From Nannocystis bainbridge (lineage in GTDB: Bacteria > Myxococcota_A > Polyangia > Nannocystales > Nannocystaceae), in contig NZ_JAQNDL010000002.1 in NCBI RefSeq assembly GCF_028368995.1, positions 737,724 through 801,723 of the forward strand: a stretch of 64,000 nucleotides of DNA. Direction: 5' to 3'. How positions within the stretch are numbered: position 1 is the first letter of the stretch; the number at the start of each line of letters is the position of its first letter. The notes beneath the pieces are model-generated. The model was not told where the DNA came from. It was given only the letters and a program-made list of their open reading frames with translations, and did no database searches. Shown here piece after piece: positions 1 to 64,000 of the stretch. The translations under genes were made by a program, and so were the position numbers.

Positions 1-665
1 TCGCGGCCGCGCTGACGCGGGCGCTGGAGGACCTCGGGCGGCGCGCCGACGTGCGCGCGTGCGTGATCGCGGGCCTGCCGGAGGTGTTCTCCGCCGGCGG
101 CGACCGCGACGTCCTGCTCGGCCTCGCCGACGGCACGATCGCCCCGTACGACCTCCTGCTGACGCGCGCGCTGCTCGAGGTGCCGGTGCCGACGATCGCC
201 GCGATGGCGGGCCCCGCGGTCGGCGGCGGGCTGGTGTTCGGGCTCGCCTGCGACATGGTCGTGATGGCCCGCGAGAGCCGCTACGGCCTCAATTTCATGG
301 ACCTCGGGTTCACGCCGGGGATGGGCGCGACGCGGCTGGTGCAGTTCGCGTTCGGCGAGTATGTCGGCGCCGAGATGCTGCTGGGTGGCCAGTACTTCCG
401 CGGCGAGCAGCTGGCGGGGCGCGGCCAGATCAACGCGGTCGTGCCGCGCGCCGAGGTGCTGCCGCGGGCGCTCGACATCGCGGCCCGGATCGCCGACAAG
501 CCGCGGGCTGCGCTGCTGTTGCTCAAGCGTGCGCTGGCGTTGCCGCGCCGGCGCGCGTTCGAAGAGGCGCGCACGGTCGAGTCGATGATGCACGAGGTAT
601 GCTTCGCCGACCCGGAGACGGTGGCGCGGATCCGCACCAACTACGGGCCAGGCCAGGGAGGATGA
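1..665 (+). CDS. enoyl-CoA hydratase/isomerase (crotonase) family protein, 5'-truncated at window edge
   Basis: The frame is open from nt 3 (AAALTRALEDLGRRADVRACVIAGLPEVFSAGGDRD...). It shows the crotonase-fold pattern V-x-G-x-G-x-F-x-AG-D. Stop at 663-665, followed 4 nt later by the next gene. Confidence 0.7.
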   Translation, partial: AAALTRALEDLGRRADVRACVIAGLPEVFSAGGDRDVLLGLADGTIAPYDLLLTRALLEVPVPTIAAMAGPAVGGGLVFGLACDMVVMARESRYGLNFMDLGFTPGMGATRLVQFAFGEYVGAEMLLGGQYFRGEQLAGRGQINAVVPRAEVLPRALDIAARIADKPRAALLLLKRALALPRRRAFEEARTVESMMHEVCFADPETVARIRTNYGPGQGG

Positions 666-668
666 CGC

Positions 669-1484
669 TTGCTCAATGACTTCAAGGACAGGGTCGTCTT
701 GATCACGGGCGGGACGCGCGGCATCGGCCTCGCGTGCGGGCTCGCGTTCGGGCGCCAGGGCGCGCGCACGGTGCTGACGCACCGCTGGGGCTCGGCCGAC
801 GAGAACGACATCAAGGCCCGCTTCACCGCCGTGGGCGCCCCGGCGCCGCTGGTGCTCGAGGCCGACGCGTCGCGCGAAGAGGACACCGACAGGCTGACCG
901 CGCGGCTCAAGGAGGAGTGCGACGGCGTGTGGGCGTTCATCAGCAACGTCTGCGTGGTCCAGCGCGGCGACGGCCCGGAGAAGCACACCCGGCGCGCGCT
1001 GTACAAGAGCCTCGAGTACTCGAGCTGGCCGTTCGTCGGCTACCTGCAGGCGCTGCACGCCGCGTTCGGCCGCTACCCCCGCTACGCGCTGGCGATGTCG
1101 TCCGACGGGCCCGACACCCACTACCCGGGCTACGACTTCGTGGCGGTGGCCAAGGCGGTGCTCGAGACGTTCGTGCGCTACATGAGCACGCACCTCTACG
1201 AGCAAGGCTGCATCGTCAACGCCTTGCGCACCCGCCAGGTCATGACCGAGAGCTACGAGCAGATGTTCGCCGCCCAGCAGCGCGAGCTGGCCGGCAAGTT
1301 CCCCGAGTTCGCGTGCACCGTCGACGAGGTCGCCGACACCACGCTGGCGCTGTGCAGCGGGCTGTTCGACGCGATGGGCGGGCAGGTGCTGACGCTCGAC
1401 CGCGGGGCCGCGTTCGTCGACAACGTCGCCACGCTCGGGCCGCGGCTCGTCGGCGGCAGCGACAAAGAAGGAGCTCCGGCGTGA
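669..1484 (+). CDS. FabI-like enoyl-[acyl-carrier-protein] reductase (SDR superfamily), paralog 1
   Basis: TTG start 8 nt after the RBS AGGGAGG. N-terminal VVLITGGTRGIGLA Rossmann motif. ...AMSSDGPDTHYPGYDFVAVAKAVLETFVRYMS carries the Y-x6-K catalytic spacing and VRYM motif of FabI-type reductases. Its stop TGA (1482-1484) overlaps the GTG start of the next gene. Confidence 0.7.
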   Translation: MLNDFKDRVVLITGGTRGIGLACGLAFGRQGARTVLTHRWGSADENDIKARFTAVGAPAPLVLEADASREEDTDRLTARLKEECDGVWAFISNVCVVQRGDGPEKHTRRALYKSLEYSSWPFVGYLQALHAAFGRYPRYALAMSSDGPDTHYPGYDFVAVAKAVLETFVRYMSTHLYEQGCIVNALRTRQVMTESYEQMFAAQQRELAGKFPEFACTVDEVADTTLALCSGLFDAMGGQVLTLDRGAAFVDNVATLGPRLVGGSDKEGAPA

Positions 1485-2296
1485 TCCTCCGCAACGATCT
1501 CAAGGGCAAGGCCGTCATCGTCACCGGCGGCACGGCCGGCATCGGGCTGGCGACCGGCCTCCTGTTCGGCAAGCACGGCGCGCACGTCTATCTGACGCAC
1601 CGCTGGGGCTCGGCCGACGAGGACGAGCTGCGGGCCCAATTCGAGGCCGCGGGCGCGCCGGCGCCGACGATCGTCGAGGCCGACGCGTCGCAGGACGAGG
1701 ACACCGAGGCGCTGATGCAGCAGGTGAAGCGCGACCACGACGCGGTGTTCGCCCTCATCAGCAACGTGTCGTTCGCCCACGTCAGCAAGTCGCACGAGGA
1801 CCTCGACAAGAAGAGCTTCCTGCGCAGCCTCGGGTACAGCGCGTGGCCGTTCGTCGGCTACCTGCAGGCCATCCACGAGACCTTCGGCCGCTGGCCGCGC
1901 TACGCGGTGGGAATGTCGTCGCGCGGGCCCGAGTACTTCCTGCCGGGCTACGACTTCGTGGCCGCGAGCAAGACCGTGATGGAGACCTTCTGTCGCTACC
2001 TCACGGCAGATCTGCTCAGTGAGGATGTTCGCATCAACATCCTGCGCGCGAACCCGGTCGAGACTGCATCGCTGGAGGCGACCTTCGGGCCCGAGTTCGT
2101 CCCGTTCTGCAAGAAGTACTACTCGGAAGGCTGGTTCATCCAGCCAGACGAGGTCGCGGCCGCGGCGCTTGCTCTTTGCAGCGGCCTCATGGACGGGGTC
2201 AAGGGGCAGATTCTGCTACTGGACAGGGGCCTCGGTTTCGCCGACAACGTCGTTCGCCTGTTTTCGGCGCGCGAGCGTCACGGGCTGAATTTTTGA
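1481..2296 (+). CDS. FabI-like enoyl-[acyl-carrier-protein] reductase (SDR superfamily), paralog 2
   Basis: GTGA start/stop overlap with paralog 1. AVIVTGGTAGIGLA motif, then ...GMSSRGPEYFLPGYDFVAASKTVMETFCRYLT (Y-x6-K). It aligns along its whole length with the upstream paralog (a tandem duplicate). Confidence 0.7.
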   Translation: MILRNDLKGKAVIVTGGTAGIGLATGLLFGKHGAHVYLTHRWGSADEDELRAQFEAAGAPAPTIVEADASQDEDTEALMQQVKRDHDAVFALISNVSFAHVSKSHEDLDKKSFLRSLGYSAWPFVGYLQAIHETFGRWPRYAVGMSSRGPEYFLPGYDFVAASKTVMETFCRYLTADLLSEDVRINILRANPVETASLEATFGPEFVPFCKKYYSEGWFIQPDEVAAAALALCSGLMDGVKGQILLLDRGLGFADNVVRLFSARERHGLNF

Positions 2297-2359
2297 CCTT
2301 CGCTTCCTGCGAGATTCGCTGCGGGCAACCTGCACCGCGCCCACCAAGGAGAACCGAGA

Positions 2360-2626
2360 ATGAGCACCCGCGATGATGTCTTGGCCGTCGTCAAGCGCCA
2401 CCTCGTGGACACCGTCGAAGGGATCGATGTGGCCCAAGTCGACCCCGCGAAGTCGATGAAAGACCTCGGCGCCAACAGCCTCGACATCGTCGAGGTCGTC
2501 TCCTGCAGCATGCGCGAGCTCAAGGTGAAGATCCCCCGCGCCGAGCTCAACAGGCTCACCAACATCGACGAACTCGTCGACCTGCTGCACAAGACCCTGC
2601 AAGAGAAGCAGGCCGCCGCGTCCTGA
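2360..2626 (+). CDS. acyl carrier protein
   Basis: 88 aa. The DLGANSLDIVEVV phosphopantetheine-attachment motif contains the Ser. An AAGGAGAA RBS sits 7 nt upstream of the ATG. Confidence 0.85.
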   Translation: MSTRDDVLAVVKRHLVDTVEGIDVAQVDPAKSMKDLGANSLDIVEVVSCSMRELKVKIPRAELNRLTNIDELVDLLHKTLQEKQAAAS

Positions 2627-2634
2627 ACCGCGGC

Positions 2635-2680
2635 GGTGCATGTCCCCGGGGCCAGGGTCCTGGGGGGACATGTCCGACCA
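2635..2680. repeat. Palindromic hairpin of the GGACATGTCC repeat family (GCATGTCCCC...GGGGGACATGTCC) immediately 3' of the ACP gene. Terminator-like.
   Basis: Inverted repeat CATGTCCCC / GGGGACATG around a 17-nt loop that is itself palindromic. A second element, CCTGTCC-TTCG-GGACAGG, lies at 2917-2934 just before the stop of the convergent gene. Confidence 0.6.
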
Positions 2681-2949
2681 GCCAGACCTTCGCGCCCGCG
2701 CTGCGCATGCCGCAGCCCGGGCGCGCTCGTCGTCGCGGAACCCGGACGCGCTGCGTCGCGCTCGAGCGTCGTGACGCCGAGCGCTTCGCGGCGTGTCTCG
2801 GCTCGCTGCGTCTGGGACGCTCGACGAGCGGGCGGGGCTGTCCGTCGCTCGAGCCGCGCGGGTCAACGTCGTGATCCCGACGGGGTCGGGGCGCGCTGGC
2901 GCTGCGGTGATGCGTGCCTGTCCTTCGGGACAGGTGAAACGGTGCGACC

Positions 2950-3726
2950 TCAGGCCGGCGGCAGGCGGCGGACCAGCGCCTCGGCGCGGCGCCAGGCCGA
3001 CACCACGAGCAGGCCCCACGCGTTGAGGCCGAGCGCGACCGCGAGGGCGACTGTCCAGAAGGACAGGTCGAGGCGGATCGCCGCGCACGCCGTGGCGACG
3101 TAGAGGAGCGCGAGGTGGGTGTCGTGGCCGAGCAGGGCCGCCATGCGCATCGGTCCGGCCAGCAGCGAGCGAGCGGCGCCCGGCGCCGGGAGCGGTCCGC
3201 TGTGCTTCGGCCCGAGCAGGGCGGCGGCGATGTCGTGGAACACCGCGGGGCCGCGGACCTGCGAGGCCGGCGCGTCGTCGCCGACGGCGCCGGTGAGGTC
3301 GCGGAAGCGACGGCGCAGCTCGGCGTGGAGGCCGACCTGGATCAGCGCGCTGACCACCGCCAGCGACGCGAGCGTACAGGTCCATGGGTTGGCGGGCGCG
3401 GTACGAGTCGTCAGCGCGAGCCAAAAGGCCGCGCCGACCGCAAACTCGAGCGTGCCGGCCTCGACCTCGGCGGCACCGGCCACGAGCCGGCGGCCGCGGC
3501 TGGCGACGGTGAACGCGAACAGCAGCCAGGCGGGGAAGATCCAGTCCACGCCGTGCGGCGCGGCCAGCAGCACGGCGACGGCGCCGGTGAGGCCGACCAC
3601 GAGTCCGGCGAGGGTCAGCAGCTCGACGCTCGGCGCCGGTCGCACCCGCGCGAGCACCCACGCTGCGAGCGGCCGATGGAGGTGGCGATCGAGGATGCCC
3701 TCGGTGATCGGATCGTCGTCAGCCAT
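2950..3726 (-). CDS. integral membrane protein (multi-TM; weak resemblance to CDP-alcohol phosphatidyltransferase N-terminus)
   Basis: 258 aa with several hydrophobic helices (LLTLAGLVVGLTGAVAVLLA, WLLFAFTVAS, LASLAVVSALIQVGL, FWTVALAVALGLNAWGLLVV). The family DG..AR motif is absent, so function is unassigned. Confidence 0.45.
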   Translation of the reverse strand: MADDDPITEGILDRHLHRPLAAWVLARVRPAPSVELLTLAGLVVGLTGAVAVLLAAPHGVDWIFPAWLLFAFTVASRGRRLVAGAAEVEAGTLEFAVGAAFWLALTTRTAPANPWTCTLASLAVVSALIQVGLHAELRRRFRDLTGAVGDDAPASQVRGPAVFHDIAAALLGPKHSGPLPAPGAARSLLAGPMRMAALLGHDTHLALLYVATACAAIRLDLSFWTVALAVALGLNAWGLLVVSAWRRAEALVRRLPPA

Positions 3727-3790
3727 CGCCCCGGAGGGTGGGCGGGGCTCCGGGCGCTGTCAAGCGAGCCCCGGCGCCGCCGAAAACCGC

Positions 3791-4015
3791 TCAGGAACGC
3801 GGCTTGACGTTGTCGGGGAGAACGAGCCCCTGGCCGTCGAGCGTCTTCCAGAACGCGGGCCAGCGCGAGATCTCGCGCAGGGTCGGCAGCACGTCGACGG
3901 GGTTGTGCGGGTACGTGCGGCGCAGGAACAGCACCGCGGCCTCGGCCGATGGCGCCTCGAGGAAGTGGGCCTCGCCGGGCGGATACTCGTAGCGGAACTT
4001 GAGCAGCGGCGGCAT
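3791..4015 (-). CDS. small hypothetical protein (74 aa), translationally coupled to PduO-type adenosyltransferase
   Basis: Its ATG (4015-4013) overlaps the TGA of the upstream gene (ATGA). Non-Arg-rich composition: MPPLLKFRYEYPPGEAHFLEAPSAEAAVLFLRRTYPHNPVDVLPTLREISRWPAFWKTLDGQGLVLPDNVKPRS. Confidence 0.45.
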   Translation of the reverse strand: MPPLLKFRYEYPPGEAHFLEAPSAEAAVLFLRRTYPHNPVDVLPTLREISRWPAFWKTLDGQGLVLPDNVKPRS

Positions 4016-4620
4016 CACGGGGCGGGGCTCCGGCGGTGCGTATCCCACAGCACCTCGGGCACGGCGAAGGCGTGGGCCGCGGCGCGGGCGACGACGAAGA
4101 AGTAGTCGCTGAGGCGATTGATGTAGCGGACGGCCTCGCCGCGGACCGGCTCGACGCGGCTCAGCGCGACCACGGTGCGCTCGGCGCGGCGACACACGGT
4201 GCGCGCGAGGTGGGCGTGGGCGCCGAGCGGCCCGCCGCCCGGCAGGATGAAGCTGCGCAGCGGCGGGAGGTCGGCGTTCCACGCGTCGAGCTCGTGCTCG
4301 AGGCGCGTCACGTCGGCCTCTTCGACGCGCAGCGGCGCCTTGCCCTCGGTCGCGCCCGGCGTCGCCAGCTCGGCGCCGAGGTCGAACAGCTCCTGCTGGA
4401 TCTGCCCGAGCTGGGCGTCGAGCGCCGCCAGGAAGTCGCGGCGCTCGCCGGGCTCGGTGCGGGCGACCTCGACGCGCAGCACGCCGATCACGGCGTTGAG
4501 CTCGTCGACTTCGCCATAGGCGGCGACCCGCGGGGCGTCCTTGCCCACGGTGTCACCGCTGGCGAGCATGGTGTCGCCGCGGTCGCCGAACTTGGTGTAG
4601 ACCTTGCTGATGTAGACCAC
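4015..4620 (-). CDS. ATP:cob(I)alamin adenosyltransferase, PduO-type (MMAB family)
   Basis: VYISKVYTKFGDRGDTMLASGDTVGKDAPRVAAYGEVDELNAVIG matches the PduO-type N-terminus (IYTKTGDKGET..., YG.VDELN). GTG start proposed at 4620. The ORF-track start at 4674 reads through a palindromic repeat (MRLLQSTCPRE) and is probably an artefact. Confidence 0.75.
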   Translation of the reverse strand: MVYISKVYTKFGDRGDTMLASGDTVGKDAPRVAAYGEVDELNAVIGVLRVEVARTEPGERRDFLAALDAQLGQIQQELFDLGAELATPGATEGKAPLRVEEADVTRLEHELDAWNADLPPLRSFILPGGGPLGAHAHLARTVCRRAERTVVALSRVEPVRGEAVRYINRLSDYFFVVARAAAHAFAVPEVLWDTHRRSPAP

Positions 4621-4675
4621 GGGGCTGTCCGATCGGCCAGGTTCGCGGGGGCAGGTGCTTTGAAGCAGGCGCAAA

Positions 4676-4701
4676 GGGACATGTTCGTCAGAACATGTCC
4701 C
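4676..4701. repeat. perfect hairpin GGGACATGTTC-GTCA-GAACATGTCCC (repeat family member) between co-directional genes
   Basis: 11-bp perfect inverted repeat with a 4-nt loop. Located between the end of the DUF4388 gene and the start of the PduO gene. Confidence 0.7.
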
Positions 4702-4715
4702 TCAGAACAGCCGGG

Positions 4716-5639
4716 TCAGCGGTTCTTCAGCGCGGCGATGAGGCGGGGCTGGAGCTCGGGGATGATGACGAACACCCACCCGAGCTGAGCCTTGACGCCG
4801 TCGACGAGGATCGCCCAGCGGTGGCGATCGTCGAGCTCGATGACGAAGATCAGGAGGCCGTTGTCGCCCTCGATGATGAACTTGTTGATGCCCTTGGCGA
4901 GGGCGTCCTCCGAGCGGGTCAGCGCCGTGTGCAGCTGCTCGGACAGACGGTTGAACATGGCGCAGGCCTTGGGCGCCGAGTTGATGCCCGCGAGCGACAT
5001 GCCCGAGGCTTTGCTGATGATGTCGACGCTGATGAGGCCGCCCATCAGGTGGTCGTCCAGCTCCTCGAGGATGGCCTTCACGACCTTGAGGTCCATGTCT
5101 GACAGCTCCTTGTCGCGCGCTGCAACGTTGGGGGCGGCCGCGTAGGCCGGCGTCGGTGTAGAGAGGGGCAGCGGCGGAAGTGGCGGGACGGTGACCGGCG
5201 CAGCTCGCTGCGGCTTCTCGATCACAGGCACCGGCGGAGGGGAGGGCGGCGTCGCGGACCGCGGCTCGTGGCGAGCCGGTGGTTCGCGTGGCGGCGGGTC
5301 GTGACGCGGCGGCGGCTCGTTGCGCGAAGCCTCGTCGCGTTGCCGCGCCCGATCCATCAACAGCGCGACGATCGAAGTGTGTCGCACCGTCTGCGGGCAG
5401 TTCTCCGGCAACTGCGACGACGAGACGCTGCCTTCGCGCCAATCGAGGATCGTGTTGACGGCGTCGTCACCCTGGGCCGCGCCGGTCTCGGCGTGGACGA
5501 GGTTGCCGCCCTGGAAAAACATCGCGCCGACGCCATGCGGCGACTCGACGGACAGCTTGATCGACATGCGCGATGTCTGCGCAAGTTGCAGGATGTCCCA
5601 AAGTTCAAATCCACCGATCTGGGCGATCGTGGTTGCCAT
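4716..5639 (-). CDS. DUF4388 domain + roadblock/LC7 (MglB-like) domain protein
   Basis: ATG at 5639 preceded by GGGGAGG. N-terminal GFELWDILQLAQTSRMSIKLSVES...GAMFFQGGNLVHAETG...AVNTILDWREGS resembles myxobacterial DUF4388. Pro-rich linker. C-terminal DLKVVKAILEELDDHLMGGLISVDIISKASGMSLAGINSAP resembles roadblock/LC7. Confidence 0.65.
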   Translation of the reverse strand: MATTIAQIGGFELWDILQLAQTSRMSIKLSVESPHGVGAMFFQGGNLVHAETGAAQGDDAVNTILDWREGSVSSSQLPENCPQTVRHTSIVALLMDRARQRDEASRNEPPPRHDPPPREPPARHEPRSATPPSPPPVPVIEKPQRAAPVTVPPLPPLPLSTPTPAYAAAPNVAARDKELSDMDLKVVKAILEELDDHLMGGLISVDIISKASGMSLAGINSAPKACAMFNRLSEQLHTALTRSEDALAKGINKFIIEGDNGLLIFVIELDDRHRWAILVDGVKAQLGWVFVIIPELQPRLIAALKNR

Positions 5640-6024
5640 TATTCGCCTCCCCGTGGCCCACGTGGGCCGCGACCGCGATCGGCGGGACAGCTCCCGCCGG
5701 TGTTGGTCTGGGTACAATACCGCGCCTGCTCATATCTTTGGGACAGGTTCTTCACGCGAGCCTGCGGCGACGCCATCTCAGCCCAGGTTCGTGGGGCCGT
5801 AACGGCATCGCGTGTGTCCCGTCTCACTCGGATTACGAGGTTTGGCGTCCGAACTAGCATCCGCGCTCGCCGGGCAAGCCTGCGGTCAAGGCTTTTCGCC
5901 CGCCACGCTAACACCAGCTTCAGAAGAAAGCTACGTTGGAGACGCCGGGCACGCAGCGCGCTGAGTGCGCAGCGCCGCACCGATCCCTCGGGACCTGCCG
6001 GTCGAGTCTGTCTCGCGTCTGGCA

Positions 6025-7323
6025 TCACCGCAGCAGGGCGTAGGCCGACGTCATCAGCAAATTCGCGATCGCCAAAGGCATCGCGGTTCGCTCGAGAAAG
6101 TTGAGAGCAGCGCGCGCACGCGAGCCGGTGACCGCCGCGTGAAGCCGCTGCACGAGCCATACGACGGCAGCGATCTTCGCCGTCGCCACGACTGCGCTGA
6201 TGAACAGCACCACGCCGTGGCTGCTGCCCGTCAGCGTCGCGGCGGGCAGACCACCGCCGAGGAAACAGGCGACGAACGCAGCGGCGAAGGCCCAGCGCTC
6301 GAGTCGTGTCGACGGCGGCGCGGCGGCGACCGCGAGCGCGACGGCTGCGGCGATCGGTTGCACGAAAATTCCCCAGGCGGGGGGGATCGCAGCGCTGCCG
6401 ACGAGGGCCGTCGCTTGCTCCCCCACGAGATGCCGTGGATCGAGGGTGCCAAAGGCCAGCAAAGGGCCGGCGAATGCGGCGGCGAGGGCGAGGTCGCGCG
6501 ACGCGAGCCGACGCGCCACCGCGGTCCGCTCGGCGAGGCGAGCGAGACCCGCGAGCACGAGGGCCACGAGGTAGACGAGCCAGCCCTCGCCCACGGCCAT
6601 CAGCGACAGCGGGACACCGCCCCGCCCGACGGCGCACTGCTCGACGTCCGCCGCGGAGAGGCTGCGACCGACAGCGTCGAGGCATAACCCCGGACCGAAC
6701 GGGAACAGCGCGACGACGGCGATCAGCGGCAGCCATGAGGTCCAGGCGAACCGCGTACGCCGCGTCGAGAACCACCCCAGCGCGACGAGCGCGAGCAGCA
6801 ACCCGGTACGAAGCGCGGTGCGGCGTAGATCGCCTGCGAGGTCGGGCTGCTCGTAGCGGAGCTCGACGATCTGGGGCGCCTCACCCGCTGCGAAGAGGAG
6901 GCGGGCGCTGCCGGAGCGAGCCGCGCCGCCGCGGGTGAAGTGATCGCGGTCGACGCGGAGGCGCAGGCTCACGGCCCCGCCGGCAGCGATCTCCCGCGGG
7001 TACTCGCGGTTCTCGATGGCGAAGGCGCCCCAGTCGGGCGTGCGCGTGTCGAACCGGATCCGCGACAGCGGCACGGTCGCCTCGCCGTGATTCACGAGGC
7101 GCAGCTCGAGTCGCTCGGCGGCGGGAGTGAACACGAGCGACCCGGGCTCGGCGCGCACGCCGGCGAGCGGGGTGCCGCAGCCGAGCGTGAGCGCGAGGAG
7201 GGCGAGGCAGGGAAGGGCACGCGTGGCGCCACGCGACGGCGACGAGACGATGCGCGGCGAGGAGTCGTGCTCGCCGATGGGGGGCACGGTACCTGCGTCG
7301 GGTCTCGTCGGTGCGCACGTCAT
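6025..7323 (-). CDS. lipoprotein-signal-containing polytopic membrane protein (periplasmic beta-rich domain + ~8 TM helices), function unknown
   Basis: A lipobox LALLALTLGC follows ATG 7323, though the n-region is long and the true start may be an internal GTG. ~140-aa soluble domain, then hydrophobic helices to the C-terminus. The 834-aa ORF-track call (6025..8529) is a composite that overlaps the macro-domain gene in another frame. Confidence 0.5.
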   Translation of the reverse strand: MTCAPTRPDAGTVPPIGEHDSSPRIVSSPSRGATRALPCLALLALTLGCGTPLAGVRAEPGSLVFTPAAERLELRLVNHGEATVPLSRIRFDTRTPDWGAFAIENREYPREIAAGGAVSLRLRVDRDHFTRGGAARSGSARLLFAAGEAPQIVELRYEQPDLAGDLRRTALRTGLLLALVALGWFSTRRTRFAWTSWLPLIAVVALFPFGPGLCLDAVGRSLSAADVEQCAVGRGGVPLSLMAVGEGWLVYLVALVLAGLARLAERTAVARRLASRDLALAAAFAGPLLAFGTLDPRHLVGEQATALVGSAAIPPAWGIFVQPIAAAVALAVAAAPPSTRLERWAFAAAFVACFLGGGLPAATLTGSSHGVVLFISAVVATAKIAAVVWLVQRLHAAVTGSRARAALNFLERTAMPLAIANLLMTSAYALLR

Positions 7324-7460
7324 GGCGAGCGCAGACGGGGCGAGGTTGATCTTCCTGGCGAGCGCGGACGCGTGGGTCGCCGCGAAGTTGTCGGTCGCGG
7401 CGGTGAGGGTCATGTCGAGCGCGGACTCCATGACGAGCGTGCGTGCAGTGTTGTTGTCGA

Positions 7461-7640
7461 CACCGCGATGCACTTCGGGCTCGATGACACCGCGATGCAC
7501 TGCGAGCTCGTCGAGGCCGCGATGCGCCTCGGACACGACGAGACCGCGATGCACTGCGAGCTCGACGCCACCGCGATGCACTGCGAGCTCGTCGATACCG
7601 CGAGGCAATTCGAGCGCGACGCCACCGAGGCTCGCCTCGA
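7461..7640. repeat. 27-bp direct tandem repeat x ~6.5 (consensus CACCGCGATGCACTGCGAGCTCGTCGA)
   Basis: Units at 7461, 7488, 7515, 7542, 7569 and 7596. The period of 27 nt is 9 codons. On the minus strand it reads ELAVHRG-type 9-aa repeats, open in the frame upstream of the 6025-7323 gene. Confidence 0.7.
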
Positions 7641-7727
7641 TCTCGACCTGCGGCATCATGAGCACGAGCATATCGTCGCCGCGGCTCGCCGACGCGGGCG
7701 TAGGCGAGGCAGCGGCGCGCGGGCGGC

Positions 7728-8081
7728 TCATGGTGCGCGGGTCAGCGAGGGCCAGGCGATCGCGGTCGCCAGGCCGAGCAGACCGAGGCCGGCGGCGCTG
7801 ACCCAGAGAGCAGGTCCTTCGGGACATGTCGTACTGGACAGGCAGACCGCGGCGGTCGGCGCGAACAGGACCAGGGCCAGCGCGAGGGCGAAGCCGAGGC
7901 CGGCCAGCGCCAGCAGACCGCCGGTGTCGACGGGCTGACGCGGACGCAGCCGGACCAGACCCTCGCCCGCATCGGACCCCGGCGCGGCTTGCTGCTTGGC
8001 GTGGGCGCGGACGAGACCCGCGAGGACAACGACGAGCCCGACGGCTGCGACGAGCGGCAGATAGTCGAGCAGGGGTCCCAT
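7728..8081 (-). CDS. possible small membrane protein (117 aa, 3 predicted TM)
   Basis: ATG 8081 directly abuts the TAG of the macro-domain gene at 8082-8084 (coupling). Hydrophobic segments LPLVAAVGLVVVLAGLV, LLALAGLGFALALALVLF, LWVSAAGLGLLGLATAIAW. The ORF contains a copy of the palindromic repeat (encoding STTCPEGP), so it may be spurious. Confidence 0.3.
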   Translation of the reverse strand: MGPLLDYLPLVAAVGLVVVLAGLVRAHAKQQAAPGSDAGEGLVRLRPRQPVDTGGLLALAGLGFALALALVLFAPTAAVCLSSTTCPEGPALWVSAAGLGLLGLATAIAWPSLTRAP

Positions 8082-8609
8082 CTACGGGATGTTCCCTTCC
8101 ATGGCGAGCTCGAACACCTCGACGTCGTCGGCGTCCTTGGCCATGAGGAAGGCGCGCAGCGGGCGTTCGCCGCGGTACACCTTGAGCTCGCTGTGGATCG
8201 CCCGCGCGGCCTCTTCGGCCGGGATCCCGAGCTCGAACGCCCCCATCAGCGGGACGGCGACGCTCGTGAAGCCCTTGACCTTGCAAGCGACCAGCACCGC
8301 CGCGGTGGCGCGCAGGACATCCTCGACCTGGACGCGACCGCCGGGGCGATCGGTGTTGGGCACGTGGATGAGGTACTTGGCCTTCATCCGGCCCGCCGGC
8401 GTGACGAACGCGGCGCCGATCGCCAGCGGGGTGTGCTCCTTCACCATGACCTCGATCTCGCGACCGGCGAGGTCGCGGATCTTGTTGGCCGGGAAGTGAC
8501 TCATCACGCCCTCGGAGTTGGTCGGACACACAAAGGCGTCGACCGCGATCTGCTCCCAGGGCAAGGTCGAGATCTGGATCTCGACGGACTCGTTGATGTC
8601 GGTGGCCAC
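8082..8609 (-). CDS. macro domain protein (ADP-ribose / O-acetyl-ADP-ribose binding or processing)
   Basis: 175 aa. VDAFVCPTNSEGVMSHF, LIHVPNTD and VAVPLMGAFELGIPAEEAARA are typical macro-domain segments. Confidence 0.8.
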   Translation of the reverse strand: MATDINESVEIQISTLPWEQIAVDAFVCPTNSEGVMSHFPANKIRDLAGREIEVMVKEHTPLAIGAAFVTPAGRMKAKYLIHVPNTDRPGGRVQVEDVLRATAAVLVACKVKGFTSVAVPLMGAFELGIPAEEAARAIHSELKVYRGERPLRAFLMAKDADDVEVFELAMEGNIP

Positions 8610-8622
8610 GCGCGGACCTTAC

Positions 8623-9114
8623 TCAAGCCTGCAGCATCGAGTCCAGCTCAGCGGCGATCGCGGACTCGGGCTCGTTGCGGACGGTCGAGAGCTCGCGGAT
8701 GACCAGGTTCCGGGCGGTCTGCAGCATCTGCCGCTCGCCGTGCGAGAGGTTCTTGGTGTGCTTGAGCAGGCTCAGGTCGCGGTAGACCTCGCCGACCTCG
8801 AACAGCGAACCGGTGCGGATCTTCTCCATGAAGCCGCGGTAGCGCCGGTTCCAGGTCTGGCGATCGCAGGGGACCTCGTGGTCGCGCAGCAGATCGTACA
8901 GCTCGTCGATCATCTCGCCGTCCGCCAGCGCCCGCATGCCGTTCTCTTCGGCCTTGGCGACCGGCACGATGATCTTCAGCCCGGAGCCGAAGACGCGCAG
9001 GTGATAGAACTGGAACGGGCGCGACTCGATGATTTTCGTCTCGAGGGCCATGACCTCGGCGACACCGTGAGTCGGGTAAACGGCCTTCTCACCAACGTTG
9101 AATCGGGGTTGCAT
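8623..9114 (-). CDS. cdnL: CarD/CdnL family transcriptional regulator (RNA-polymerase-binding)
   Basis: 164 aa from ATG 9114: MQPRFNVGEKAVYPTHGVAEVMALETKIIESRPFQFYHLRV... matches CarD_CdnL_TRCF. The size matches myxobacterial CdnL. The longer ORF-track N-terminus is Arg/Pro-rich read-through. Confidence 0.85.
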   Translation of the reverse strand: MQPRFNVGEKAVYPTHGVAEVMALETKIIESRPFQFYHLRVFGSGLKIIVPVAKAEENGMRALADGEMIDELYDLLRDHEVPCDRQTWNRRYRGFMEKIRTGSLFEVGEVYRDLSLLKHTKNLSHGERQMLQTARNLVIRELSTVRNEPESAIAAELDSMLQA

Positions 9115-9496
9115 CGGCAGTTCGTCTCCAGGCGTTTGCGCGCGCCCCTCTGCACCTCTTGTGCCGCCGACTGGTCGGCGCGCAGGGTGGGGGACAAAAT
9201 CCCCCATCTTCAGGGTAGTTCGGGACAGTGGGCCCGGTGCAGGCCAGCTCGGCGTCGATGCAGGTGCCTTTAAGCGGAAAAAAGGCCCAGGGGGCCGATT
9301 GGGGCAGTCCTGCGGGTGACGGCGCGGCGTGTGGATGGCGCGGCGGAAAGGGCGAAGAAGCAGCGACAAGCCAAGGGGGGTCGAAAACGCGGACGGCCGC
9401 CCGGACACCGGTCGGCCACTTGCCGGCATCGCTGGAGCCGGCGCGTCAGGTGGCTACTGCGGGTGGCAACGACTGTCGCCACCACGGACGAGCGGG

Positions 9497-9517
9497 TTTG
9501 CCCGCCTGTCGGGCAAA
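9497..9517. terminator. perfect hairpin TTTGCCCG-CCTGT-CGGGCAAA in the 460-bp intergenic region upstream of cdnL
   Basis: 8-bp stem and 5-nt loop. It lies 3' of the minus-strand lipoprotein gene (9577) and upstream of cdnL. There is no T-tract, so it could be a terminator or a regulatory structure. A second hairpin GTGGCAACG-ACTG-TCGCCAC is at ~9456-9480. Confidence 0.35.
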
Positions 9518-9576
9518 GTAGATAGCAGCGGGCCAAGGCGCGTCCAGTGAAAAGAACGGCGTGAACCTGGCATATC

Positions 9577-10299
9577 TCACTGCAGGGCCACGATCCGCCA
9601 TCCCTGAGGAGTCTGCTCGAGCGTCAGGGCCCTCCCGGGCTCGTAGCGCAGGATCGCACGCTCCATCCCGGGCGTGTACTCGATGGAGCCCGGTTGCTTC
9701 AGGAGTTGCTCCAGCAGGTCCGCACGCCGATTCCAGTCGTCCCGGAGGCGCGAAGAGAGATCGTCCGCGAGCAGCGCGGAAAGCGCGCCGAGATCGGCCC
9801 GCCGTACGGCCGCCAGAAAGGCCCGAATCGCGCTCGCTGGGGTCGAGAGGTCCGGCAGGCCCGGCAGCCCGGACACGACCTGGTACCGGCCGCCCACGAA
9901 CGCCCACGCGAGGGCGGCGCCGTCGTGGACGGTCTCGCCCCCGCGCAGCGGTGCCTCAAGCGCGGGCGGCAAGGTCTCGATGGCGGCCCTGGCGGCGGAG
10001 CGCTCACCAGCCTGCGCCTTCCAGCGCGCGGCGAACGCCGCTTTGGAGGTGGCAGCGCGAAGCTCGGGGCTGAGCAGAGCGTAGGCCGCTGCTGGATCGT
10101 CGGCGGCCAGGGCGCGGGCATAGGCCTCGCGCAAGGCCTCGGGGCTGCGCGCGCCGCCACCGCCGCGACAGGCGAGCAGCATCGCGGCGAGCAGCAGAGG
10201 CGCCGCGCGGCGAAGCGTCGAACGAAGCGCGCCGGAGGGCACGGCGCCGATCGCGACGGAGGAGCGACGGACGCTGGAGGCGTTGCGGGGCGAGGGCAC
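9577..10299 (-). CDS. hypothetical lipoprotein
   Basis: The signal RRAAPLLLAAMLLAC carries a lipobox, and the composition is Ala-rich but not Arg-biased. The start is uncertain (ATG 10299 or an internal GTG). Confidence 0.5.
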   Translation of the reverse strand: MPSPRNASSVRRSSVAIGAVPSGALRSTLRRAAPLLLAAMLLACRGGGGARSPEALREAYARALAADDPAAAYALLSPELRAATSKAAFAARWKAQAGERSAARAAIETLPPALEAPLRGGETVHDGAALAWAFVGGRYQVVSGLPGLPDLSTPASAIRAFLAAVRRADLGALSALLADDLSSRLRDDWNRRADLLEQLLKQPGSIEYTPGMERAILRYEPGRALTLEQTPQGWRIVALQ

Positions 10300-10336
10300 G
10301 GGCTGGGGAGCTTCCTGTCGGAAAGGCCAGGTCGGC

Positions 10337-11950
10337 TCAGGCCTTGGGCCCGCTGCGCTTGTCGAGGATGATGTCGTGGGCGAGGTCGTCGCGCATCGCG
10401 GGGTAGTCGATGGTGTAGTGGAGGCCGCGCGACTCCTTGCGCTGGCGGGCGCACTCGATGATGAGGCTGCCGACGAGGGAGATGTTGCGCAGCTCGAGCA
10501 CGTCGCGGGTGACGCGGAACTTCCAGTAGTACTCGAGGATCTCCTCGCGGATGAGGTCGAGCCGCCGGCGCCCGCGCTCGAGTCGCTTGTCCGAGCGCAC
10601 GATGCCGACGAAGTTCCACATGGCGGCGCGAACCTCCTCCCAGTTGGCCGAGACCATGACGGCCTCGTCGGAGTCGCGCGCGGCGCCCTCGTTCCACGGG
10701 CTGACGTGGTCCGGCGGGCCGCGACCGAAATCGTCGCAGGCCTGCGCCGCGCCGTCGGCCAGGACCACGGCTTCGAGCAAGCTGTTGGACGCGAGGCGGC
10801 AGGCGCCGTGGAGGCCGCTCATGGCGACCTCGCCGATCGCCATCAGGCCGGGGACGTCGGTGCGGCCGTGGCGATCGACGACGATGCCGCCGCACATGTA
10901 ATGGGCCGCGGGGACCACGGGGATGGGGTCCTTGCGCATGTCGATGCCGACCGACATGCAGCGAGCGTGGATCGCCGGGAAGCGGCTGACCACGTAGTCG
11001 GGATCGAGGTGCGTCATGTCGAGGAACACGCAGCGCTCACCCGACCGCTTGAGCTCGGCGTCGATCTCACGGGCGACGACGTCGCGCGGGGCGAGCGAAC
11101 CCATGGGGTGGCGCTCGGCCATGAGGTCACTGCTGTCGGCCCGCCGCAGGATGCCGCCCTCGCCGCGCAGCGCCTCGGAAATAAGGAAGGTGTTGGCGTC
11201 CGGGTGGTGCAGGCAGGTCGGGTGGAACTGCATGAACTCGAGGTTGGCGACCGGGGCGCCGATCCGGTACGCGATCGCTACCCCGTCGGCGGTGGCGACC
11301 GCGGGGTTGGTGGTGTAGCGGTAGACCCGGCCGGCGCCGCCGGTGGCGAGGACGGTGATCGGGGCGACAAAGGCCTCGACCCGATCGGCGGCGCTGTTGA
11401 GGGCATAGACGCCGAAGCACCCGCGGCTGCCGTCGACCTTGGTCCAGCTGAGGAGGTCGATGACGGTGTGGTGCTCGTGGATGGTGATGTTGGGGTGGGC
11501 GTGCGCGGCGGCCAGCAGGGCGCGCTCGATCTCGTGGCCGGTGGTGTCGCGGTGATGCACGACGCGCCGGCGCGAGTGCCCGCCCTCGCGCCCGAGCTCG
11601 AACGGGGCGTGCTCGTCGCCGCCGACGCGATCGAAGTGGACGCCGTAGCGCTCGGCGAGGCGGCGGACGAGGGCCGGGCCGCGCTGGACGGCGTAGGTGA
11701 CCATGTCGCGGTTGCAGAGGCCGGCGCCGACGGTCAGCGTGTCCTCGATGTGCTCCTCGAGCGAGTCGTCGCCGGAGAACACGGCCGAGATCCCGCCCTG
11801 GGCCCAGCGGGTGTTGCTCGACTCGGCGCGGTGCTTGGTGAGGATCACCACCGGACCGCGGTCAGCGACCTCGAGGGCGAAGTAGAGGCCCGCGAGCCCG
11901 CTGCCGAGCACGAGGTAGCGCGCGTGGTGGATCGGCGTGCCCGCAGTCAT
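10337..11950 (-). CDS. nadB: L-aspartate oxidase
   Basis: 537 aa. N-terminal FAD site YLVLGSGLAGLYFAL. Also RWAQGGISAV, HYMCGGIVVDRHGRT and the C-terminal RKESRGLHYTIDYP motif. Full-length similarity to NadB / fumarate-reductase flavoproteins. Confidence 0.9.
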   Translation of the reverse strand: MTAGTPIHHARYLVLGSGLAGLYFALEVADRGPVVILTKHRAESSNTRWAQGGISAVFSGDDSLEEHIEDTLTVGAGLCNRDMVTYAVQRGPALVRRLAERYGVHFDRVGGDEHAPFELGREGGHSRRRVVHHRDTTGHEIERALLAAAHAHPNITIHEHHTVIDLLSWTKVDGSRGCFGVYALNSAADRVEAFVAPITVLATGGAGRVYRYTTNPAVATADGVAIAYRIGAPVANLEFMQFHPTCLHHPDANTFLISEALRGEGGILRRADSSDLMAERHPMGSLAPRDVVAREIDAELKRSGERCVFLDMTHLDPDYVVSRFPAIHARCMSVGIDMRKDPIPVVPAAHYMCGGIVVDRHGRTDVPGLMAIGEVAMSGLHGACRLASNSLLEAVVLADGAAQACDDFGRGPPDHVSPWNEGAARDSDEAVMVSANWEEVRAAMWNFVGIVRSDKRLERGRRRLDLIREEILEYYWKFRVTRDVLELRNISLVGSLIIECARQRKESRGLHYTIDYPAMRDDLAHDIILDKRSGPKA

Positions 11951-12021
11951 GGTCGTGCCGCGAAAGTAGCAGAGCGGCGGGGCCGGTCGACAAGGGTCGG
12001 CGGCGGCGATAGGCTGGACCT

Positions 12022-12771
12022 GTGGGAGCGGATCGGCCCCTGTCGCCCCTGAGAGCCGGACTGGCGGTGCTGGCGGCGATCGTGATCGCGTCGGCCGCGA
12101 GCTCGGCGCGAGCGGCCGAGCCGACCTACCGCCGCTACACGGACGCGCAGGGGGTGGTCCACGTGACGCCGGTTCGCGCTGTCGGCGCGGGCAGCCGCCG
12201 CGAGGCCGAGGACATGCCCGGCAGCGGCGGCGAAGCGGGGGCGCCGAAGACGGCCGCGTCCGAGGCAGAGACGGGGGCGCCCCGCCGCGATCTGCAGGTC
12301 GAGGTCGCCGAGGCGCTGGCCGACGAGCGCTCGCGCCGGTGGGAGACGCACATCCGTGGGGCGGCGCGGCTGTATCAGCTGCCGGAGTCGCTGGTGCGCG
12401 CGGTGATTCACACCGAGAGCAACTACCACCCGGGCGCGGTCAGCAGCACCGGGGCGATGGGGCTGACGCAGCTGATGCCGTCGACGGCGCGGTTCCTCGG
12501 GGTCCAGCAGCCGTTCGACCCGCGGCAGAGCATCTACGGGGGGGCCAAGTTCCTGCGGCTGCTGGCCAATCGGTTCGGCGGCGACATGGTGCTGGTGGCG
12601 GCCGGGTATTTCTCGGGGGCCGGGGCGGTGCAGAAGTACGGCGGCGTACCGCCTCACGCGGGGGTGCGTGCGTACGTGAAGGCGGTCCTGCGCCGGTTTT
12701 ACGCGTACGAGCGGCTGCTGCAGGACGGGGCCGGCGGGGCGAGCCCCGCGCGGGCGATCGCCGGGCCGTGA
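12022..12771 (+). CDS. lytic transglycosylase domain protein (SLT family) with signal peptide
   Basis: Signal peptide LAVLAAIVIASAASSARA. The SLT catalytic region is LPESLVRAVIHTESNYHPGAVSSTGAMGLTQLMPSTA. Confidence 0.8.
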   Translation: MGADRPLSPLRAGLAVLAAIVIASAASSARAAEPTYRRYTDAQGVVHVTPVRAVGAGSRREAEDMPGSGGEAGAPKTAASEAETGAPRRDLQVEVAEALADERSRRWETHIRGAARLYQLPESLVRAVIHTESNYHPGAVSSTGAMGLTQLMPSTARFLGVQQPFDPRQSIYGGAKFLRLLANRFGGDMVLVAAGYFSGAGAVQKYGGVPPHAGVRAYVKAVLRRFYAYERLLQDGAGGASPARAIAGP

Positions 12772-12848
12772 GCCGCGGCGATTTCGCCGGGCCGCGCGTC
12801 TTGTCCTTGGACCTGGACCGCGCTTCGCGGTAGGCTCCCGCGGCTTTT

Positions 12849-13448
12849 GTGAAGAGGTATGAAGGCTTCCGCCGGGAGATCCTGAATCTCCCCAACATGA
12901 TCACCATCGGCCGGGTGTTCCTCATCCCGCCGGTGCTCATGCTGATCGACAAGACCGATCCGTGGCGCTGCGTGCTCGCGTCGCTGCTGTTCACCGTCGC
13001 GTCGCTGCTCGATCTCATCGACGGCTGGCTGGCGCGCCGAGCCGGCCTGGTGACGGTGTTCGGCAAGTTCGTCGACCCGCTCGCCGACAAGATCATGGTC
13101 TCGGCGGTGCTCATCTATCTGGTGATGGATGACCGCGCACCGGCGTGGCTGGTGGTGCTGCTGCTGACCCGCGAGTTCTACATCAACGGGCTGCGCTCGC
13201 TGGCCAGCTCGGAGAACATCATCATCGCGGCCAGCGCCGGCGGGAAGGCCAAGACGGCGTTCCAGCTGACGGGCATCTCGTTCCTGCTGATGCACTTCCG
13301 CTACCGCCTGCCAGGGGTCGAGGAGGCGCTCGACTTCCATCGCATCGGCCTGGTGCTGCTCGGGCTGTCGGTGTTCGTGTCGATCAAGAGCGCGGTCGAC
13401 TACACGTTCGGCTTCCGCGAGGCGCTGGCGCAGAAGAACGCCGAGTGA
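12849..13448 (+). CDS. pgsA: CDP-diacylglycerol--glycerol-3-phosphate 3-phosphatidyltransferase
   Basis: NLPNMITIGRVFLIPP, then DLIDGWLARR...GKFVDPLADK, the CDP-alcohol phosphatidyltransferase D-G-x2-A-R...G-x3-D-x3-D motif. 199 aa. GTG start; ATG 12897 is an alternative. Confidence 0.85.
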   Translation: MKRYEGFRREILNLPNMITIGRVFLIPPVLMLIDKTDPWRCVLASLLFTVASLLDLIDGWLARRAGLVTVFGKFVDPLADKIMVSAVLIYLVMDDRAPAWLVVLLLTREFYINGLRSLASSENIIIAASAGGKAKTAFQLTGISFLLMHFRYRLPGVEEALDFHRIGLVLLGLSVFVSIKSAVDYTFGFREALAQKNAE

Positions 13449-14710
13449 GCCGGGCTCGCCAGATCGCGGCCCTGGCCGCGTCGGAGCCGGGTGGGGCGCT
13501 GGTGTGGCTCGACGGCGGCGATGGGCGCGGGTTCGTGGCGCTCGAGCCCGACATCGAGATCGTGGCCGACGACCTCGAAGGGTTGGCGGCCGTCGAGGCG
13601 CTGTGGCGCGCCGAACCGGAGTTCCCGTGGTTCGGCTGGCTGACGTACGAGGTCGGCACGGCGGCGCTGCTCGGCCGGCCGCCGGTCGCGGCGACCCTCC
13701 CCGGGCTGGTGCTGCGGCGCTATCGAGCGGCGCTCGAGCTGGGGGAGCGTGAGCGGATCGTCGGGGATCCGCGTGCCGGGGCAGCGTTGATGGCGCGGCT
13801 GGAGCGGGGGTCCTGGCCTTCGGGACAGTCGTGGCCGCTCGGCCCGGTGGAGGCGCAGGTCGCCGCCGACGACTATCGGGCGCGGGTGCGTCAGGCGCAG
13901 GCGTTCATCGCCGCGGGGGAGACGTACCAGATCAACCTGACGCAGCCGTTCGTGGCGGAGTGGTTGCCGGAATGGGCCGGTCGGCCGCTGGCGGCCAGGG
14001 CGGCGGCCGTGTACGCGGCGCTACAGGCGGCGACGCCGGCGAGCATGGGGGCGCTGCTGGCGGTCGAGACCGGGCGGCCGTGTGGGCGCTGGGTGATCTC
14101 CAACTCGCCGGAGACGCTGCTGGCGATCGAACTGGGGGCGGGGGAGGACGGCGGCGACCTGGCGCGGTCGTGGCCGATCAAGGGGACGCGCCCACGAGGC
14201 TCCGATCCGGAGCGCGACCGGGCGGCCCAGGAAGCGTTGAAGCAGAGCACCAAAGATCTGGCCGAACACGTGATGATCGTTGACTTAGTTCGCAGCGATC
14301 TCGGCCGGCTTGCGCGCCCCGGTTCGGTCCGGGCGCCGGCCCGCCCGGAGCTGGTGACGCTGCCGACGGTGCACCACCTGGTGTCGGAGGTCCGCTGCAC
14401 GCTGCGGCCGGACTGGTCGCTCGCGGAGGTGATCGCCGCGGTGTTCCCCGGCGGGAGCGTGACCGGGGCGCCGAAGCGGCGGACGGTCGAGCATATCGAG
14501 CGGCTCGAGCAGCGGGTCCGTGGGATCTACTGCGGGGCGATCGTGGCGCTGACGCCCGACGGGCTGCGCTGCAGCATCCCGATCCGCACGGGGGTGGCCG
14601 ACGCGGCCGGGCTGTGGCTGCAGAGCGGCGGGGGGATCGTGATCGACTCCGACCCGGAGGCCGAACGCCGCGAGTGCTGGGCCAAGATGCGGGCGTTCGA
14701 GCGGGAGTGA
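13445..14710 (+). CDS. chorismate-binding enzyme, aminodeoxychorismate synthase component I (PabB)-like
   Basis: Its GTG start overlaps the pgsA stop (GTGA). C-terminal motifs PIKGTRPRG, EHVMIVDLVRSDLGR, VHHLVSEVRCTL and FPGGSVTGAPKRRTVEHIERLE...RGIYCGAIV. It is short at 421 aa, so the exact substrate is not assignable. Confidence 0.7.
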   Translation: MSRARQIAALAASEPGGALVWLDGGDGRGFVALEPDIEIVADDLEGLAAVEALWRAEPEFPWFGWLTYEVGTAALLGRPPVAATLPGLVLRRYRAALELGERERIVGDPRAGAALMARLERGSWPSGQSWPLGPVEAQVAADDYRARVRQAQAFIAAGETYQINLTQPFVAEWLPEWAGRPLAARAAAVYAALQAATPASMGALLAVETGRPCGRWVISNSPETLLAIELGAGEDGGDLARSWPIKGTRPRGSDPERDRAAQEALKQSTKDLAEHVMIVDLVRSDLGRLARPGSVRAPARPELVTLPTVHHLVSEVRCTLRPDWSLAEVIAAVFPGGSVTGAPKRRTVEHIERLEQRVRGIYCGAIVALTPDGLRCSIPIRTGVADAAGLWLQSGGGIVIDSDPEAERRECWAKMRAFERE

Positions 14711-14982
14711 GCCCCTACGCGGTGCTCGATGTGCCCTGACCTGCGAGAGGCTGGGCAGGCAGGCTGTTCGGGAGCAGGGGGGCGGGAGGGGCGTAGCCCA
14801 CGCTCCGGCGCCCCTGGGGCGTTTCGCAGGCTTGGGGGCTCGGTGGGGCTCCCCGACGTCAATCGTGGCAGGAGCCGCTCACAGCTCGTACAGGCGGGTC
14901 GGGTAGAGAGCACCACGCTCGCGGCGGCTCCGAGCTGAGTCCCTGGGGCCTCGAGGGCTGCTCGGGGGCTGCTGAGGCTTTC

Positions 14983-15006
14983 GCTGCCGGTCCAGCGACC
15001 GGCAGC
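14983..15006. terminator. perfect GC hairpin GCTGCCGGTC-CAGC-GACCGGCAGC in the 450-bp gap between convergent pabB-like and lspA genes
   Basis: 10-bp perfect stem and 4-nt loop. No flanking T-run, which is common in high-GC genomes. Confidence 0.4.
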
Positions 15007-15159
15007 CGCCAGTGCGAGGCTTCACCGCGGCAGAGCCCCACGCAGCTCGCAGGGGCCTTCAAGCCGCGGTTTGGGGCCCTGGGGCTGGCGCTGTCGAAGC
15101 CGGTGCGGCGCGGCTGATCGGTCGTGGGCAAAGGCCGGGAGGCGCCTTCGTGGCGATGC

Positions 15160-15750
15160 TCAGCCGGTGGACTCTGGCTTGGGAGAATTCTCGGATGTTT
15201 CAGGCGGTTGCGCATGAAACATCAAGTAAGGGATGAGCAGCGCCACGCCGACGACGAGGGCGACGTCGGCCACGTTGAAGTTGGGCCAACAGTAACCGCG
15301 GGGGCTCCACGGGGCGCAGACGCGGATGAAGTCGACCACGCCGTAGTGGAGGTCGCCGAGGTGGTCGGTGTCCTGGCGCAGCAGGCGGTCGTGCATGTTG
15401 CCGAGGGCGCCGCCGATGATGCTGCCGATGGCGAAGAAGCCGTAGAGGCGGTCGGTCGGCAGCTTGCGGACCAGGGCGGCCATGTAGACGACCGTCACCA
15501 AGGTGACGACGATGAACACGGGGCGCGAGAAGTCCTGGCCGCGCATGAAGCCGAAAGCGGAGCCCGTGTTGAAGCTGTAGGACCAGTGGAACCAGTTGCC
15601 GATCGCGGCGATCGCCTTGTTCGGCGGCCGGAGGTTGTTCCAGGCCCAGCTCTTGGTCACGAGGTCGAGGATCAGGAACACCGCGGCTGCCGACGCGGTG
15701 ACGAGGATCGCCCGGAGCCGGGCGGACTTCGAAGCTGGCGTGTCGCTCAT
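15160..15750 (-). CDS. lspA: lipoprotein signal peptidase (signal peptidase II), copy 1
   Basis: ATG 15750 (MSDTPASK). Four TM segments. The conserved NLRPPNKAIAAIGNWFHWSYSFNTGSAFG and WPNFNVADVALVVGVALL (FN-x-AD) segments match the LspA family. Confidence 0.8.
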   Translation of the reverse strand: MSDTPASKSARLRAILVTASAAAVFLILDLVTKSWAWNNLRPPNKAIAAIGNWFHWSYSFNTGSAFGFMRGQDFSRPVFIVVTLVTVVYMAALVRKLPTDRLYGFFAIGSIIGGALGNMHDRLLRQDTDHLGDLHYGVVDFIRVCAPWSPRGYCWPNFNVADVALVVGVALLIPYLMFHAQPPETSENSPKPESTG

Positions 15751-15957
15751 GTAGGGCCGAAAGCCCGGCCAGTGTACCCGAGGCAACCGGGCGAGCAAGC
15801 GCGGCCGCCGCTGGCGCCGGCGGTGTTTTACGGCGATCGGTGGGCTCGCGCGGACCCACGAAGATGAGCGCCGCAGCGCTGCCGGGGACGGCGGCGCGGC
15901 TGGGCGCTCATGCAGCGGCGGCTTCGAGGCGCGCCAGGACGATCGCTCGGGCCGCGC

Positions 15958-16494
15958 TCACGCGGCAGGGCGGGCGTCGGGGGGCGCATCGGTGCGCGGG
16001 AGCACGAGCAGGAACAGGAGCACGCCGGCGACGAGGACGGCGTCAGCGATGTTGAAGGCCGGCCAGGTCTTGCCGCCCCACAGGTAGACGACGATGAAGT
16101 CGACGACGCAGTAGTCGCCGGCGTAGACCCGCACGAGGCGGTCGTGGAGGTTGCCGAGGGCGCCGCCAGCGATGAGGCCGATGGCGACGAAGGCGGCGCG
16201 GCTGGTGGTCGGCAAGGTCCGCGCGAGGTGGACGAGGTAACCGACGGCGGCCAGGGTGACGACGATGAAGAAGTAGCGCGCCCAGTCGACGCTGTTGAGG
16301 AACCCGAAGGCCGAGCCGGGATTGCAGGCGAAATCGAAGTGCAGCAGCTTGTCGCTGACCTTCACTGCCGCCTGGTCACGCAGGTTGTTCCACACCCACG
16401 CCTTGCTCCAAAGGTCGAGACCGAGGCTGAGACCGGCGATGACCGCTGCGAGGGCGATCCGCGATCCGCGTGTGGGTTCGGGTGGGGCGGCCAT
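15958..16494 (-). CDS. lspA: lipoprotein signal peptidase (signal peptidase II), copy 2
   Basis: ATG 16494 (MAAPPEPTRG). WVWNNLRDQAAVKVSDKLLHFDFACNPGSAFG and WPAFNIADAVLVAGVLL. It is a clear paralog of the adjacent copy 1. Confidence 0.8.
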   Translation of the reverse strand: MAAPPEPTRGSRIALAAVIAGLSLGLDLWSKAWVWNNLRDQAAVKVSDKLLHFDFACNPGSAFGFLNSVDWARYFFIVVTLAAVGYLVHLARTLPTTSRAAFVAIGLIAGGALGNLHDRLVRVYAGDYCVVDFIVVYLWGGKTWPAFNIADAVLVAGVLLFLLVLPRTDAPPDARPAA

Positions 16495-16867
16495 GGCGGG
16501 CGCGGAGCATACCAGGCCCGCGCGCCCCGTGAAGCCGTTAGCGAGGCGCGGGCCGTGATGTCGACCTCGTCCCGGCACGACGGCCTGGAGCCGCCGGGCG
16601 GACCTCGCGGCCGCCGCGACCGAGGAATTCGAGAGGGGTCGCAGCCTGGTCGATCGCACCGAGGAGCGCGCCTCGATGGATGGATCGTGAGGACAGAGAC
16701 TTCGACCGGCCGATGCGGCGGCGACGTCGCTTCGCCGCGTCCTGGGGTCGAGGTCGGATCTCGGGGCCGCTACGGCCTCCAGGTTTAGGCCTCGATCGCT
16801 CGCCGTGACCGGAGTCGCCGGATCTTCAGGGCGGGTGATTCCGGCTCTGACGCTGCGGCGAACGATC

Positions 16868-17764
16868 TCAGGCGCGCTGGAGCAGGTCGAACAGGGCGGG
16901 ACGGCGGCGGCGCGGCCAGGTCGAGCGCGGGTGGGCGAGCGCACGGCGGCCGCGAGAGACGCGTTGGTCCATGGCCTGGCGCGTCATGCCGTCGAGGGCC
17001 AGGGGGCGCTCGGCCTGCAGGTCGGCGAGCTCGCGCCGCTCCTCGCCGAGCAGCGCGGCGAGGGCGTTCTCCAGCAGGACGGCCTCGGGGAGGCGGAGCT
17101 CGCGGAGGGCGGCGCGGAGGCGGGCGCGCATGCGCAGCTCCTCGCGGGTGTCCTCGCCGGTGTCGCGCAGCTCCTCGGCGCGTGACTGGGCGTCGCGGGC
17201 CAGCGAGACCGACGCCGACGCGAGCAGGACGGTCAGCGGGCGGACCTCGGGGTCGGCGAGGTCGGGGTGATGCAGCAGCGTGGCGACCTCGGCGTAGGCG
17301 ATCGCGTCGATGTCGGACTCCTCGCCGCCGACGACCTCGAACTCCTCGCCGCGGAACGCGGTGACGAACAGGCGCAGGCGGATGGCCTCGAACACCAGCA
17401 GCTCGGCGAGCGCGGCCTGGAGGGCGCTGCGCCGGTCGTCGTCGCTGCCGCGGGCGAAATCGAAGAGCATGTGCTGCAGCGGCGGGTTGCCGGCGCCGTT
17501 GGCCGCCAGCCGCGCCCACGGCTCGAGCTCTTCGGGGATCTCTAGGAAGAGGGCGTCGCGCAGGCCCTGGTGGAAGCCATGGAGGGCCGGGAAACGCGGG
17601 TCGCGGACCGCCGACAATAAAGAAAGGCCCTGGCGGCGCGCGCGCAGGGCCTCGTCGGCGAGGACGTCGAGTTCGGTCTGGAGCTCCACCACGTCGAGAG
17701 GAGCGGCGATGCCGCCGCCGGCCGGAAGAGGAAGGAGGTGGGTGACGGCGGCGGCGACGTTCAT
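16868..17764 (-). CDS. hypothetical protein
   Basis: 298 aa from ATG 17764. Acidic, Leu/Ala-rich, with no obvious Arg bias or TM segment. No recognisable motif. Confidence 0.4.
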   Translation of the reverse strand: MNVAAAVTHLLPLPAGGGIAAPLDVVELQTELDVLADEALRARRQGLSLLSAVRDPRFPALHGFHQGLRDALFLEIPEELEPWARLAANGAGNPPLQHMLFDFARGSDDDRRSALQAALAELLVFEAIRLRLFVTAFRGEEFEVVGGEESDIDAIAYAEVATLLHHPDLADPEVRPLTVLLASASVSLARDAQSRAEELRDTGEDTREELRMRARLRAALRELRLPEAVLLENALAALLGEERRELADLQAERPLALDGMTRQAMDQRVSRGRRALAHPRSTWPRRRRPALFDLLQRA

Positions 17765-17806
17765 GGCGTGCTCAGGGGTTTAATCACCCGGCGAGGGCAC
17801 GCAAGC

Positions 17807-18688
17807 TCAGGGGTTCTCCGGGGTGTGAGAGGGATGCAGGAGGGTCACCCGCAGGAGCGTCTTCAGGCGCGCGTTGGCGACCCGCTTGCCGACCGCGGCC
17901 GGACCCGGCGGTCGCTCCCACCGCGGCGGCGGTCGGCCAGCGAGGGCGGCCAGGCGGGCGAAGATCTCGCGCCGCGGCGTGTGGTCGTCGTCGACGACGT
18001 TGACGACCCCGCGCTGCTCGGGCTCCAGGGCCAGGGCAGCGAGGACCGCCTGCACGGCGTCGTCCCGGTGGACGAGGTTGGTCGGCTGCATGCCGTCGCC
18101 GGGGAGGACGGCGTCCTCGCCAGCGCCGCGGTACAGGCGGAACAGCTCGCGGCCCGGACCATAGAGGCCGGCGAGGCGGAGGATCGTCCACGGCAGGTCG
18201 TGGCGGGTGCAGGTGTCGCGCACGAGCTCCTCGGCCTCGCGCTGGACCCGGCCGCGCGGCTCGTCGGGCCAGTCGGCGCAGTCGTCGTCGAGCCAGGCGT
18301 CGCGGTCGGGCAGGGCCGAGGTCGAGGAGACGTAGACGAGGCGCGTCGGTCGCAGCATCACCGCTGCCGCGAGCAGGCGGCGGGTGCCCTCGACGTAGAG
18401 CTCGCGGCGGTCCTGCTGCTTGCCGGGGGCGTAGCAGACGACCAGCGCGCGCGCGCCGGCGAGGGTCGCGGCGATGTCGGCGGGGGCGAGCGCGGCGACG
18501 TCGAGCGGGCGGACCTGGATGCCCTCGGGGACATGTCCGTTGGGCCATGTCCCGGAGCGCGAGGTCGCAAGGACAGGTGAGCCGCCGACGCCCGCCGGGT
18601 CCGCGAGCGCGGCGGCCACGGGGGCGCCGAGGAAACCGGCGCCGACGACGGCGATCGGGCGGGCGATCGGGGACGCGCCGGTGGGCAC
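17807..18688 (-). CDS. NAD(P)-binding epimerase/dehydratase-like protein (atypical SDR)
   Basis: IAVVGAGFLGAPVAAAL Rossmann motif 14 nt after the upstream gene stop. GTG start proposed. The C-terminal part matches the NmrA/epimerase fold. It carries an in-frame copy of the palindromic repeat at 18527-18555, encoding SGTWPNGHVPEG. Confidence 0.55.
   Translation of the reverse strand: MPTGASPIARPIAVVGAGFLGAPVAAALADPAGVGGSPVLATSRSGTWPNGHVPEGIQVRPLDVAALAPADIAATLAGARALVVCYAPGKQQDRRELYVEGTRRLLAAAVMLRPTRLVYVSSTSALPDRDAWLDDDCADWPDEPRGRVQREAEELVRDTCTRHDLPWTILRLAGLYGPGRELFRLYRGAGEDAVLPGDGMQPTNLVHRDDAVQAVLAALALEPEQRGVVNVVDDDHTPRREIFARLAALAGRPPPRWERPPGPAAVGKRVANARLKTLLRVTLLHPSHTPENP
18527..18555. repeat. 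GGGGACATGTCC-GTTGG-GCCATGTCCCGG palindromic repeat copy lying in-frame inside the coding sequence
   Basis: Same core as the intergenic repeat family. It translates in the epimerase frame as ...TSRSGTWPNGHVPEGIQV... in the loop after the Rossmann beta2 position. Confidence 0.6.
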
Positions 18689-18699
18689 GCGCGGCTCGC

Positions 18700-19452
18700 T
18701 CAGAACGATACGCCGCCGCCGAGCAGGAGGTTCAGGCGGGCGATGAAGAACGCCGGACACGCGCCGGGAGCGGCCCCACAGCCGTAGCCGTAGCGCGGGC
18801 CGAAGCTCATGTCGAACTGCGGGAACTGCAGCCACACGATCCAGCGGTCGTCGAGCATGAGCTTGACGCCGACGCCGAACTGCAGGTTCGCGGCGTGGTT
18901 GGTGTAGTGGTAGTAGGCGCCGTTGTAGTAGTTCCAGCGGTCCGACAGCAGATGGTAGCCGAGCGAGATGTTCGGCGAGATGTACAGGCCGAGGTCGCGC
19001 TTGACCTGGATGTCGTAGGTGAACTTGGGCGCGACGACGAAGCCGAAGCGGCGGTAGCCGAACTCCTCGTTGAGGAGGATGCCGAGCGCCGGGCCGGAGG
19101 CGTTGCCGCTGAAGTGGCCGCTGAACTCCTGCGTCAGCTTGAACGCGCCCCAGTAGCCGAAGCCGCCGTAGCGACAGGGGAAGCCGGGGGCGCCACAGCC
19201 GGGGCCGTAGTAGCCGGAGTCGTAGTAGTGCGACGAGCCGCCGATGCCCCACGAGGGGCCGATACCGAACAGGAACTGCATGGGCCGGGTGCCCGGTCGG
19301 AGCACGCGGGGCACGGCCGCTTCAGCGTCCGTGGGGGCGACCGTGCTGCCGAGGAGCGCGGCGCCGAGCGCCGCGGTGGCGAGGCCGAAACGACGTCGGC
19401 GACGACCAGAGGTGACAGGCAGGGGACGGTCCGAGGAGGTGGCCTGGGTCAT
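18700..19452 (-). CDS. secreted Gly/Tyr-rich protein (possible outer-membrane beta-barrel), Tat-like signal
   Basis: ATG 19452. MTQATSSDRPLPVTSGRRRRRFGLATAALGAALLG signal. Rich in Y/G/F with alternating aromatic residues and a C-terminal F. Confidence 0.5.
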   Translation of the reverse strand: MTQATSSDRPLPVTSGRRRRRFGLATAALGAALLGSTVAPTDAEAAVPRVLRPGTRPMQFLFGIGPSWGIGGSSHYYDSGYYGPGCGAPGFPCRYGGFGYWGAFKLTQEFSGHFSGNASGPALGILLNEEFGYRRFGFVVAPKFTYDIQVKRDLGLYISPNISLGYHLLSDRWNYYNGAYYHYTNHAANLQFGVGVKLMLDDRWIVWLQFPQFDMSFGPRYGYGCGAAPGACPAFFIARLNLLLGGGVSF

Positions 19453-19623
19453 GGGGACTCCTGCGAGCGAGGGATGAGGCACGCTCCGTAGACCGGGGCG
19501 CGCGCGGTGATTCTAACGTGTCTTGCGGCGGGCGCGGAAGTTCGGGGTTCCTCGGAGAAGCTCCGGGGGGGCATGGCACCCAGGACGCTGCCGCCGACGC
19601 GAGTGTGATCTACGCTGCGGTCG

Positions 19624-20346
19624 GTGCCAGGTGATCGAGGCGACGAAGCTGCGCTGACCATTCGTGCGCAGACGCGCACGGCTCGACACCAGCGGCTCGC
19701 CGCAGCGATCGAGACGCGTCGGCTCGAGCGGCGCCGACGCGCCAAGATCCTGGCGATCTGGGCGCTAATCTCGACGATCGCGGTCTTCGTCACCGCGCTC
19801 ATCCGTGGCGTGTTTGACCCGCTCGAGCTGGTGTTTTTCGCCACCACGCTGGGGACGATCGCGTTCGCGTCGTTCTCGGGGGTGCTCGCTCGCCCGCTGC
19901 CGTTGATGGAGCGGCAAGCGCTGGCGGGCGCCGACGCGGCGCTGGCCCTCGACCACCTGCCGCCCCGCGTGGCCGAGCTGGCCCGAGAGACACGTGCGCT
20001 ACGGCTCGCGGTCGAGGCCGCCGATCCGGCCGACGAGGCGATCGACGCGTGGGTGTGGAGCTGGATCCGCAGCGTGCGCGAGCTCGGGCCGGAGGAGCGC
20101 GAGCTGGTCGCGCATGTCGGGATCTCCACCGGCGACATCGAGGCGGTGCTGCTCGGCGAGGCGCTCGACGCCGGCCCGGTGGACCTGTCCCCGGCGACAG
20201 GGGAGCGGACGACGGCTCGCGGGCCGCGGCTGGCGCCGGTCGAGCTGGCGGCGTTGATCCGCCGGGTCGAGCTGCTGGCCGAGCACTTCGAGGCGTTCGA
20301 GGTGGCGCTGCTGCGCTACCGACCCGGGACCTACCGCGGGTCGTGA
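19624..20346 (+). CDS. hypothetical membrane protein
   Basis: Two TM segments near the N-terminus (ILAIWALISTIAVFVTALI, LVFFATTLGTIAFASFSGVL). The start is uncertain. The stop lies in front of a palindromic repeat cluster. Confidence 0.4.
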   Translation: MPGDRGDEAALTIRAQTRTARHQRLAAAIETRRLERRRRAKILAIWALISTIAVFVTALIRGVFDPLELVFFATTLGTIAFASFSGVLARPLPLMERQALAGADAALALDHLPPRVAELARETRALRLAVEAADPADEAIDAWVWSWIRSVRELGPEERELVAHVGISTGDIEAVLLGEALDAGPVDLSPATGERTTARGPRLAPVELAALIRRVELLAEHFEAFEVALLRYRPGTYRGS

Positions 20347-20427
20347 AGGACATGTCCGAAGGGGCATGCCTGAAGGGACATGCCCGTCACGACATGCCCG
20401 TCACGACATGTCCTTCAGGACTCGCGG
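20345..20427. repeat. cluster of five GGACATGTCC / GGGCATGCC palindromic units forming a large nested hairpin between convergent genes
   Basis: GAAGGACATGTCC GAAGGGGCATGCC TGAAGGGACATGCCC GTCACGACATGCCC GTCACGACATGTCCTTCAGGAC. The outer arms TGAAGGACATGTC / GACATGTCCTTCA are perfect complements. Confidence 0.75.
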
Positions 20428-21326
20428 AAGCTGACCATGACGGCGTGGGCGTCGTGCTTGTGCTCGAAGTTGGTGGCCCGGCGGAAGGCGGTGGCGTCGA
20501 CGACGATCGGGTGCTTGATGTGGGCGACGGCGCCGGGCGGCAGGTAGGGCAGGCCGAAGCGGCCGGCGCTGTACTTGAAGAGCGGCTCGGGGATCGGGAT
20601 CGGCTGACGGCCGGTGCCGCGGGCCAGCGTCGAGAGCGGGACGGGCGGCGGGCCGGCGACGTTGTAGATGCCGTTCAGCTGATGATCGACGGCGCGGACG
20701 ATCGCCTCGACGCCGTCCTCGTCGTGCATGAAGTGGTAGAGCGGGTCGAAGCCGAGGATCGTCGGCACGCGCGGCCCGGCGAGGAAGCTGGCGAGGGTGC
20801 CGCGGTGGGTCGGGCCGAGCATGTAGACCATGCGCAGGACGGCGGTCTTGAGCCCGGGCCAGCGCCACAGCGCGGCGGCGGCGAACAGGTCGGCGGCGAC
20901 GAGGTCGGCCAGCTCGGGGAAGGTGGAGACGGCCAGCGGCGGCTCCTCCTCGGTGCGGTACAGCGGGGCGTCGGGGGCGGCGCCGTAGATCGTGTGGCGA
21001 CCGACGAACACGGCCTGCTTGACGCCGAACTCGTGGCAGTACTCGAACACGAGCCGCGTGCCGTGGAGGTTGATGCGCAGCCGCTCCTCGGCGCTGGCGG
21101 TGAAGTGGGTGATGGTCGCCATGTGGATGACGACGTCGGGCCGGTGCTGGCGGAACACGTCGGCGGCCGGCCGCTTGCGCACGTCGGTCTGGAACACGTG
21201 CACGCCCTCGGGCGCGTCGGGCCAGGGGCGCCGGTCGATGCCGAGGATCTCGTCGCCGCGGGCCCGCAGGCGCAGGGCGACCATGCGCGCGTGGGCGCCG
21301 TTGATGCCGGTGATCAGGATCTTCAT
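20415..21326 (-). CDS. NAD-dependent epimerase/dehydratase family protein
   Basis: [20 protein letters not shown] Rossmann motif. 303 aa. Its ATG overlaps the stop of the upstream acyltransferase (ATGA). Confidence 0.75.
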
Positions 21327-22234
21327 GGTTCGGAGTCGGTCGGCTCGGAGGTCGAGGGGGCGTCGGCGAGGTCGTCGGACGGGCTGTCCTTTGGTTCCTG
21401 TGCGAAGGTCCCGTCGGCGCGCTGGCGGTGGAGCGCGCAGCCGCGGAGGACCAGCAGCTCGACGACGCTCTTGACCTGCTCGACGTAGCCCTCGATGACC
21501 TCGTCAGGCTCGCGGCCGGTGCCGGGGAAGTGCATCGGCTTGCCGTAGTGAATCTCGCAGCCGAGCGGCAGCGGGAACGGCACGAGGTAGGGCGGGACCG
21601 GCCAGTAAGGGGCGCCGACGAGCTTGGCCAGAGTCTTGGCGTGGTAGACGGTGGGCAGCGCTTCTTCGCCGCCGATGAAGGCGAAGGGGACGATCGGCGC
21701 GCCGGTCTGCAGGGCGATCCGCATGAAGCCGGTGCCGAACTGGACCAGGCGGTAGCGGTCCTTGAACAGCTTGCCGGTGCCGCGCGCGCCCTCGGGGAAG
21801 ACCATCAGCAAGCGGCCGTCCTGCAGCAGGCGCAGGGCGTGCTCGGGCAGGCCGGGCAGCTGGCCGACGCGCGAGAACCACTCCGAGACGAACGGCCAGT
21901 TGCCGGCGAACTTCTCGACCATGCCGGTGGCGTGGCGCGGGAGCTCGCGGGCGAAGAACAGCGAGGCGAGCACCATGCCGCCGTCGACCGGGAGGCCGCC
22001 GGAATGGTTGCCGACCAGCATGGCACCGCCGCGCTCGGGCACGTTGTCGATGCCGAAGCACTTGACGCGGAAGTACGTCTTGTAGAACACCTCGAGCATC
22101 GAATAGAAGACGCCGAGGTGCTTCTTCGAGATCCCGAAGGGGTCCATGCCGTATTGATTGAACGGGAGCTCGAGACGTTCGAGGCGGTCCCGGACGTCGC
22201 GGCTGGTGATAGTCTCGAGGCGGAACGGTCCCAT
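21323..22234 (-). CDS. 1-acyl-sn-glycerol-3-phosphate acyltransferase family (PlsC-like lysophospholipid acyltransferase)
   Basis: [12 protein letters not shown] (H-x4-D acyltransferase motif) and VFPEGARG (FPEG motif). ATG 22234 (MGPFRLE...). The ORF-track N-terminal extension is not needed. Confidence 0.8.
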
Positions 22235-22348
22235 CCGGCGCGAAGAAGTCTCAGGCGGGCCGGGTCCTGAAGCAAGTCGCACGCGAGAAGCCGCGGCGAG
22301 CGAGGTTCTGCGCGGTCCAGGACGCTGCGGGCCGGACCGCGCGCCGGG

Positions 22349-23446
22349 CTAAGGCGAGCACTTCAGCGTGCTGCCGAGGATGGTCGAGGTCGCGTTGCCG
22401 CCGTGCGAGCTCTTGATCTTGGTCACCTGGTAGTAGACCGACTTGGCGATGCCGAAGTCGGCGAGCGGGCCGAGGGCGATCCGCGGGTCCGCGCCGTCGA
22501 GCTCGATGGCGACGGCGGGGTTCGAGCACGGGAAGCCGCCGGCGTCGGTCGAGGCCCCCAGCGTAAACGCGGTGGCCTTGGCGGTCGGGTTGCCGGTGCG
22601 CAGCTTGCAGAACGCGTCGGCGTCGGCCTGGTCGCAGCCGGACGGGCCGCCCCACGAGCAGGTGCCGGCGCAGTACAGCTGCGTGACCTGCGAGAAGTCG
22701 AAGATGCAGTCCTCGGTGCAGCCGACGCCCATGAACGGGGCGGCGCCGTCGCAGAACTCGAAGCCCTTGGGGTTGTTGATGTCGACCTTGTCGACGGTCC
22801 CGTCGCCGCAGTGCGGGCCGAGCTTGCTGCAGCCGGGGGCGCAGCCGTTGTAGTCGTTGTCGTTGAAGCCGTCGTCGCAGACCTCGACGCCCTCCCAGAG
22901 GATGCCGTCGCCGCACACCGCGGCGACACAACCCTCGAGGCACGCGTCTTCGTCCTCGTCGTTGGCGTCGTCGCACTCCTCGCCAGGCTGGGTCCAGCCG
23001 TCGCCGCACACGGGCAGCAGACACTCGGCAGTACAGCTGTCGGTGTTCTCGCGGTTGCCGTCGTCGCAGTCCTCGCCCTCGTGCTGGATGCCGTCGCCGC
23101 ACTCGGGCAGGCGGCACAGCGAGGTGCAGCTGTCGAAGTCATTGGTGTTGCCGTCGTCGCAGGCCTCGCTGCCCTCGAGCACACCGTTGCCGCACTCGTG
23201 GGCCGGATCGGTCGTGGAGGAGGTGGGCTCGCTGGTCGGGCCCTGCGAGGTGTTGCTGGTGCCCTCGCTCGGATCGCTGGACGCAGTGCCGTCGGTCTCG
23301 GTGGTCGGATGCCCGGTGACGGTCTGGATCCCGGTGCCTTCGTCTTCGGTGGTCGAACCGGTGGTCGACGTCGGCTCCGCGGTGGGGTTGTTGTTCTGCG
23401 TCGGCGTGCAGGCCGCGAGCGCCAGCATCCATCCTAATCTGCGCAT
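22349..23446 (-). CDS. lipoprotein with Myxococcus cysteine-rich repeats
   Basis: Signal and lipobox [13 protein letters not shown]. Thr/Ser-rich linker. Repeated C-G-[ND]-G-x5-E-x-CDDGN modules ([80 protein letters not shown]) match the myxobacterial cysteine-rich repeat family. Confidence 0.75.
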
Positions 23447-23609
23447 AACCGAACGTTAGGCCGGGCAGTGCGCGATTGCAAGCGTGATTGCCGCGCCTGC
23501 TTGAAGCATCGACGCGAAACGACGATCGGAGCGCAACTCCGCGCCGACCCAAAACGAAGGGCCCGGATGTCACGAGGACATCGCGGGCCCTTGCGCGCGT
23601 GATCGCAGC

Positions 23610-25698
<2,089 letters not shown>

Positions 25699-25699
<1 letters not shown>

Positions 25700-26664
25700 C
25701 AGGTCGCCTGGCCTTTCCCGTAGGGCAGGAGGGCCACCAGCTCGCGCACGGCGTTGGCCGAGACCTCGAGCATGCCCTTCTCCTTGTCGCCGAGCTTCAT
25801 CTCGATGATCTTCTCGACGCCGCCCTTGCCGAGGACGCAGGGGACGCCGATGAACAGGTCCTTGTAGCCGTACTCGCCGCCGAGCAGGGCGGCGCACGGG
25901 AGCACGCGCTTGCGGTCGCGGACGATCGACTCGACCATCGCCACCGTGGCGGCCGCGGGCGCGTAGTAGCCGGAGTAACCGAGCAGTCCGACGATCTCGC
26001 CGCCGCCGCCGCGGGTGCGCTGGATGATGGCGTCGATCTTGTCCTGCGGCAGCAGCTCGGTCAGCGGGATGCCGGCGACCGAGGTGTGGCTCGGCAGCGG
26101 GACCATGGTGTCGCCGTGGCCGCCGAGGACCATGCCGTGGATGTCGTCGACGCTGACGTTCAGCGCCTCGGAGAGGAAGTACTTGTAACGCGCCGTGTCG
26201 AGCACGCCGGCCATGCCGATCACGCGCTCCTTGGGGAAGCCCGACTCGGCGTGCATGACGTGGCACATGGCGTCGAGCGGGTTCGAGACGCAGATCAGCA
26301 CCGCGTTCGGCGAGCGGCTGGCGATCTCGCGGGTCACGCCGCCGACGATCTTGCGGTTGATCTCGACGAGCTCGTCGCGGCTGGTGAACTTGCCGGTGAC
26401 CGGGTCCTTCTTGCGCGGGACGCCGGCGGTGATGACGACGACGTCGCTGTCCGCGGTCTCGTCGTAACCATTGGTGCCGACGATCTTGAGGTCGAAGCCC
26501 ATGACCGGCGAGGCCTCGGCGAGGTCGAGCGCCTTGCCCTGCGGCACGCCCTGGGCGATGTCGACGAGGACGATGTCGCCGAGGTGCTTCTGGGCGGCCC
26601 AGTGCGCGGCCGTCGCCCCGACGTTGCCGGCTCCCACGATCGTGATCTTGTTGCGACGTGACAT
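25699..26664 (-). CDS. mdh: malate dehydrogenase (LDH-like family)
   Basis: [21 protein letters not shown] Rossmann motif, plus GVPRKKDP..R substrate arginine and [10 protein letters not shown]. Its stop overlaps the sucC start (TGATG). Confidence 0.9.
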
Positions 26665-26842
26665 GTGCGAGATCTTTCCCCCTAGGAGGTCCGCGCTGCA
26701 TATACCAGCCGCACAGGCATCGGAGCAACGGCGGCGGAGCTCCCGATGAACGCTGATCTCGCGCCCCGCCGTGATTCACCGCGACCCGCGCGAGATCGCG
26801 CCACGGTCGGACGACCGACCGAACACGAATCGGACCCGAAGA

Positions 26843-28654
26843 CTACCGACGCGTGGGGGCCGCCGGCGTGATCGAGAGCTCGACCCTGGCGCCCTCGCGC
26901 ACGACGACGATCGGCACAGCGACGGCCGGCTGCAGCTCGGCGAAGCTGGCCATGTAGTCGTCGATGTTGTGGATCTCGCGCTTGCCGATCTGGACGATGA
27001 CGTCGCCTGCCTTGAGCCCGGCGGCCTCGGCGGGGCTCTGCGGGCGGACGCCGGACAGCTTCATGCCGTCGGCGTTGGCGGCGTAGTCGGGGACGGTGCC
27101 GAGCGAGACGCGGAAGCCGCCGGCGCGCGGGGCCGCGGCGGCGATCTTCTTGAAGTCGAGGACGGGCTGCTCGCGCAACATCAAGGCGACGAGGCGGACG
27201 CTGAGGTCGGCGATCGCGGTGGCACCCTCGAGGTTGATCTTCTCGAAGTCGTCGGTCGGCCGGTGGTAGTCGTCGTGGGCGCCGCTGAAGAAGTGGAGGA
27301 CGGGGATGTCGGCGGCGTAGTAGCTGGCCTGGTCGGAGGCGCCGAAGCCGTCCTCGCTGGGCTTGAGGACGAGGGTGCGCGCGGCGTCCCGCGGGTCGAC
27401 CTTGGCCCGCTCGAGCAGGCCGGGCCAAACGCTGCTGGTGCCGGTGCCGACGACGACGACGGTGTTGTCGCGCACGCGTCCGACCATGTCGAAGTTGAGC
27501 ATGGCGACGATGTCCTGGCGCGCCTCGGGCGAGAGCGACTCGACGACGCGCTTGCTGCCGAGCAGGCCCATCTCCTCGGCGGCGAAGGCGACGAACTGGA
27601 TGTCGAAGGGGCGGGCCTCGGGCGGGAGCTGGGCGAGCGCCGCGGCGACGCCGAGGAGGGCGGCGACGCCGGAGGCGTTGTCGTCGGCGCCGTTGTGGAT
27701 GGAGTCGACGCCGGGGGCGAGCGAGGAGTTGGTGCCGTGGCCGAGGTGGTCCATGTGCGCGCCGAGGACGATCCGCTTGCGACCTGTCCCTTGGAGCAGG
27801 CCGGCGACGTTGGCGGTGGTGGCGGTGACGCGCTGGACGGGGCTGTGCAGCGAACCCCGGCCGACGGCGCCGACCTTGAGGCCGCCGTGCGGGTTCTCGG
27901 CGGTGACGGGGCCCTTCTTGCCGAAGGCCTTGAGGAGGTCGGGGGTGCCGGCGGCCGAGACGGCGAGCGCGGGCAGCTGGAGGTCGTTGGCCTCGCCATG
28001 GTTGGGGTAGGGCGCGGTGGCGTCGGGTTCCCACAGGACGAAGCCGACGGCGCCGCGATCGCGGGCGGCGATGACCTTCGATTGCACGCGGGTCTTGGCC
28101 GGATCGAGGTGCGGGTCGTCCGGGGCGCCGCTGCGCGCGACGACGATGGCGCCCTTCACCTTGTCGAGGATCTTGGCGTAGTCGCCGCTGTCGGGGGTGT
28201 CGCCGGGGATGCCGTGACCGACGTAGACGATCTTGGCGCTGACGGGCGCGGCGGAGTCGGCGGAGAACGGGACGAGGGTGTGGAGGATGGGCTTGCCGCC
28301 GAGCTGGAGGGCGCTCTGCTCGCCGGCGCGGAGGGTGACGCCGTCGGTGAACTCGAAGCTCTGGCGGAAGCTGTCCCCAAAGCCAGGTTGAAGGCCGAGC
28401 TGACGGAGGGCCTGCTCGATGTGCGCCTCGACCCGCTGGTCGGCGGCGGTGCCGGGCGGGCGGCCCTCCTGGGCGTCGTCGGCGAGGAAGGCGAGGTGGC
28501 CGCGCAGGCGCTCGAGGTCGACGGGCGGGGGCTCGCGCAGGGCGCTGCGGGCGGCGGTGCCCTCGGGGGTGTTCGCGGGCTCGGGTGCGGTGGTCGGCTC
28601 GGACCGGCAGGCGAGCGCGAAGGCGAGGAGGAGCCACGAGGCGCGGAGCGACAT
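26843..28654 (-). CDS. M28-family zinc aminopeptidase lipoprotein with PA domain and C-terminal PDZ domain
   Basis: ATG 28654 with signal and lipobox MSLRASWLLLAFALAC. M28 motifs: HMDHLGHG, NGADDNASGVAALLG, EEMGLLGS. PDZ-like C-terminus: LKAGDVIVQIGKREI. Confidence 0.75.
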   Translation of the reverse strand: MSLRASWLLLAFALACRSEPTTAPEPANTPEGTAARSALREPPPVDLERLRGHLAFLADDAQEGRPPGTAADQRVEAHIEQALRQLGLQPGFGDSFRQSFEFTDGVTLRAGEQSALQLGGKPILHTLVPFSADSAAPVSAKIVYVGHGIPGDTPDSGDYAKILDKVKGAIVVARSGAPDDPHLDPAKTRVQSKVIAARDRGAVGFVLWEPDATAPYPNHGEANDLQLPALAVSAAGTPDLLKAFGKKGPVTAENPHGGLKVGAVGRGSLHSPVQRVTATTANVAGLLQGTGRKRIVLGAHMDHLGHGTNSSLAPGVDSIHNGADDNASGVAALLGVAAALAQLPPEARPFDIQFVAFAAEEMGLLGSKRVVESLSPEARQDIVAMLNFDMVGRVRDNTVVVVGTGTSSVWPGLLERAKVDPRDAARTLVLKPSEDGFGASDQASYYAADIPVLHFFSGAHDDYHRPTDDFEKINLEGATAIADLSVRLVALMLREQPVLDFKKIAAAAPRAGGFRVSLGTVPDYAANADGMKLSGVRPQSPAEAAGLKAGDVIVQIGKREIHNIDDYMASFAELQPAVAVPIVVVREGARVELSITPAAPTRR

Positions 28655-28967
28655 GGCGAGAGGATGCGCGAGCGCGGGCGAGCGACGCAAGAGGTGGCCG
28701 ACCGGGCGCGCGGGCCGGCGATCCCCGCCTGTCCCCGAAGACATGACTCGTGGGACTTTTAAAAGGGGAGATGCGCGGCAGGTTCGAGCGGGTCGTGACG
28801 GGACTTACGAGCGGGGGGCGGGGCGCTCGCTCTGCATCGGGAGGCGGGAATTGCTCGTAGGTGGGTCGTTTGCGGGGAAGTTCGAAGGGCCGCAGGGGTC
28901 GGTGGACGGCAGTCGAGCGCGCGAAGTGGCGGGACCGGTCCCCGCATGACGGGCGCGGCCGTGTATC

Positions 28968-29050
28968 GGGAGTGGCGAATGGGACATGTCGCATCGGGCA
29001 TGTCGAATGGGCCATGTCTTTGAGAACATGCTCATGGAGGCATGTCCTTT
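28968..29050. repeat. cluster of palindromic repeat units (GGGACATGTCG / GGGCATGTCG / GGCCATGTC / GGCATGTCC) between co-directional genes
   Basis: Several CATG-centred half-sites with GGG/CCC flanks within 80 nt, between the peptidase M28 start and the M3 peptidase stop. Confidence 0.65.
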
Positions 29051-29072
29051 GGGGCATCCGTGACGGAGCCGG

Positions 29073-30779
29073 TCAGAGGTCGAGGAGCTCGCGGCAGGCG
29101 GCGGCGGTCCGGCTCACGGTGCCGCGGTCGGTGCCGAACTGCAGGCCGGCGGCGGCGAACAGGTCGGGCAGGCGGGCGCGGGCGCCGAGGCCGAGGGCGC
29201 GGCGGAGGTCGGCGACGGCGGCGGCGGGCTCGGCGAGGGCGCGGCGGTGCAGCTGGACGGCGCCGAGGCCGGCGATCGCGTACTCGATGTAATAAAAGGG
29301 CAGCTCGAACACGTGAAGGCGGCGCTGCCACAGGGCAGCGCGGTCGGCCTCGAGGCCGCTCCAGTCGACGCCGGGGCACAGGCGCTCGTGCTGCGCTCGC
29401 CAGGCGGCGTCGCGGGCCCGGCGATCGCGGGCGGCGTCGGGGTGGGTATAGACCCAGTGCTGGAAGGCGTCGATGGCGGCGGCGAGCGGGAGGAACAGGA
29501 CGAGCTGTTCGAGCTGGTGGCGGGCCGCGAGGGCGCAGGTGTCGGCGTCGTAAAAGGCGCGCAGGTGAGGGGCGGCGAGCAGCTCCATGCCCATGCCGGC
29601 GACCTCGCAGAATTCGATCGGCGGGCGGCGGTTCCAGATCAGCGGGTCGGCGGCGCAGGCGAGGGCGTGGAAGGCGTGGCCGCCCTCGTGGAGGACGGTG
29701 AGCAGGTCCTCGTGGCGGCCGACGGCGCCGGCGAACACGAACGGGAGGCCGCTGGCGTGGAGGTGGACCTGGAAGGCGCCGACGGCCTTGCCTGGCCTTG
29801 ACATCATGTCCAAAAGGCCATGTTCGGCGAGGCGGGAGAACTGGCGGGCGAACTCGGGGTCGACGGCCTCGAAGGCGCGAGCGCAGCCGGCGACGAGCTC
29901 TTCCTCGCGGGTGAAGGGGGCGAGCGGGCCGCCGGTCATGACGGCGAGGTCCCACGGGCGCAGGCCGGCGAGGCCGAGCGAGGCGGCGCGGCGGCGGAGG
30001 ACCCGAGCGGCGAGCGGGCCGAACTCGGCGGCGATGGCGTCGTGAAGGGCGAGGCAGTCGGCGGGGCCGTAGGCGAGGCGGTCGAGGCGGCGGAAGCGAT
30101 AGGCGCGGTAGTCGGGCAGCTCGGCGGCGGCGGCCTGGGCGGTGCGGTTGTCGAGGAGGCGGTCGAACAGGTGATCGAGCTCGGGCTTCACGGCGCGAAA
30201 ACCGGCGGCGACGGTGCGCCAGGCGGCCTCGCGGCGATCCCGGTCGGGTTCGTCCTCGCCGCGCTCGACCCGGGCCAGCGGGACGTCGGCGCCGTCCCAG
30301 TGGAAGCGCATGCCAGCGCGCAGCTGGCCATAGGCGGCGCACAGGTGCAGCTCGGCGGCCTCGAGCGGGACCAGGGCGGGGCGGTAGAGGTCGGCGCGGT
30401 TGCGCAGGACGGCGAGGGCGCAGGCGTGGCCGGGAGGCAGGCGCGCGGCGGCCGGATGAGCGGCAAGTCGTTGTGCGAGGGCGTGGCGCAGCGGCTCGCA
30501 GGCAGGACCGAGGACGTCGACGTGGACGTGCCAGGCGCGCGCGGCCTCGAGGTCGTCGGCGCTGCAGCTGGTCTCGATCTGCCGCCGCGCCTGGACCTCG
30601 GCGAGGTGACTCTCGAGCTCGGACCAGTCGCGCAGCCACTGCCCCAGAGTCCACGGGTCGTCGAGCGGCAGGGGTCGCTCGCCGAGCTCGCCGTAGCATG
30701 CCTCGAGGTCGGCGAGCCGATCGAGGCGCACGCCGGCGGGCAAGTAGCGCCGCGGCGGCGGCGGGAGCGAGCCAAACAC
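29073..30779 (-). CDS. M3-family oligoendopeptidase (PepF-like)
   Basis: 568 aa. HEGGHAFH zinc-binding HExxH motif at the conserved position, with the downstream E expected of the M3B family. Confidence 0.8.
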   Translation of the reverse strand: MFGSLPPPPRRYLPAGVRLDRLADLEACYGELGERPLPLDDPWTLGQWLRDWSELESHLAEVQARRQIETSCSADDLEAARAWHVHVDVLGPACEPLRHALAQRLAAHPAAARLPPGHACALAVLRNRADLYRPALVPLEAAELHLCAAYGQLRAGMRFHWDGADVPLARVERGEDEPDRDRREAAWRTVAAGFRAVKPELDHLFDRLLDNRTAQAAAAELPDYRAYRFRRLDRLAYGPADCLALHDAIAAEFGPLAARVLRRRAASLGLAGLRPWDLAVMTGGPLAPFTREEELVAGCARAFEAVDPEFARQFSRLAEHGLLDMMSRPGKAVGAFQVHLHASGLPFVFAGAVGRHEDLLTVLHEGGHAFHALACAADPLIWNRRPPIEFCEVAGMGMELLAAPHLRAFYDADTCALAARHQLEQLVLFLPLAAAIDAFQHWVYTHPDAARDRRARDAAWRAQHERLCPGVDWSGLEADRAALWQRRLHVFELPFYYIEYAIAGLGAVQLHRRALAEPAAAVADLRRALGLGARARLPDLFAAAGLQFGTDRGTVSRTAAACRELLDL

Positions 30780-31357
30780 GCGGGCGAGGGTAGCACCGCG
30801 GAGGGCCCACGCTGGTGGTCCGCGGAATCGCTCGGGGGGTGCGGCCCCACGTCGAGGTCGCCGCCGAAATCAGGCTGGTCGAAGGGACAGGTCCGTCGTG
30901 GCGCAGGCCGCGGGTGACGACGCCGATCGTGCGGTCGTTGTCGTCGTCCCACGGGCGACCGGGCAGGATCGCCAGGCGTCGCCGTCGAGGGTGCCGAGCA
31001 AGATCCGCAGCACGGTCTCCGGTCGTCGGATGACGGCGAGCAACTCGGGGACGCTGTGGCGAGCGCTGTGGTGAAGCACCGTCGCTCGCGGCTCCGGGCG
31101 GAGCGGGACCTCTTGCAGGAAGATCCGCGGGGCCGGCACTTGGCGGAGACGTGTGGGCCGAGCGCTGGCGCTTAGCGACCTGGTCCTGGGTACAGGCGAC
31201 GCGGAGAGGCTCGGCGATCCATCCGGTGCGGTGGTCCGCGGGTGGAGAGTGGGCGGGCCTGAGCTCGTGCTGCTCGGGCCCGACATGCACGACGGCGGGT
31301 GGGCGCCGCCCGCCCGATCGTTGCGGGCCCACGCGACGCGATGGTCTCGCGGCGCGG

Positions 31358-31720
31358 CTACTTGTGATTGAGGCCGAAGTACGCGGCGAGCAGGCCGAGC
31401 AGCGGCGCGACGATCCAGAGGACGCGACCGGCTCCGGGCTTGCGGGCGAGCAGCGCCGGGGCGGCCGCGAGGCAGATCCACGCGAGCAGCTTGGGGTGGA
31501 CCCAGCCGGGCATGGCGCCGCCGTACTTCACGCCGAGCATGCCGAAGCCGGCGGCGACGATGAGCAATGTTCCGACGCCGTGCGTGGCGGAGACCAGGCC
31601 GCGCGCGGGGTTGGTCTCACGCGTGCCACCGGCGATGCCATGAAACGCGAGGCCGCCGAGGCCCATAAAGAGGAGGACGATGCCGAAGATGTGGAGGACC
31701 AGGAAGAGCTCGTAGGACAC
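31358..31720 (-). CDS. small integral membrane protein (4 TM), function unknown
   Basis: 120 aa. MSYELFLVLHIFGIVLLFMGLGGLAF... and three further hydrophobic helices. Not Arg-biased. Confidence 0.5.
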   Translation of the reverse strand: MSYELFLVLHIFGIVLLFMGLGGLAFHGIAGGTRETNPARGLVSATHGVGTLLIVAAGFGMLGVKYGGAMPGWVHPKLLAWICLAAAPALLARKPGAGRVLWIVAPLLGLLAAYFGLNHK

Positions 31721-31796
31721 GGCGGCGCCGAGCCTCGCACGCCTCTGCGCGATTTGACAAGCTCGCCCCGGCCCGAAGGCTGATACACTCGCCGCG

Positions 31797-32582
31797 ATGT
31801 CGATCCAGGGCTACAGCGCATCGGAGTTCACCCACGAGGGCGTCACCAAGACGGTCTATCGGCGCGGGCAAGGGCCCGGGGTCATCATCATCACCGAGGT
31901 CCCTGGCATCCACGAGGCGGTGGTCGCGTTCGCCAACCTGGTGGCCGACGCGGGCTTCACCGTGGTCCTGCCCGACCTGTTCGGCGAGCCGATGAAGCCG
32001 GTGTCCGGCGGCTACCTCGCCAGCACGATGCTCAAGCTGTGCGTGAGCAAAGAGTTCAAGCTGCTCGCCGGCCACGAGTCGAGCCCGATCACCCACTGGC
32101 TGCGCGGCCTGGCTCGCGCGCTGCACAAGGAGCTCGGCGGCAAGGGCGTCGGCGCGATCGGCATGTGCCTCACCGGCAACTTCGCGCTGTCGATGGCGGT
32201 CGAGCCGTCGCTGATGGCGCCGGTGCTGTCGCAGCCGGCGCTGCCGCTGCCGGTCGGCAAGGCTCGCCGCGGCCAGCTGGCGATCGCGCCGGACGAGCTG
32301 GCGACGGTCAAGCGCCGGGTCAAGGACGAGGGCCTCAAGGTGCTCGGCCTGTGCTTCACCCACGACGGCAAGGTCCCGCGCGAGCGGTTCGAGACGCTGA
32401 AGCGCGAGCTCAAGGAGGGCTTCGAGGCGATCGAGATCGACTCGGGCCCGGGCAACGCCCACGGCATCAAGTCGTCGGCCCACAGCGTGCTGACGGTCGA
32501 CCTGGTGCGCGAGACCGGCCACCCGACCGAGCAGGCGCTGCAGCGGACGCTGTCGTTCCTGCGCGAGCGGCTGCAGGCGTAG
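31797..32582 (+). CDS. dienelactone hydrolase family protein
   Basis: 261 aa. GAIGMCLTGNFAL nucleophile elbow (C-x-x-G in place of G-x-S-x-G, as in DLH). DLH-like length and spacing. Confidence 0.75.
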   Translation: MSIQGYSASEFTHEGVTKTVYRRGQGPGVIIITEVPGIHEAVVAFANLVADAGFTVVLPDLFGEPMKPVSGGYLASTMLKLCVSKEFKLLAGHESSPITHWLRGLARALHKELGGKGVGAIGMCLTGNFALSMAVEPSLMAPVLSQPALPLPVGKARRGQLAIAPDELATVKRRVKDEGLKVLGLCFTHDGKVPRERFETLKRELKEGFEAIEIDSGPGNAHGIKSSAHSVLTVDLVRETGHPTEQALQRTLSFLRERLQA

Positions 32583-32604
32583 GGCGCAGGGCGCACGAGA
32601 ACGC

Positions 32605-32700
32605 GGGGGCATGTCCGAAGGGGCATGCCCTTTTGTTTATGCCCGATCGGCCATGTTCGTTCGGACATGCGCTTGCGAGCATGTCCTGAAGGTCATGGCC
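32605..32700. repeat. cluster of palindromic repeat units (GGGGCATGTCC GAAGGGGCATGCCC ... CGGACATGCGC ... GCATGTCCTGAAGGTCATGGCC) between convergent genes
   Basis: It runs from the stop of the dienelactone hydrolase gene to the stop codon of the minus-strand PepSY_TM gene. It contains GGGCATG....CATGCCC inverted repeats. Confidence 0.7.
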
Positions 32701-33274
32701 CGCCGGACAGGGTCACGTAGACCACGGGGACGGCGATCCCGAGCAGGACCAGCAGGCCGCCGCGACCGAGCAGGCCCTTGCGGCCGGGCAGCATGAACAT
32801 CCCCGAGGCGGCGAGGAACAGCAGGAACACCGCGTAGCTGTCGGCGACGAAGGTCCAGGCCTGCTTGCCGCGGTTGAGGTGGAGCCAGTTGGCGATCCGC
32901 AGCAGCAGGCGGGGGCGCTGGCCGTCCTCGGCGACGACGCCGCTGTCGAGGTCGACGTGGAGGGTGCTGCCGTCGAGGAGGATCGAGAGCTCGCGCGCGT
33001 CGCTGCGGTAGACCTCGGTCGGCGGCACGGTGATGGCGAGCGCGGCGAGCACCGTGTCGGCGGCGGCGCGGTCGTCCTCGGGCAGCGGCACGGCGACCTG
33101 GTGGCGGGCCTCGTAGTTGTGGAAGTTGGGGTCCCAGTCGGCGATGTGATTGACCGCGAGGCCCGACAGCGCATAGACGAAGGTCAGGCCGACGGCGACG
33201 TAGCCGATGTCGCGGTGGAGGGCGCGCAGCCACGGCCGCCAGCGAGCCGGACGCCGGCGCTCGGGCTCAGGCAT
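32693..33274 (-). CDS. PepSY-associated TM helix domain membrane protein
   Basis: 193 aa. WLRALHRDIGYVAVGLTFVYALSGLAVNH resembles the PepSY_TM N-terminal helix; three further TM helices. The 5' end overlaps the upstream molybdoenzyme gene by 8 nt. Confidence 0.6.
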   Translation of the reverse strand: MPEPERRRPARWRPWLRALHRDIGYVAVGLTFVYALSGLAVNHIADWDPNFHNYEARHQVAVPLPEDDRAAADTVLAALAITVPPTEVYRSDARELSILLDGSTLHVDLDSGVVAEDGQRPRLLLRIANWLHLNRGKQAWTFVADSYAVFLLFLAASGMFMLPGRKGLLGRGGLLVLLGIAVPVVYVTLSGGP

Positions 33275-33989
33275 AGCGCTCTTCCTTCCACGGGTCAGCG
33301 TGGTTGTGGTAGCCGCGGGTCTCCCAGTAGCCGGGCTCGTCGCGGGCGACGAACTTGATGCCGGTCAGCCACTTGGTGCTCTTCCAGAAGTAGAGGCCGG
33401 GGACCATCGCCCGCACCGGGCTGCCGTGCGGGCGCGCGAGCGGCTTGCCGGCGTGGCGGTGGGCGACCAGGACGTCGGGCGCGAGCGCCTCGCCCAGCAG
33501 GACGTTGGCGGTGTAGCCGTGGGCGCCCTCGAACACCACGTGGCGCGCGGTCTTCTTGAGACCAGCCTTTTCGGCCAGGTGACTGACGCGCACGCCCTTC
33601 CACGCGGCGCCGAGCAGCGACCAGCCGGTGACGCAGTGGACGTCGGCTTCGATCTCGGTCTGCGGCTCGGCGAGCAGGCCGTTCCAGTCGAGCTCGAACG
33701 GCTTGTCGACCTCGCCGTAGATCTTGATCTTGACGTCGGCGGGGCTCGGCGAGCCAGGGACGCCGCCCATGGGCCGCAGCGCCTCGAGCACGCGCTGGCC
33801 CGGCGGGAGGCGCGGGCGACCGTCGGCGAGGGTCATGGCCTTGGCCTCGCCCGTGAGGCGGTCGCTGAGCACCCACAGCATGCCGCCGCCCATGGCTGCG
33901 ACGACGGTGCCACTGGCGGCGCGGGACAGGAAATCGCGCCGGTTCATGGCGGCGAGGGCGGCGGGAGGCAGCGGGCGCGAGGCGGGCAT
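33267..33989 (-). CDS. molybdopterin-dependent oxidoreductase (sulfite-oxidase fold, MsrP/YedY-like) with Tat signal
   Basis: ATG 33989 preceded by AGGAAGG. Tat motif NRRDFLSRAASG. Moco-binding core HCVTGWSLLGAAWKGV (Cys ligand). 240 aa. Confidence 0.75.
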   Translation of the reverse strand: MPASRPLPPAALAAMNRRDFLSRAASGTVVAAMGGGMLWVLSDRLTGEAKAMTLADGRPRLPPGQRVLEALRPMGGVPGSPSPADVKIKIYGEVDKPFELDWNGLLAEPQTEIEADVHCVTGWSLLGAAWKGVRVSHLAEKAGLKKTARHVVFEGAHGYTANVLLGEALAPDVLVAHRHAGKPLARPHGSPVRAMVPGLYFWKSTKWLTGIKFVARDEPGYWETRGYHNHADPWKEERYA

Positions 33990-34032
33990 CGTGGGACCTT
34001 CCTGCTCGGGCAACGCGGGCCGGCGGCGAGTG

Positions 34033-34437
34033 TTACGCCGGCCCGCGGACGCGTAGCCGCAGCGTACCGTCGACGGCCTGGGTGGTGTCGACGGTGAGAC
34101 CGGCGGCTGCCGCCGCGGCGCGGACCCGGGCGGCGGCGAGCGCCTGGGTGAGCGGGGCCACCAGGCGCTCGGCGAGGACGGCGCGATCGTGCTCGCCGCA
34201 CACGAGCACGAAGGTGGGGCCGGCGGCGCGCAGGCCGAAGTCGCCGACGGCCGCCAGCGTGCCGGCAGGCAGGCGCAGGTCGACCGGCTCGCCGGCGCAC
34301 TCGAAGTTGCCCTCGAGCATGAGGCCGCCGGGGATCTCGGCGACTTCGGCGCGGAGGCCCAACTCGGCCAGCGCGGCCTCCAGGTCAGCCCGCGCCAGCT
34401 CGCGGGCGCCGAGGTCGAGGCGGACGTAGCGGCTCAT
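34033..34437 (-). CDS. hypothetical protein
   Basis: ATG 34437 (MSRYVRLDLGARELA...). 134 aa, no recognisable motif. Its start overlaps the stop of the small zinc-ribbon ORF upstream. Confidence 0.4.
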   Translation of the reverse strand: MSRYVRLDLGARELARADLEAALAELGLRAEVAEIPGGLMLEGNFECAGEPVDLRLPAGTLAAVGDFGLRAAGPTFVLVCGEHDRAVLAERLVAPLTQALAAARVRAAAAAAGLTVDTTQAVDGTLRLRVRGPA

Positions 34438-34616
34438 GGCTGGCTGTCCTTCGGGGCATGACACAAAGGACAGGTCGCCTCGGCGTCGAGCACGAGCCAG
34501 CCGCAGCGCGCGCAGACCGTCGCGGACGTCGGCGGGGGCAGGTCGGCGACGTCGGTCGGCTCGTCCAGCGCGGGCAGCTCGAGCTGCTGCTGGGCGAGGT
34601 TGCGGGCGCGGGCCAC
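34434..34616 (-). CDS. possible small zinc-ribbon protein (60 aa)
   Basis: CARCGW...CPLCHAP has two Cys pairs. GTG start with no good RBS. Its stop overlaps the ATG of the downstream gene (ATGA). Confidence 0.3.
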   Translation of the reverse strand: MARARNLAQQQLELPALDEPTDVADLPPPTSATVCARCGWLVLDAEATCPLCHAPKDSQP

Positions 34617-34714
34617 GACGGGAGGCTGACCTGAGCGGGCCAGCCTTGCAAATTCTCGCCCGACGCGCGCGCCCGAACCCGGGCAGGGGCGCGCTCAGGG
34701 CCGCGCAGGGCGGC

Positions 34715-35449
34715 TCAGGGGCGGGGCGGGGCGGCGGGCTGGCCGGCGAGGCCCTCGGTCGCCCACAGGACGGCGAGGCGGCGCAGCTGGTGCGCGCTGT
34801 GGGCCCCGAGCTTGAGCTTGAGGTTGGACTGGTGGGTCTCGACGGTCTTGATCGAGATCTTGAGCGACTCGGCGATGTTGCGGGTGTCGTGCCCGCGGCC
34901 GAGCAGCTCGAACACCTCGAGCTCGCGGTCGCTGAGGTTCTCGATGCCGGTGCCGGCGCGCGGGCGGGAGACCATGGCGTTCAGCATCGTCTCGGCCAGC
35001 TGCTCGCTCACCGCCAGCTCGCCCTTCAGCGACTTGCGGATGGCGCCGACGATCCGCTCGGCCGGCACGTGCTTCATCAGGTAGCCGTGCGCGCCGGCCC
35101 GCAGGACCCGCTCGCCGAACAGCTGCTCGTCGTGCATCGACAGCACCAGCAGCTTGAGCTCGGGCCAGGCGGCGCGGATCTGCTTGATCAGGTCGATGCC
35201 GCTGCCGGTCTTGAGCGAGAGGTCGACGACCGCGAGGTCGACGGGCTTCTCGCGCAGGATGGTCAGGGCGGCCTCGGCGTCCTCGGCCTCACCGACGATC
35301 TCGAGATCGGCCTCGGCTCCGAGGAGCTGCGCGAGGCCGAGGCGGAAGATCGGGTGATCGTCGACGAGGAGGACCCGCGCCGGCGACGAGGGCTGGTCCG
35401 CGGGTCCTGTTCCTTGAGACAGGGGAATGGTCGGCGGCTGCACGGTCAT
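34715..35449 (-). CDS. two-component response regulator, NarL/FixJ (LuxR-type HTH) family
   Basis: REC domain with VLLVDDHPIFRLGLAQLL...DLAVVDLSLKTGSGIDL (phospho-acceptor Asp). C-terminal LSDRELEVFELLGRGHDTRNIAESLKISIKTVETH LuxR HTH. Confidence 0.85.
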   Translation of the reverse strand: MTVQPPTIPLSQGTGPADQPSSPARVLLVDDHPIFRLGLAQLLGAEADLEIVGEAEDAEAALTILREKPVDLAVVDLSLKTGSGIDLIKQIRAAWPELKLLVLSMHDEQLFGERVLRAGAHGYLMKHVPAERIVGAIRKSLKGELAVSEQLAETMLNAMVSRPRAGTGIENLSDRELEVFELLGRGHDTRNIAESLKISIKTVETHQSNLKLKLGAHSAHQLRRLAVLWATEGLAGQPAAPPRP

Positions 35450-35728
35450 AATGAGCGCTCGTACAGTATCCCATAGCCGTGATCACAGTGTCACGCACCT
35501 GGAGCCCGCAGGTCGGGTGGGACCCTGGCGCGAAAATTCCCACAAGCCTCGCAGCAGGTTTGGCGGTGCGAGTCACGTTCGCTCGCGACATCGTGCTCGC
35601 TTGAATTGTGTTCAACAACACGCTCCGCGCACCACCGTTCACCGGTTCACGTCGGGCGATTGCAGGCTTTGTGCACACATTGCGTGACCATGGGTCACGC
35701 ATGAAATTGGAACTAAAAGACAGGTCCC

Positions 35729-37225
35729 TCAGGCCCGCCGGGCCGCAGCGGTCGCCCATGCCCGCAGGGCCGCGATTTCGCCGGCACGGCTGTGACTGAG
35801 CGGGATCGTCGCGGAGAGCGCGCGAGCGAGGTCGTGGCGCGCGAGGGGTCGCGACTCGGCGAACGCGTCGAGCCGAGCTTCCACGATCGCGCCCTCGATC
35901 TCGGCGCCGGACAGTCCGTCGGCCGCGCGTACGAGGTCGACCAGGTCGGGCAACGGATCAGCGAGCACCGGGGCGGCGCCCATGTGCGAGCGCGGCGCAT
36001 GTTCGAGATGGATCTCCGCGATGGCGGCGCGTTCGTCCGCGTCCGGCACATCGACAAAGAAGATCTCGTCGAGCCGCCCGCGACGGGTCAGCTCGGGCGG
36101 CAATCGCGTGACCTGGTTGGCCGTGGCGACCACGAACACCGGCCGCCGGCGCTCCTGCAGCCACGTGAGCAGCCCGCCGAGCACGCGCGCCGCGGTGCCC
36201 GCGTCGCTGGCACCACCGTCGCTGCCGGCCAGGCCCTTGTCGAGCTCGTCGATCCACAGGGCGACCGGGGCGATGCGCTCGACCGTATCGGTGACGCGGC
36301 GCAGGTTGGCCTCGCTCTCGCCGAGGGTGCCGCCGTAGAGCCGCCCGGGCTCGAGGCGCAGCAGGCCGAGGCCGAGCGCGTGGGCGCAGACGCGGGCGGC
36401 CAGGCTCTTGCCGCAGCCCTGCACGCCGACCAGCAGGACGCCGCGCGGGTCGGGGATGCCGGCGGCGCGGGCCTCGGGGCGGAGCGCGAGGGCGCGGCGG
36501 GCCAGCCACTGCTTGAGCTGCGCGAGCCCGCCGAGCATGTCCGAAGCGACAGGTTCGACGCGCTCGAGCAGACCTCCGCGTCGCAGCAGCTCGGCCTTGC
36601 CCGCGGACAGCTCGGCGAGCGCGCCGGGGTCGTCGGCGACGTGGGCCGCGCGTCGCAGCAGGCGCCGCGCCTGGTGCTCGGACAGGCCGAGCGCGGCGTG
36701 GGCCAGCAGCGGGGCCCGGCTCGCGAGCGCGATCGCGGGGCCAGGACGGCCGGCGATCCGCAGCTCGTCGGCGAGGTCGGCGGCGAGGCCGGCGAGCTCG
36801 TCGGCGTCGGGCAGCTCGAGCTCGACGAGCTCGAGCTCGGGGATGGCGACGACGGCGCCGGCGAGCTCCCCGACGACGACGACGGCCGGGCCGACGCTGC
36901 GCTGGGCGAGCTCGCGGAGGGCCCGCAGGGCGACGGGGTCGAGCGGGGGCGGATCGAGGAGCACCCACAGGCCGGGGTCGGGGTCGCGCAGGAGGCCGCG
37001 CAGGAGCTCGACCAGCGGCTCGGGGGCGCCGAGGCCGTCGCGCCCGCCGGCCGCGCTCCAGGTGTGCACCGGCCAGTCGAGCCGATCGCCGACGTCCTCG
37101 CACAGCCGCACCGCCCGCGCCTCGTCGACGGCGCGCAGCCCGAGGCCGCGCGCGCCGGCCTGCAGCGCCTCGCGCAGGCGCTGCCGGGCGCGCGCGAAGG
37201 GGGTGTCCTTCGGGTCATGTCTCAT
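35729..37225 (-). CDS. AAA-family ATPase with ~250-aa N-terminal domain of unknown function
   Basis: Walker A GVLLVGVQGCGKS, Walker B ALWIDELD, sensor/second region of homology VVATANQVTRLPPELTRRGRLDE. The first codons (MRHDPKD) are encoded by a palindromic repeat copy, so the start is uncertain. Confidence 0.7.
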   Translation of the reverse strand: MRHDPKDTPFARARQRLREALQAGARGLGLRAVDEARAVRLCEDVGDRLDWPVHTWSAAGGRDGLGAPEPLVELLRGLLRDPDPGLWVLLDPPPLDPVALRALRELAQRSVGPAVVVVGELAGAVVAIPELELVELELPDADELAGLAADLADELRIAGRPGPAIALASRAPLLAHAALGLSEHQARRLLRRAAHVADDPGALAELSAGKAELLRRGGLLERVEPVASDMLGGLAQLKQWLARRALALRPEARAAGIPDPRGVLLVGVQGCGKSLAARVCAHALGLGLLRLEPGRLYGGTLGESEANLRRVTDTVERIAPVALWIDELDKGLAGSDGGASDAGTAARVLGGLLTWLQERRRPVFVVATANQVTRLPPELTRRGRLDEIFFVDVPDADERAAIAEIHLEHAPRSHMGAAPVLADPLPDLVDLVRAADGLSGAEIEGAIVEARLDAFAESRPLARHDLARALSATIPLSHSRAGEIAALRAWATAAARRA

Positions 37226-37320
37226 GGAGCATGTCCCTCGGACCCTGTCATCCGCGCGGCGAACCGGGTGTCCTTCGGGTCATGTCTCATGGAGCATGTC
37301 CCTGGGACCATGCCATCCAC
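37201..37320. repeat. tandem duplication (2 x ~59 bp) of a palindromic-repeat-containing unit GGGTGTCCTTCGGGTCATGTCTCATGGAGCATGTCCC[T/-]GGGAC...
   Basis: Near-identical copies at 37201-37260 and 37261-37320. Copy 1 contains the AAA ATPase start codon. Copy 2 encodes the last 13 codons (…AWMAWSQGHAP) of the upstream hypothetical gene. Confidence 0.75.
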
Positions 37321-38033
37321 GCGGCGAGCAGGTGGCCCTGGGCGGCGACCGAGACCGGGCCGTCGTCGGCGAAGCAGAAGCCGTTCAGCCACAGGCGGGC
37401 GCCGCGGAGGCGGGCGAGGCGGCCGTGCAGCAGCGCGAGGTCGCCGGCGCAGGCGCGGGCGAGGGCGGCGCGCGGGCGGGGCGGGAGCGTGTCTGGCCAA
37501 AAGGACAGGCGGTAAGCGGGCTTGCCGTCGACGCGGAGGACGTCGAGCCGCAGCGCGCCGCTCGGATCGGCGGCGACGAGCTGGGCGCGGCGCAGCAGGT
37601 CGGGGAACGGTCGCGCCCGCGAGCCGCGGAAGTCGAGGGCGAAGAACACCGGCGCGGCGGCGGAGCCGGGGAGGGCGCGGGTGAGGCCGCGGGCGAGGGC
37701 GCGAGCGACCGCCTCGAGCGCGCCCGGGACCTGGGGCAGGGTCAGGAGGCCGGCGGTCGCGGCGGGCGTGCCGGCGGCCGCCAGGGCGGCGACGACGGCC
37801 CGCAGGCGGCCGGGGGCGCGCGGGCCCAGGGCGACGAGGCGAGCGACCGCGAGGTCGTCCGGCGCGTCACGGGCGAGCAGGTCGTCGAGCTCGCGCAGGG
37901 CCTCGGCGGCGTCGCCGACGTCGGGCGGGGCGGAGGGCACGAGCCAGAGGTGCGGGGCGGGCTCGTCACGGGCGCGGTCGAGGGCCGCGAGGGTGTCCGA
38001 TGGGACAGGTCCGTCGGAGCCCCGACCGCTCAC
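37287..38033 (-). CDS. hypothetical protein
   Basis: 248 aa. Its ATG at 38033 overlaps the smpB stop. Ala/Leu-rich with no motif. The C-terminus reads into the tandem repeat. Confidence 0.4.
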   Translation of the reverse strand: MSGRGSDGPVPSDTLAALDRARDEPAPHLWLVPSAPPDVGDAAEALRELDDLLARDAPDDLAVARLVALGPRAPGRLRAVVAALAAAGTPAATAGLLTLPQVPGALEAVARALARGLTRALPGSAAAPVFFALDFRGSRARPFPDLLRRAQLVAADPSGALRLDVLRVDGKPAYRLSFWPDTLPPRPRAALARACAGDLALLHGRLARLRGARLWLNGFCFADDGPVSVAAQGHLLAAWMAWSQGHAP

Positions 38034-38509
38034 GTCCGCTCCCGAATGGCCCGATCGATCTCACGCTTCTGCTCGCGCTCCTTGATCGAGGCGCGCTTGT
38101 CGTAGGTCTTCTTGCCGCGGCACAGCGCCAGCTCGAGCTTGATCCGGCCGTTGCGAGCGACCATCGACAGCGGGATCAGCGTGAGCCCGGCCTTGTCGAC
38201 GGACTCGGCCAGGTGCTCGAGCTCCTTGCGGTGCAGCAGTAGCTTGCGCGGGCGCAGCGGCAGGTGGTTGCGGTCGTGCGCCTGCGTGTACTCGCCGATG
38301 TGCGATTGATAGAGGAACAGCTGGTCGCCCTGGAACTGGCAGTACGACTCGCCGAGGCTGACGCGGCCGTCGCGGATCGACTTGACCTCGCTGCCCATGA
38401 GCATGAGGCCGGCCTCGTAGCGCTCGAGGACCTCGTACTCAAAGGTGGCACGGCGGTTTTGAACGAAGAGGTGGCCGTCCTTCGTCGCGGTCTTGTCGGT
38501 CTTCTTCAC
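38030..38509 (-). CDS. smpB: SsrA-binding protein
   Basis: 159 aa. FVQNRRATFEYEVLERYEAGLMLMGSEVKSIR... and the C-terminal basic tail KRASIKEREQKREIDRAIRER are typical SmpB. Confidence 0.9.
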   Translation of the reverse strand: MKKTDKTATKDGHLFVQNRRATFEYEVLERYEAGLMLMGSEVKSIRDGRVSLGESYCQFQGDQLFLYQSHIGEYTQAHDRNHLPLRPRKLLLHRKELEHLAESVDKAGLTLIPLSMVARNGRIKLELALCRGKKTYDKRASIKEREQKREIDRAIRERT

Positions 38510-38524
38510 GGCGGGGGTGGAAAG

Positions 38525-39164
38525 CTACAAAGCGGATCGCAGGAGGGCAAGTCCGGCGGCGCGAGCGGCCCCTGCGGCCCGCACAGCGCGGAGACAGGCG
38601 TTCAGGGTGGTGCCGGTGGTGGTCACGTCGTCGACCACGAGCACCCTCCGGCCGGCGAGCGAGCGCCCGGGCCGGACGGCGATCGCCCCGCCGAGGTTGT
38701 CGCGGCGCGCGGCACCGTCGAGCTCGGTCTGCGGCAGGGTCGCACGCAAGCGCTGCAGCAGCCGCGGCGCCACGCCAGCACCCTGGGGGTGCTCCCGCGC
38801 CGCCCAGCGCGCGAGCAGGGCCGCCTGGTTGTAGCCGCGAGCGCACGCGCGGCGCCAGTGCAGGGGGACCGGCGCGACGAGATCCCAACCCTCGCGCCAC
38901 ACCGGCGCGTGGGCCAGGAGCCGGCCCAGCGGCCCGGCGAGCTCGAGCTCGCCGCCGTACTTGAGGCGGCGGACGGCGACCGCCAGCGGGCCTTCATAAA
39001 GGAAGCAGGCCTCGATGTCGCCGAGGCGCCGCGCGGATGGTTCGAGCCGCGCGAGCTCGGGGGCGCAGCGGCTGCACAGGGGCGGCACGCCCCCTGAGAC
39101 CGGGGCCCGCAGGAGATGACGACAGGCGAGACAAACGGGCGGTGAGAAGAAGTCGAGTAGCACA
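38525..39164 (-). CDS. ComF family protein (phosphoribosyltransferase-domain, competence-related)
   Basis: GTG 39164. N-terminal zinc finger PPVCLACRHLL...PLCSRCAPEL. C-terminal PRTase motif RVLVVDDVTTTGTTLNA. The 517-aa ORF-track call is a GC-driven read-through. Confidence 0.7.
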
Positions 39165-39442
39165 CGGAGAGGTCGTACGCATCGCCTCCGTTGTTGCACG
39201 CGCAAGAGATCGTGCTGGAGATCGCGTCGATTTCGCAGCGTCAGAGGCGTGTGAAGATCATTTCGCCGGGCGATGCAAGCGGGCCACGAAGCCGCCGATC
39301 GCCAGCGAGGCTGGGAAATTCGCCGGATCCGCGGTCGTGCTCGCGATCCACGGCGGAGGAACAGGCACACATCGCCGCTGAGCCTGATCTGACGTGCAAA
39401 TCGCGGCGGTGGGCGGCACGCTAATTCCAAGGAGGCCGCGTC

Positions 39443-39970
39443 ATGCTCGTACACGATCTCGGATCTCTCAGCGTCGGAAGTGTCTTGACGACTTCCACGT
39501 TCACGGTGAAGCCGGTCGATCTGACCGCGCACGTGGAGTCCAGCTTCTTGGGGCAGGTGGTGGGTTGCGGCGAGGAGACGCTGTCGACCGGCAGCGTATC
39601 CGGCGGCGGCGCGCCGCAGCCGTGGGGAAGGCTTTGTCCGCTGCCGGTCGTGCTCGGCCGAGCGCTGTCGGCCCTGGCCCACAGCGAGCCGTTCCGCGAG
39701 GTCGCGCTGACGCTGCGCAGCATCAGCCGCGTGCGTCGCTTCGGTGAGATGCTGGTGGGGGAGCCGCTGACTGCGATCGCTACGGTGCGCTTCCGCAGCG
39801 GCAGAGTCCCGAACGCCACGCACGTGACGCTGGCCGTGGAGGTGCACCGCGAGAGTCAGCGCGGCCGCGTCGGCGCGACGGCGTTGAGCTTCGAGGTCGG
39901 GCTCGAGCTGCGATCGCTCCGCGGCGCGACTGCAGAGGTTCGCATGAGCGACGGCGCCGCCGCCGCGTGA
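39443..39970 (+). CDS. hypothetical protein (possible hotdog-fold)
   Basis: AAGGAGG RBS 9 nt upstream of ATG 39443. 175 aa. Weak resemblance to MaoC/thioesterase hotdog beta-strands. Confidence 0.5.
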   Translation: MLVHDLGSLSVGSVLTTSTFTVKPVDLTAHVESSFLGQVVGCGEETLSTGSVSGGGAPQPWGRLCPLPVVLGRALSALAHSEPFREVALTLRSISRVRRFGEMLVGEPLTAIATVRFRSGRVPNATHVTLAVEVHRESQRGRVGATALSFEVGLELRSLRGATAEVRMSDGAAAA

Positions 39971-40265
39971 CACGGCACCCGACCGCTCGACACTCGCGCC
40001 CGCTTCGCTCGCTTGCGTCATGGTTCTCCGACCATGTCCCAAGATGCAGTCCGCCTCGTGCCACGGTCGTGCGCGCACGCGACCTGCGCAGTGGCCCGCG
40101 GTCCGGTAACGCCTCCGGGTGGTCTTCGAGACAGGACCCGACGGGACCTACGAAGGACAGCACAGCGCGTTTCCGCGCCAGGGCCGAGATAATCTTCTCG
40201 GCCATGATCGGGTGGGCATCGGCTTGCCAAGGCGGATCCCCTGTGTGACCTTCAGTCTGCGGCGC

Positions 40266-41360
40266 ATGCTCTACGAGGACCGCTACAAGCTGATTTTGGC
40301 CGCGTGCCAGGACATTCGCCGGCATCGCGAGGAGGTCGCCAAGACGGTGATAGCGAGCCAGCTCCTCGACGCTCTCGACGTCGATGTCCCGAGCGACGCG
40401 CTCTTGTCCCACATCGTCGCCGAGTCGCTGCTGCGACGGATCGACCGTAACCTGCTGTCCGGGCGGAACTTGTACCTGCAAGTCGAGAAGCGGCCGCAGA
40501 TCGATCTGTTCACGCTGCTGCAGCGGGCGATCCCGGCCGTGCCGCAGGGCTATGCGCTCGCCAACCAGTATCTGGTCCACGCGATGCGGCAGTCGAGCAC
40601 GCCGACGCTGCTCGAGATCGGGATCGGCAAGGGCTTGCAGGTGGTCGCGCTGCTGCGGGCGCTCGCGCGCGACCCGGGGAAGATCGAGCGCATCCGCGTG
40701 ATCGCGCTCGACCCCAACCGCACGGCGTTGACCGAGGGCGTGGCGGCGATCGACGAGGTCCGCGCCGAGCTGCCGTTCGACATCGAGATCTACCCGCTGG
40801 TCAAGCTGATCGAGGTCTGCGAGGATGCCGACTACGCGCACTTCGAGGCGCTCGCCGAGGGGAGCTTGTCGATCAACGCGGCCTACACGCTGCACCACAC
40901 CACGGGCCCCGACAGCGACGCGCGCACTCGACTGCTGCGGCGGCTGCGGGCCCTGAAGCCGCGGGTGTTCACGCTGGTCGAGCCGAGCTCGGACCACGAC
41001 ACCGAGCACCTGACCCGGCGCATGCACCACTGCTGGCAGCACTTCGCGACCGTGTTCGACCTGGTCGACCGCAGCGACGCGTCGCCCGACGAGAAGTTCG
41101 CCATCAAGGAAGGCTTCTTCGGCCGCGAGGTCCGCGACATCCTCGGCACCAGCGACGCCTTCCGCTGCGAGCGCCACGAGACGCTCGAGTCGTGGCTGCT
41201 GCGGCTGAAGAAGTCGGGCTTCGTGCCGTACCCGGAGATCGAGCTCGACGTCGACCTGCCGGAGTACTGCCGCTCGTCGGTCAGCTCCGGGCTCGTGCGG
41301 CTGTCCTACCGCAGCGTGCCGATCATCGCCGTGTTCGCGTTCGCGGGGGAGGCGGGATGA
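40266..41360 (+). CDS. bacterial GRAS-domain protein (Rossmann-fold methyltransferase-like)
   Basis: 364 aa from ATG 40266. It carries GRAS-like motifs in order: TLLEIGIGKGLQVVALLRALA (VHIID-like G-x-G), RIRVIALDPN, SINAAYTLHH, LKPRVFTLVEPSSDHDTEHLTRRMHHCWQHFATVFDLVD, FFGREVRDILG (PFYRE-like), RCERHETLESWLLRLKKSGFVP (RVER/SAW-like). GTG 40119 is an alternative start. Confidence 0.75.
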   Translation: MLYEDRYKLILAACQDIRRHREEVAKTVIASQLLDALDVDVPSDALLSHIVAESLLRRIDRNLLSGRNLYLQVEKRPQIDLFTLLQRAIPAVPQGYALANQYLVHAMRQSSTPTLLEIGIGKGLQVVALLRALARDPGKIERIRVIALDPNRTALTEGVAAIDEVRAELPFDIEIYPLVKLIEVCEDADYAHFEALAEGSLSINAAYTLHHTTGPDSDARTRLLRRLRALKPRVFTLVEPSSDHDTEHLTRRMHHCWQHFATVFDLVDRSDASPDEKFAIKEGFFGREVRDILGTSDAFRCERHETLESWLLRLKKSGFVPYPEIELDVDLPEYCRSSVSSGLVRLSYRSVPIIAVFAFAGEAG

Positions 41361-41899
41361 GCGACGGGTCCGAGCCGAGCGAGCCGGTGGTCCACGGGGC
41401 GTTGATGGCCGGCTTCGCCCAGGCGTGCGTCAACCTCAACATCGTCGCTGGGCGCCGGGCCACCGCGCTGCTCGCCGACATCGACATGGGTCGGTGGTTC
41501 CCGCTCGCCAAGTGGATGGAGATCGAGCAGATGGTCGGCGAGTCGTACGCCAACGTCGAGCCGATCCGGCTCAAGCTCGGCATCGAGATGATGACGCTGT
41601 GGTACCACCGTGGCCCCGGCAAGGCGCTCATCCACCGCGGCGCCGACTTCCTGCACTTTCAGACAGGTAGCCACGGCATCGCCAGCGTGATCCGCGGCCC
41701 GCGCGGGATGGTCGGCTCGTTCGACCTCGAGGACTTCGACGCCGAGCGCGGCCACGCGGTCATCCGCTCGTCGACGCCGTTCGACAAGACGATCGAGCGC
41801 GGGGTGCTGATCGGCGGGGTGATGGCGCCCGGCGACCTCTACTACGTCGACGTGACCAACGACGGCGATCCCAACCGGCTCGTGGTGGAGTTCCACTGA
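41357..41899 (+). CDS. hypothetical protein (180 aa), translationally coupled to GRAS gene
   Basis: Its ATG overlaps the GRAS stop (ATGA), with GGAGG upstream. Balanced composition. No recognisable motif. It may be a myxobacterial paralogous family. Confidence 0.55.
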   Translation: MSDGSEPSEPVVHGALMAGFAQACVNLNIVAGRRATALLADIDMGRWFPLAKWMEIEQMVGESYANVEPIRLKLGIEMMTLWYHRGPGKALIHRGADFLHFQTGSHGIASVIRGPRGMVGSFDLEDFDAERGHAVIRSSTPFDKTIERGVLIGGVMAPGDLYYVDVTNDGDPNRLVVEFH

Positions 41900-41900
41900 G

Positions 41901-42827
41901 ATGACGCTCGACGAGATCCTCCAGGGACGAGATCCCGATCGCCTGTCCGAGCTGTCGCGCGAGGACATGCGCCGACTGTTCTGGATGTACAAGGGCCTGC
42001 TCAAGGGCGTCGAGCGCGACACCGCGTACTGGCAGGCGACCAACGACAACCTGCGGACCGCGTACGAGCGGCTCGACGAGCAGGAGCGCGAGCTGGCCCG
42101 CGCCTACCAGACCATCCGCCAGGACCTCGAGATCGCCCAGCAGGTCCAGCACGCGCTGCTGCCCAAGGACCACCCGGAGATGCTCGCGCGCTTCGAGTTC
42201 TCGGTCTACCACAAGCAGATGACCGAGGTCGGCGGCGACTACTACGACTTCTACCGCCTCCGCGACGGCTGCCACGCGATCGGCGTGTTCGACATCTCCG
42301 GCCACGGGGTGTCGGCGGCGCTGATCATGGCCTACCTCAAGGCCCAGTTGGTCCAGACGATGGAGCAGGTGTCGCGCCCGCGCGACATCGTCGAGTACCT
42401 CAACAACGCCACCGTCGGGTTCCTCCGCGAGGTCCGCCGCTACGCGACCGTCAACTTCGTCGCGTTCGGCGAGCGCACGTTCCGCTACGTGTGCGGCGGC
42501 GGCTACGGCGTGCTGGTCCGCGGCGACCAGGTCCACACGTTCAACAAGGGCGACCCGTTCATCGGCCTGCGCCGCCGCGCCTACAGCGAGTACGAGCTGC
42601 CCTTCGAGACAGGTGACGTGCTGGCGCTGTACACTGACGGTCTGGTCGAGGCTCAGGACAGCACCGGCGCCGACTACAGCACCCGCCGCCTGCACGAGCT
42701 GGTGCGCGCCAACGCCGACTTGCCGGCCAACGAGATCCTGCAGCGCTGCCTCGACGACTACGGTCAGTTCCGTCGCGTCGACGCCGACGACATCACCCTC
42801 ATCGTGCTCCGGAGGCGGGCCGCGTGA
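41901..42827 (+). CDS. PP2C-type protein phosphatase, SpoIIE/RsbU family
   Basis: The start is 2 nt after the upstream stop. N-terminal coiled-coil. PP2C core motifs GGDYYDFYRL, DISGHGVSAAL and YTDGLVEA. Confidence 0.8.
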   Translation: MTLDEILQGRDPDRLSELSREDMRRLFWMYKGLLKGVERDTAYWQATNDNLRTAYERLDEQERELARAYQTIRQDLEIAQQVQHALLPKDHPEMLARFEFSVYHKQMTEVGGDYYDFYRLRDGCHAIGVFDISGHGVSAALIMAYLKAQLVQTMEQVSRPRDIVEYLNNATVGFLREVRRYATVNFVAFGERTFRYVCGGGYGVLVRGDQVHTFNKGDPFIGLRRRAYSEYELPFETGDVLALYTDGLVEAQDSTGADYSTRRLHELVRANADLPANEILQRCLDDYGQFRRVDADDITLIVLRRRAA

Positions 42828-43339
42828 ACGACCACGAGCTCGACGACGAACCGATCACGACCAGCGTCGGCCTGACGCTGACGGTCGCGCCCATGGGCGA
42901 CGTCGGCGGCAACCTGGCGGCGACCGTCGGCGAGTCGCTGCTGGCGATGCTGACGGTGTTCTACCCGCAGGCGCTGTGCAAGAAGGCCAACGTGGTGATC
43001 ACCGAGCTGGTCCAGAACGTGATCGACAACGTCAACGATCCGGCCAGCCAGATGCGCGTCGACCTGCGCATCGACGGCGACGCGCTGCAGGTCCAGGTCA
43101 CCAACAAGGCGACGCCGGAGCAGTTCCAGGACGTCAAAGATCGCGTCGAGCAGCTGACGACCTCGACCGATCCCAAGCGCCTGTTCGCCGACACGCTCCG
43201 CGCCCGCCGCATGCAGCGGCTGCGCGGCGGGCTCGGCCTCATCCGCCTGGTGTCCGAGAACCGCTTCCGCCTGTCCGCGACTTACTCCGGCGAGCAGCTC
43301 ACGATGCAGGCGGTATTTCCTTTGCGAGGTGCGCAATGA
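42824..43339 (+). CDS. anti-sigma regulatory factor-like Ser/Thr kinase (RsbW/SpoIIAB family, HATPase_c)
   Basis: Its GTG overlaps the phosphatase stop (GTGA). N-box ITELVQNVIDN and G-box RGGLGLIRLV of GHKL ATPases. 171 aa. Confidence 0.75.
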   Translation: MNDHELDDEPITTSVGLTLTVAPMGDVGGNLAATVGESLLAMLTVFYPQALCKKANVVITELVQNVIDNVNDPASQMRVDLRIDGDALQVQVTNKATPEQFQDVKDRVEQLTTSTDPKRLFADTLRARRMQRLRGGLGLIRLVSENRFRLSATYSGEQLTMQAVFPLRGAQ

Positions 43340-43743
43340 ACGTCCTCACCTACGGCGAGATCATGGACGGCGGCGTCAGTGTGTTCCACTGCGTCGCACG
43401 CGAGGACGAGGGGAACTTCTCCCTCACGTTCTCGGGCGTGGTCCGCATCGACAACCCCTATCGCTATCTGTCGGCCCTGCTGCAGGACCTGCGCGAGATC
43501 TTGCCCAAGCGCGAGGTCCAACGCAGCGTGCTCGACTTCACCGAGCTCGAGTTCTGCAACTCCAACGGCTTCTACGTGATCATGGACATCGTCGAGCTGG
43601 TCTACCTGCTGCTGCCCGGGCCGGTGCTGGTCCGCCGCCTGCAGGAGGACGACTGGCAGCAGGAGACGCTGCCGATCCTGCTCAACCTCGACGAAGAGAC
43701 CATCGCCGCCCGCACGACCTTCGAGGACGTGCGAGAGTTCTGA
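43336..43743 (+). CDS. STAS-like putative anti-sigma-factor antagonist
   Basis: Its ATG overlaps the kinase stop (ATGA). 135 aa. The segment SVLDFTELEFCNSNGFYVIMDIVEL resembles the RsbV/SpoIIAA phosphorylation-loop region (DLSGV.F.DSSG). Confidence 0.5.
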   Translation: MNVLTYGEIMDGGVSVFHCVAREDEGNFSLTFSGVVRIDNPYRYLSALLQDLREILPKREVQRSVLDFTELEFCNSNGFYVIMDIVELVYLLLPGPVLVRRLQEDDWQQETLPILLNLDEETIAARTTFEDVREF

Positions 43744-43744
43744 C

Positions 43745-44833
43745 ATGGTGGCCCTCCTCGAGCTGGTCGAATCGATCGCGCTGCGCGTGGACGCCGAAGG
43801 TCGCGTGACCGCGGCGTCGCCCGCCGCGGCCCGCTGGCTGGCCGCGCGGACCGGGGCGCCCGGCCTCGGCGCGCTGTTCGGCGCGGCGTCGCCGGAGTCG
43901 CTGCGCGGCCTGGTCGAGAGCGGCGGCAAGGCGGTGCCCGCAGAGCCATGGCCCGAAGGACCTGTCGTATGGGACCTGTCCTTGGAGCCATCCGACGCGG
44001 TGCTGGCGGTCGGGGTGGCGATCCGCCCGGCGCGGGCGCTGGCGTCGCAGCTGGCGAGCGCGACGCTGCTCGACAAGAGCCTGGCGCTGGCGGTCCTGCC
44101 GCGTGAGGCGGCGGCGCCGCTGGGCGAGCGGCTCCAGCCCAAGGCGTACCGCGAGGCGACGGTGATGTTCATCGACGCGGTCCAGTTCTCGCGCCTGGCC
44201 GCCCGCGTCGACCCGGTCACCTGCCTCAAGCAGCTCGATTTCTTCTTCTCGGCCTTCGACCAGATCACCTCGGCGTTCGTGGTCGAGAAGCTGCGCACGG
44301 CCGGCGACACCTACGTGGCGGTGTCGGGGATCCCCCAGCGCCGCCTGTCCCACGCGGTCGACGCGACGTTCGCGGCGCTGCGCTGCGCCCAGGTGGTCGC
44401 GTCGGGGCTGACACCGATGGTCGACGAGTGGGACTGGAGCTTCCGCATCGGCCTCCACTCGGGGCCCTGCATCTCCGGCGTGCTCGGCTCGAAGAAGCCG
44501 GTCTACGACCTGTGGGGCGACACGGTCAGCGTCGCCAGCCACGTCGAGCGCATCGGCCAGCCCGACTCGGTGTGCGTGTCGGGGGCCGTCCGCCAGCTGA
44601 TCGAGCCGTTCTTCGCGCTCGAGTTCATGCAGACGACGGTGACCCGCAGCGTCGGCGAGATCGAGGTGTTCGCGGTCCGCGGGCTGCTCCCCGAGCTGCA
44701 GGCCGACGGCCAGGCGCTGGTCGCCAACGCGGAGTTCGCCGAGCGCTACGAGTCGCGCTTCGGCACGCCGTGCCCGGCCGCCGCGCTCGAGGCGCTCGGG
44801 GTCGAGCTCGGACAAGGGCTCGAAGACTTCTGA
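43745..44833 (+). CDS. class III adenylate/guanylate cyclase with ~130-aa N-terminal domain of unknown function
   Basis: Start 2 nt after the upstream stop. Cyclase motifs ATVMFIDAVQFSRL, KLRTAGDTYVAVSG, IGLHSGPCISGVLGSKKPVYDLWGDTV. The N-terminal domain contains a degenerate palindromic-repeat copy (43946-43992, encoding WPEGPVVWDLSLEP). Confidence 0.8.
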   Translation: MVALLELVESIALRVDAEGRVTAASPAAARWLAARTGAPGLGALFGAASPESLRGLVESGGKAVPAEPWPEGPVVWDLSLEPSDAVLAVGVAIRPARALASQLASATLLDKSLALAVLPREAAAPLGERLQPKAYREATVMFIDAVQFSRLAARVDPVTCLKQLDFFFSAFDQITSAFVVEKLRTAGDTYVAVSGIPQRRLSHAVDATFAALRCAQVVASGLTPMVDEWDWSFRIGLHSGPCISGVLGSKKPVYDLWGDTVSVASHVERIGQPDSVCVSGAVRQLIEPFFALEFMQTTVTRSVGEIEVFAVRGLLPELQADGQALVANAEFAERYESRFGTPCPAAALEALGVELGQGLEDF

Positions 44834-44847
44834 GCGGTGGGATGGCT

Positions 44848-44915
44848 GATCGGGCATGTCCGAAGGGGCATGCCCGTCGGGCAATGTCGTCGAGGACATG
44901 TCCTCGAGTTCAGGC
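44848..44915. repeat. palindromic repeat cluster (GGGCATGTCC GAAGGGGCATGCCC ... GGACATGTCC) 3' of the cyclase gene
   Basis: GGGCATG...CATGCCC inverted repeat plus a GAGGACATGTCCTC perfect palindrome. Between convergent gene ends. Confidence 0.7.
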
Positions 44916-45058
44916 CGCGTCGCTTGGGGGCGGGTAGCGACGAGCAGGGGCCGCCGGGCGCGCCGAGTGAGAACGCGGGCGACGAGCGTGCCCGAGGTGT
45001 GCGACGCCTCGCGGGCTCGATCAGGCGCCTGCGCCGGCGCCCGGACCCGAGCGCCCGT

Positions 45059-45643
45059 TCAATCGCGGCGGTAGTCCTTGAACAGGTAGGCGTAAAAGCC
45101 GACGACCTCGCGTAGCAGCGACCACGGCTCGCGCAGCTCGAGGTCGAGCTCGGCGTGGGCGGCGGTGGCCTCGACGCCGAAGCGACGCAGGGCCAGCTTG
45201 GTGCGGGTGAGGTGGTAGTACTGGCTGACGGCGATGGCGGAGCGCTCGCCGCGGGCGCGCAGGTCGGCGGCGACGAAGCGGGCGGTGGCGTGGGTGTTGA
45301 CGCCGCCGCGGTCGACGGCGATGCGCTCGGCCGGGACGCCGCGGGCCACCAGGTAGTCGCGCATGACGTCGGCCTCGTGCGGGCTGCCGGGGTCCTGGCC
45401 GCCGCTGACGATGAGCCGCGGGACCAGGCCGGCGGCGTAGAGCTCGGCGGCGCGATCGAGGCGCAGCTGTAGGCGGCGCGCGGGCTCGCCGGCGGGGCTG
45501 ACGTGGTTGCCGAGCACGACGGCGACGTCGGCGGGGCGGCCCTCGTCGGTGCAGCCGTCGACGCTCAGGACGAGCAGGTGCACCAGGCCCCAGGTGCACA
45601 GCAGGGCGAGAAGGCGGAGGATGGTCTTTCGCACATGTGCCAT
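45059..45643 (-). CDS. DUF218 / YdcF-ElyC-SanA family protein
   Basis: ATG 45643 (MAHVRKTILRLLALL...) with N-terminal TM. DVAVVLGNHVSPAGEP...LIVSGG... matches the DUF218 core. The ORF-track start MRTCRM is encoded by a repeat copy. Confidence 0.7.
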   Translation of the reverse strand: MAHVRKTILRLLALLCTWGLVHLLVLSVDGCTDEGRPADVAVVLGNHVSPAGEPARRLQLRLDRAAELYAAGLVPRLIVSGGQDPGSPHEADVMRDYLVARGVPAERIAVDRGGVNTHATARFVAADLRARGERSAIAVSQYYHLTRTKLALRRFGVEATAAHAELDLELREPWSLLREVVGFYAYLFKDYRRD

Positions 45644-45654
45644 GCGACATGTCC

Positions 45655-46620
45655 TCATGGACCTGTGATGGTCGCGGCGGGCGGGCGCACGGCCAGGCAG
45701 GTGAGCTGGGCCGAGTCGGGGGCGTAGCGGAAGCCGGCGTGGGCGGCCAGGAGGCGGCGCACGTAGCCGTGGAGGCGCTCCGGTCGCATGGGCCGCGAGG
45801 CGACGCCGGCGGCCCCGGTGGTGTCGAACACGCGCACGCGGCCGAGGCGATCGCGGGCGGGGTCGACGATCATCATGTGATGGTACATGCGCTCGCCACC
45901 GCGGGCACGGGCGCGGTGCGAGACGCTGCAGAGATGAAGGGCGTCGGCTGCGAGGGCGGCGAGCAGGCCGGCGGCGCCGAGGCTATCGAGGCGAAGGTCG
46001 AGCAGGTCGAGGCCGCGTGGGAGGGCGCCGGCGGGCAGGCGCGCTGCGATCTGGAGGAGGGCGGCGCGGCCGGCGTGGGCGCCGTCCTGGCACGACTCGA
46101 AGCCGCCGGGCGGATCGCAGGGGACGAGGTCGGCGAGCTCGAGCCGCGGCAGCCACAACAGGCGCACGCCCTCGAGGAAGCCGCCGAGGCAGCCGAGGTC
46201 GTATGTCCCCGGGGACAGCTTGATGGGGCGACCGGCGTCGGTGCGGCAGAAGCCCGCGGGCTCGCCGAGGCGGATGTGCCCGAGGCGCTCCCAGGCGTCG
46301 ATCTCGGCCCAGCGATCCGGCTCGAAGGCGAGTTCGAGGCCGCGGAAGACGCCGGCGGGGTCGCGCGCGCGCAGGGCCGCTGCGAGCGCGGGCGGGACGC
46401 GCGGGTAGTGGGCGAGCGAGGGCCAGCGCGTGAGCAAGTCAGCGTCGCGGGGGTCGACGGGCTCGCGGTGCACGGACGGGCGCGCCGGGGCGCCGGGGAC
46501 GGGCGCTGGCTCGACGCCGGGAGGGAGGTCGGCGGGCGCATCCGGAGCGGTCGGCTCGCCGCAGGTCAGCGCGGCGGTCAGGCCAGCGGAGAGCAGCTGC
46601 GACCGGCCCATCGGACGCAT
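45655..46620 (-). CDS. hypothetical secreted protein / lipoprotein
   Basis: N-terminal LLSAGLTAALTC signal/lipobox-like segment. 321 aa. No motif recognised. Confidence 0.4.
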   Translation of the reverse strand: MRPMGRSQLLSAGLTAALTCGEPTAPDAPADLPPGVEPAPVPGAPARPSVHREPVDPRDADLLTRWPSLAHYPRVPPALAAALRARDPAGVFRGLELAFEPDRWAEIDAWERLGHIRLGEPAGFCRTDAGRPIKLSPGTYDLGCLGGFLEGVRLLWLPRLELADLVPCDPPGGFESCQDGAHAGRAALLQIAARLPAGALPRGLDLLDLRLDSLGAAGLLAALAADALHLCSVSHRARARGGERMYHHMMIVDPARDRLGRVRVFDTTGAAGVASRPMRPERLHGYVRRLLAAHAGFRYAPDSAQLTCLAVRPPAATITGP

Positions 46621-46837
46621 CTACCGCAGCGGTGGGCTTTCGTCGAGTCGTCGCGCAAGCCGGCGCCGGCGGCTCCTCGAGGCGAGCATGGCCGCGCACT
46701 TGCGTCGATGCGTGCAAGGGGTGAGGCCGTGAGGCGCAGCGAGGGCGCTCGTCATCATGCAGGACGAAGCGGGCTGCGATGCCGCGGTCACGGCCGGTGG
46801 GAGCGCGTTCGGGCATGGCGAACGTACGTGGCTTTCA

Positions 46838-47080
46838 GGGCATGTCCCGGGGGACATGCGTGGAAACCGGTCGGGCCGGGCCGATTGATGGGTGTCCGAT
46901 CGGGCATGTCCCAGGGGACATGCTTATGAACCGGTCGGGCCGGGCCGATCGACGGTGTCCGATCGGGCATATCCGAGGGACATGATTGGGAACCGGTCGG
47001 GCCGGGCCGATCGACGGGTGTCCGATCGGGCATGACGCAACGGACATGCCTTTTAAAAATTGTCGGAAGGGGCGTGCCCG
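46838..47080. repeat. tandem array, ~64 bp x ~3.5, built from palindromic-repeat modules (GGGCATGTCCC-GG-GGGACATGC + AACCGGTCGGGCCGGGCCGATCGA + GGGTGTCCGATC)
   Basis: Units start at ~46838, 46902, 46965 and 47028 (the last partial, diverging into TTTTAAAAATTGTCGGAAGGGGCGTGCCC). Identity between full units is ~85-90%. The array fills the 470-bp gap between two minus-strand genes. Confidence 0.8.
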
Positions 47081-47090
47081 CGAGTGCAGG

Positions 47091-49181
47091 TCAGTGCGAG
47101 GCGGCGATCACGGCGATCGTGCGCCGCAGCACCAGGAACTGCCAGGTGTCGGTCAGGGGCAGGGCGGGGATCGTCACGCTGCCGTCGGGGCCGGCGACGA
47201 CTTCGCCGTGGTCCTGACCGAACGACCAGGCGACGCGCTCACCGGGGCGGCAGCGGAACGCCTGGGTGCGGCGCGGGGTGACATCGACGAACGCGGGCAG
47301 ATCGGCCATCACGCGGTCACCCTCGCTCGGGTAGCCGGGCGCGGGCGGGTTGGCCCCGTCGCCGTCGTGGACGCGCAGGGCGAACTGCAGGCGATCGACG
47401 GTGTCGACCACCGAGGCGCCGTCCCAGCGGAGGAACCGGCCGAGCGCGCCAGCGACGGCGCCCTCCCAGCCGGTGTCGCCGGCGACCGCGACCGTGCCGG
47501 CGAAGCCCTTGCTGGCGCTCCAGTCCTGCTTGCCGTTGCCAGCGCCGACGCCCGGGTCGTCGTCGAGCGACGAGTAAGAAAAGGCGGGGAACGCCCGGTC
47601 GCGGCGCAGCGTGGCCTCGTCGCCGTGGATCGGCGCCCACGAGCCGGTCCACCAGCTGTCCCCGAGGACAGGATCGGCGACGCCGTGGCCGCCCTCGTCC
47701 CAGATGGCGAAGTGGCCGACGCCGCGGCTCTGCAGCGCGTCGTAGAGGCTCTCGCCGGTGCGCGGGCTCGGCAGCACGGCGGCGCCGAAGTGGATGGTCG
47801 GGTCGTCCTTGCCGTGCTTGAGGAACAGGAACTGGTCGCGGGCCTCGCTCGAGTCGGCGAGCGCGCGCGTCAGGTCCATGTGATCCCAGGCCGACAGGCC
47901 GCCGCCGCCGTCGAGGTCGAGCTCGGGGGCGCCCCACCAGCTGGACAATTGGGTGATCCGCGAGGGTCGGTGGTTGCGCGCGATCGCCTGGCCGAGGCGG
48001 GCGTCGACGTAGGCGAAGTGACGCCCGCGCAGGAGGCCGAGCAGCATCGCCCCGGCGCCGCCCATCGAGCTGCCGAAGACGTGCACGCGCTCGGGGTCGG
48101 CCTCGGGGTGGTGACGCAGCACGTACTCGACGAGGTGGAGCACGCGGCGCACGGTGTAGTCGGGGGCGGCGCCGCCGGCGGTGGGGTCGACGTCGGGCAA
48201 GGACGCGGCGTAGCCCCACCAGTAGGTGTTGTCGGGGTCGTGCGGGGAGATCCGGATCTCGCTGGCCGAACCAGTGCCGCCGGGGTTGGCGGTGCCGAAG
48301 CCGTGGAGGCCGATCCGCACCGGCACGCCCTCGGGCGGGACGTCGAGCGGGACCATGACCTTGGCGACGAACTCGCGGCCGGCGTAGCCCGGGCTGTCGA
48401 GGTAATCATCTGTCTTTTGGGACAGGGTGTAACGGACGTAGCCGCTGCCGTCGAGGAACTCGGTGTCGACGACCTCGGGCCACGGCGGCTGGATGGTGTC
48501 GCGCACGACGACCTCGAAGGTGGTCTCGACGCGCGACTCGCCGTCGTGGGCGAGCACGGTGACGGTCCAACTGTCGCCGCCCTGGGTGAAGTCGGGGGTG
48601 AAGCGGAAGGTGCGGGTCGGCTCGTCCCAGGTGGCGCCCGGCGGCAGGCCCTGCAGGTGGACCCGCAGGGCGCCCGGGTCGGCGACGTCGACGACTTCGA
48701 GGACGAGACCGACCTCGGTGTCCTCGTCGACGCCGACCTCGGCCGGCACGAGGATCCGCGGGGCCGAGCGATCGACGGCGAGGGTCAGCGGTGCCGAGTC
48801 CTCGTCGTCGCGGCGCACGAACACCGGGTAGTCGCCGCGCTTGCGCGGGCCGCTGCGGGCGTGCAACTCGCCGCCGGAGACGAAGGTGGTGGGTAGCGCC
48901 TGGCCGGCGACGACGACGACGCTGGAGCGAGTGAAGCCGGCGCCGGTGACGTGGAGGTCGAACTCGACGCTGCCAGGGGCCGGGTCGGGCGAGAGGGCGT
49001 CGAGCTCGAGCGGCGCGAGCTCGGGGCCGCCGATCGGACCCTGGCTGGCGGGCGGTGGTCGGGGCGAGGACGGCGTTTCATCCGCGGGAGCGGCACCGGA
49101 CGGGCCGCTGTAACAGCCGGCGAGGACGAGCCACGCGAGCGTGAGGCACGCGCGGGAGACCTGGCCAGAGCACGACAACAT
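47091..49181 (-). CDS. alpha/beta-hydrolase-fold lipoprotein (esterase/depolymerase-like) with N-terminal beta-sandwich domains
   Basis: ATG 49181 with lipobox signal MLSCSGQVSRACLTLAWLVLAGC. Nucleophile elbow HVFGSSMGGAGA (G-x-S-x-G). 697 aa. Confidence 0.7.
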   Translation of the reverse strand: MLSCSGQVSRACLTLAWLVLAGCYSGPSGAAPADETPSSPRPPPASQGPIGGPELAPLELDALSPDPAPGSVEFDLHVTGAGFTRSSVVVVAGQALPTTFVSGGELHARSGPRKRGDYPVFVRRDDEDSAPLTLAVDRSAPRILVPAEVGVDEDTEVGLVLEVVDVADPGALRVHLQGLPPGATWDEPTRTFRFTPDFTQGGDSWTVTVLAHDGESRVETTFEVVVRDTIQPPWPEVVDTEFLDGSGYVRYTLSQKTDDYLDSPGYAGREFVAKVMVPLDVPPEGVPVRIGLHGFGTANPGGTGSASEIRISPHDPDNTYWWGYAASLPDVDPTAGGAAPDYTVRRVLHLVEYVLRHHPEADPERVHVFGSSMGGAGAMLLGLLRGRHFAYVDARLGQAIARNHRPSRITQLSSWWGAPELDLDGGGGLSAWDHMDLTRALADSSEARDQFLFLKHGKDDPTIHFGAAVLPSPRTGESLYDALQSRGVGHFAIWDEGGHGVADPVLGDSWWTGSWAPIHGDEATLRRDRAFPAFSYSSLDDDPGVGAGNGKQDWSASKGFAGTVAVAGDTGWEGAVAGALGRFLRWDGASVVDTVDRLQFALRVHDGDGANPPAPGYPSEGDRVMADLPAFVDVTPRRTQAFRCRPGERVAWSFGQDHGEVVAGPDGSVTIPALPLTDTWQFLVLRRTIAVIAASH

Positions 49182-49395
49182 GCTTTGATTCTTCCCACGA
49201 CGATCGCCGATCCGCCAGCGACGCCGGCGAGAAATTGTGTGACGTCGTTGCAAGGGCAACGAGCGGGCGTCCTGCGATCCGGCGCACACGTGGGTCCACG
49301 TGGCCTTCCTGGGGCGATCGTTCGCCGTGGCCAGCCCGCGGACCTCGGTGCTCGCCGGAGGGCGATTGCCACATGGCGGAAAGGACAGGCGACGA

Positions 49396-52300
49396 TCAGT
49401 TCGGGTGGCGCTCGAGCCAGGCGTCGACCTCGGCCCGGTAGTGCTTCGCCCCTGCCTTGCGGAACAGGGTCTGCGCGGAGACGGCGAGGGACCGTGCTCG
49501 AGCGCGGTCTCCGCGGCTGTCCCAGAGGACCTGCGCCAGCTGGAACTCGGCGTGGGCGCGCTGGATCGGGGCGTTGCGCGGGTCGAGCAAGCCGAGGCTG
49601 CGCTCGAGGTCGCGGCGCGCGTCGTCGAAGCGCGCCTGGCCCTGCCGCACCTTGGCGCGGGGGGTCAAGACCTCCGACATCCACAGCGAGTCGACGCCGT
49701 AGTTGCGCTCGATCGCGGCGACGGCGGCGTCGGCCTCGCGCTCGGCCGCGGTCAAGTCGCCGAGGCCCGCGAGGGCGACGGCCCGCATGGCCCGACTGAC
49801 GGCGGTATAGAGGTTGTCCTCGCCGAGCACCGTGGCCGCGAGCGGCAGGGCGAGGTCGATGTGGTCGCGGGCGGCGGCATAGTTGTTGCGGGCCAGCTCG
49901 ATCTGGGCCAGCGCGAGGTGGGCCAGTACGGTGCCCTGTGGATCGGGGCTCTGAGCCGAGCTCCAGATAGCGAGTGCGCGAGAGGCGTGCTGCTCGGCCA
50001 GGCCGAGCTCGCCGCGCACGAGCTGGACCGAGGCGAGTCGCTCGAGCATGGCGGCGACGCGGGTGCTCTCGGGGCCGAAGTTGTGCTCCCAGATCGCGCG
50101 CGCCTCCTCGAAGGCGTCGAGCGCGGCGGTGAAGTCGCCGCGCTGGGCGGCGATGTCGGCCAGGGCCGAGAGCGGGAAGGCGAGCCGCTCGTGGCGCGGG
50201 GGCAGGGCGGCGCGGAGGATCGCCAGGGCGGCGCGCTGGTGCTGCTCGGCGGTGTCGAAGTCGCCGCGCAGGGTGGCGACGTTGCCGAGGTCGGCCAGCG
50301 AGAAGGCGTTGCTCGGGTGAGCCTCGCCGTAGATGTCGCGGCGCAGGGCCAGGAGCTCGTCGAAGATCGTCTGCGCCGGGCCGAGCTGGCCGAGGCTCAT
50401 GTGGACGTTGGCGAGGTTCTGCCGGGTGGTGACGGCGGCGGCCGAGCGCTCGGGCACGCCCTCGAGCGAGCGGCGGTAGTGGTCGATGGCGGTGACGTAC
50501 TCGCGGCGCGCCTCGGCGATCTGGCCGCGGCGGAACTCGAGGTCGCCGCCGAGGCCGGGCGGACGTCCGAGGCGCTCGTAAAGAGCCTCGGCGTTGCGCA
50601 GCCACGGCCGGGCGTCTTCGGGGTGGCCGAGGGTCTGCGCGAGGCGGCCGGCGAAGGCGCTGGCGGTGGCGAAGGCCAGGCGATCGTGGCCGACGGCGAG
50701 CGCGCCCCAGTAGGCCTCGCCGTATACGCGGGTGCCGTCGTCGTACTTGCTGGCGACGAACAATTGCTCGGCGAGCTCGGCCAGCACCTGGGTGTGCAGC
50801 GGGCGGTAGCCGAGGGCGCGTGCGCGCTGCTCGGTGGCCTCGAGCAGGGCCAGGCCGGCGCCCGGGTGACCGGCGGCCGCCTCGGCGGTGGCGACCGAGA
50901 GCTGGTCGCGCAAGGTCTGGACGGCGTCGACGATCGCGGGCGCGGGCGCGTCGACCTCGGCCTGCAGGGCGTCGAGGTCGGCGCAGCGGGCGGGCGGGGG
51001 CAAGGCCTCGACGGCGTCGTGGGCGTGCTCGACGGCGTCGGCGTCGGCTCCGACGAGCACGCCGAGCAAGGCCTCGAGCTCGTGGCGGCGATCCTCGAGG
51101 CAGTGCATGCGCCTGTCCAAAAGGTCATGTGATTGTTCGCCGCGGATGTTGGCGGCCGCGCACGCGTCGGTGTGACCGGCGATCCACGCCTCGGCCCAGG
51201 CGTCGACGCGGGCGCCGGCGCGGGCGGCCGCGTCGCGGGCGTAGGGCAGGCCGGTGGCGGCGAAGGCGGCGTCGAGACCGGCGCGCCGCTGCGGGTTCCA
51301 GGTCGGGGCGAGCGCCTCGGCGGCGCCGGTGCACAGGGCGGGGGCGTCGGGAAGGACGGCGAAGGCGATCGCGCCGGCGATCAGCGCCGCGCCGCCGCCG
51401 GCGAGGGCCCAGCGCCGACGGTCGCGCCGCAGCGGCCGTTCGAGCGCGCCGAGCAGCGCCTGCATCGAGGGCCACCTGTCCCCGGGTTCAGGTGAGAGGC
51501 CGCGCAGGATGGCGCGGTGGATCGCGGGCGGGACCCGGATCGCGCGCCGCGGCGGATCGAGGCGGCCCTGGGACTTGGCCGCCTCGAGGGCGAACAGGTT
51601 GTCGCCGCTGAACGGGCGGTTGCCGTAGAGGCCCTCGTAGAGGGCGACGCAGAAGCTGAACTGATCGGCGCGCTCGTCGATGGCGGCGCCGCCCCGCTGC
51701 TCGGGGGCCATGTACGCCGGGGTGCCGACCACGGTGCCTACGCGGGTGAGCGGGCCGGACACCAGCGACGAGGACAGCGGATCGAGCGGAGCGTCGAGGT
51801 CGGGGGTGGCGCCGGCCGGGTTCACCTCGACGTCGCCGGCGGGCCGCGCCAGGCCGAAGTCGAACACGCAGATCCGACCTGTCTCTCCGACCAGGACGTT
51901 GCCGGGCTTGAAGTCGCGGTGGATGACGCCGACAGCGTGGGCGGCGATGAGGCCGCGGCCGGCGGCGAGGAACACTTCGACGATCTCGCGGACGCCGCGG
52001 ACGCGATCGTCGAGCCACTGCGCGAGGGTGATGCCGGGCACGTACTCCATCACCAGGAACACGCCGCCGGCGTGCGGTGATCTGGCCTTCGGGACAGGAT
52101 CGGTGCGGCGCGGGCCGATCCTCATCGTCGTGAGCGCGTCGGCGTCGTACGAGCCGACGTCGTGGACGGCGACGACGTTGCCGTGCGACAGCCGGGCCAG
52201 CGCCTGGGCCTCGCGCAGCAGGCGGGCGTGGGCGGCGTGGGCCGGACCGTCGCCGGGAGCGACGCGCAGCAGCTTGATCGCGACCTTGCGATCGAGGCTG

Positions 52301-52629
52301 GGATCGTAGGCGAGGTAGACGACGCCCATGCCGCCGGCGCCGAGGCGACGCATGAGCACGTAGCGGGTGAGCTGGAGCGCGCGCTCGCGCTGCGACAGCG
52401 ACGAACGATCGAGGTCCGGCGGCCGGGCCGGGGCGCGCGCCGTGGGCGAAAGATCTCCGGCCAGAGTCGCGTCGGTGGCGAAGTCGGGGCGCGGAGGAAG
52501 GTCGCCGACAAGCGTGGGATCGGGGTCCGGCCCAGAGGATGGTGGGGTGGGATCACCGCCGGCGCGCGACATCTGCGGGTCCAGGTTATCCCGGCGTCGC
52601 ATCGATGTCGTGCCGGGCTTGAGGCGCAA
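49396..52629 (-). CDS. eukaryotic-like Ser/Thr protein kinase with C-terminal TPR-repeat domain
   Basis: Kinase subdomains LGAGGMGVVYLAYD...VAIK, HRDFKPGNVLV, DFGLARP, GTPAYMAPE. Predicted TM helix (WALAGGGAALIAGAIAFAVL), then ~600 aa of TPR-like repeats. The start may be 52629, 52602 or 52572. Confidence 0.8.
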   Translation of the reverse strand: MRLKPGTTSMRRRDNLDPQMSRAGGDPTPPSSGPDPDPTLVGDLPPRPDFATDATLAGDLSPTARAPARPPDLDRSSLSQRERALQLTRYVLMRRLGAGGMGVVYLAYDPSLDRKVAIKLLRVAPGDGPAHAAHARLLREAQALARLSHGNVVAVHDVGSYDADALTTMRIGPRRTDPVPKARSPHAGGVFLVMEYVPGITLAQWLDDRVRGVREIVEVFLAAGRGLIAAHAVGVIHRDFKPGNVLVGETGRICVFDFGLARPAGDVEVNPAGATPDLDAPLDPLSSSLVSGPLTRVGTVVGTPAYMAPEQRGGAAIDERADQFSFCVALYEGLYGNRPFSGDNLFALEAAKSQGRLDPPRRAIRVPPAIHRAILRGLSPEPGDRWPSMQALLGALERPLRRDRRRWALAGGGAALIAGAIAFAVLPDAPALCTGAAEALAPTWNPQRRAGLDAAFAATGLPYARDAAARAGARVDAWAEAWIAGHTDACAAANIRGEQSHDLLDRRMHCLEDRRHELEALLGVLVGADADAVEHAHDAVEALPPPARCADLDALQAEVDAPAPAIVDAVQTLRDQLSVATAEAAAGHPGAGLALLEATEQRARALGYRPLHTQVLAELAEQLFVASKYDDGTRVYGEAYWGALAVGHDRLAFATASAFAGRLAQTLGHPEDARPWLRNAEALYERLGRPPGLGGDLEFRRGQIAEARREYVTAIDHYRRSLEGVPERSAAAVTTRQNLANVHMSLGQLGPAQTIFDELLALRRDIYGEAHPSNAFSLADLGNVATLRGDFDTAEQHQRAALAILRAALPPRHERLAFPLSALADIAAQRGDFTAALDAFEEARAIWEHNFGPESTRVAAMLERLASVQLVRGELGLAEQHASRALAIWSSAQSPDPQGTVLAHLALAQIELARNNYAAARDHIDLALPLAATVLGEDNLYTAVSRAMRAVALAGLGDLTAAEREADAAVAAIERNYGVDSLWMSEVLTPRAKVRQGQARFDDARRDLERSLGLLDPRNAPIQRAHAEFQLAQVLWDSRGDRARARSLAVSAQTLFRKAGAKHYRAEVDAWLERHPN

Positions 52630-52660
52630 TGCCGCGCGCCTGTATCATCCCGCCGATCGC

Positions 52661-53686
52661 ATGACCGTCCTCGTCACCGGCGCCGCGGGTCACATCGGCG
52701 CGAATTTAGTCCGAACGTTGCTGTCTCGCGGCGAGCGCGTCCGCGTGCTCGTCCGCAATTCCCAGCGCGCGCTCGCAGGACTCGACGTCGAGCGGGTCCC
52801 TGGCGACGTGCGCGATCCAGACGCGGCGCGCCGCGCGACCGCGGGCGTCGATGTCGTCTATCACCTCGCGGCCCAGATCTCGATCTCGGGCGATCCGCGG
52901 GGCCTGGTGCGCGCCGTCAACGTCGACGGCGTGCGCTCGATCGCCGAGGCGGCGCTGGAGACGGGCGTGCGGCGCCTGATCCACTGCAGCTCGGTGCACG
53001 CGTTCGACCTCTACCGCGAGGGCACGAGCGGCGTGGAGGTCGACGAGCGCTGGCCGCGGGTCCCCGACGAGCCGGGCCACTTCGCCTACGACCGCTCGAA
53101 GGCGGCCGGCGAGCGGGCGCTCCGCGAGGTGATGGGCCGCGGCCTCGACGCGGTGATCGTGCACCCGTCGGGGGTGATCGGCCCGTACGACTTCGGGCCG
53201 TCGCGCATGGGCCGGCTGTTCCTGCAGCTGTACCGGCGGTCGCTGCCGAGCCTGGTCGACGGCGCGTTCGACTTCGTCGACGTGCGCGACGTGGTCGCCG
53301 GGATGCTGGCGGCCCAGACCCAGGGCGTGAACGGCGAGAACTACCTGCTGACCGGCCACACGGTCCACGTGCGCGACATCGGGGCGACAGCCGAGGCGAT
53401 CACGGGGGTGAAGCCGCCGCGGCTAGTGACGCCGATCTGGCTGGCCCGCGTCGGGGTGCCGTTCTTCGGGGTCGCCGGCGCGGTGATGCGGCAGGAGCCG
53501 CTCTACACCCACGAGTCGCTGTCGGTGCTCTCGACGGGCGCCCGCTTCGACCACGGCAAGGCCGAGCGCGCGCTCGGCTACACGGTGCGGCCGTTCGCGG
53601 AGAGCGTGCGCGACATCTACGCGTGGTTCGACGCGGCGGGCATGCTCGGCAAGCGGCGCCTGCCGGGCAGCGGCACGCAGGTCTGA
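52661..53686 (+). CDS. NAD-dependent epimerase/dehydratase family protein (cinnamoyl-CoA/dihydroflavonol reductase-like SDR)
   Basis: MTVLVTGAAGHIGANLVRTLL Rossmann motif, YDRSK (Y-x3-K) catalytic dyad. 341 aa. Confidence 0.8.
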   Translation: MTVLVTGAAGHIGANLVRTLLSRGERVRVLVRNSQRALAGLDVERVPGDVRDPDAARRATAGVDVVYHLAAQISISGDPRGLVRAVNVDGVRSIAEAALETGVRRLIHCSSVHAFDLYREGTSGVEVDERWPRVPDEPGHFAYDRSKAAGERALREVMGRGLDAVIVHPSGVIGPYDFGPSRMGRLFLQLYRRSLPSLVDGAFDFVDVRDVVAGMLAAQTQGVNGENYLLTGHTVHVRDIGATAEAITGVKPPRLVTPIWLARVGVPFFGVAGAVMRQEPLYTHESLSVLSTGARFDHGKAERALGYTVRPFAESVRDIYAWFDAAGMLGKRRLPGSGTQV

Positions 53687-53699
53687 GCGGGCTGTCTCG

Positions 53700-53875
53700 C
53701 AGGACATGGCCGAAGGGTCATGTCCGCCGAGGCGCGCCCGAGCGGCAGGGGAGCGCCCGACCGCGCTCGCGGCGGTCGCATCCTCGCCAAGAAAATGCCC
53801 CGCGAGTCGGCTGACTCGTGGGGCATGTCGAAAAGAGCAGGTCCCTTCGGGCATGTCGTGAAGGACATGCCCCAA
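53700..53875. repeat. palindromic repeat cluster plus hairpin CCCCGCGAGTC-GGCT-GACTCGTGGGG between convergent genes
   Basis: Contains GGACATGGCCGAAGGGTCATGTCC, GGGGCATGTCG, CCCTTCGGGCATGTCG and GAAGGACATGCCCC modules. Confidence 0.7.
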
Positions 53876-53878
53876 AGT

Positions 53879-54163
53879 TCACCAGGACGGTTTCTCTTCC
53901 TCGGGGCCGGGGTCGGGCTTGGCGGCGCCGCCGGCCGGCTTGTCCTCGACGACGGGCGGGGTCGCGGGCGGGGCGGCCTCGGGCGCGACGGGCGGGGCAG
54001 CGACCGGCGCGGGGGTGGGCTGGGGCTGGGCAGGCGGAGGGGCCGCGGTCTTGGTGTCGGCCTTGGTCTCGACTTTCTTGGCGTCCTTGCTGCCGCAGGC
54101 CGGGGTGGTCGCGGTGGCGAGCAGCATGGTGGCCGCGAGGAACTTCTCCAGATCGATCTTCAT
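53879..54163 (-). CDS. small Pro/Ala-rich lipoprotein (94 aa)
   Basis: AAGGAGACGG RBS. Signal MKIDLEKFLAATMLLATATTPAC with lipobox. The mature part is low-complexity P/A/K. Confidence 0.5.
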   Translation of the reverse strand: MKIDLEKFLAATMLLATATTPACGSKDAKKVETKADTKTAAPPPAQPQPTPAPVAAPPVAPEAAPPATPPVVEDKPAGGAAKPDPGPEEEKPSW

Positions 54164-54386
54164 CGCCGTCTCCTTCGTGGCGCGGTCGCCGCGCCGATGT
54201 CGCGCGAGTATAACCCTGTCCGCCCGGCTCGCCATGGAACCGGCCGGCGCGCGGGCGGGGCGATCGGGCTCGGCCGCGCTGCGGTTCGGGATTCGCGGCG
54301 CGGCCGAGACCTGTCTCAAAGGCCATGTGCCGGAGCCGCGGGCGGGGCGGCGCGCGACGAATGCGTCGCCGGCCCGGTCGCTCCTT

Positions 54387-55172
54387 TCAAGTGCCGGAGA
54401 AGCGGGCGGCGCGGCGCTCGACGAACGACTGCATGCCCTCGCGCGCGTCGTCCGAGCCCATGATCGCGCGGACGTCGTCCATCATGGTGGCGAGGGCGGC
54501 CTCGGGCCCGCGCTCGACGGTGGTGCGGGCGGTCGAGAGGGTGGCGCGCACGCCGAGCGGGGCCTGGGCGGCGATGGTGGTCGCGATCTCGAGGGCGCGC
54601 TGGACCTGCTCGCCGGGCGCGACGACCTCCTGGACCAGGCCGATCCGCAGCGCCTCGGCGGCGTCGAAGTTGTCGCCGGTGAGGAGCCAGCGCATGGCGT
54701 TGCCCCACCCGGCGACCTGCGGCAGCCGCAAGGTCGCGCCGCCGAACGGGAAGATCCCGCGCCGGATCTCGATCTGGCCGAAGCGCGCGTCGCTGGCGGC
54801 GATCCGGATGTCGGCGGCCAGCATCAACTCGATGCCGAGCGTGAGGCAGAAGCCCTGGACGGCCAGCACGACCGGCTTGCTGCGCACGCGGCCGTGGAGG
54901 CCGAGCGGGTCGACGGCGCCGGGCGGGAACAGCAGCTCGCCGCGGGCGACGGCGGGGCCGACCTCGGCGAGGTCGAGGCCGGCGGTGAAGTGGTCGCCGT
55001 GGGCGAACACGACGGCGCAGCGCAGCTGCGGGTCGTCCTCGAATTCGGTGAAGGCCTCGGCGAGCTGGCGCAGCATGGCCAGGTCGAAGGCGTTGCGCTT
55101 GGCGGCGCGGTCGAGGCCGATCATCTGCACATGGCCGTGTGTCTGGGTCGAGAGCCGGCGGTCGGTGGACAT
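54387..55172 (-). CDS. enoyl-CoA hydratase/isomerase (crotonase) family protein
   Basis: 261 aa. LRCAVVFAHGDHFTAGLDL, IAASDARFGQIEIRRGIFPFGG and C-terminal GMQSFVERRAARF are typical crotonase-fold segments. Confidence 0.8.
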   Translation of the reverse strand: MSTDRRLSTQTHGHVQMIGLDRAAKRNAFDLAMLRQLAEAFTEFEDDPQLRCAVVFAHGDHFTAGLDLAEVGPAVARGELLFPPGAVDPLGLHGRVRSKPVVLAVQGFCLTLGIELMLAADIRIAASDARFGQIEIRRGIFPFGGATLRLPQVAGWGNAMRWLLTGDNFDAAEALRIGLVQEVVAPGEQVQRALEIATTIAAQAPLGVRATLSTARTTVERGPEAALATMMDDVRAIMGSDDAREGMQSFVERRAARFSGT

Positions 55173-55237
55173 GCGCGCGAGTCTACCCCGCCGGGGCGAG
55201 GCGGGGGAGGCGGGTCACGTGGTCGGAGGGACATGTC

Positions 55238-56881
55238 TCAAGGAACATGAGAGGAGCTCGCGCGGCGACGGCGACGGAGGGCGAGCAGGCTGGCCATAAG
55301 GACAGGCGCGAACGGAGCGTCGATGCGGCAGCCGCAGCCGCCCTCCGGCGGGCCCGCGCCGGCCGAGTCGCTGCCCTCGCTGGTCCCGCCGGTGCTGGCG
55401 GGCGGCTCGGCGCCGGTGGTGGGGTCGCCGGTGGTCGGCGATTCGGGCGAGAGCGGGGCGAGCCACAGGTGGTTGGTGACGGTGCGTGGCTGGCCGTCGA
55501 CGAGGACCTCGGCGCGGACGCGCGAGTGGCCGGCGGCGGGCGGCTCGACGACGAACGCGTGGGTGAACGGATCGCCGACGACGGGCACGGGCTCCTGCGG
55601 CTGGCGGTCGCGGACCAGGCGGACGCTCGCGCCCGCGGGCGCGCCGGTGACCCGCACGGTGAAGGTGGCGGCGGCCGATTCGAAGCTGTCCCCGGGGACA
55701 TGTGTCCCGGAGGACAGCTCGAGCATGGGGTCGGCCGGGCCCTGCAGCTTGACGATGGTGCGGCCGGCGCGGAGGCCGGCAAGCATGGCGTCGACGGCGA
55801 GCGCGTCGGCGTACACGAGGGTGGTGGGGTCGCCGATCGGGCTGTCGAAGCCGCCGAGCTCGAGGCCGGCCTTGTGATCGTCGCTGCCGCCGATCGGGGC
55901 CGGGCGATGGCCCTGATCGCAGAGGTCGTCCCAGAAGCGCATGGCGTCGTCGGTGAAGAACTTGCCGGCCTTGTCGAGGCCGCCGGTGGCGATCTCGACG
56001 GCGCCGAGGCGCGCAGGATCGAGGTCCAGCTCCCAGGCGCAGCCGATGCACAGGTCGCCGAGCGCGAGCGCAGGGTGGTTGGCGCTCAGCACGGCGCCCT
56101 GCTGATCGTAGGCGTCGGCGGCGGCGGTGATGGTGACGCCGGGCTGGCCGAGCTTGTGGTCGACCCACGCGGTCGCGCCGATGGCGTTCATGTGGCCGGC
56201 GTAGGTCGTGAACTCGCAGCCGGGGACGAACAGGAGGTCGGGGTGGCGCGCCTGGGCGTCGGCGAAAAAATCGAGGTGGGTGGTGGTGTTGTGGTCGGTG
56301 ACGACCACGAAGTCGAGGCCGCGGCCGCGCGCGAACTCGGCGATGGCGTCGAGGCTCGGCGAGGCGTCGCCGCTCTCGCGCGAGTGGACGTGAAAGTCGC
56401 CGGCGTACCAGCGCGGCGCGCCGCCGAGAGCAGCAGGCTGATAGGGCGCGCGCTCGGGCTGTGCGGGCGAGGTCGGGGCGTCACGCAGGGTGACGGTGAT
56501 CAGGTACTCGCCGGGCGGCGCGGCGAGCTTGGCCTTGCCGACGACGACGCTCCATGTACCTGCAGCGAGCGGGCCGGGCACGTAGGAGCGCGAGGCGGCG
56601 GCCTCGCCGATGACGGCGTTCTCTTCGTTGCCGCCGCCCCAGCCGCGGAACACACCGCGCGGGTCGACGAGGCCCCAGTCGAGGATGTTGTCGTCCGAGA
56701 GGTCGTCGTGGGCGATCTCGATCTCGCGCGTGCCGACAGGGACCTCGAAGGCGACGAAGAAGTGGTCCAGGCTGTCTATCGGGACCTGTCCCTTGAGCTC
56801 CTGGACGGTCTCGGCGGCGCTCGCCCGGGCGAGCGGGACGAGCAACGCGAGCGAGGCGAGGGCCGGCCAGAGACGGGTCAT
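55238..56881 (-). CDS. secreted PHP-domain metallohydrolase with C-terminal MYXO-CTERM-like sorting tail
   Basis: Signal MTRLWPALASLALLVPLARASAAE. PHP His motifs GDFHVHSRESGD...FVVVTDHNT. C-terminal ...PPEGGCGCRIDAPFAPVLMASLLALRRRRRAS (Cys-rich, hydrophobic, Arg cluster). The last codons are encoded by a repeat copy. Confidence 0.7.
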   Translation of the reverse strand: MTRLWPALASLALLVPLARASAAETVQELKGQVPIDSLDHFFVAFEVPVGTREIEIAHDDLSDDNILDWGLVDPRGVFRGWGGGNEENAVIGEAAASRSYVPGPLAAGTWSVVVGKAKLAAPPGEYLITVTLRDAPTSPAQPERAPYQPAALGGAPRWYAGDFHVHSRESGDASPSLDAIAEFARGRGLDFVVVTDHNTTTHLDFFADAQARHPDLLFVPGCEFTTYAGHMNAIGATAWVDHKLGQPGVTITAAADAYDQQGAVLSANHPALALGDLCIGCAWELDLDPARLGAVEIATGGLDKAGKFFTDDAMRFWDDLCDQGHRPAPIGGSDDHKAGLELGGFDSPIGDPTTLVYADALAVDAMLAGLRAGRTIVKLQGPADPMLELSSGTHVPGDSFESAAATFTVRVTGAPAGASVRLVRDRQPQEPVPVVGDPFTHAFVVEPPAAGHSRVRAEVLVDGQPRTVTNHLWLAPLSPESPTTGDPTTGAEPPASTGGTSEGSDSAGAGPPEGGCGCRIDAPFAPVLMASLLALRRRRRASSSHVP

Positions 56882-56961
56882 GGAGGCACGATAGCGCACC
56901 GGCGGGCGGCGCGGTCGGGGCCGTCGCGGGCGACCGGGACGCTCGGGTACACTCGCGACCG

Positions 56962-58068
56962 ATGGCCGAGCGCGACCCCGAAACCAACGTGGCCCTCGGC
57001 GAGGGCAAGCTGACGTTCCCGTGCGAGCAGTGCGGTTCGGCCCTCGAATACTCGCCCGGATCGGACCACCTGCGCTGCAGCCACTGCGGTCACACGCAGA
57101 CGATCGGCGGCGAGAAGGCGGTCCTGGAACATGACTTTCAGGACATGTTGCACCGGCTGTCGCGCGCGCCGGCGTCGACGCTGGGCGGGCACAGCATCCA
57201 GTGCGAGGGGTGCGGGGCGCAGGCGATGCTGGCGGGCCAGGCCGGCCGCTGCGCCTTCTGCGGCGCGCCGGTGGTGATGGACGTGAAGGAGCTGGGCGAG
57301 ATCGTGCCGCCCGAGTCGCTGCTGCCGTTCGGCATCGACGGCGCCAAGGCGCGCGAGGCGTTCTCGAGCTGGGTGCGCAAGCTGTGGTTCGCGCCGAACG
57401 ACCTCAAGCGGCTGGCGCAGGTCCACGGCATCGACGGGGTGTACCTGCCGTACTGGACCTACGACTCGCAGACGACGACCCGCTACAAGGGGCTGCGCGG
57501 CGATCACTACTACGTGACCGAGTCGTACAACGACGCGCAGGGCAACCGCCAGACGCGGCAGGTGCAGAAGACGCGCTGGCGCCCGGCGAGCGGGACCGTG
57601 CATGTCGGCTTCGACGACGTGCTGGTGTGCGGGTCGCCGTCGCTGCCGCGGCCGCTCATCGAGAAGCTCGAGCCGTGGGACCTCGACAACCTGCGCGGCT
57701 TCGAGGCCGGTTACCTGAGCGGCTTCATCGCCGAGCGCTACCAGATCGGGCTCGAGGACGGGTTCCAGATCGCCGACGAGCGCATGCAGCCGGAGATCCG
57801 CGGGGCCATCCGCAGCGACATCGGCGGCGACGTGCAGCAGATCCTATCGATGAACGTCCGCCACGCGGACGTGAAGTGCAAGCACGTGCTGCTGCCGCTG
57901 TGGATCTCGAGCTTCCGCTACAAGGAGAAGGTGTTCCGCTTCATCGTCAACGCGCGCACCGGCGAGGTCGCGGGCGAGCGGCCGTGGAGCGTGGTCAAGA
58001 TCGTGCTGACGGTCCTGCTGGTGGCGGCGGTGATCGCGGCGATCGTGGTGATCGCAAAGTCGCGCTGA
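56962..58068 (+). CDS. multi-zinc-ribbon protein with C-terminal TM anchor, function unknown
   Basis: CEQCGS...CSHCGH and CEGCGA...CAFCGAP Cys pairs. C-terminal WSVVKIVLTVLLVAAVIAAIVVIA helix. 368 aa, normal composition. Confidence 0.55.
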   Translation: MAERDPETNVALGEGKLTFPCEQCGSALEYSPGSDHLRCSHCGHTQTIGGEKAVLEHDFQDMLHRLSRAPASTLGGHSIQCEGCGAQAMLAGQAGRCAFCGAPVVMDVKELGEIVPPESLLPFGIDGAKAREAFSSWVRKLWFAPNDLKRLAQVHGIDGVYLPYWTYDSQTTTRYKGLRGDHYYVTESYNDAQGNRQTRQVQKTRWRPASGTVHVGFDDVLVCGSPSLPRPLIEKLEPWDLDNLRGFEAGYLSGFIAERYQIGLEDGFQIADERMQPEIRGAIRSDIGGDVQQILSMNVRHADVKCKHVLLPLWISSFRYKEKVFRFIVNARTGEVAGERPWSVVKIVLTVLLVAAVIAAIVVIAKSR

Positions 58069-58083
58069 GGTCGGCGAGTGCGG

Positions 58084-58145
58084 GCCTGTCCGGATGGACA
58101 TGGTCCAGGACACATGTCCGCAAGGACAGCGACACCCTGTCCGTC
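58084..58145. repeat. palindromic repeat cluster (CCTGTCC-GGAT-GGACATGG, GGACACATGTCC, CAAGGACAG, CCTGTCCG) between convergent genes
   Basis: Four CTGTCC/GGACAG-type half sites within 60 nt, directly after the stop of the zinc-ribbon gene. Confidence 0.65.
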
Positions 58146-58148
58146 GGG

Positions 58149-59015
58149 TCAGCCGTGCGGCGAGCGGTACCAGTCGTCGACGAGCGGGCGGATGGCCGCG
58201 AGGATCTCGGAGTGGTGCGCGCCGTGCGAGGCGACCAGGCCGTTGTCGTGGCCGAGACGCCGCGGATCGTAGGTCAGCGGGTGTCCCCACAGATCGGTGA
58301 GCGCGCCGCCGACGGCCCGCAACAGCGCCCACGGCGCGCAGGTGTCCCAAAGCTTGGTGCCGCTACGCGGGTGGACGTAGAGGTCGGCGTCGCCGCGCGT
58401 GATGACGCCGACCTTCACGCCGACGGAGCCGAGGCGAAGGTTGCGCTCGGGCGGGATGGCGAGGACTCGCATGACCTCGAGGGTCTTCGGGGAGGCGTGA
58501 CTCAGGCTGCTGACGAGTCGCAGCTCGGTGAGCGGGCGAGCGCTGGCCTTCAGCGGCGCGGCCGCGCCGCTGTCGTCGACCACGAACGCCTCGCGCCGGT
58601 CGTGCGTGCAGACGCCCCAGGACAGTCGTCCGGCGCCCGCCTCATACACGACGCCGAGGACGGGTTCGCCGCCGATGCAGAGGCCGATCTGAATCGCCCA
58701 GCACTTCTCGCCGCGCGCGTACTCGGCGGTGCCGTCGATCGGATCGATGTACCAACAGCGCGCGACGTCGGCGGCTGCAGCGGCGTCGTCGGCGGACTCC
58801 TCGGCGACGACGGCGTCGCCGGGGAAGGCCGCGCGCAGCGCAGCGACCAGGCGTGTGTTGATCTCGGTGTCCGCGCGCGTGACCGGCCCGGCGTCGTCGG
58901 GCTTGTCCCGGGCCTGCATGACGTCGGCGCCACCTGTCTGATAAGCCAGGGCGAGCGCGCCGGCTTCACGGGCGAGCGAGAGGGCGAGTCGGAGCTCGGG
59001 TTCGAAAGTGGCCAC
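58149..59015 (-). CDS. inositol monophosphatase family protein (CysQ-like 3'(2'),5'-bisphosphate nucleotidase)
   Basis: Metal-binding motifs AEESADD, WYIDPIDGTAEY and the WD..A segment. 288 aa. Confidence 0.75.
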   Translation of the reverse strand: MATFEPELRLALSLAREAGALALAYQTGGADVMQARDKPDDAGPVTRADTEINTRLVAALRAAFPGDAVVAEESADDAAAAADVARCWYIDPIDGTAEYARGEKCWAIQIGLCIGGEPVLGVVYEAGAGRLSWGVCTHDRREAFVVDDSGAAAPLKASARPLTELRLVSSLSHASPKTLEVMRVLAIPPERNLRLGSVGVKVGVITRGDADLYVHPRSGTKLWDTCAPWALLRAVGGALTDLWGHPLTYDPRRLGHDNGLVASHGAHHSEILAAIRPLVDDWYRSPHG

Positions 59016-59287
59016 GCGGAAACGCTTTCCGGCGCCCCTCGGGCGCTCTCTGAAGGGGCTGGAGAGATCTCACTGATGACCCGGCAAGGACGGGGTTATC
59101 AGGGGGTGCCCGATATGTAGGTTGAACTCAGGTAACCTGGCGACAAAACAGCGGAAATCTGCCCACTGTCGAGGCTGGCATTTTTTTCGCTGAACGTCAT
59201 TTTTGGGGGTTACGAACCTTGTTCCAAGTTGCGCTTCCCGCGAAATCCAAGGTTCCGTCAGGCCAAAAAACCTGATAGTCATGAGGA

Positions 59288-59899
59288 ATGTCACGTGTTC
59301 AGCGAGCAGGCCTACGACAGGGAATCATTCAAACCAGCCTCGAGATTGGGAGCGAACGCGGCGAAGAAGGGCTGACGATGCGCGGCATCGCGGCGCGTCT
59401 CGGCGTCAGCGCCACCGCGCTCTATCAGCACTTCGAGAGTAAATCGAAGATTCTCCGCGAGATCCGGATCTACGGCGCCGAACTGCTGCAGAGCGAGGTA
59501 TTGGAGCCCGCAGCCGCGACCGACGACCCGGCGGAGCGCCTCGTCATCGCCGGCCGCAACTATGTGCAATTCGCAAAGTCGCACAAGTGGCTGTACTCGG
59601 TGATGATGGGGAACGAGCAGCTCGACTGGTCGCAGCACAACGCCGAGGAGGTCGACCTCCTCCTGCGCCCGCTGAAGACGTTCCAGGGCTGGCTGGAGGA
59701 GGGTACGGCGCGCGGCTGCTGGCGCGGTGACGTCGACCTGCAGCTCGCCTCCTTCCGCATCTGGATGTCTCTCCACGGGCTCTGCACGATGCTGCTGTCG
59801 GGGCGCATCAACGAGGGGCATCCGGCGTTCCCCCGCAAGGACGAGCAGAGCTTCGTCGACGAGTTCATCGCTTCGATGGTCGCCTGTCTCAAGCCCTGA
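59288..59899 (+). CDS. TetR/AcrR family transcriptional regulator
   Basis: N-terminal HTH GLTMRGIAARLGVSATALYQHFESKSKIL. 203 aa. Preceded by a locally AT-rich promoter region. Confidence 0.8.
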   Translation: MSRVQRAGLRQGIIQTSLEIGSERGEEGLTMRGIAARLGVSATALYQHFESKSKILREIRIYGAELLQSEVLEPAAATDDPAERLVIAGRNYVQFAKSHKWLYSVMMGNEQLDWSQHNAEEVDLLLRPLKTFQGWLEEGTARGCWRGDVDLQLASFRIWMSLHGLCTMLLSGRINEGHPAFPRKDEQSFVDEFIASMVACLKP

Positions 59900-59904
59900 G
59901 GGGC

Positions 59905-60759
59905 CTACGCGGGGACGAAGCAGGCGCCGCTGCTCTCGAAGCCGGGGGCGGGGGCGGGGAACAGGGGCTCGCAAAGGGAGGGCGATGCGCACTGCGCGTC
60001 GCCCTCTTTCGTGTCGCAGGTCGAGGTGCAGCAGTTGCTCGAGCCGCAGTTCGGCACCAGCGCGCCCGGCATGCACACGTACGTGGCCGCGCAGCCGCGA
60101 CCGGTGAACTCCGAGCAGTTGGCGCCCTCGGTGCCCATGTCGACCTCGAGCATCATCTCGCAGATGAATCGATCCTTGCCCTGTCGACAGCCGAGTCCCG
60201 GCGGACAGATGGCCACGATCGGATCACAGCTGTCCGCGCAGTAGGTCGTGCCGCTGAACGGGCTGGTGGTGCACAGGCCCGGCTCGCAGTCGATGTCGTT
60301 GCGGCAGATCGGGAAACAGAGGCCCGAGGTCGGATCGCCGTCGGTCAGCGAGAGGCACACGGTCCCGGCACCGCACGCGTCCTGCCCGCTCTCGGGCGCG
60401 GGCGTGCACACCTCGAGCGGGAGCAGCGCGCCGTCGTCGGGCACGCACTTGAAGTGGTTCTGCAGGCCGCCCTCGCTGACGGCGGTGCACTTCTGTCCTT
60501 CGGGACATGCGGGGGTGCCGGACGGTTCACAGTCGAAGACCGGGGTGAGGTCCGGCGGCGGCTCGGACACGCCCGTGGTCGGATCGCTGTCGCTCAGGCC
60601 CTCGCTGTCTCCGCCGTCACTGTCGCTGTCGCCCTGGTTGCCCGCGCTGTCGTCGTCGTCGTAGGGGACGCGCTGACATGCTCCAAAGGACAGGAACGCG
60701 AGGACAGTCGCGAGGCGAGCGGCGGCGACGCCGGGGCGGCGAGGGTGGGCGTCGAGCAT
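59905..60759 (-). CDS. Cys-rich secreted lipoprotein
   Basis: Signal MLDAHPRRPGVAAARLATVLAFLSFGAC (lipobox). Asp/Ser-rich linker. ~30 Cys in the mature part with repeated C-x-P-G / CxxxxC spacing. Two segments (CPEGQKC, SFGACQ) coincide with palindromic-repeat-like DNA. Confidence 0.55.
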   Translation of the reverse strand: MLDAHPRRPGVAAARLATVLAFLSFGACQRVPYDDDDSAGNQGDSDSDGGDSEGLSDSDPTTGVSEPPPDLTPVFDCEPSGTPACPEGQKCTAVSEGGLQNHFKCVPDDGALLPLEVCTPAPESGQDACGAGTVCLSLTDGDPTSGLCFPICRNDIDCEPGLCTTSPFSGTTYCADSCDPIVAICPPGLGCRQGKDRFICEMMLEVDMGTEGANCSEFTGRGCAATYVCMPGALVPNCGSSNCCTSTCDTKEGDAQCASPSLCEPLFPAPAPGFESSGACFVPA

Positions 60760-61439
60760 GCGCTCACAGTAGCAGGTGCTCGTGCGTCCGGCCTGATGCG
60801 TGCCGCGGACGGAAGGGCGGGTCCGATCGTGGACCGATGCTGGTCGAGGTCGATGCGCCGCGGACTGATGTCCGCGGTCCGCGGCCGTGCATGAGATGGC
60901 GACGAGCGAGCGACGTGACGCGGAGGAAGCCGACGGACGATCGTCCGTGCTCGCGTCGCGAACGGAACGCATGCGAGAGTCGGACTGTTGTCCGCATCGC
61001 GATCGACGCGATGTGCATAGCGATCGAGGCGAGCCGTAACCACTACAGTGGCTGGATGCGACGACGAGGGTGGTGGTCGCTCGAGTCCTCGCGCGGTGTG
61101 AACTGCGGACAGCGACTTCTCGCATCGGCGTAGCGAGGTCGACGCGCGGGCCGCACGAGAGGGACGCGCACGTCGGTGTTCGCAGACGCGGGACGAGGAT
61201 CGTGCGCTGCGAATTTCGCGGACGCGAAGGTCCGTCCTCGCGGGCTTCGAGTCGCGCGAGGTCGACGCGTGAAGAGGTGCACTTTCGGTCTTCGCGGTCG
61301 CTCGCTCGCGCGGTGTCCCGGAGGCGCGGCACCTCGGAGGCGCGGCACCTCGGAGGCGCGGCAGCGACGCGGAGGGCGGGGCGGGTGCGCGACTTCGGGC
61401 GCGCCTGGCACACGCGCCAGCGCGGCCGAGGCGCGGCCG

Positions 61440-61925
61440 TCACTGGGCGGCGGTGCGCAGGTCGGCGAGGGCGGCCGCGCAGGCGTGGACGACCGTGCGG
61501 GCGTGGTCGAGGCCCTGCTGGGCGGCCTGGTTGGGCCCGCGGTGGAGCTGCACGAGCGCCTCGGAGCCCGCGGGGCCGGTGGTGACGGCCACGGGGATGG
61601 TCATGAGCGCGCGAGCGGCCTCGGCGGCGCGTGGTTCGAGCGGGGCCTGGTCCTCGGGGCGGCAGTCGCCGAGCAGCCGCAGGTGGTCGACGTAGCTGCG
61701 ACCCCAGCGCGACTCGGCGGCCGCCAGAGCGTCGGCGGTGCCCTGGGCGCGGGCCCAGGCGACCAGGACGGCGTTGAGGGCCATGCCGGCGGCCCGGCGG
61801 GCGTGGGTGAGGGCGGTGCGGCGGGCGGCCACGTGGTCAGCGCCCGCCTCGAGCTCGGTCAGGGCGGAGCGCATCCACGCATCCGCATCGAGGCGCCACA
61901 GCCAGTGGGCCTCGGCCTCCGTCAT
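61440..61925 (-). CDS. hypothetical protein
   Basis: 161 aa. Its ATG overlaps the stop of the upstream lipoprotein gene (ATGA). Helical, Ala-rich. Confidence 0.4.
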   Translation of the reverse strand: MTEAEAHWLWRLDADAWMRSALTELEAGADHVAARRTALTHARRAAGMALNAVLVAWARAQGTADALAAAESRWGRSYVDHLRLLGDCRPEDQAPLEPRAAEAARALMTIPVAVTTGPAGSEALVQLHRGPNQAAQQGLDHARTVVHACAAALADLRTAAQ

Positions 61926-62521
61926 CCGGAGGAGCTCCCGGAGCTGGTCGAGCTGGTCGAGTCGGTGGTCGAGCCCGTGGTGGTCGTCGTCGAGTCGGTC
62001 GAGGTGCTCGAGGTCGAGGTCGAGTCGGTGGTCGACGAGGTGGTCGTCGTGTCGGTGGTCGACGAGGTGGTCGTCGTGTCGGTGGCGGTGCCGTCGGTCG
62101 TCGTCGAGTCGGTGGCGGTGCCGTCGGTCGTCGTCGTGCTGTCGCTGGTGCCGGTCATCGACGAGGCGGTCGCGGAGCCGTCGGTCGGGCCGCTGGCGCT
62201 CTCGCTGTTGCTGTTGCTGCCCGGGCCGGCGAGGTCACGCTTGGACGGGAGGTCGTCGCGGATCGGCATGTCGGGCAGGCCGGGGCCGGCGGAGTCGGTG
62301 TCGACGCTCTCGGACACGACGCACTGACCGATGATGCCGGGCTTGAAGCAGACGTCGCCGGTCAGGATCTTCTCGCCCTCGGCGTAGCACTCGAGGCCGA
62401 CGCCGCAGTCGCTGCCGCAGCGGCACGGGTCGCCGGCCTTGGGCCGACATGCGCCCAGCACGGCCAGCATGGCCAGCATGACGCCGGTGGCGAAGGTCGG
62501 GCGCGGGCGCAGCGGCGTCAC
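61922..62521 (-). CDS. lipoprotein with Cys-rich N-terminal module and Thr/Ser-rich low-complexity tail
   Basis: Its ATG overlaps the greA stop (ATGA). Signal MLAMLAVLGAC. CRCGSDCGVGLECY module. The C-terminal ~100 aa are T/S/D repeats (TDGTATDSTTTDGTATDTTTT...), encoded by imperfect DNA tandem repeats at ~61960-62160. Confidence 0.55.
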   Translation of the reverse strand: MTPLRPRPTFATGVMLAMLAVLGACRPKAGDPCRCGSDCGVGLECYAEGEKILTGDVCFKPGIIGQCVVSESVDTDSAGPGLPDMPIRDDLPSKRDLAGPGSNSNSESASGPTDGSATASSMTGTSDSTTTTDGTATDSTTTDGTATDTTTTSSTTDTTTTSSTTDSTSTSSTSTDSTTTTTGSTTDSTSSTSSGSSSG

Positions 62522-63006
62522 GTGATCGCCTTGTACTCGATGCGGATGACCTCGTACTCGCGGTCGCCCTTGGGCAGCTTGACCACGACGTCCTCGCCGA
62601 CGCGCTTGCCGAGCATGGCGCGGGCGATCGGGGCGCCGAGCGAGATCTTGCCCTGGGTGGCGTCGGACTCGTCCTCGCCGACGATGCTGTAGACGACCTT
62701 CTGGTCGTTCTCGACGTCGTGCATCGTCACCGTGGCGCCGAACGTGACCTTGTCTTCTTTGACAGTCTCGGGGTCGATGACCTGGGCCATGCCGATGCGC
62801 GACTCGAGGTAGCGCATGCGGCCGTCGAGCTGGGCCTGGCGCTCCTTGGCGGCGTGGTACTCGGCGTTCTCTCGCAGGTCGCCGTGGCCGAGCGCGGTCT
62901 CGATGTCACGGACGTTCTCGGGCCGATCGACTTCCTTGATCTGCTTGAGCTCGGCGCGCAGCTTGGCGTGGCCGGCGGGGGTCATCGGGATCTTCTGCTC
63001 GGTCAT
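62518..63006 (-). CDS. greA: transcription elongation factor GreA
   Basis: 162 aa. IPMTPAGHAKLRAELKQIK, GDLRENAEYHAAKERQ and C-terminal FKBP-like VVYSIVGEDESD...ISLGAPIARAMLGKRVGEDV. Confidence 0.9.
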   Translation of the reverse strand: MTEQKIPMTPAGHAKLRAELKQIKEVDRPENVRDIETALGHGDLRENAEYHAAKERQAQLDGRMRYLESRIGMAQVIDPETVKEDKVTFGATVTMHDVENDQKVVYSIVGEDESDATQGKISLGAPIARAMLGKRVGEDVVVKLPKGDREYEVIRIEYKAIT

Positions 63007-64000
63007 GGCGTGTCCTGAGTCGCGGACGGAGGCGCAGTCTCTCGATGATAATCCTGCAGGGTGCGAGCGACGAGGGTTTTTTCGCCGCTGCGCACCGCCT
63101 GGATCGCGCGCGCCGCGGCCATGGCGGCGGAGATCGTCGTAAAGTGCGGGATCTTCTGCATCAGGGAGGTGCGGCGGATGCTGAAGCTGTCGCGGATGGC
63201 CTGCGCGCCGACAGTGGTGTTGATGACCATGGCGATGGTGCCGTTGACCAGCGCGTCAACGATGTGCGGGCGGCCCTCCTTGACCTTGTTGATGAGCTCG
63301 CAGTCGAGGCCGGCGGCCCGGATGGCGACGGCGGTGCCGCGGGTGGCGACGATGCCGAAGCCGAGGTCGACGAGGTGGCGGACGACCGGCATGACGAGGT
63401 CCTTGTCGTCGTCGCGGACGCTGACGAAGACCCGGCCCGTCTGCGGCAGGACCACGCCGGCCGCCAGCAGGCCCTTGTAGAACGCGGCGCCGAAGTCGGC
63501 GGCGACGCCCATGACCTCGCCGGTGCTGCGCATCTCCGGGCCGAGGATGGTGTCGACGCCCGGGAACTTGTGGAAGGGGAACACCGAGACCTTGACGCTG
63601 ACCTGGGCCGGCATGCGCTCGCGCAGGCCCATGGCGGCGAGCGGCTCGCCGGCGGCCACGCGCGCGGCGATCTTGGCGAACGGGACGCCGGTGGCCTTGG
63701 CGACGAACGGGACGGTGCGGCTGGCGCGAGGGTTGACCTCGAGCACGTAGACCTCGTCGCCCTGGCGGGCGAACTGGACGTTCATCAGGCCGACCACGCC
63801 GAGCTCGCGCGCGAGGGCGACGGTGGTGCGCCGGATCTCCGCGAGCACGCCCGGCGGCGCCAGCACCGGCGGCAGCGAGCAGCCGGAGTCGCCCGAGTGC
63901 ACGCCGGCCTCCTCGATGTGCTCCATCACCCCGGCGATGACGACGTCCTTGCCGTCGGCGACGGCGTCGACGTCGAACTCGGCGGCGTTGTGGAGGAACT
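63003..64000 (-). CDS. carB: carbamoyl-phosphate synthase large subunit, C-terminal part (the gene continues beyond the window end)
   Basis: Second ATP-grasp end (EVNPRASRTVPFVAKATG) and MGS-like allosteric domain (RVFVSVRDDDKDLVMPVVRHLVDLGFGIVATRGTA...INTTVG). Stop at 63003 overlaps greA start region. Confidence 0.85.
   Translation of the reverse strand, partial: FLHNAAEFDVDAVADGKDVVIAGVMEHIEEAGVHSGDSGCSLPPVLAPPGVLAEIRRTTVALARELGVVGLMNVQFARQGDEVYVLEVNPRASRTVPFVAKATGVPFAKIAARVAAGEPLAAMGLRERMPAQVSVKVSVFPFHKFPGVDTILGPEMRSTGEVMGVAADFGAAFYKGLLAAGVVLPQTGRVFVSVRDDDKDLVMPVVRHLVDLGFGIVATRGTAVAIRAAGLDCELINKVKEGRPHIVDALVNGTIAMVINTTVGAQAIRDSFSIRRTSLMQKIPHFTTISAAMAAARAIQAVRSGEKTLVARTLQDYHRETAPPSATQDTP

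Follow-up and report, generated by a model that had tools for sequence, protein, structure and literature searches.

The genes for beta-branching in bacillaene (AcpK-PksF-PksG-PksH-PksI) and curacin (CurB-CurF) form HMGS cassettes that serve modular polyketide synthases (PKS). In the canonical cassette the ketosynthase (KS) is a non-condensing, Cys-to-Ser decarboxylase that makes acetyl-ACP, and a Trp residue flags the ACPs that accept the beta-branch. In curacin, an enoyl reductase (ER) also follows ECH2. The alternative isovaleryl-CoA pathway of Myxococcus xanthus (MvaS-LiuC-AibA/B-AibC), which primes iso-branched lipids in myxobacteria, acts on CoA thioesters; its decarboxylase resembles glutaconate-CoA transferases and its reductase is of the MDR type. 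Among enoyl-ACP reductases, FabI and FabL are homotetramers. Bacterial sphingolipids are made by Spt with a dedicated ACP in the Caulobacter-type Spt-ACP-ACS system (PMC9386255), and in Pseudomonas sphinganines are made by a PKS together with an AOS, PfSgaAB (PMC12134224).

The locus described here apparently joins known parts of these systems in a new arrangement that is conserved and undescribed; no published description of the gene set was found in open-access full text, an absence that is no proof of novelty. It lies at the left edge of a 64,000-nucleotide stretch of Nannocystis bainbridge DNA (the window).

The window-edge genes and their operon

Positions 1-2626 of the window hold four genes, all on the forward strand and the leftmost cut by the edge, as the preliminary description had reported. 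The crotonase gene (1-665, frame 3-665) keeps the 3′ 220 codons of about 257 amino acids. It is followed by SDR1 (669-1484, TTG start) and its paralogue SDR2 (1481-2296, GTG start), each encoding 271 amino acids, and by the gene of a dedicated, free-standing 88-amino-acid ACP (2360-2626). The AGGGAGG ribosome binding site named earlier can be read on the same strand at 655-661, 7 nucleotides 5′ of the SDR1 start, and AAGGAG precedes both SDR2 (1468-1473) and the ACP gene (2346-2351). The two reductase genes indeed overlap in a GTGA (1481-1484), where the SDR2 start is shared with the SDR1 stop.

The crotonase matches Pfam ECH_1 with 141 bits, which agrees with its earlier identification, and the PksI-type NCBIfam model PRK07110 with 247 bits, exceeding the cut-off of 215. 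The closest PDB entries to the full-length orthologue in N. radixulma are PksI (1e-44) and the ECH2 of CurF (1e-39), whereas generic hydratases score 1e-25 or weaker. Judged by sequence, the window crotonase is a PksI/CurF-type ECH2, the predicted decarboxylase of an HMGS beta-branching cassette.

The genes upstream of position 1 were taken from orthologous genomes and not from the window. An exact match to the SDR2 sequence was found on only one 3.6-kb contig, which starts within the same ECH gene, and orthologues were used for the upstream region. In N. radixulma, N. exedens, N. punicea and Nannocystis sp. RBIL2, the ECH2, SDR1, SDR2 and ACP genes and the four genes downstream are collinear and 77-97% identical, the syntenic orthologues in these genomes being given overall at 91-97% identity. 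All four genomes share the order AONS-AT-DH-KS-KR-HMGS-ECH1-ECH2-SDR-SDR-ACP, in which AONS is Spt/BioF-like, AT FabD-like, DH FabZ-like and KR FabG-like. The window genes would then make up the last third of a conserved 11-gene operon. The preliminary description had placed the 3′ end of a specialised lipid or polyketide cluster here and had suggested beta-branching among its functions; both proposals are supported by the AONS, HMGS and ECH1 genes upstream in the orthologous genomes, with HMGS, ECH1 and ECH2 all belonging to the operon.

The same gene set is conserved at about 80 loci of different species, an arrangement far beyond chance, and turns up in some 50 additional species-level genomes of Myxococcota class Polyangia and Planctomycetota. 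The hosts include Nannocystis, Enhygromyxa, Plesiocystis and Planctomycetota/Phycisphaeraceae, together with metagenome-assembled genomes (MAGs) assigned to Haliangium, Kofleriaceae, Sandaracinaceae and Polyangiaceae. Of the related loci, 52 span 15 kb or more; among these, KS is present in all 52, KR and ACP in 51 each, DH in 50, AT in 48, HMGS in 47, ECH2 in 46, ECH1 in 42 and AONS in 39. Since five of the long loci have no HMGS and 13 no AONS within reach, the core may be the FAS-like module alone. The neighbours are more variable. A GNAT-like acyltransferase occurs in 15 loci, and others encode FAAL, GT4, PPTase, NTP-transferase, DegT, GT2, sulfatase-family proteins (Pfam Sulfatase/Phosphodiest) or an extra SDR; in Nannocystis, an HpnA/OleD-like reductase gene is divergent from the operon.

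The cassette enzymes outside the window also look PKS-like. The closest PDB relatives of HMGS are CurD (1e-78) and PksG (5e-68), primary HMG-CoA synthases ranking lower; its gene lies directly upstream in each of the four Nannocystis genomes with synteny and is present in 47 of the 52 long loci. ECH1, the second crotonase, precedes ECH2, and its best model is PRK07112 (127 bits against a cut-off of 250), which we take to be the PksH-type model. The operon shares with the bacillaene and curacin cassettes a CurD/PksG-like HMGS and a PksI/CurF-type ECH2; its ECH1 may be PksH-like, and the best NCBIfam model of its ACP is PRK07117 (59.6 bits against 79), presumably the AcpK-type model. It differs from them in that its cassette is part of a free-standing, FAS-like type II system and does not serve a modular PKS, its KS keeps the catalytic Cys, one ACP serves as donor and acceptor, its ER is an SDR pair and not an MDR or FMN enzyme, and release is by AONS. 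When aligned to FabF, the KS retains Cys (GGACASAN), His (HATSTP) and His (GHTCWS), and it scores 356 bits against the cut-off of 445 for PRK07103, which we assume to be the PksF-type model. As the sole KS keeps its Cys, the cluster contains no Cys-to-Ser decarboxylase KS that would make the acetyl-ACP for HMGS, a point against the pathway proposed below.

The ACP matches PF00550 (PP-binding) with 36 bits, over the cut-off of 20.8. Its phosphopantetheine serine is Ser40; the motif had been given as DSL, and while the 88-amino-acid ACP stands, the motif is NSL, from GANSLD. It is the sole ACP of the cluster in 51 of the 52 long loci, and with no other ACP in the cluster it must fill both the donor and the acceptor role. 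No Trp is present in the window ACP sequence, which, like its score under the PRK07117 cut-off, counts against the proposed branching on this carrier.

The SDR1/SDR2 pair

SDR1 and SDR2 are 50% identical across 256 amino acids and match adh_short_C2 with 87 and 114 bits, respectively. They had been described as two paralogous FabI-type reductases. Paralogues they are, and both carry Y-x6-K (Y155/K162 in SDR1, Y157/K164 in SDR2), which aligns without gaps to Y156/K163 of E. coli FabI (reference checked against PDB 1C14), SDR2 aligning with the latter along its own whole length. At the Tyr position of the classical Y-x3-K motif, as located in a glucose-dehydrogenase-type SDR, there is a Val, and the catalytic Tyr and Lys are invariant across 18 homologues. 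The resemblance to FabI, however, goes no further than motifs. Identity to FabI and FabL is 19-24% (23% to E. coli FabI and 19% to a provisional sequence of B. subtilis FabL), the FabI equivalog models yield 38-62 bits at best against cut-offs of 299-477, and the FabL equivalog NF005975 yields 70 and 78 bits against 328; neither reductase clusters with housekeeping FabI. The PDB matches of SDR1 are mainly FabI, at about 1e-12. The VRYM motif reported for both proteins is found in SDR1 (FVRYMS) but not in SDR2, which reads FCRYLT.

With FabI and FabL the pair shares a Rossmann SDR fold and the displaced Tyr of Y-x6-K, and with FabL, as judged on the provisional FabL sequence, also TGxxxGIG and a Ser at the FabI-Y146 position. 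In its glycine motif the pair follows the classical, FabL-like pattern TGGTxGIG, which reads TGGTRGIG in SDR1. Besides the low identity and the unmet models, the pair is set apart by invariant motifs of its own (THRWGSxDE and YSxWP) and by its occurrence as two paralogues that are sometimes fused. SDR1 is 91-96% identical to its Nannocystis orthologues, and only 99 representatives of the family were found at E≤1e-30 among 1.84 billion, the top one being a 565-amino-acid di-SDR protein. The SDRs are thus a small family of their own, seen only in this cluster type, and their likeness to FabI is a distant one at the level of motifs.

The two SDR copies occur together in 72 of the 80 related loci. 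In seven genomes (three E. salina isolates, P. pacifica and three MAGs), SDR1 and SDR2 are fused through a Pro/Ala linker. An apparent SDR-ACP-SDR single ORF in a Planctomycetota MAG (L068) was rejected as a fusion; the stretch between the SDRs is the ACP gene, translated in an incorrect frame that happens to lack stops. The rule that the upstream copy is SDR1 and the downstream copy SDR2 holds well in Nannocystaceae and blurs in distant clades with the order SDR-ACP-SDR. Several SDR homologues carry the JGI annotation enoyl-ACP reductase, and no other ER candidate was found among the operon genes. From the paired occurrence and the fusion in Enhygromyxa and Plesiocystis, SDR1 and SDR2 most likely act together as the ER. 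The pair would be the only candidate enoyl-ACP reductase of the system, most likely a heteromer whose two subunits are each FabL-like.

It is possible, if somewhat doubtful, that the SDRs of the same cluster have separate jobs and do not form one heteromeric ER. For example, one SDR could act on trans-2-enoyl-ACP and the other on the 3-methyl-enoyl-ACP left by ECH2, or one could reduce the AONS product at its 3-keto group. Both SDRs keep the full cofactor motif together with the Tyr and Lys and thus look catalytically active, and the copies persist as distinct proteins that are about 50% diverged. In two loci without HMGS (L033 and L036), SDR1 has drifted to 33-35% identity with a weak Pfam match, as if tied to the branch; yet two other such loci (L043 and L064) retain a well conserved pair. 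Two distinct enoyl reductions are not required, as the pair persists with no HMGS within reach in all of these loci and in L056. The top Foldseek match of the SDR2 model is an aminoacetone/aminopropanol dehydrogenase, that is, an alpha-aminoketone reductase, which would suit reduction of the AONS product, but both SDRs have the Y-x6-K of ERs and not the Y-x3-K of keto-reductases, and other candidate keto-reductases adjoin many clusters. A single-chain fusion suits a complex at least equally well.

The AF2 model of SDR2 (pLDDT 85) has an SDR fold, and its top Foldseek matches in the PDB (1e-19 to 1e-18) are FabI mixed with classical keto-reducing SDRs. Foldseek was unable to separate ER from keto-reductase for this protein, and the motif alignment told more.

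Proposed pathway and product

We consider it rather probable that the operon is a self-contained, ACP-based type II FAS/PKS-like synthase with an HMGS beta-branching cassette and AONS off-loading. The FabD-like AT would load malonate on the single ACP (2360-2626), and the FabF-like KS with its Cys-His-His triad would condense and elongate, each reduction cycle being carried out by the FabG-like KR, the FabZ-like DH and the SDR1/SDR2 pair (669-2296). The CurD/PksG-like HMGS may add acetate to one beta-keto intermediate, for which acetoacetyl-ACP is our preferred guess. ECH1 would then dehydrate and the window ECH2 (1-665) decarboxylate this adduct to give 3-methyl-enoyl-ACP. Its saturation by the SDR pair would yield, starting from acetoacetyl-ACP, an isovaleryl-type unit and an iso-branched chain. 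Finally, AONS may condense the finished acyl-ACP with an amino acid of the serine, glycine or alanine type to form a 2-amino-3-keto lipid resembling a sphingoid base, which enzymes of the variable neighbour genes could reduce, N-acylate or glycosylate. The M. xanthus pathway has the same outline, from HMG formation through dehydration and decarboxylation to reduction to an isovaleryl unit; the enzymes of the operon differ in being PKS-type and ACP-bound, with ECH2 and SDRs.

The product is most likely a saturated methyl- or iso-branched acyl-ACP that is condensed by AONS with an amino acid into a sphingoid-like base. The best solved relatives of AONS are the Spt of Sphingobacterium (S. multivorum; 7e-72) and the broad-range ThAOS (1e-71). 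It scores 230-297 bits on the NCBIfam Spt models, whose cut-offs are 500-670, and similarly on the bioF and Kbl models, all under cut-off; bioF is the best model (325 against 426). The neighbouring GNAT-like acyltransferase, FAAL, GT4, PPTase, GT2, sulfatase and extra reductases favour a lipid-type fate. Read together, the gene content points to an operon that probably assembles, on a carrier protein of its own, a methyl-branched amino lipid resembling sphingolipids. Like the Spt-ACP systems (PMC9386255), it has an AONS of the Spt/BioF/Kbl class in one cluster with a dedicated ACP, and, as there and in PfSgaAB, AONS has an acyl chain made or activated for its own use. Unlike either, the operon would make its chain de novo, using discrete type II enzymes and an HMGS branch, and has no acyl-ACP synthetase, and its AONS reaches 297 bits against an Spt cut-off of 640. 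The HpnA/OleD-like reductase, the extra SDR and the GNAT-like protein (15 loci) are only candidates for CerR/bCerS roles.

More tentatively, the operon might represent an unrecognised but widely conserved route to branched sphingoid-type lipids in Polyangia and planctomycetes, combining the HMGS cassette, the single ACP, an obligate heteromeric FabL-like ER and the Spt-like AONS. This reading covers an isovaleryl-type (iso) or a mid-chain methyl-branched acyl-ACP, handed directly to AONS. If true, it would be a third bacterial way to sphingolipid-like bases, besides the one in which Spt draws acyl-CoA or acyl-ACP from the pool and the one through an iterative type I PKS (PMC12134224). It would also put an HMGS beta-branching cassette to work in a discrete fatty-acid-type system instead of a modular PKS, and define a heteromeric SDR enoyl reductase family, a new ER architecture that is naturally fused in Enhygromyxa and Plesiocystis. 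The operon offers a handle on the envelope lipids of Nannocystaceae and marine planctomycetes, which are hard to culture and whose lipids are used as biomarkers.

The product is less likely to be a diffusible secondary metabolite or signal in place of a membrane lipid, such as a short branched alpha-aminoketone leading to pyrazines or pyrroles, or a CAI-1-like alpha-hydroxyketone. Signals are the products of CqsA-type AONS enzymes, and the CqsA-type model scores 198 bits on the operon AONS, but the best relatives of the latter are Spt and ThAOS and not CqsA. HMGS cassettes such as those of PksG and CurD are classically secondary-metabolite machinery, and Nannocystis is known for pyrazine volatiles; nevertheless, the complete KR/DH/ER set favours long saturated chains, and the gene set is syntenic and conserved across whole families. 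Around it lie genes for glycosyltransferases, for a GNAT-like acyltransferase, for FAAL and for a sulfatase-family enzyme, and not exporter, regulator or resistance genes.

Housekeeping readings and the probable operon end

The preliminary description had also offered one housekeeping-like reductase plus one resistance copy, that is, a FabI and a second copy conferring self-resistance to a FabI-targeting product. Self-resistance ER copies exist in some antibiotic clusters, for example that of kalimantacin. Here this reading is highly improbable and we reject it as effectively refuted: both SDRs are equally far from FabI (about 20-24% identical to FabI/FabL and far under the equivalog cut-offs), they are co-inherited in most loci and fused in seven genomes, their family is tiny and limited to this cluster type, and nothing in the data set favours it.

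An ordinary fatty-acid synthesis or biotin (BioF) locus with an incidental crotonase is hardly credible on gene content and was rejected, because the upstream FabD-, FabZ-, FabF- and FabG-like genes (141, 81, 327 and 244 bits against cut-offs of 261, 113, 494 and 298) and the AONS, for all that bioF is its best model, remain under their equivalog cut-offs, FabH and bioA/B/D are missing from the gene set, and HMGS, ECH1 and ECH2 are integral to it, so that the ordinary fabH/D/G/F set which the earlier reading had asked after does not lie upstream.

A GC-rich hairpin (2630-2682, forward strand, -33.2 kcal/mol) lies directly 3′ of the ACP stop and is followed by a convergent gene on the reverse strand (2950-3726). 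It had been called a terminator. The hairpin is there, but as an intrinsic terminator it was rejected: a T tract is lacking, the terminator scan did not pick it up, and 15 of 200 shuffles of this GC-rich sequence fold equally well (z = -1.5). Its core stem, TGTCC...GGACA, is kept in five Nannocystis species, and the hairpin probably marks the end of the operon.

Gene cluster at the left edge of the window

Four co-directional genes are present at the left edge of the window, as confirmed by ORF listing and direct reading of the sequence, with domains assigned by Pfam. The first, a crotonase gene (ECH2), has its 5′ end beyond the window edge (frame 3-665, plus strand; 220 amino acids, stop at 663-665; Pfam ECH_1, 141 bits). 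It is followed on the same strand by two paralogous reductase genes, SDR1 (669-1484; TTG start, AGGGAGG at 655-661; adh_short_C2, 87 bits) and SDR2 (1481-2296; GTG start, AAGGAG at 1468-1473; adh_short_C2, 114 bits), whose products are 50% identical and whose stop and start overlap as GTGA. The fourth gene, also on the plus strand, encodes an acyl carrier protein (ACP) of 88 amino acids (2360-2626; AAGGAG at 2346-2351; PP-binding, 36 bits); its serine motif, previously read as DSL, is NSL, with the serine within GAN-S40-LD. A hairpin is found 3′ of ACP (2630-2682, −33 kcal/mol), and equal folding was obtained in 15 of 200 shuffles of the same GC-rich stretch. The hairpin, which has no T tract, is probably real since its core stem is kept across five Nannocystis species; the terminator role given to it in the preliminary description is putative. 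A convergent gene at 2950-3726 (minus strand) encodes a hydrophobic protein of 258 amino acids with no Pfam or NCBIfam match; it lies beside ACP in Nannocystis species only (76-82%) and is probably outside the operon.

The sole exact match to SDR2 was a contig of 3.6 kb, whose start likewise falls within the crotonase gene. A homology search with SDR2 identified proteins of 96-97% identity in N. radixulma, N. exedens, N. punicea and Nannocystis sp. RBIL2. The window is collinear with these four genomes over the ECH, SDR1, SDR2 and ACP genes and over four downstream genes, which encode a 269-amino-acid membrane protein, a 78-amino-acid protein, a PduO-type adenosyltransferase and a PatA_N protein; protein identities over this stretch are 77-97%. 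Directly upstream, all four carry genes for a class-I/II PLP enzyme of the alpha-oxoamine synthase (AONS) type, a FabD-like acyltransferase (AT), a FabZ/ApeI-like dehydratase (DH), a ketosynthase (KS), a FabG-like ketoreductase (KR), an HMG synthase (HMGS) and a further crotonase (ECH1), after which come the window-type crotonase, the two SDRs and ACP. A divergent gene beside the operon encodes a 3beta-HSD/epimerase-type reductase, HpnA/OleD-like. Given this synteny, we strongly infer that the window's own genome carries the same upstream genes, and the earlier proposal that the edge genes form the tail of a biosynthetic cluster is supported.

We then scanned one genome per species and kept 80 loci from 177 relatives, onto all of which eleven N. 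radixulma proteins were mapped with tblastn. The hosts include Nannocystis, Enhygromyxa and Plesiocystis, together with metagenome-assembled genomes (MAGs) assigned to Haliangium, Kofleriaceae, Sandaracinaceae, Polyangiaceae and Planctomycetota/Phycisphaeraceae, and a few from other phyla. Fifty-two loci span 15 kb or more; of these, KS was found in all 52, KR and ACP in 51 each, DH in 50, AT in 48, HMGS in 47, ECH2 in 46, ECH1 in 42 and AONS in 39, and every operon member is present in 29. The HMGS block is missing from five of these long loci, and AONS was not found within reach in 13, some of which end on the AONS side. No HMGS/ECH block was found within 10 kb in L033/L085, L036, L043, L056 and L064. 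Gene order differs in distant clades, some having SDR-ACP-SDR and some an inverted HMGS-ECH1-ECH2 block. On these counts, the constant core is AT-DH-KS-KR-SDR-SDR-ACP, usually with the HMGS cassette and AONS.

Beta-branching cassette

The ECH2 fragment in the window scores 247 bits against the PksI-type NCBIfam model PRK07110 (cut-off 215), with the next model at 107 bits. Its full-length orthologue matches the structures of PksI (1e-44) and CurF ECH2 (1e-39), and ordinary hydratases at 1e-25 or weaker. From these matches, the window crotonase is predicted to act as the decarboxylase (ECH2) within a beta-branching cassette. Its HMGS partner is nearest to CurD (1e-78) and PksG (5e-68), both ACP-dependent polyketide enzymes, ahead of primary HMG-CoA synthases. 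The KS of a canonical cassette is a decarboxylase in which Cys is replaced by Ser, whereas the sole KS of this cluster retains its active-site Cys, with Cys, His and His all kept in the alignment with FabF, so that chain elongation throughout the system could be its task.

Paired reductases

Both SDRs have the classical glycine motif TGGTxGIG. At the position of the Tyr in the classical Y-x3-K motif both have Val, and a Tyr lies three residues earlier, giving Y-x6-K, which matches Y156/K163 of E. coli FabI without gaps (FabI sequence checked as PDB 1C14). FabL of B. subtilis has the same Tyr/Lys layout. It is this shift of the Tyr that marks out the enoyl-reducing "divergent" SDRs. The preliminary description called the two enzymes FabI-like, which holds for this motif, but they are neither FabI nor FabL: identity to both is 19-24%, and scores on the FabI and FabL models are 38-78 bits, far under cut-offs of 299-477. 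Sequence matches in PDB are weak (1e-12 to 1e-17), with FabI mixed with glucose dehydrogenases, and Foldseek with the AF2 model of SDR2 (pLDDT 85) did not tell enoyl-reducing from keto-reducing SDRs. Among all 1.84 billion cluster representatives, HMMER found 99 at E ≤ 1e-30 and 395 at E ≤ 1e-10; the family is thus small and sharply bounded, with the invariant motifs THRWGSxDE, YSxWP and PGYD. KR and DH are present in the cluster though no other enoyl reductase (ER) candidate was found there, and the economical reading is therefore that the SDRs would carry out the ER step. Six representatives of the family (P0137, P0146, P0147, P0174, P0185 and P0193) are about 405-430 amino acids long, with an N-terminal SDR domain and about 160 amino acids without a Pfam match.

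Both SDR copies were found in 72 of the 80 loci, and most of the others end at contig ends. The two genes are fused in three isolates of Enhygromyxa salina, in Plesiocystis pacifica and in three MAGs, where SDR1, a Pro/Ala linker and SDR2 form a single ORF of about 565 amino acids (L021:9107-10804; L030:9116-10807; also L022, L023, L026, L031 and L032), and the best representative of the SDR family in the global library (P0121) has the same di-domain form. Fusion of constant gene neighbours is classic evidence for products working in a complex. Because the genes are paired and fused, and both copies retain cofactor and catalytic residues, we favor a heteromeric reductase in which both kinds of subunit are active. 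Alternatively, labor may be divided, one SDR acting on the straight enoyl-ACP and the other on the 3-methyl-enoyl-ACP. A link with the branch is hinted at by SDR1 in two HMGS-less loci (L033/L085:9234-10004; L036:9830 onward), where identity is down to 33-35% and Pfam matches are faint, but other HMGS-less loci, among them L043 and L064, have a normally conserved SDR pair. Nothing favors the earlier idea of a housekeeping reductase plus a resistance copy, and the explanation of the duplication is revised to a working pair, putatively the heteromer. A stop-free frame in a Planctomycetota MAG (L068:8891-10843) was rejected as an SDR1-ACP-SDR2 tri-domain fusion; its middle part is ACP in the wrong frame, and the frame is thus an artefact or assembly error.

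Probable product and the rest of the window

Among solved structures, AONS is nearest to the serine palmitoyltransferase (Spt) of Sphingobacterium (7e-72) and to ThAOS, an enzyme of broad range (1e-71); Kbl, other Spt enzymes, cysteate acyltransferase and BioF come next. Its scores on the NCBIfam bioF, Kbl and Spt models are similar, each under the cut-off, and do not discriminate the substrate amino acid. Neighbouring genes vary by clade and include fatty-acyl-AMP ligase, GT4 glycosyltransferases and PPTase, or sugar-nucleotide, DegT, GT2 and sulfatase-family genes, as well as an extra SDR after ACP and, in Nannocystis, the divergent HpnA/OleD-like reductase. A GNAT-like protein of 386 amino acids (L018:11426-12586; L024:1101-2246, minus strand; 13 further loci) adjoins the cluster in 15 Nannocystaceae/Sandaracinaceae loci, none of which is from Nannocystis. 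Its Acetyltransf_6/_1 matches are weak, and it has none in NCBIfam. The protein is followed by a fatty-acyl-AMP ligase in L014 and L018-L020 and could provide an N-acylating step.

A full reduction cycle would give a saturated, methyl-branched acyl-ACP, which AONS would turn into a 2-amino-3-keto lipid, to be then reduced, N-acylated or glycosylated. The neighbouring genes, which vary but point in one direction, and the full reduction cycle suggest a sphingolipid-like envelope lipid as the product. The HMGS branch point could be acetoacetyl-ACP, leading to an isovaleryl-type iso starter, a guess that we regard as possible rather than probable. Acetoacetyl-ACP is preferred because it is the earliest beta-keto intermediate, is the ancestral substrate of HMGS and is acted on by CurD, the nearest HMGS relative. 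Myxobacteria have an alternative isovaleryl-CoA pathway, of which this route, if right, would be the ACP-bound counterpart. Precedents are Spt enzymes fed by a dedicated ACP (PMC9386255) and Pseudomonas sphinganines made by an iterative PKS and AOS (PMC12134224).

The individual parts of the operon are all of known kinds. Their combination, that is, a discrete type II synthase, a single-ACP HMGS cassette, a KS that condenses and does not decarboxylate, a paired, sometimes fused FabL-like ER and AONS off-loading, was absent from the literature searched, whose open-access coverage is incomplete, and is provisionally regarded as undescribed.

The rest of the window, as sampled, is ordinary, with an L-aspartate-oxidase-like flavoprotein, a chorismate-binding enzyme, peptidases and a Ser/Thr kinase, and no tRNA genes were found in the window. 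A 413-amino-acid protein (40119-41360, plus strand) scores 117 bits against the GRAS domain (PF03514), a family known chiefly from plant transcription regulators, with only occasional bacterial members. The gene at 49396-52629 (minus strand) encodes a large Ser/Thr kinase that also carries TPR repeats, and a similar architecture lies directly 3′ of ACP in a Planctomycetota locus (L003:11300-13999); Ser/Thr kinases of this kind are common, so the sharing is probably a coincidence.

Follow-up and report, generated by a model that had tools for sequence, protein, structure and literature searches.

REP/BIME sequences of proteobacteria are very abundant, short, imperfect palindromes that form stem-loops. 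They are clustered, vary in copy number among related genomes and are found chiefly a short distance past stop codons, where the neighbouring genes are convergent or co-directional. Another class of short genomic repeats comprises the USS of Pasteurellaceae and the DUS of Neisseriaceae, of which DUS are often present as inverted pairs after genes. Both accumulate in coding regions by substitution, where the protein tolerates it, and raise the frequency of the peptides that they encode (Findlay and Redfield 2009, PMC2817400). HIP1 (GCGATCGC) of cyanobacteria shows site conservation beyond codon needs, within and between ORFs, which has been taken as selection on DNA (Xu, Lawrence and Durand 2018, PMC5861425), and this motif has been linked to methyltransferases (PMC4390886). 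Rickettsia palindromic elements (RPEs) are elements of approximately 100-150 bp with a conserved ORF of their own, whose insertion extends the protein by a peptide segment missing from orthologues (PMC10969869).

It was with RPEs that a preliminary description compared a palindromic repeat of Nannocystis bainbridge, a copy of which, located within an epimerase gene, was read as a possible in-frame insertion creating an additional peptide. The comparison of orthologous sequences performed in this study indicates that this copy is superimposed on existing loop codons, and not inserted.

The repeat family and its intergenic arrays

The family is built of a 10-nt unit, GGRCATGYCC, followed by an A/T-rich 4-nt spacer, and the units are arranged in tandem, in a strict 14-nt register. 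In the window (the whole analysed stretch of 64,000 nt), the sequence GGACATGTCC, with up to one mismatch, occurs 26 times, compared with 1.7 occurrences expected. The family is present in most of the scanned loci of the Nannocystis group (it is absent from L004, L005 and L086), and was not found in the other myxobacterial and outgroup loci scanned. No Rfam family was matched in a gathering-threshold scan of the whole window, and a literature search found no paper on a Nannocystis palindromic repeat or uptake-type motif; GGACATGTCC used as a query retrieved mainly papers on p53 response elements, none of them bacterial.

The window contains 22 clusters of units. Five of these are clearly placed in CDSs; a sixth lies in an ORF of doubtful status, and a seventh (45631-45654) overlaps an ORF at its predicted 5′ end. 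As many as 12 of the remaining 15 are located no more than 51 nt from the stop codon facing them, or overlap it; the ad hoc gene finder shortens gene starts, and only its stop positions were used.

The intergenic arrays (coordinates given without strand) usually lie within ~50 nt of stop codons. A 5-unit array (20348-20413) takes up the space separating two convergent stop codons, with 2 nt left on either side, and the orthologous sites of five species, including that of the window, contain 5, 3, 3, 3 and 0 units, respectively. Further arrays consist of (i) ~7 units between convergent genes (32607-32700), (ii) five units placed 26 nt past the stop codon of pepF (28982-29047), (iii) four units placed 19 nt past that of the cyclase gene (44852-44903), and (iv) four units at 53821-53872, with a separate 2-unit copy (53702-53725) placed 16 nt past a stop codon. 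The array at 37264-37315 overlaps the 3′ end of a gene (37287-38060, minus strand), whose last eight codons and stop codon (AWSQGHAP-stop) are contained within it; a near-identical copy is present at 37199-37236. The top pair score in the window (34.2) was obtained for an intergenic copy forming a perfect 13-bp hairpin (4663-4700), 16 nt downstream of a stop codon.

Synonymous resampling of all 45.4 kb of CDS gave an expectation of 0.10 pairs of units within genes, compared with five observed, all at exactly 14-nt spacing. When in-CDS pairs were counted by spacing, four were found at 14 nt (0.21 expected) and none at spacings of 10-13 and 15-20. For single units, the CDSs of the window show no such excess (20 vs. 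17.0 expected at a score of at least 9, and 10 vs. 6.1 at a score of at least 11), and a general oligonucleotide bias of the HIP1 type was rejected on this basis.

The copy within the epimerase gene

A sequence check located GGGGACATGTCCGTTGGGCCATGTCCCGG at 18527-18555 (minus strand), inside the gene named in the preliminary description. The copy is made up of one unit, GGACATGTCC, at 18529 and, 14 nt further on, a second, GGCCATGTCC, at 18543; its position-weight pair score is 29.1, whereas 30 dinucleotide shuffles of the window reached no more than 14.5. The host gene (17807-18688, minus strand) encodes a 293-aa NAD-dependent epimerase/dehydratase-family protein and is intact: the ORF matches Pfam Epimerase (E=3e-14) and, with 100% identity, an annotated protein of N. 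bainbridge, has a GC3 of ~0.95 and is full length relative to its homologues. On the coding strand the copy reads GGG ACA TGG CCC AAC GGA CAT GTC CCC (G T W P N G H V P, residues 46-54), and the in-frame translation given earlier, SRSGTWPNGHVPEGIQV, is correct. The predicted position in the loop following β2 is also confirmed by the AlphaFold model (pLDDT 92), in which residues 44-56 form an ordered, non-helical loop between β2 (residues 39-43) and β3 (residues 57-61). The copy therefore occupies, according to this model, a surface-exposed, structurally tolerant site of an intact protein, as RPEs do.

The claim that a peptide was added at this site did not hold, since no gap was observed at any depth of homology. 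The loop has the same length in 40 homologues with identities down to 50%, in which the conservation of W48 and P54 reaches 90% or more, and in homologues from Planctomycetota (~30-35% identity); overall, more than 60 homologues, ranging from 85% down to ~30% identity, lack a gap at the site of the copy. The structure PDB 3gpi differs by only 4 residues, which was counted against insertion. The preliminary description had itself named, as an outcome refuting insertion, the same peptide encoded by unrelated DNA in distant orthologues. Such orthologues were found: their W-x-[DE]-G-x-x-P loop is specified by ordinary codons, with no CATG, in L011-L014, L017, L019, L023 and L027 (e.g. TGG CGC GAG GGC CCC GTG CCC in L012, and ACC TGG CCC GAC GGG ACC CCG CCC in L027).

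The DNA match of the epimerase copy is not a by-product of the peptide. Given the encoded residues, a match of this quality has a probability of 1.5e-5 (synonymous resampling). Four other Nannocystis species (L001, L002, L003 and L015) retain all three of the rare codons, ACA, GGA and CAT, and L006 retains two of them, compared with 0-6 of the 16 other A/T-ending codons of the gene in the compared orthologues; these species are few and related and the counts are not independent, and the L015 gene is out of frame over part of the codon alignment, with the motif region in frame. The third positions of the spacer vary, and all variation among five species at the copy falls within the spacer or the flanks.

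These data effectively refute, for the epimerase copy, the explanation that a native GC-rich loop sequence merely looks like the repeat. It is true that partial matches (TGG CCC GAx GGx) follow from the ancestral peptide W-[PR]-[DE]-G-x-x-P itself, but the pair score is twice the shuffle maximum, the match is improbable given the peptide, the five in-CDS pairs (0.10 expected) all keep the exact 14-nt spacing, and 4-5 species have kept the rare codons. Chance resemblance could apply solely to a partial copy at 60494-60509 (see below), whose match is weakly improbable given its peptide (P ~0.004).

Copies within other genes

The further in-frame copies that had been reported were of unequal quality. 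The copy in the adenylate/guanylate cyclase gene (43745-44833, plus strand) exceeds the original claim: it comprises three units, at 43944, 43958 and 43972, in the 14-nt register (43944-43985, plus strand; AGCCATGGCC cgaa GGACCTGTCG tatg GGACCTGTCC ttgg; pair score 24.0). It encodes E-P-W-P-E-G-P-V-V-W-D-L-S in the N-terminal domain. The copy reported at 60486-60510, in a Cys-rich lipoprotein gene (59905-60759), is partial; it contains ~1.5 units and fails the pair test, but the segment 60494-60509 (minus strand, encoding A-C-P-E-G-Q) matches the unit-spacer-unit junction of the family exactly. This junction, CATGTCCCGAAGGACA, has 17 matches in the window, compared with 0.06 expected. The third copy, reported at 7811-7845, is significant as DNA (7808-7845, minus strand; two to three degenerate units, GAGCAGGTCC ttcg GGACATGTCG tact GGACAGGCAG; score 22.4), but the small ORF containing it (7728-8081) is weak, with a GC3 of 0.81, no Pfam match and a singleton "hypothetical protein" annotation.

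Three two-unit copies within CDSs were absent from the preliminary description: (i) 57127-57150 (plus strand; GAACATGACT ttca GGACATGTTG) in a zinc-ribbon gene (56962-58068), encoding E-H-D-F-Q-D-M-L, (ii) 29802-29825 (minus strand) in the gene of oligoendopeptidase F (PepF, peptidase M3; 29073-30869), encoding E-H-G-L-L-D-M, and (iii) 36533-36556 (minus strand) in an AAA ATPase gene (35729-37279), upstream of the AAA domain.

Synonymous resampling gave P<5e-6 for the cyclase copy, 2e-4 for zinc-ribbon, 5e-6 for PepF and 3e-5 for the AAA ATPase. In five cyclase orthologues, 2-4 of the five rare codons within the motif are kept, compared with none of the 11 located elsewhere. The recurring peptides [T/P/A][W/C]P.G[H/P]V and EH...DM are the same DNA being read: they appear in unrelated proteins because the motif is read in three successive frames (CA/TG, CAT/G and C/ATG), which recur every 42 nt.

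Length comparisons were also informative for these genes. The zinc-ribbon copy adds no residues, and E56 and D58, which it covers, are invariant throughout the family. At the same codons, orthologues have motif scores of -4.8, -4.3, 21.7, 18.4 and 28.0 with unchanged length, i.e. the motif ranges from absent to full through point substitutions alone; this series is sorted by motif score and not by phylogeny, and stepwise gain rather than decay is what we infer from it. The PepF segment aligns without gaps to PDB 2h1j, with no added residues, and the lipoprotein copy is accompanied by no indel, C-P-x-G-x-K-C being a native motif of the family. In the cyclase alone does a copy coincide with a length difference, of ~14 codons (42 nt, i.e. 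three units), between two ortholog clades, the clade with the copy being the longer; this value is a hand count from codon listings between fixed anchors, has ambiguous boundaries and sets no direction. A candidate target-site duplication of 7 nt around the cyclase copy (GAGCCAT at 43943 and again, 42 nt further on, at 43985) is missing from L081-L085 and was rejected as a coincidence.

It is very unlikely that an RPE-like event accounts for the epimerase copy, i.e. that an in-frame mobile palindrome, acquired long ago, added a peptide that was kept, with later deletions or alignment ambiguity masking the change in length. Several features would suit such an event: units of the family read alike in unrelated proteins, the copy-bearing cyclase clade is longer by 14 codons, the length of three units, the intergenic arrays have been gained, lost and resized between species, and the epimerase copy lies in a surface loop. 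The hexapeptide WPEGPV is shared by the cyclase copy and many epimerase orthologues, as an ancient shared insertion would likewise produce. An L010 orthologue has another copy, in a different loop; it was rejected as proof of insertion, since the loop of the repeat-less L008 has equal length. Four of the five cases tested (epimerase, zinc-ribbon, PepF and lipoprotein) lack a gap, the residues covered in the last three are family-invariant, zinc-ribbon orthologues span none to the full motif at constant length, and distant epimerase orthologues have the loop with ordinary codons. The absence of the cyclase-flanking direct repeat from orthologues and the size of the copies (24-29 nt, compared with a 100-150-bp element with its own ORF; PMC10969869) also argue against this explanation.

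Possible pressures on the repeat and comparison with known systems

The epimerase copy, folded as RNA, forms a hairpin of -25.9 kcal/mol (z -4.0), with a stem that reaches into the flanks, and the intergenic members, located 1-51 nt past stop codons, have values of -21 to -50 kcal/mol (z -4 to -7). The epimerase gene starts 12 nt downstream of the end of the preceding gene, and the copy lies 148 nt past the stop codon of that gene; the cyclase copy is placed ~200 nt past the stop codon of an upstream gene that also abuts closely. The selected object might thus be a hairpin of the transcript, with a 3′-end-forming, stabilising or attenuating role, e.g. for the gene preceding the epimerase. We consider this unlikely. 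For the zinc-ribbon, PepF and cyclase copies, folding was no more stable than that of shuffles (z -0.9 to -1.9), and a role as a hairpin alone would therefore not account for every copy. The more specific proposal that intragenic copies terminate the preceding abutting gene suits the epimerase and the cyclase, but it was rejected, as the zinc-ribbon gene comes first after a divergent upstream gene, and the PepF and AAA copies are placed mid-gene. Within arrays, the CATG core is 96-97% conserved and the outer positions vary without compensation in the adjacent unit, which points to sequence recognition rather than pairing. A single both-sided change in the outer stem was seen among five epimerase orthologues (C-G in L001 and L015, G-C in L003, mismatched in the window and in L002) and, judged by eye, is not beyond chance; as stated above, no Rfam family was matched.

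It is fairly probable that the epimerase copy is a REP-like element superimposed on coding sequence, held in place by pressure at the nucleotide level. The 29-bp segment, with its two units, belongs to a REP-like family of short palindromes restricted to Nannocystis, whose usual site is the first ~50 nt past stop codons, in hairpin-prone tandem arrays with a number of units that changes between species. The β2-β3 loop of the epimerase would predate the motif, and the copy would have been overlaid on it without a change of length, the match being reached and kept via rare codons (ACA, GGA and CAT), together with a small number of amino-acid replacements that the protein tolerates. Because of this reliance on rare codons, the DNA or the transcript appears to be under sequence-specific pressure that is separate from protein function. 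The likeliest source of this pressure would be a putative factor that acts on the intergenic arrays and also recognises 14-nt-phased pairs of units. The substitutions may have arisen by stepwise mutation or, alternatively, may have been supplied by templated short-patch conversion from other copies.

From the pattern of conservation we infer that the pressure may be selection for a binding or structural function; a drive based on motif-biased repair or conversion would leave an identical pattern. More tentatively, a putative recognition system of Nannocystis can be envisaged, in which a protein or modification enzyme would read GGRCATGYCC pairs or arrays at a fixed 14-nt phase, mark most 3′ ends of transcription units and recruit in-gene sites without insertion. 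Its sites at 3′ ends might serve, for instance, as a roadblock, a terminator or a nucleoid-organising site, and its pressure would be strong enough to bend the choice of codons, and even of residues, in conserved proteins.

The epimerase gene is thus no second example of RPE-type remodelling of a protein, and this attractive reading has been corrected. It offers instead a clean case in which a repeat of non-coding type and a protein share the same nucleotides; across species, the repeat prevails at synonymous positions and at some replacement positions. Should the pressure be functional, this family would provide a handle on the marking of gene ends in very GC-rich myxobacteria, with the arrays and intragenic pairs as natural sites through which the factor reading them could be sought. 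Annotation of such genomes may also benefit, since a cluster of rare codons can point to an embedded DNA element, and not to foreign origin or a sequencing error.

With RPEs, the Nannocystis repeat shares its in-frame occurrence in intact genes, its location at surface loops and the recurrence of its peptides in unrelated proteins; it differs in that the copies are of 24-42 nt and, in four of five tested cases, gapless with native residues. As with USS and DUS, in-gene copies appear to have arisen by substitution at tolerant positions, without indels. However, those sequences are single asymmetric 9-12-mers enriched everywhere, whereas the CDSs of the window are enriched solely for 14-nt-phased pairs; moreover, the frame of USS correlates with preferred codons, while the Nannocystis copies rely on rare ones. 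HIP1 is likewise a short palindrome occurring far above expectation, with conservation among orthologues that exceeds codon usage, and by analogy the CATG core of the Nannocystis unit could be a methylation site. Unlike the Nannocystis family, which forms arrays and is concentrated at the 3′ ends of genes, HIP1 is a dispersed single octamer, about equally common in and between genes.

The family resembles REP/BIME in its abundant, clustered, short imperfect palindromes with stem-loop capacity, in its placement past stop codons, between convergent or co-directional genes (the epimerase copy being an exception), and in copy number that varies among related genomes. It differs from them in its unit of only 10 nt in a rigid 14-nt register, as a result of which it forms tandem arrays where every adjacent pair is hairpin-capable, in its consensus without a GTAG-type head, and in the location of approximately one quarter of the window's clusters inside CDSs, without added length.

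A palindromic repeat family and its arrays

The sequence GGGGACATGTCCGTTGGGCCATGTCCCGG, located at positions 18527-18555 of the window, consists of two copies of a 10-nt palindrome placed 14 nt apart. In the window, which comes from Nannocystis bainbridge and whose DNA contains about 71% G+C, the unit GGACATGTCC occurs 26 times with at most one mismatch (1.7 expected), and arrays of 2-7 tandem units keep a period of strictly 14 nt. A weight matrix derived from 14 intergenic arrays (43 units) yielded the consensus GGRCATGYCC (CATG 96-97% conserved), the units being separated by an A/T-rich 4-nt spacer. The pair score (sum of the matrix values at two positions separated by 14 nt) of the copy at 18527-18555 is 29.1, against a highest value of 14.5 among 30 dinucleotide shuffles of the window. 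The repeat family is real. It was detected in loci of the Nannocystis group, and the scan of other myxobacterial and outgroup loci yielded no copy; an Rfam scan of the window matched no family, and a literature search found no account of this palindromic repeat family.

The window contains 22 clusters. Most of the intergenic ones lie 1-51 nt from, or overlap, the stop codon facing them, and are located between convergent or co-directional genes. The array 20348-20413 occupies exactly the 68 nt that separate two convergent stop codons. Across five species (the window and the orthologous sites L001:4292-4329, L003:4317-4354, L015:4291-4328 and about position 4300 of L002, all Nannocystis loci), the unit numbers are 5, 3, 3, 3 and 0. 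The empty site of N. radixulma, GAGTCGTGACGCTCACGCCCCGCGG, is itself a small palindrome (CGTGA..TCACG). Members of the family form strong hairpins (z -4 to -7), including the copy at 18527-18555 (-25.9 kcal/mol, z -4.0).

Two near-identical 38-nt copies (GTCCTTCGGGTCATGTCTCATGGAGCATGTCCCT[C/G]GGACC) at 37199-37236 and 37264-37301, 65 nt apart, suggest that a two-unit element was recently duplicated locally along with its flanks. Another two-unit copy (45631-45654), 1 nt past the stop codon of gene 45655-46620 (minus strand), overlaps the 5′ end predicted for ORF 45059-45658 (minus strand), whose start is uncertain.

The window also contains other repeats: (i) five tandem copies, 74-83% alike, of a 27-nt unit (CGA.ACCGCGATGCACTGCGAGCTCG..) at 7458-7646, in a region with no convincing gene beside the doubtful ORF 7728-8081, (ii) three 93-nt (31-codon) tandem repeats at 22904-23182 within ORF 22349-23455 (minus strand), which looks like a Cys/Asp-rich repeat protein, (iii) segments of 276 and 174 nt repeated with an 818-nt spacing and 73-75% identity at 674-1181 and 1492-1999, probably tandem paralogous genes, and (iv) dense short-period repeats (12, 15 and 27 nt; GGTCGTCG/GTGGTCGAC-type) at 61949-62199 within ORF 61440-62234 (minus strand), probably a low-complexity protein region.

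The copy within the epimerase gene

The gene containing the copy at 18527-18555 (ORF 17807-18688, minus strand) is real and intact. Its product shares 100% identity with an annotated protein of N. bainbridge, matches the Pfam Epimerase family (E=3e-14) and aligns to homologues over their full length; GC3 is about 0.95 on either side of the copy, and the AlphaFold model has a pLDDT of 92. In this model, residues 44-56 (SRSGTWPNGHVPE) form an ordered loop joining beta2 (39-43) to beta3 (57-61), so that sequence and model together confirm the preliminary description of a copy lying in frame in the loop after beta2.

It had also been proposed that the copy was inserted in the manner of a Rickettsia palindromic element (RPE). 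Several observations contradict this. The alignment of 40 homologues, with identity down to 50%, contains no gap at this loop, and conservation reaches at least 90% for both W48 and P54. Planctomycetota homologues (30-39% identity) have a segment of equal length, and in Xanthomonadales homologues (33-36%) and PDB 3gpi it is shorter by 3-4 residues, not 8-10. In distant orthologues from myxobacteria, a loop of this kind (G-x-W-[RP]-[DE]-G-x-x-P) is written in ordinary GC-ending codons lacking CATG, such as TGG CGC GAG GGC CCC GTG CCC (L012) and ACC TGG CCC GAC GGG ACC CCG CCC (L027). An equal peptide with different DNA in distant orthologues is the outcome that the preliminary description had named as refuting insertion.

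A chance resemblance of native codons to the repeat was ruled out by synonymous resampling and by the retention of rare codons between species. The coding strand reads GGG ACA TGG CCC AAC GGA CAT GTC CCC, in which ACA, GGA and CAT represent 6%, 4% and 12% of their respective codon families in the window; with the peptide fixed, the probability of reaching the observed motif score is P=1.5e-5. Four other Nannocystis species, at a protein identity of about 85% and with synonymous changes at about 22% of the identical residues, have retained all three rare codons but only 2-6 of 16 other A/T-ending codons of the gene. Across the five species, all differences fall in the spacer or flank (CCC/CCG, AAC/AAT/CAA, CCC/CCG/CCA), with none at the 20 unit positions, and a MAG with 60% identity (L006) retains GGA CAT GTC CCC. 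These results show that the feature is not an insertion, depends on codon choice and is conserved. We interpret it as a REP-like element laid over loop codons that existed before it.

In L006 (6109-6132) the pair lies further downstream by one unit (GGACATGTCC ccga GGACATTCAG): the first unit of the window copy is gone (GCC for ACA) and a new weak unit covers E-D-I. The orthologue of a more distant Nannocystis MAG (L010:6291-6314) carries another intragenic pair, GGCATGTCT attg GGACATGTCG (score 29.2), in the loop before beta4, not the beta2-beta3 loop; this loop equals in length the repeat-free one of L008. In N. pusilla Na p29 (L015, 6001-6860), the length of the orthologue match is not divisible by three and the frame is lost downstream in the codon alignment, which points to a frameshift or to an error in the assembly; the region of the motif is in frame.

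Other copies within genes

The observation of in-frame copies inside genes was largely right. The pair scan revealed five clear copies in CDSs, versus 0.10 expected from synonymous resampling of the entire 45.4 kb of CDS: pairs in the epimerase (18529, minus strand), zinc-ribbon (gene 56962-58068; 57127, plus strand), PepF (29802, minus strand) and AAA ATPase (36533, minus strand) genes, and a three-unit copy in the cyclase gene (43944-43981, plus strand). Each is improbable given its peptide (P 2e-4 to <5e-6). Four in-CDS pairs are spaced by exactly 14 nt (0.21 expected) and none by 10-13 or 15-20 nt; single units are not enriched in CDSs (20 vs 17). The zinc-ribbon, PepF and cyclase copies fold no better than shuffles.

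In the zinc-ribbon protein, E-H-D-F covers the family-invariant E56 and D58 without a gap, and the same codons of orthologues pass from absent to full motif via point changes: GAG CAC GAC TTC GAG GCG ATG in L090 and L089 (scores -4.8 and -4.3), a score of 18.4 in L087, GAG CAT GAC TTC GAG GAC ATG in L088 (21.7) and GAA CAT GAC TTT CAG GAC ATG TTG in the window (28.0). We infer the direction of change from a series sorted by motif score, not by an established phylogeny. The PepF segment EHGLLDMMSRPGKA aligns gap-free to EHELMDLVAKKGKA of Geobacillus oligoendopeptidase F (PDB 2h1j). In the Cys-rich lipoprotein, where a peptide-adding insertion had been suggested, A-C-P-E-G-Q-K-C falls without a gap on the family motif C-P-x-G-x-K-C, which contradicts that reading; the DNA copy is partial, with an exact junction match but a P of only about 0.004 given the peptide. 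Judged from these sequences, an RPE-like mechanism is wrong for the epimerase, zinc-ribbon, PepF and lipoprotein copies. For the copy reported in ORF 7728-8081, the DNA match is significant and the ORF is weak.

The cyclase copy, also described as an in-frame insertion, is present, with three units, and an insertion is possible. The clade with at least 64% identity, which carries this copy, is longer than that with at most 56% (MAFFT gaps of 14+2 residues); between fixed anchors we counted, by hand from codon listings of orthologues, 26 vs 12 codons, a difference of 42 nt or three units. The extra residues do not match the units neatly. A flanking 7-nt direct repeat, considered as an insertion trace, was rejected as it is not conserved in orthologues. 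In five orthologues GAA GGA CCT and both GGACCTGTC units are kept, the spacer varies, amino acid included, and rare codons persist in 2-4 of 5 cases inside the motif vs 0 of 11 outside.

The recurring peptides in unrelated proteins do not require a common inserted ORF. Because 14 mod 3 = 2, successive units read CA|TG, CAT|G and C|ATG, repeating every 42 nt, and the palindromic unit is identical on either strand; therefore any ORF crossing the element yields [T/P/A]-[W/C]-P-x-G-[H/P]-V... or E-H-x-x-x-D-M. Inside the array 37264-37315 lie the stop codon of gene 37287-38060 (minus strand) and the eight codons before it; this tail, GCA TGG TCC CAG GGA CAT GCT CCA TGA (AWSQGHAP*), is the array read as in TWPNGHVP of the epimerase. 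The C-terminus encoded by this gene may owe its present form to the array.

Maintenance of the copies and comparison with known systems

We propose that nucleotide-level pressure on 14-nt-phased unit pairs keeps the epimerase copy in place, probably as selection for recognition by a putative factor also reading the gene-end arrays. Recognition accounts better than pairing for the near-invariant CATG core and for outer positions that vary uncompensated. The same pattern could result from short templated conversion, with other copies as donors, or from a motif-biased repair drive.

RPEs are insertions of about 150 bp that add peptide (PMC10969869), unlike the Nannocystis copies in their in-gene placement. 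In their manner of sitting in genes these copies resemble uptake sequences (PMC2817400) and HIP1 (PMC5861425), from which they differ in that in-gene enrichment is limited to phased pairs, single motifs not being enriched. Although the Nannocystis family has a 10+4-nt tandem register, no GTAG head and length-neutral intragenic copies, it is similar to REP/BIME elements in position, hairpins and copy-number behaviour.

Follow-up and report, generated by a model that had tools for sequence, protein, structure and literature searches.

A conserved Nannocystis operon that joins a bacterial GRAS protein to a putative SiaABCD-like partner switch and a class III cyclase domain

The window analysed here is a 64,000-nt stretch of Nannocystis bainbridge DNA, in which six tightly packed open reading frames on the forward strand (g1 to g6) form an apparent operon. 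Coordinates, start codons and stop codons of all six reading frames were confirmed, and their lengths are multiples of three. The features of the locus are as follows.

39971..40265, + strand: intergenic region 5′ of g1 (295-nt gap), likely operon promoter region
40266..41360, + strand: g1, GRAS-family protein (Pfam GRAS PF03514), predicted SAM-dependent methyltransferase, 364 aa
41357..41899, + strand: g2, heme-ligand-free sensor protein of the H-NOX fold that matches no Pfam or NCBIfam family, 180 aa
41901..42827, + strand: g3, N-terminal coiled-coil transducer (approximately residues 12-90) followed by a PP2C/SpoIIE-type Ser/Thr phosphatase, 308 aa
42824..43339, + strand: g4, divergent protein of the GHKL fold and DUF6272/slr1658 type, predicted to be a kinase and to bind g5, 171 aa, GTG start
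43336..43743, + strand: g5, switch protein of the SiaC/SpoIIAA fold, Ser76 being its candidate phospho-acceptor, 135 aa
43745..44833, + strand: g6, PAS-like N-terminal domain and class III cyclase homology domain whose active site is degenerate, 362 aa
44852..44907, no strand assigned: palindromic repeats (inverted repeats I2-I4) directly 3′ of the g6 stop codon, possible transcript end or REP-like element

An earlier sequence-only reading of this DNA had described six closely spaced genes on one strand, and the overlaps on which it relied were verified: ATGA at 41357-41360 (g1/g2), GTGA at 42824-42827 (g3/g4) and ATGA at 43336-43339 (g4/g5). The two other junctions, given in that reading as 2-nt gaps, are both 1-nt spacers (TGA-G-ATG at 41897-41903 for g2/g3, and TGA-C-ATG at 43741-43747 for g5/g6). 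Translation of g1 may begin at an in-frame GTG at 40245, 7 codons upstream of 40266; the N. pusilla counterpart, which is 96% identical, has 371 aa compared with 364 aa in the window. No match to the sigma-70 consensus, which is uninformative for Myxococcota, was present in 39971..40265, and no canonical intrinsic terminator was found after g6. Open reading frames arise commonly by chance in DNA of ~70% GC. However, homologs of matching length and a gene order kept in dozens of genomes argue that g1 to g6 are genes.

Related loci carry g1 to g5 in the same order and on one strand wherever enough downstream sequence is available (46/46, spanning 37-73% GC), so that the proposed synteny of the block holds, and does so well beyond the Myxococcota. 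A reciprocal test starting from g5 was also counted in support of the block. Tight packing recurs in distant loci, where the spacing between g5 and the cyclase gene is 0-12 nt; L001 and L003 share the 4-nt overlap at g4/g5, with gaps of 3-25 nt at the other junctions. A cyclase is the commonest sixth gene, following g5 in 29 of the 46 loci. It is missing from this position in about 15 of 44 decidable loci, and therefore g6 is not the sole output of the block. A PilZ and GGDEF (SiaD-like) arrangement takes its place in L022, a Ser/Thr kinase gene adjoins g5 in L031, L036, L044, L054 and L089, and other loci continue with unrelated genes.

The assignment of g1 to the GRAS family was upheld by a match to Pfam PF03514 of 118 bits (cut-off 27; E 5.8e-34) over HMM positions 41-328 of 374, and by a profile of 33 homologs that aligns end to end with the plant DELLA protein RGA (E 4e-31, residues 10-362). 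Plant GRAS proteins such as DELLA and SCARECROW are nuclear co-regulators for which the bacterial proteins are the presumed ancestors, and we know of no bacterial GRAS protein with an experimentally established function. The homology between the two groups is full-length, but the bacterial proteins carry a Rossmann G-x-G-x-G SAM motif where the plant proteins have VHIID and have lost the glycine motif. Unlike its plant relatives, g1 is a stand-alone cytoplasmic protein inside a phospho-signalling operon. Bacterial GRAS proteins were reportedly predicted to be methyltransferases by Zhang, Iyer and Aravind in 2012, as cited in PMC4279901. In g1, SAM-binding motif I reads (E/D)117-I-G-x-G-x-G-x-Q, with E/D117, G119, G121 and G123 invariant in the 33 homologs, as is an acidic residue (D/E149) at the end of strand 2. 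This combination of motif I and the acidic residue, which defines the bacterial methyltransferase subgroup at the sequence level, is present in g1, and catalysis by the protein is predicted on that basis.

The second gene product has an H-NOX fold, yet it belongs to no Pfam or NCBIfam family and gave no HNOB hit. As judged from sequence and secondary structure rather than from superposition, the position of the proximal histidine is not conserved (His100 occurs in only 21 of 40 sequences), and the strand corresponding to the heme-propionate motif Y-x-S-x-R reads (H/R)-S-T-T-P-F instead. Sensing of heme or NO by g2 is thus unlikely. In established H-NOX systems the domain belongs to soluble guanylate cyclase or, in bacteria, acts together with a histidine kinase or a diguanylate cyclase, whereas g2 lacks the heme ligands and its proposed partner is a PP2C phosphatase. 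Domains of the g2 type are N-terminal in all 77 multidomain relatives examined, 39 of which carry HATPase_c, 26 GGDEF, 4 Pkinase and 2 cyclase domains. In L074, a GRAS gene co-occurs with a gene for a fusion protein in which g2 (E 4e-46) is followed by the g3 N-terminal helix (E 3e-11, with a weak HNOBA coiled-coil hit) and a canonical cyclase; no GHKL, STAS or PP2C gene is present. This fusion marks g2 as the input sensor, and together with the other domain fusions and the H-NOX fold it strengthens the earlier idea that the GRAS protein and its 180-aa partner provide the input. The step from GRAS to g2 is not obligatory, as g2-type domains occur without GRAS in fused histidine kinases, and Chondromyces apiculatus carries the g3-g4-g5 trio without GRAS or g2.

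The next three genes had been read as an RsbU-like phosphatase, an RsbW-like kinase and a STAS protein. The phosphatase assignment for g3 is sound: the protein matches Pfam SpoIIE (E 4e-28), and an alignment of 51 sequences shows conservation of the PP2C motifs GGDYYD, FDISGHG, YTDG and DDxT. Among NCBIfam models g3 scores best against the SiaA C-terminus (E 3.2e-20), short of the cut-off, and its N-terminal helix is the segment shared with the linker of the L074 fusion. The relationship of g4 to GHKL proteins stood but proved remote, and the RsbW-like label needs correcting to a DUF6272/slr1658 type. Pfam matches of g4 to HATPase_c_2, HATPase_c and DUF6272 are weak and sub-threshold, although 17 of 20 orthologs match DUF6272 and 6 of 20 match HATPase_c_2. 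The match to the NCBIfam slr1658_superfam reaches 39.3 bits (E 4.5e-10), compared with a curated cut-off of 100 bits. The N-box residues E61 and N65 and the G2 box GGLGL are invariant. The DxGxG G1 box, whose Asp binds adenine in GHKL proteins, is absent, and a conserved Asn94 replaces this Asp. PDB profile searches with g4 did not retrieve SiaB, RsbW or SpoIIAB. Because all family cut-offs are missed, no sequence match to SiaB exists and the G1-box Asp is missing, kinase activity of g4 is uncertain.

For g5, the STAS label holds for the fold, which matches SiaC and SpoIIAA, and fails at the level of sequence; g5 has no Pfam match, STAS and DUF1987 included, and its best NCBIfam match, to the slr1659 superfamily, scores 25.4 bits (cut-off 100). 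Residues N75-S76-N77 cap the N-terminus of the second helix and mirror N67-T68-S69 of SiaC, the phospho-site that contacts SiaD. At least 90% of homologs have a hydroxyl residue at the position equivalent to SiaC T68, and the single exception has the phosphomimetic residue Asp. Thus g5 combines the two features expected of a partner-switch protein, a STAS/SpoIIAA fold and, where helix 2 begins, a Ser that is a candidate for phosphorylation.

The last gene product was correctly described as carrying an additional domain on the N-terminal side of a class III cyclase domain. It matches Pfam Guanylate_cyc PF00211 (E 1.9e-36) and, weakly, PAS_4 (E 0.04), and its PDB matches include AC5, AC8 and AC9. 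Alignment with AC5 and orthologs gives the six catalytic residues as D, D, R (for K), D, S (for N) and H (for R); both metal-binding Asp residues and the substrate Asp are kept, but the specificity Lys is replaced by Arg, and the transition-state Asn and Arg by Ser and His, respectively. This degenerate set is shared across the Nannocystis clade, and the catalytic Asn and Arg are also lost in L046. By contrast, 17 block-linked orthologs and the L074 fusion have the full canonical K/D/N/R set, and by sequence most orthologous cyclases are canonical adenylate cyclases. The earlier proposal that the output is cNMP synthesis fits most orthologs; it is doubtful for g6 in the window given the three substitutions, and does not extend to the roughly one-third of loci without a cyclase. 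The residues present indicate that Nannocystis g6 is probably a weak or inactive cyclase; it may bind nucleotide as a pseudo-enzyme, or may depend on a partner cyclase in the manner of a C1-like subunit. The dN/dS of g6 is 0.23-0.29, highest or near-highest of the six genes, and still corresponds to purifying selection.

The closest known system is SiaABCD, a published partner switch of Pseudomonas aeruginosa (PMC7647112, PMC8457831), to which g3 to g6 are closely parallel. The claim that such an architecture had not been described must therefore be narrowed: the partner-switch principle is known from SiaABCD, and what is new is the class of cyclase and the pair of input genes. The output of SiaABCD is the GGDEF diguanylate cyclase SiaD, whereas a class III cyclase domain is found here and GGDEF appears only in L022. 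The sensor part of SiaA is membrane-bound and contains HAMP, whereas g3 is soluble with a short coiled-coil N-terminus. There is no detectable sequence similarity between SiaB and g4, which hits DUF6272, and g5 lies outside DUF1987, the Pfam family of SiaC, resembling it at the fold level only. The GRAS protein and the H-NOX-like sensor are two genes additional to the SiaABCD set.

More distant parallels exist with RsbU/RsbV/RsbW-sigmaB and SpoIIE/SpoIIAA/SpoIIAB-sigmaF, which likewise combine a SpoIIE-family PP2C with a partner of the GHKL fold and with a SpoIIAA-fold protein whose helix 2 is capped by a conserved Ser. These switches differ from the present block in that no sigma factor gene was found in or beside the operon, as the earlier reading had noted for the block itself, and in the sub-threshold score of g5 against Pfam STAS and the missing G1 box of g4. 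The families of Slr1658 and Slr1659, encoded by adjacent genes in Synechocystis, give the best NCBIfam matches of g4 and g5, but at 39 and 25 bits against a cut-off of 100 they are remote relatives at best. A passage in one report mentions a phenotype of the Slr1658 mutant in Synechocystis (PMC7555055).

We propose that g1 to g6 represent a conserved cytoplasmic signalling operon that follows the plan of the SiaABCD partner switch but has a new input and another class of cyclase, and in which the signal passes from g1 to g2, then to g3/g4, g5 and g6 (probability about 0.55). The predicted methyltransferase g1 would make or modify a small ligand, or would methylate g2. The heme-less sensor g2 would dock on the N-terminal coiled coil of g3 and set its phosphatase activity. 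Phosphate on Ser76 of g5 would be added by g4 and removed by g3, and unphosphorylated g5 would leave g4 to bind an effector, which in most lineages would be the adjacent PAS-like class III adenylate cyclase. We infer the protein-protein contacts, phosphorylation, methyltransferase activity, ligand and signal direction in this model.

Alternatively, the functional unit might comprise only g1 to g5, acting on a target encoded elsewhere (for instance a sigma factor, some other enzyme, or a Ser/Thr kinase that g4 or g5 holds or releases), with the cyclase a co-located neighbour that is regulated independently through its own PAS-like sensor, and with Nannocystis g6 a decaying or repurposed pseudo-cyclase. 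The approximately 15 loci in which no cyclase follows g5, the Ser/Thr kinase genes next to g5 in five loci and the unrelated genes in others would fit such an arrangement, as would the N-terminal domain of g6, the loss of catalytic Asn and Arg in the Nannocystis clade and L046, and the relatively high dN/dS. We nevertheless judge it unlikely, because a cyclase is the most frequent sixth gene and stays within a few nucleotides of g5 in distant loci, as it does here, g6 remains under purifying selection, L074 connects the same sensor straight to a cyclase, and L022 substitutes another nucleotide cyclase.

The direction of regulation could also be the reverse, with the methyltransferase as the regulated output. 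The true triad would then be a methyltransferase, a GHKL (DUF6272) protein and a STAS protein; together with the PP2C, the GHKL/STAS-like pair would control methylation or be controlled by it, and g2 and g6 would be accessory sensors. A second block, which encodes a methyltransferase of the UbiE type along with DUF6272/HATPase and STAS proteins, does adjoin GRAS in L001, L012, L013 and L015, and this block is co-linear with g3-g4-g5 in GRAS-less, g2-less C. apiculatus. However, the make-up of L074, the translational coupling of g1 and g2, and the consistently N-terminal, sensor-like position of g2 form a pattern that fits signal flow from GRAS and g2 to effectors, and render this reversal improbable. 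We attach equally little weight to a static scaffold without a phospho-switch, in which g4 would be a pseudokinase, g5 a constitutive adaptor, and the PP2C would act on some other substrate. The replacement of the G1 box by Asn94, the sub-threshold family matches and the unproductive PDB searches with g4 are in keeping with such a scaffold, but the N-box and G2 box of g4 are invariant, the hydroxyl in g5 is retained with Asp as the lone exception, and an intact PP2C is always encoded alongside g4 and g5.

Under the proposed partner-switch model, one clade of bacterial GRAS proteins is placed in a defined and reconstitutable signalling cascade, its first testable signalling context, and the SiaABCD-type principle of partner switching without a sigma factor is stretched from c-di-GMP to class III (cAMP) cyclases. 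The previously unannotated heme-ligand-less H-NOX-fold domain stands at the N-terminus of many histidine kinases, diguanylate cyclases and Ser/Thr kinases, and the ligand of g2 would therefore be relevant far beyond this operon. A more speculative idea, which we advance tentatively and consider rather doubtful, is that bacterial GRAS proteins supply the enzyme in a 'make-and-sense' input composed of two proteins, in which the methyltransferase product or methylated small molecule is read by g2 and gates a PP2C/GHKL/SiaC-like phospho-switch over cAMP synthesis. If true, bacterial GRAS proteins would gain their first assigned function, and the new H-NOX-like sensor family, which is present on hundreds of histidine kinases and diguanylate cyclases, would gain its first ligand class. 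The operon would then be the first case of a class III cyclase driven by a partner switch, and an origin of the plant GRAS family from part of a small-molecule signalling circuit would be suggested as well.

The operon is present in the cultured hosts Nannocystis exedens DSM 71, N. pusilla and N. punicea, and this one operon family offers a natural series of canonical cyclase, degenerate cyclase, GGDEF and no cyclase that is useful for studying output exchange and the origin of pseudo-cyclases. The open reading frame at 39443-39970, just upstream of the promoter region, has a strong Shine-Dalgarno sequence, AAGGAGG, and its conservation is confined to Nannocystis; it had been called hotdog-like, a label that we drop because it matches no Pfam family, and it lies outside the conserved block. 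The palindrome GGGCATGYCC occurs 11 times in the window, compared with 0.34 occurrences expected.

All six open reading frames proposed in the sequence-only reading were recovered at the same coordinates on the plus strand, with lengths divisible by three and with the start and stop codons it had given; the interpretation that it offered holds in part. These genes, here termed g1 to g6, and two further features of the window are as follows.

40266-41360, plus strand: g1, GRAS protein
41357-41899, plus strand: g2, sensor of the H-NOX fold
41901-42827, plus strand: g3, PP2C phosphatase
42824-43339, plus strand: g4, GHKL/DUF6272 protein
43336-43743, plus strand: g5, switch protein of the SiaC fold
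43745-44833, plus strand: g6, PAS-like domain and class III cyclase
39443-39970: upstream open reading frame with a strong AAGGAGG ribosome-binding site
44852-44907, 12210, 20376, 32607-32630, 46838, 46902 and 53863: palindromic motif GGGCATGYCC

The overlaps between consecutive genes (ATGA at 41357, GTGA at 42824 and ATGA at 43336) were verified, and each of the two reported 2 nt gaps proved to be a spacer of 1 nt (TGA-G-ATG and TGA-C-ATG). At about 70% GC the window contains long spurious open reading frames in every frame; the six are regarded as validated genes because homologues of matching length occur in conserved order across many genomes. An in-frame GTG at 40245 may be an alternative start for g1, as the 96%-identical protein of Nannocystis pusilla is seven residues longer.

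The assignment of g1 to the GRAS family is borne out by its Pfam match (118 bits, E 5.8e-34), and the protein is 95-97% identical to GRAS proteins of N. pusilla, N. exedens, N. punicea and N. radixulma. The GRAS domains of the plant proteins DELLA RGA, SCARECROW and SCL3 align over their full length with a profile built from 33 bacterial homologues, with E-values down to 4e-31. The SAM motif (E/D)-I-G-x-G-x-G-x-Q and the acidic residue that ends strand 2, which are features of class I methyltransferases, are invariant. A methyltransferase role has been predicted for bacterial GRAS proteins (Zhang et al. 2012, cited in PMC4279901), and this conservation agrees with it. A distant stand-alone homologue from Paenibacillus prosopidis (locus L004, ~8001-9101; 33% identity) lies among genes for an aminoglycoside phosphotransferase, an erythromycin esterase and a glyoxalase; judged from these neighbours, its context is one of small-molecule modification or resistance, quite unlike that of the signalling operon described here.

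The product of g2, previously left as unknown, can now be described as a sensor of the H-NOX fold. Heme or NO sensing was rejected, as the conserved His and the Y-x-S-x-R motif are both absent. Among 1.84 billion representative proteins, searched exhaustively by profile, there were 211 relatives, in which the g2-type region mostly occupies residues ~1-180 of multidomain proteins. Among the 77 relatives scanned for partner domains, there were 39 with HATPase_c, 31 with HisKA, 26 with GGDEF, 20 with receiver, four with protein kinase and two with class III cyclase domains. Given this placement before many signalling domains, g2 is a modular N-terminal sensor, and the domain constitutes a sensor family of its own that has so far lacked annotation. 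It has no Pfam or NCBIfam model, yet it is N-terminal in at least 200 representative clusters (proteins P0320-P0467) of histidine kinases, GGDEF proteins and Ser/Thr kinases. The notion that GRAS always accompanies the domain was ruled out, as the genes upstream of two fused histidine kinases do not encode GRAS proteins. At L017:7859-9795, in a long-read MAG, the g2 homologue is split over three reading frames, reflecting either indel errors or a pseudogene.

The place of these two proteins in the flow of signal is suggested by a rearranged locus, L074, which encodes GRAS, an α/β-hydrolase and a single three-part fusion protein. The first part of the fusion, residues 8-182, corresponds to g2 (40% identity, E 4e-46). 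The second, residues 205-290, is similar to the helical stretch at the N-terminus of g3 (E 3e-11) and also, weakly, to the HNOBA coiled coil of soluble guanylate cyclase. The third is a fully canonical cyclase domain, in the position that the PP2C domain has in g3. In the operon, g2 would most likely act through the coiled coil of g3. Because GRAS and g2 are translationally coupled, and GRAS is kept with the g2 domain in L074 where the phospho-switch genes are absent, we place GRAS at or upstream of the sensor. In this part of L074 (1268-3672), the GRAS protein bears a C-terminal TerB-like extension, and the hydrolase encoded next to it (Abhydrolase_6) has an N-terminus that we take to resemble those of plant methylesterases; such a methyltransferase/esterase pair would fit reversible small-molecule methylation.

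The assignment of g3 as a SpoIIE/PP2C phosphatase holds (Pfam E 4e-28); its best NCBIfam match is SiaA, and all metal-binding motifs are conserved in 51 sequences. The gene read earlier as an RsbW-like kinase, g4, encodes a remote GHKL protein of the DUF6272/slr1658 type: 17 of 20 orthologues match DUF6272 and six of 20 match HATPase_c_2. It has invariant N and G2 (GGLGL) boxes but no G1 box, and a conserved Asn occupies the position of the adenine-binding Asp. PDB sequence and profile searches with g4 and g5 gave nothing significant, with SpoIIAA appearing merely at E ~1 and SiaB not retrieved; fold-level evidence within this pair covers g5. Overall, g3 to g6 repeat the logic of SiaABCD from Pseudomonas aeruginosa, with a PP2C phosphatase, a small predicted GHKL kinase, a SiaC-fold switch and a cyclase that carries an N-terminal domain and a helical linker. 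In Pseudomonas, SiaC in its unphosphorylated form dissociates from SiaB and switches on SiaD, which is prevented when T68 is phosphorylated (PMC8457831, PMC7647112). The architecture of the operon, for which the sequence-only reading knew of no description, has this close published analogue. Partner switches that regulate enzymes rather than sigma factors are known; those listed in PMC8457831, SiaABCD, HsbA-HsbD and the BgrV system, all drive GGDEF cyclases. What appears to be new by gene content relative to SiaABCD is the class III cyclase output and the two-gene input. No account of a partner switch that drives a class III cyclase, of DUF1987 or DUF6272 linked to adenylyl cyclases, or of this GRAS neighbourhood turned up in full-text literature searches, although Zhang, Iyer and Aravind (2012) may mention the last, which is the main caveat to novelty.

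We favour a SiaABCD-type cycle, at a probability of roughly 0.55. The g1/g2 pair would set the activity of the PP2C phosphatase g3, g5 would be phosphorylated and dephosphorylated on the candidate acceptor Ser76 as SiaC is on its own site, and the cyclase would be the usual effector of g5. This model builds on the gene identities, folds, motif conservation, synteny and fusions observed here; it would further entail direct contacts between the proteins, a putative methyltransferase activity and ligand at the input, and a sign of regulation predicted from the Pseudomonas system.

The order of g1 to g5 is kept in related genomes. A profile-guided scan of one genome per species yielded 79 GRAS loci, all scored with the six window proteins; 46 of them fall within this GRAS clade (identity of about 40% or higher) with no less than 2.7 kb of sequence downstream. 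In 46 of 46, GRAS is followed on its own strand by g2, g3, g4 and g5, with no change of order. Their GC content runs from 37% to 73%; the taxonomic labels are Myxococcota (Nannocystis, Polyangiales, Sorangium-like) and, among the lower-GC MAGs, Spirochaetota. Tight gene spacing is kept in distant loci. Starting reciprocally from g5 homologues led to the same block in two of three cases. Beside distant GRAS homologues (<37% identity) from Firmicutes, cyanobacteria, Burkholderiales, Bacteroidota, Vampirovibrionales and one archaeon, no g2, g4 or g5 was found even by HMM profiles, with L074 as the sole exception.

The sixth position is less constant, and it bears on an alternative that we consider unlikely, in which the target of the g1-g5 core is encoded at another site and the cyclase is no more than a neighbour. 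A cyclase lies 3′ of g5 in 29 of the 46 loci, is absent from 15 and is undecidable in two. Where it is missing, a Ser/Thr kinase gene adjoins in one clade (L031, L036, L044, L054 and L089) and unrelated genes in others; at L022:11569-12867 a PilZ-like open reading frame and a DUF4118-GGDEF diguanylate cyclase take its position, an output swap that brings the block still closer to SiaABCD. As the cyclase is replaced or absent in some loci, g1-g5 form the conserved core, and the cyclase is its commonest, exchangeable sixth gene. A reading that we find improbable makes g4 a pseudokinase and dispenses with the phospho-cycle. 

It is equally hard to favour the methyltransferase as the output, an idea prompted by a second module next to GRAS in four Nannocystis MAG loci and, in Chondromyces apiculatus, before g3-g4-g5.

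L001:4816-7898, minus strand: second module, divergent and adjoining GRAS; also in L012, L013 and L015 (all Nannocystis MAGs)
L087:220-7411, C. apiculatus DSM 436: counterpart of the module, preceding g3-g4-g5 and co-linear with them

The module comprises a 190-290 aa protein, a UbiE-type methyltransferase, a DUF6272/HATPase protein and a STAS protein. The Chondromyces locus has neither GRAS nor g2; there, GHKL and STAS are fused into a 305 aa protein and a dCache-HAMP-PP2C protein is added. Occurrence in both groups indicates that methyltransferases recur beside such switch pairs. The SiaABCD-type cycle remains our preferred account. The operon also draws attention to two families yet to be characterised, DUF6272 and the sensor domain that is H-NOX-like but heme-less.

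For g6, both the extra N-terminal domain, which is weakly PAS-like, and the class III cyclase homology domain (E 1.9e-36) were confirmed. Catalytic positions were read from alignments to mammalian AC5 and 30 orthologues. In the window protein, the two metal-binding Asp residues are retained, as is the substrate Asp; the specificity Lys is replaced by Arg, the transition-state Asn by Ser and the transition-state Arg by His (TVSVASHVE versus the canonical TVNVASRM), and with this Ser/His pair the site looks like the mammalian C1 half at its non-catalytic positions. Asn to Ser and Arg to His/Gln changes are common to all cultured Nannocystis, the Nannocystis MAGs and L046, a related locus. The full K/D/N/R set, typical of adenylate cyclases, is present in 17 block-linked orthologues of other lineages and in the L074 fusion. 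A class III homodimer without the Asn and Arg is expected to be strongly impaired, and on this general knowledge catalysis by a g6 homodimer should be too. The cNMP output first proposed is thus plausible for the canonical orthologues but doubtful for the window cyclase with its Asn, Arg and Lys substitutions. Among Nannocystis species the dN/dS of g6 is 0.23-0.29, versus 0.03-0.19 for g1, g3 and g5, values for distant pairs (L001, L014) being unreliable since, at this GC content, saturation and bias affect the synonymous sites. Being under purifying selection in Nannocystis, g6 is a maintained gene; it is perhaps a nucleotide-binding pseudo-enzyme or a C1-like subunit that requires a partner. 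In N. exedens, a second near-identical copy of the whole locus (L008, utg4, at a contig end; compare L007) has g6 out of frame and is probably an assembly duplicate, not a true paralogue.

In the lower-GC, Spirochaetota-labelled operons, a PilZ-domain open reading frame of ~122 aa directly after the cyclase is a conserved seventh gene (L018, L022, L025, L026, L028, L032-L034, L041, L042, L050, L053, L058 and L088); it is absent from the window's lineage. PilZ domains normally bind c-di-GMP, in contrast to the class III cyclase context here. At L088:1638-3755 GRAS is directly preceded by a gene for a further class III cyclase, a membrane-bound 7TMR-DISM protein, and two cyclases flank the core.

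The operon's neighbours encode an AAA ATPase, SmpB, a ComF-like phosphoribosyltransferase and a DUF218 protein. As originally noted, the block contains no sigma factor; none flanks it either, nor does a cNMP receptor or defence gene. The 64 kb window holds no paralogues of g1-g6 and no second cyclase elsewhere. A defence role was rejected, the sole PADLOC match being a weak, generic one of the cyclase domain to PycC. The 'hotdog' label given to the upstream open reading frame finds no family match; this frame is conserved only in Nannocystis genomes and MAGs (E 1e-44 to 1e-101), and in the four MAG loci the second methyltransferase module sits between it and GRAS. Scans of the window for sigma-70 promoters and intrinsic terminators found none, a result that carries no information for this phylum or at such a GC content. 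The motif GGGCATGYCC has 11 copies in the window versus 0.34 expected and resembles an intergenic element of the REP-like kind. A perfect 9+9 palindrome and two of the copies stand immediately 3′ of the g6 stop codon, where the element might have a second role as the transcript end.
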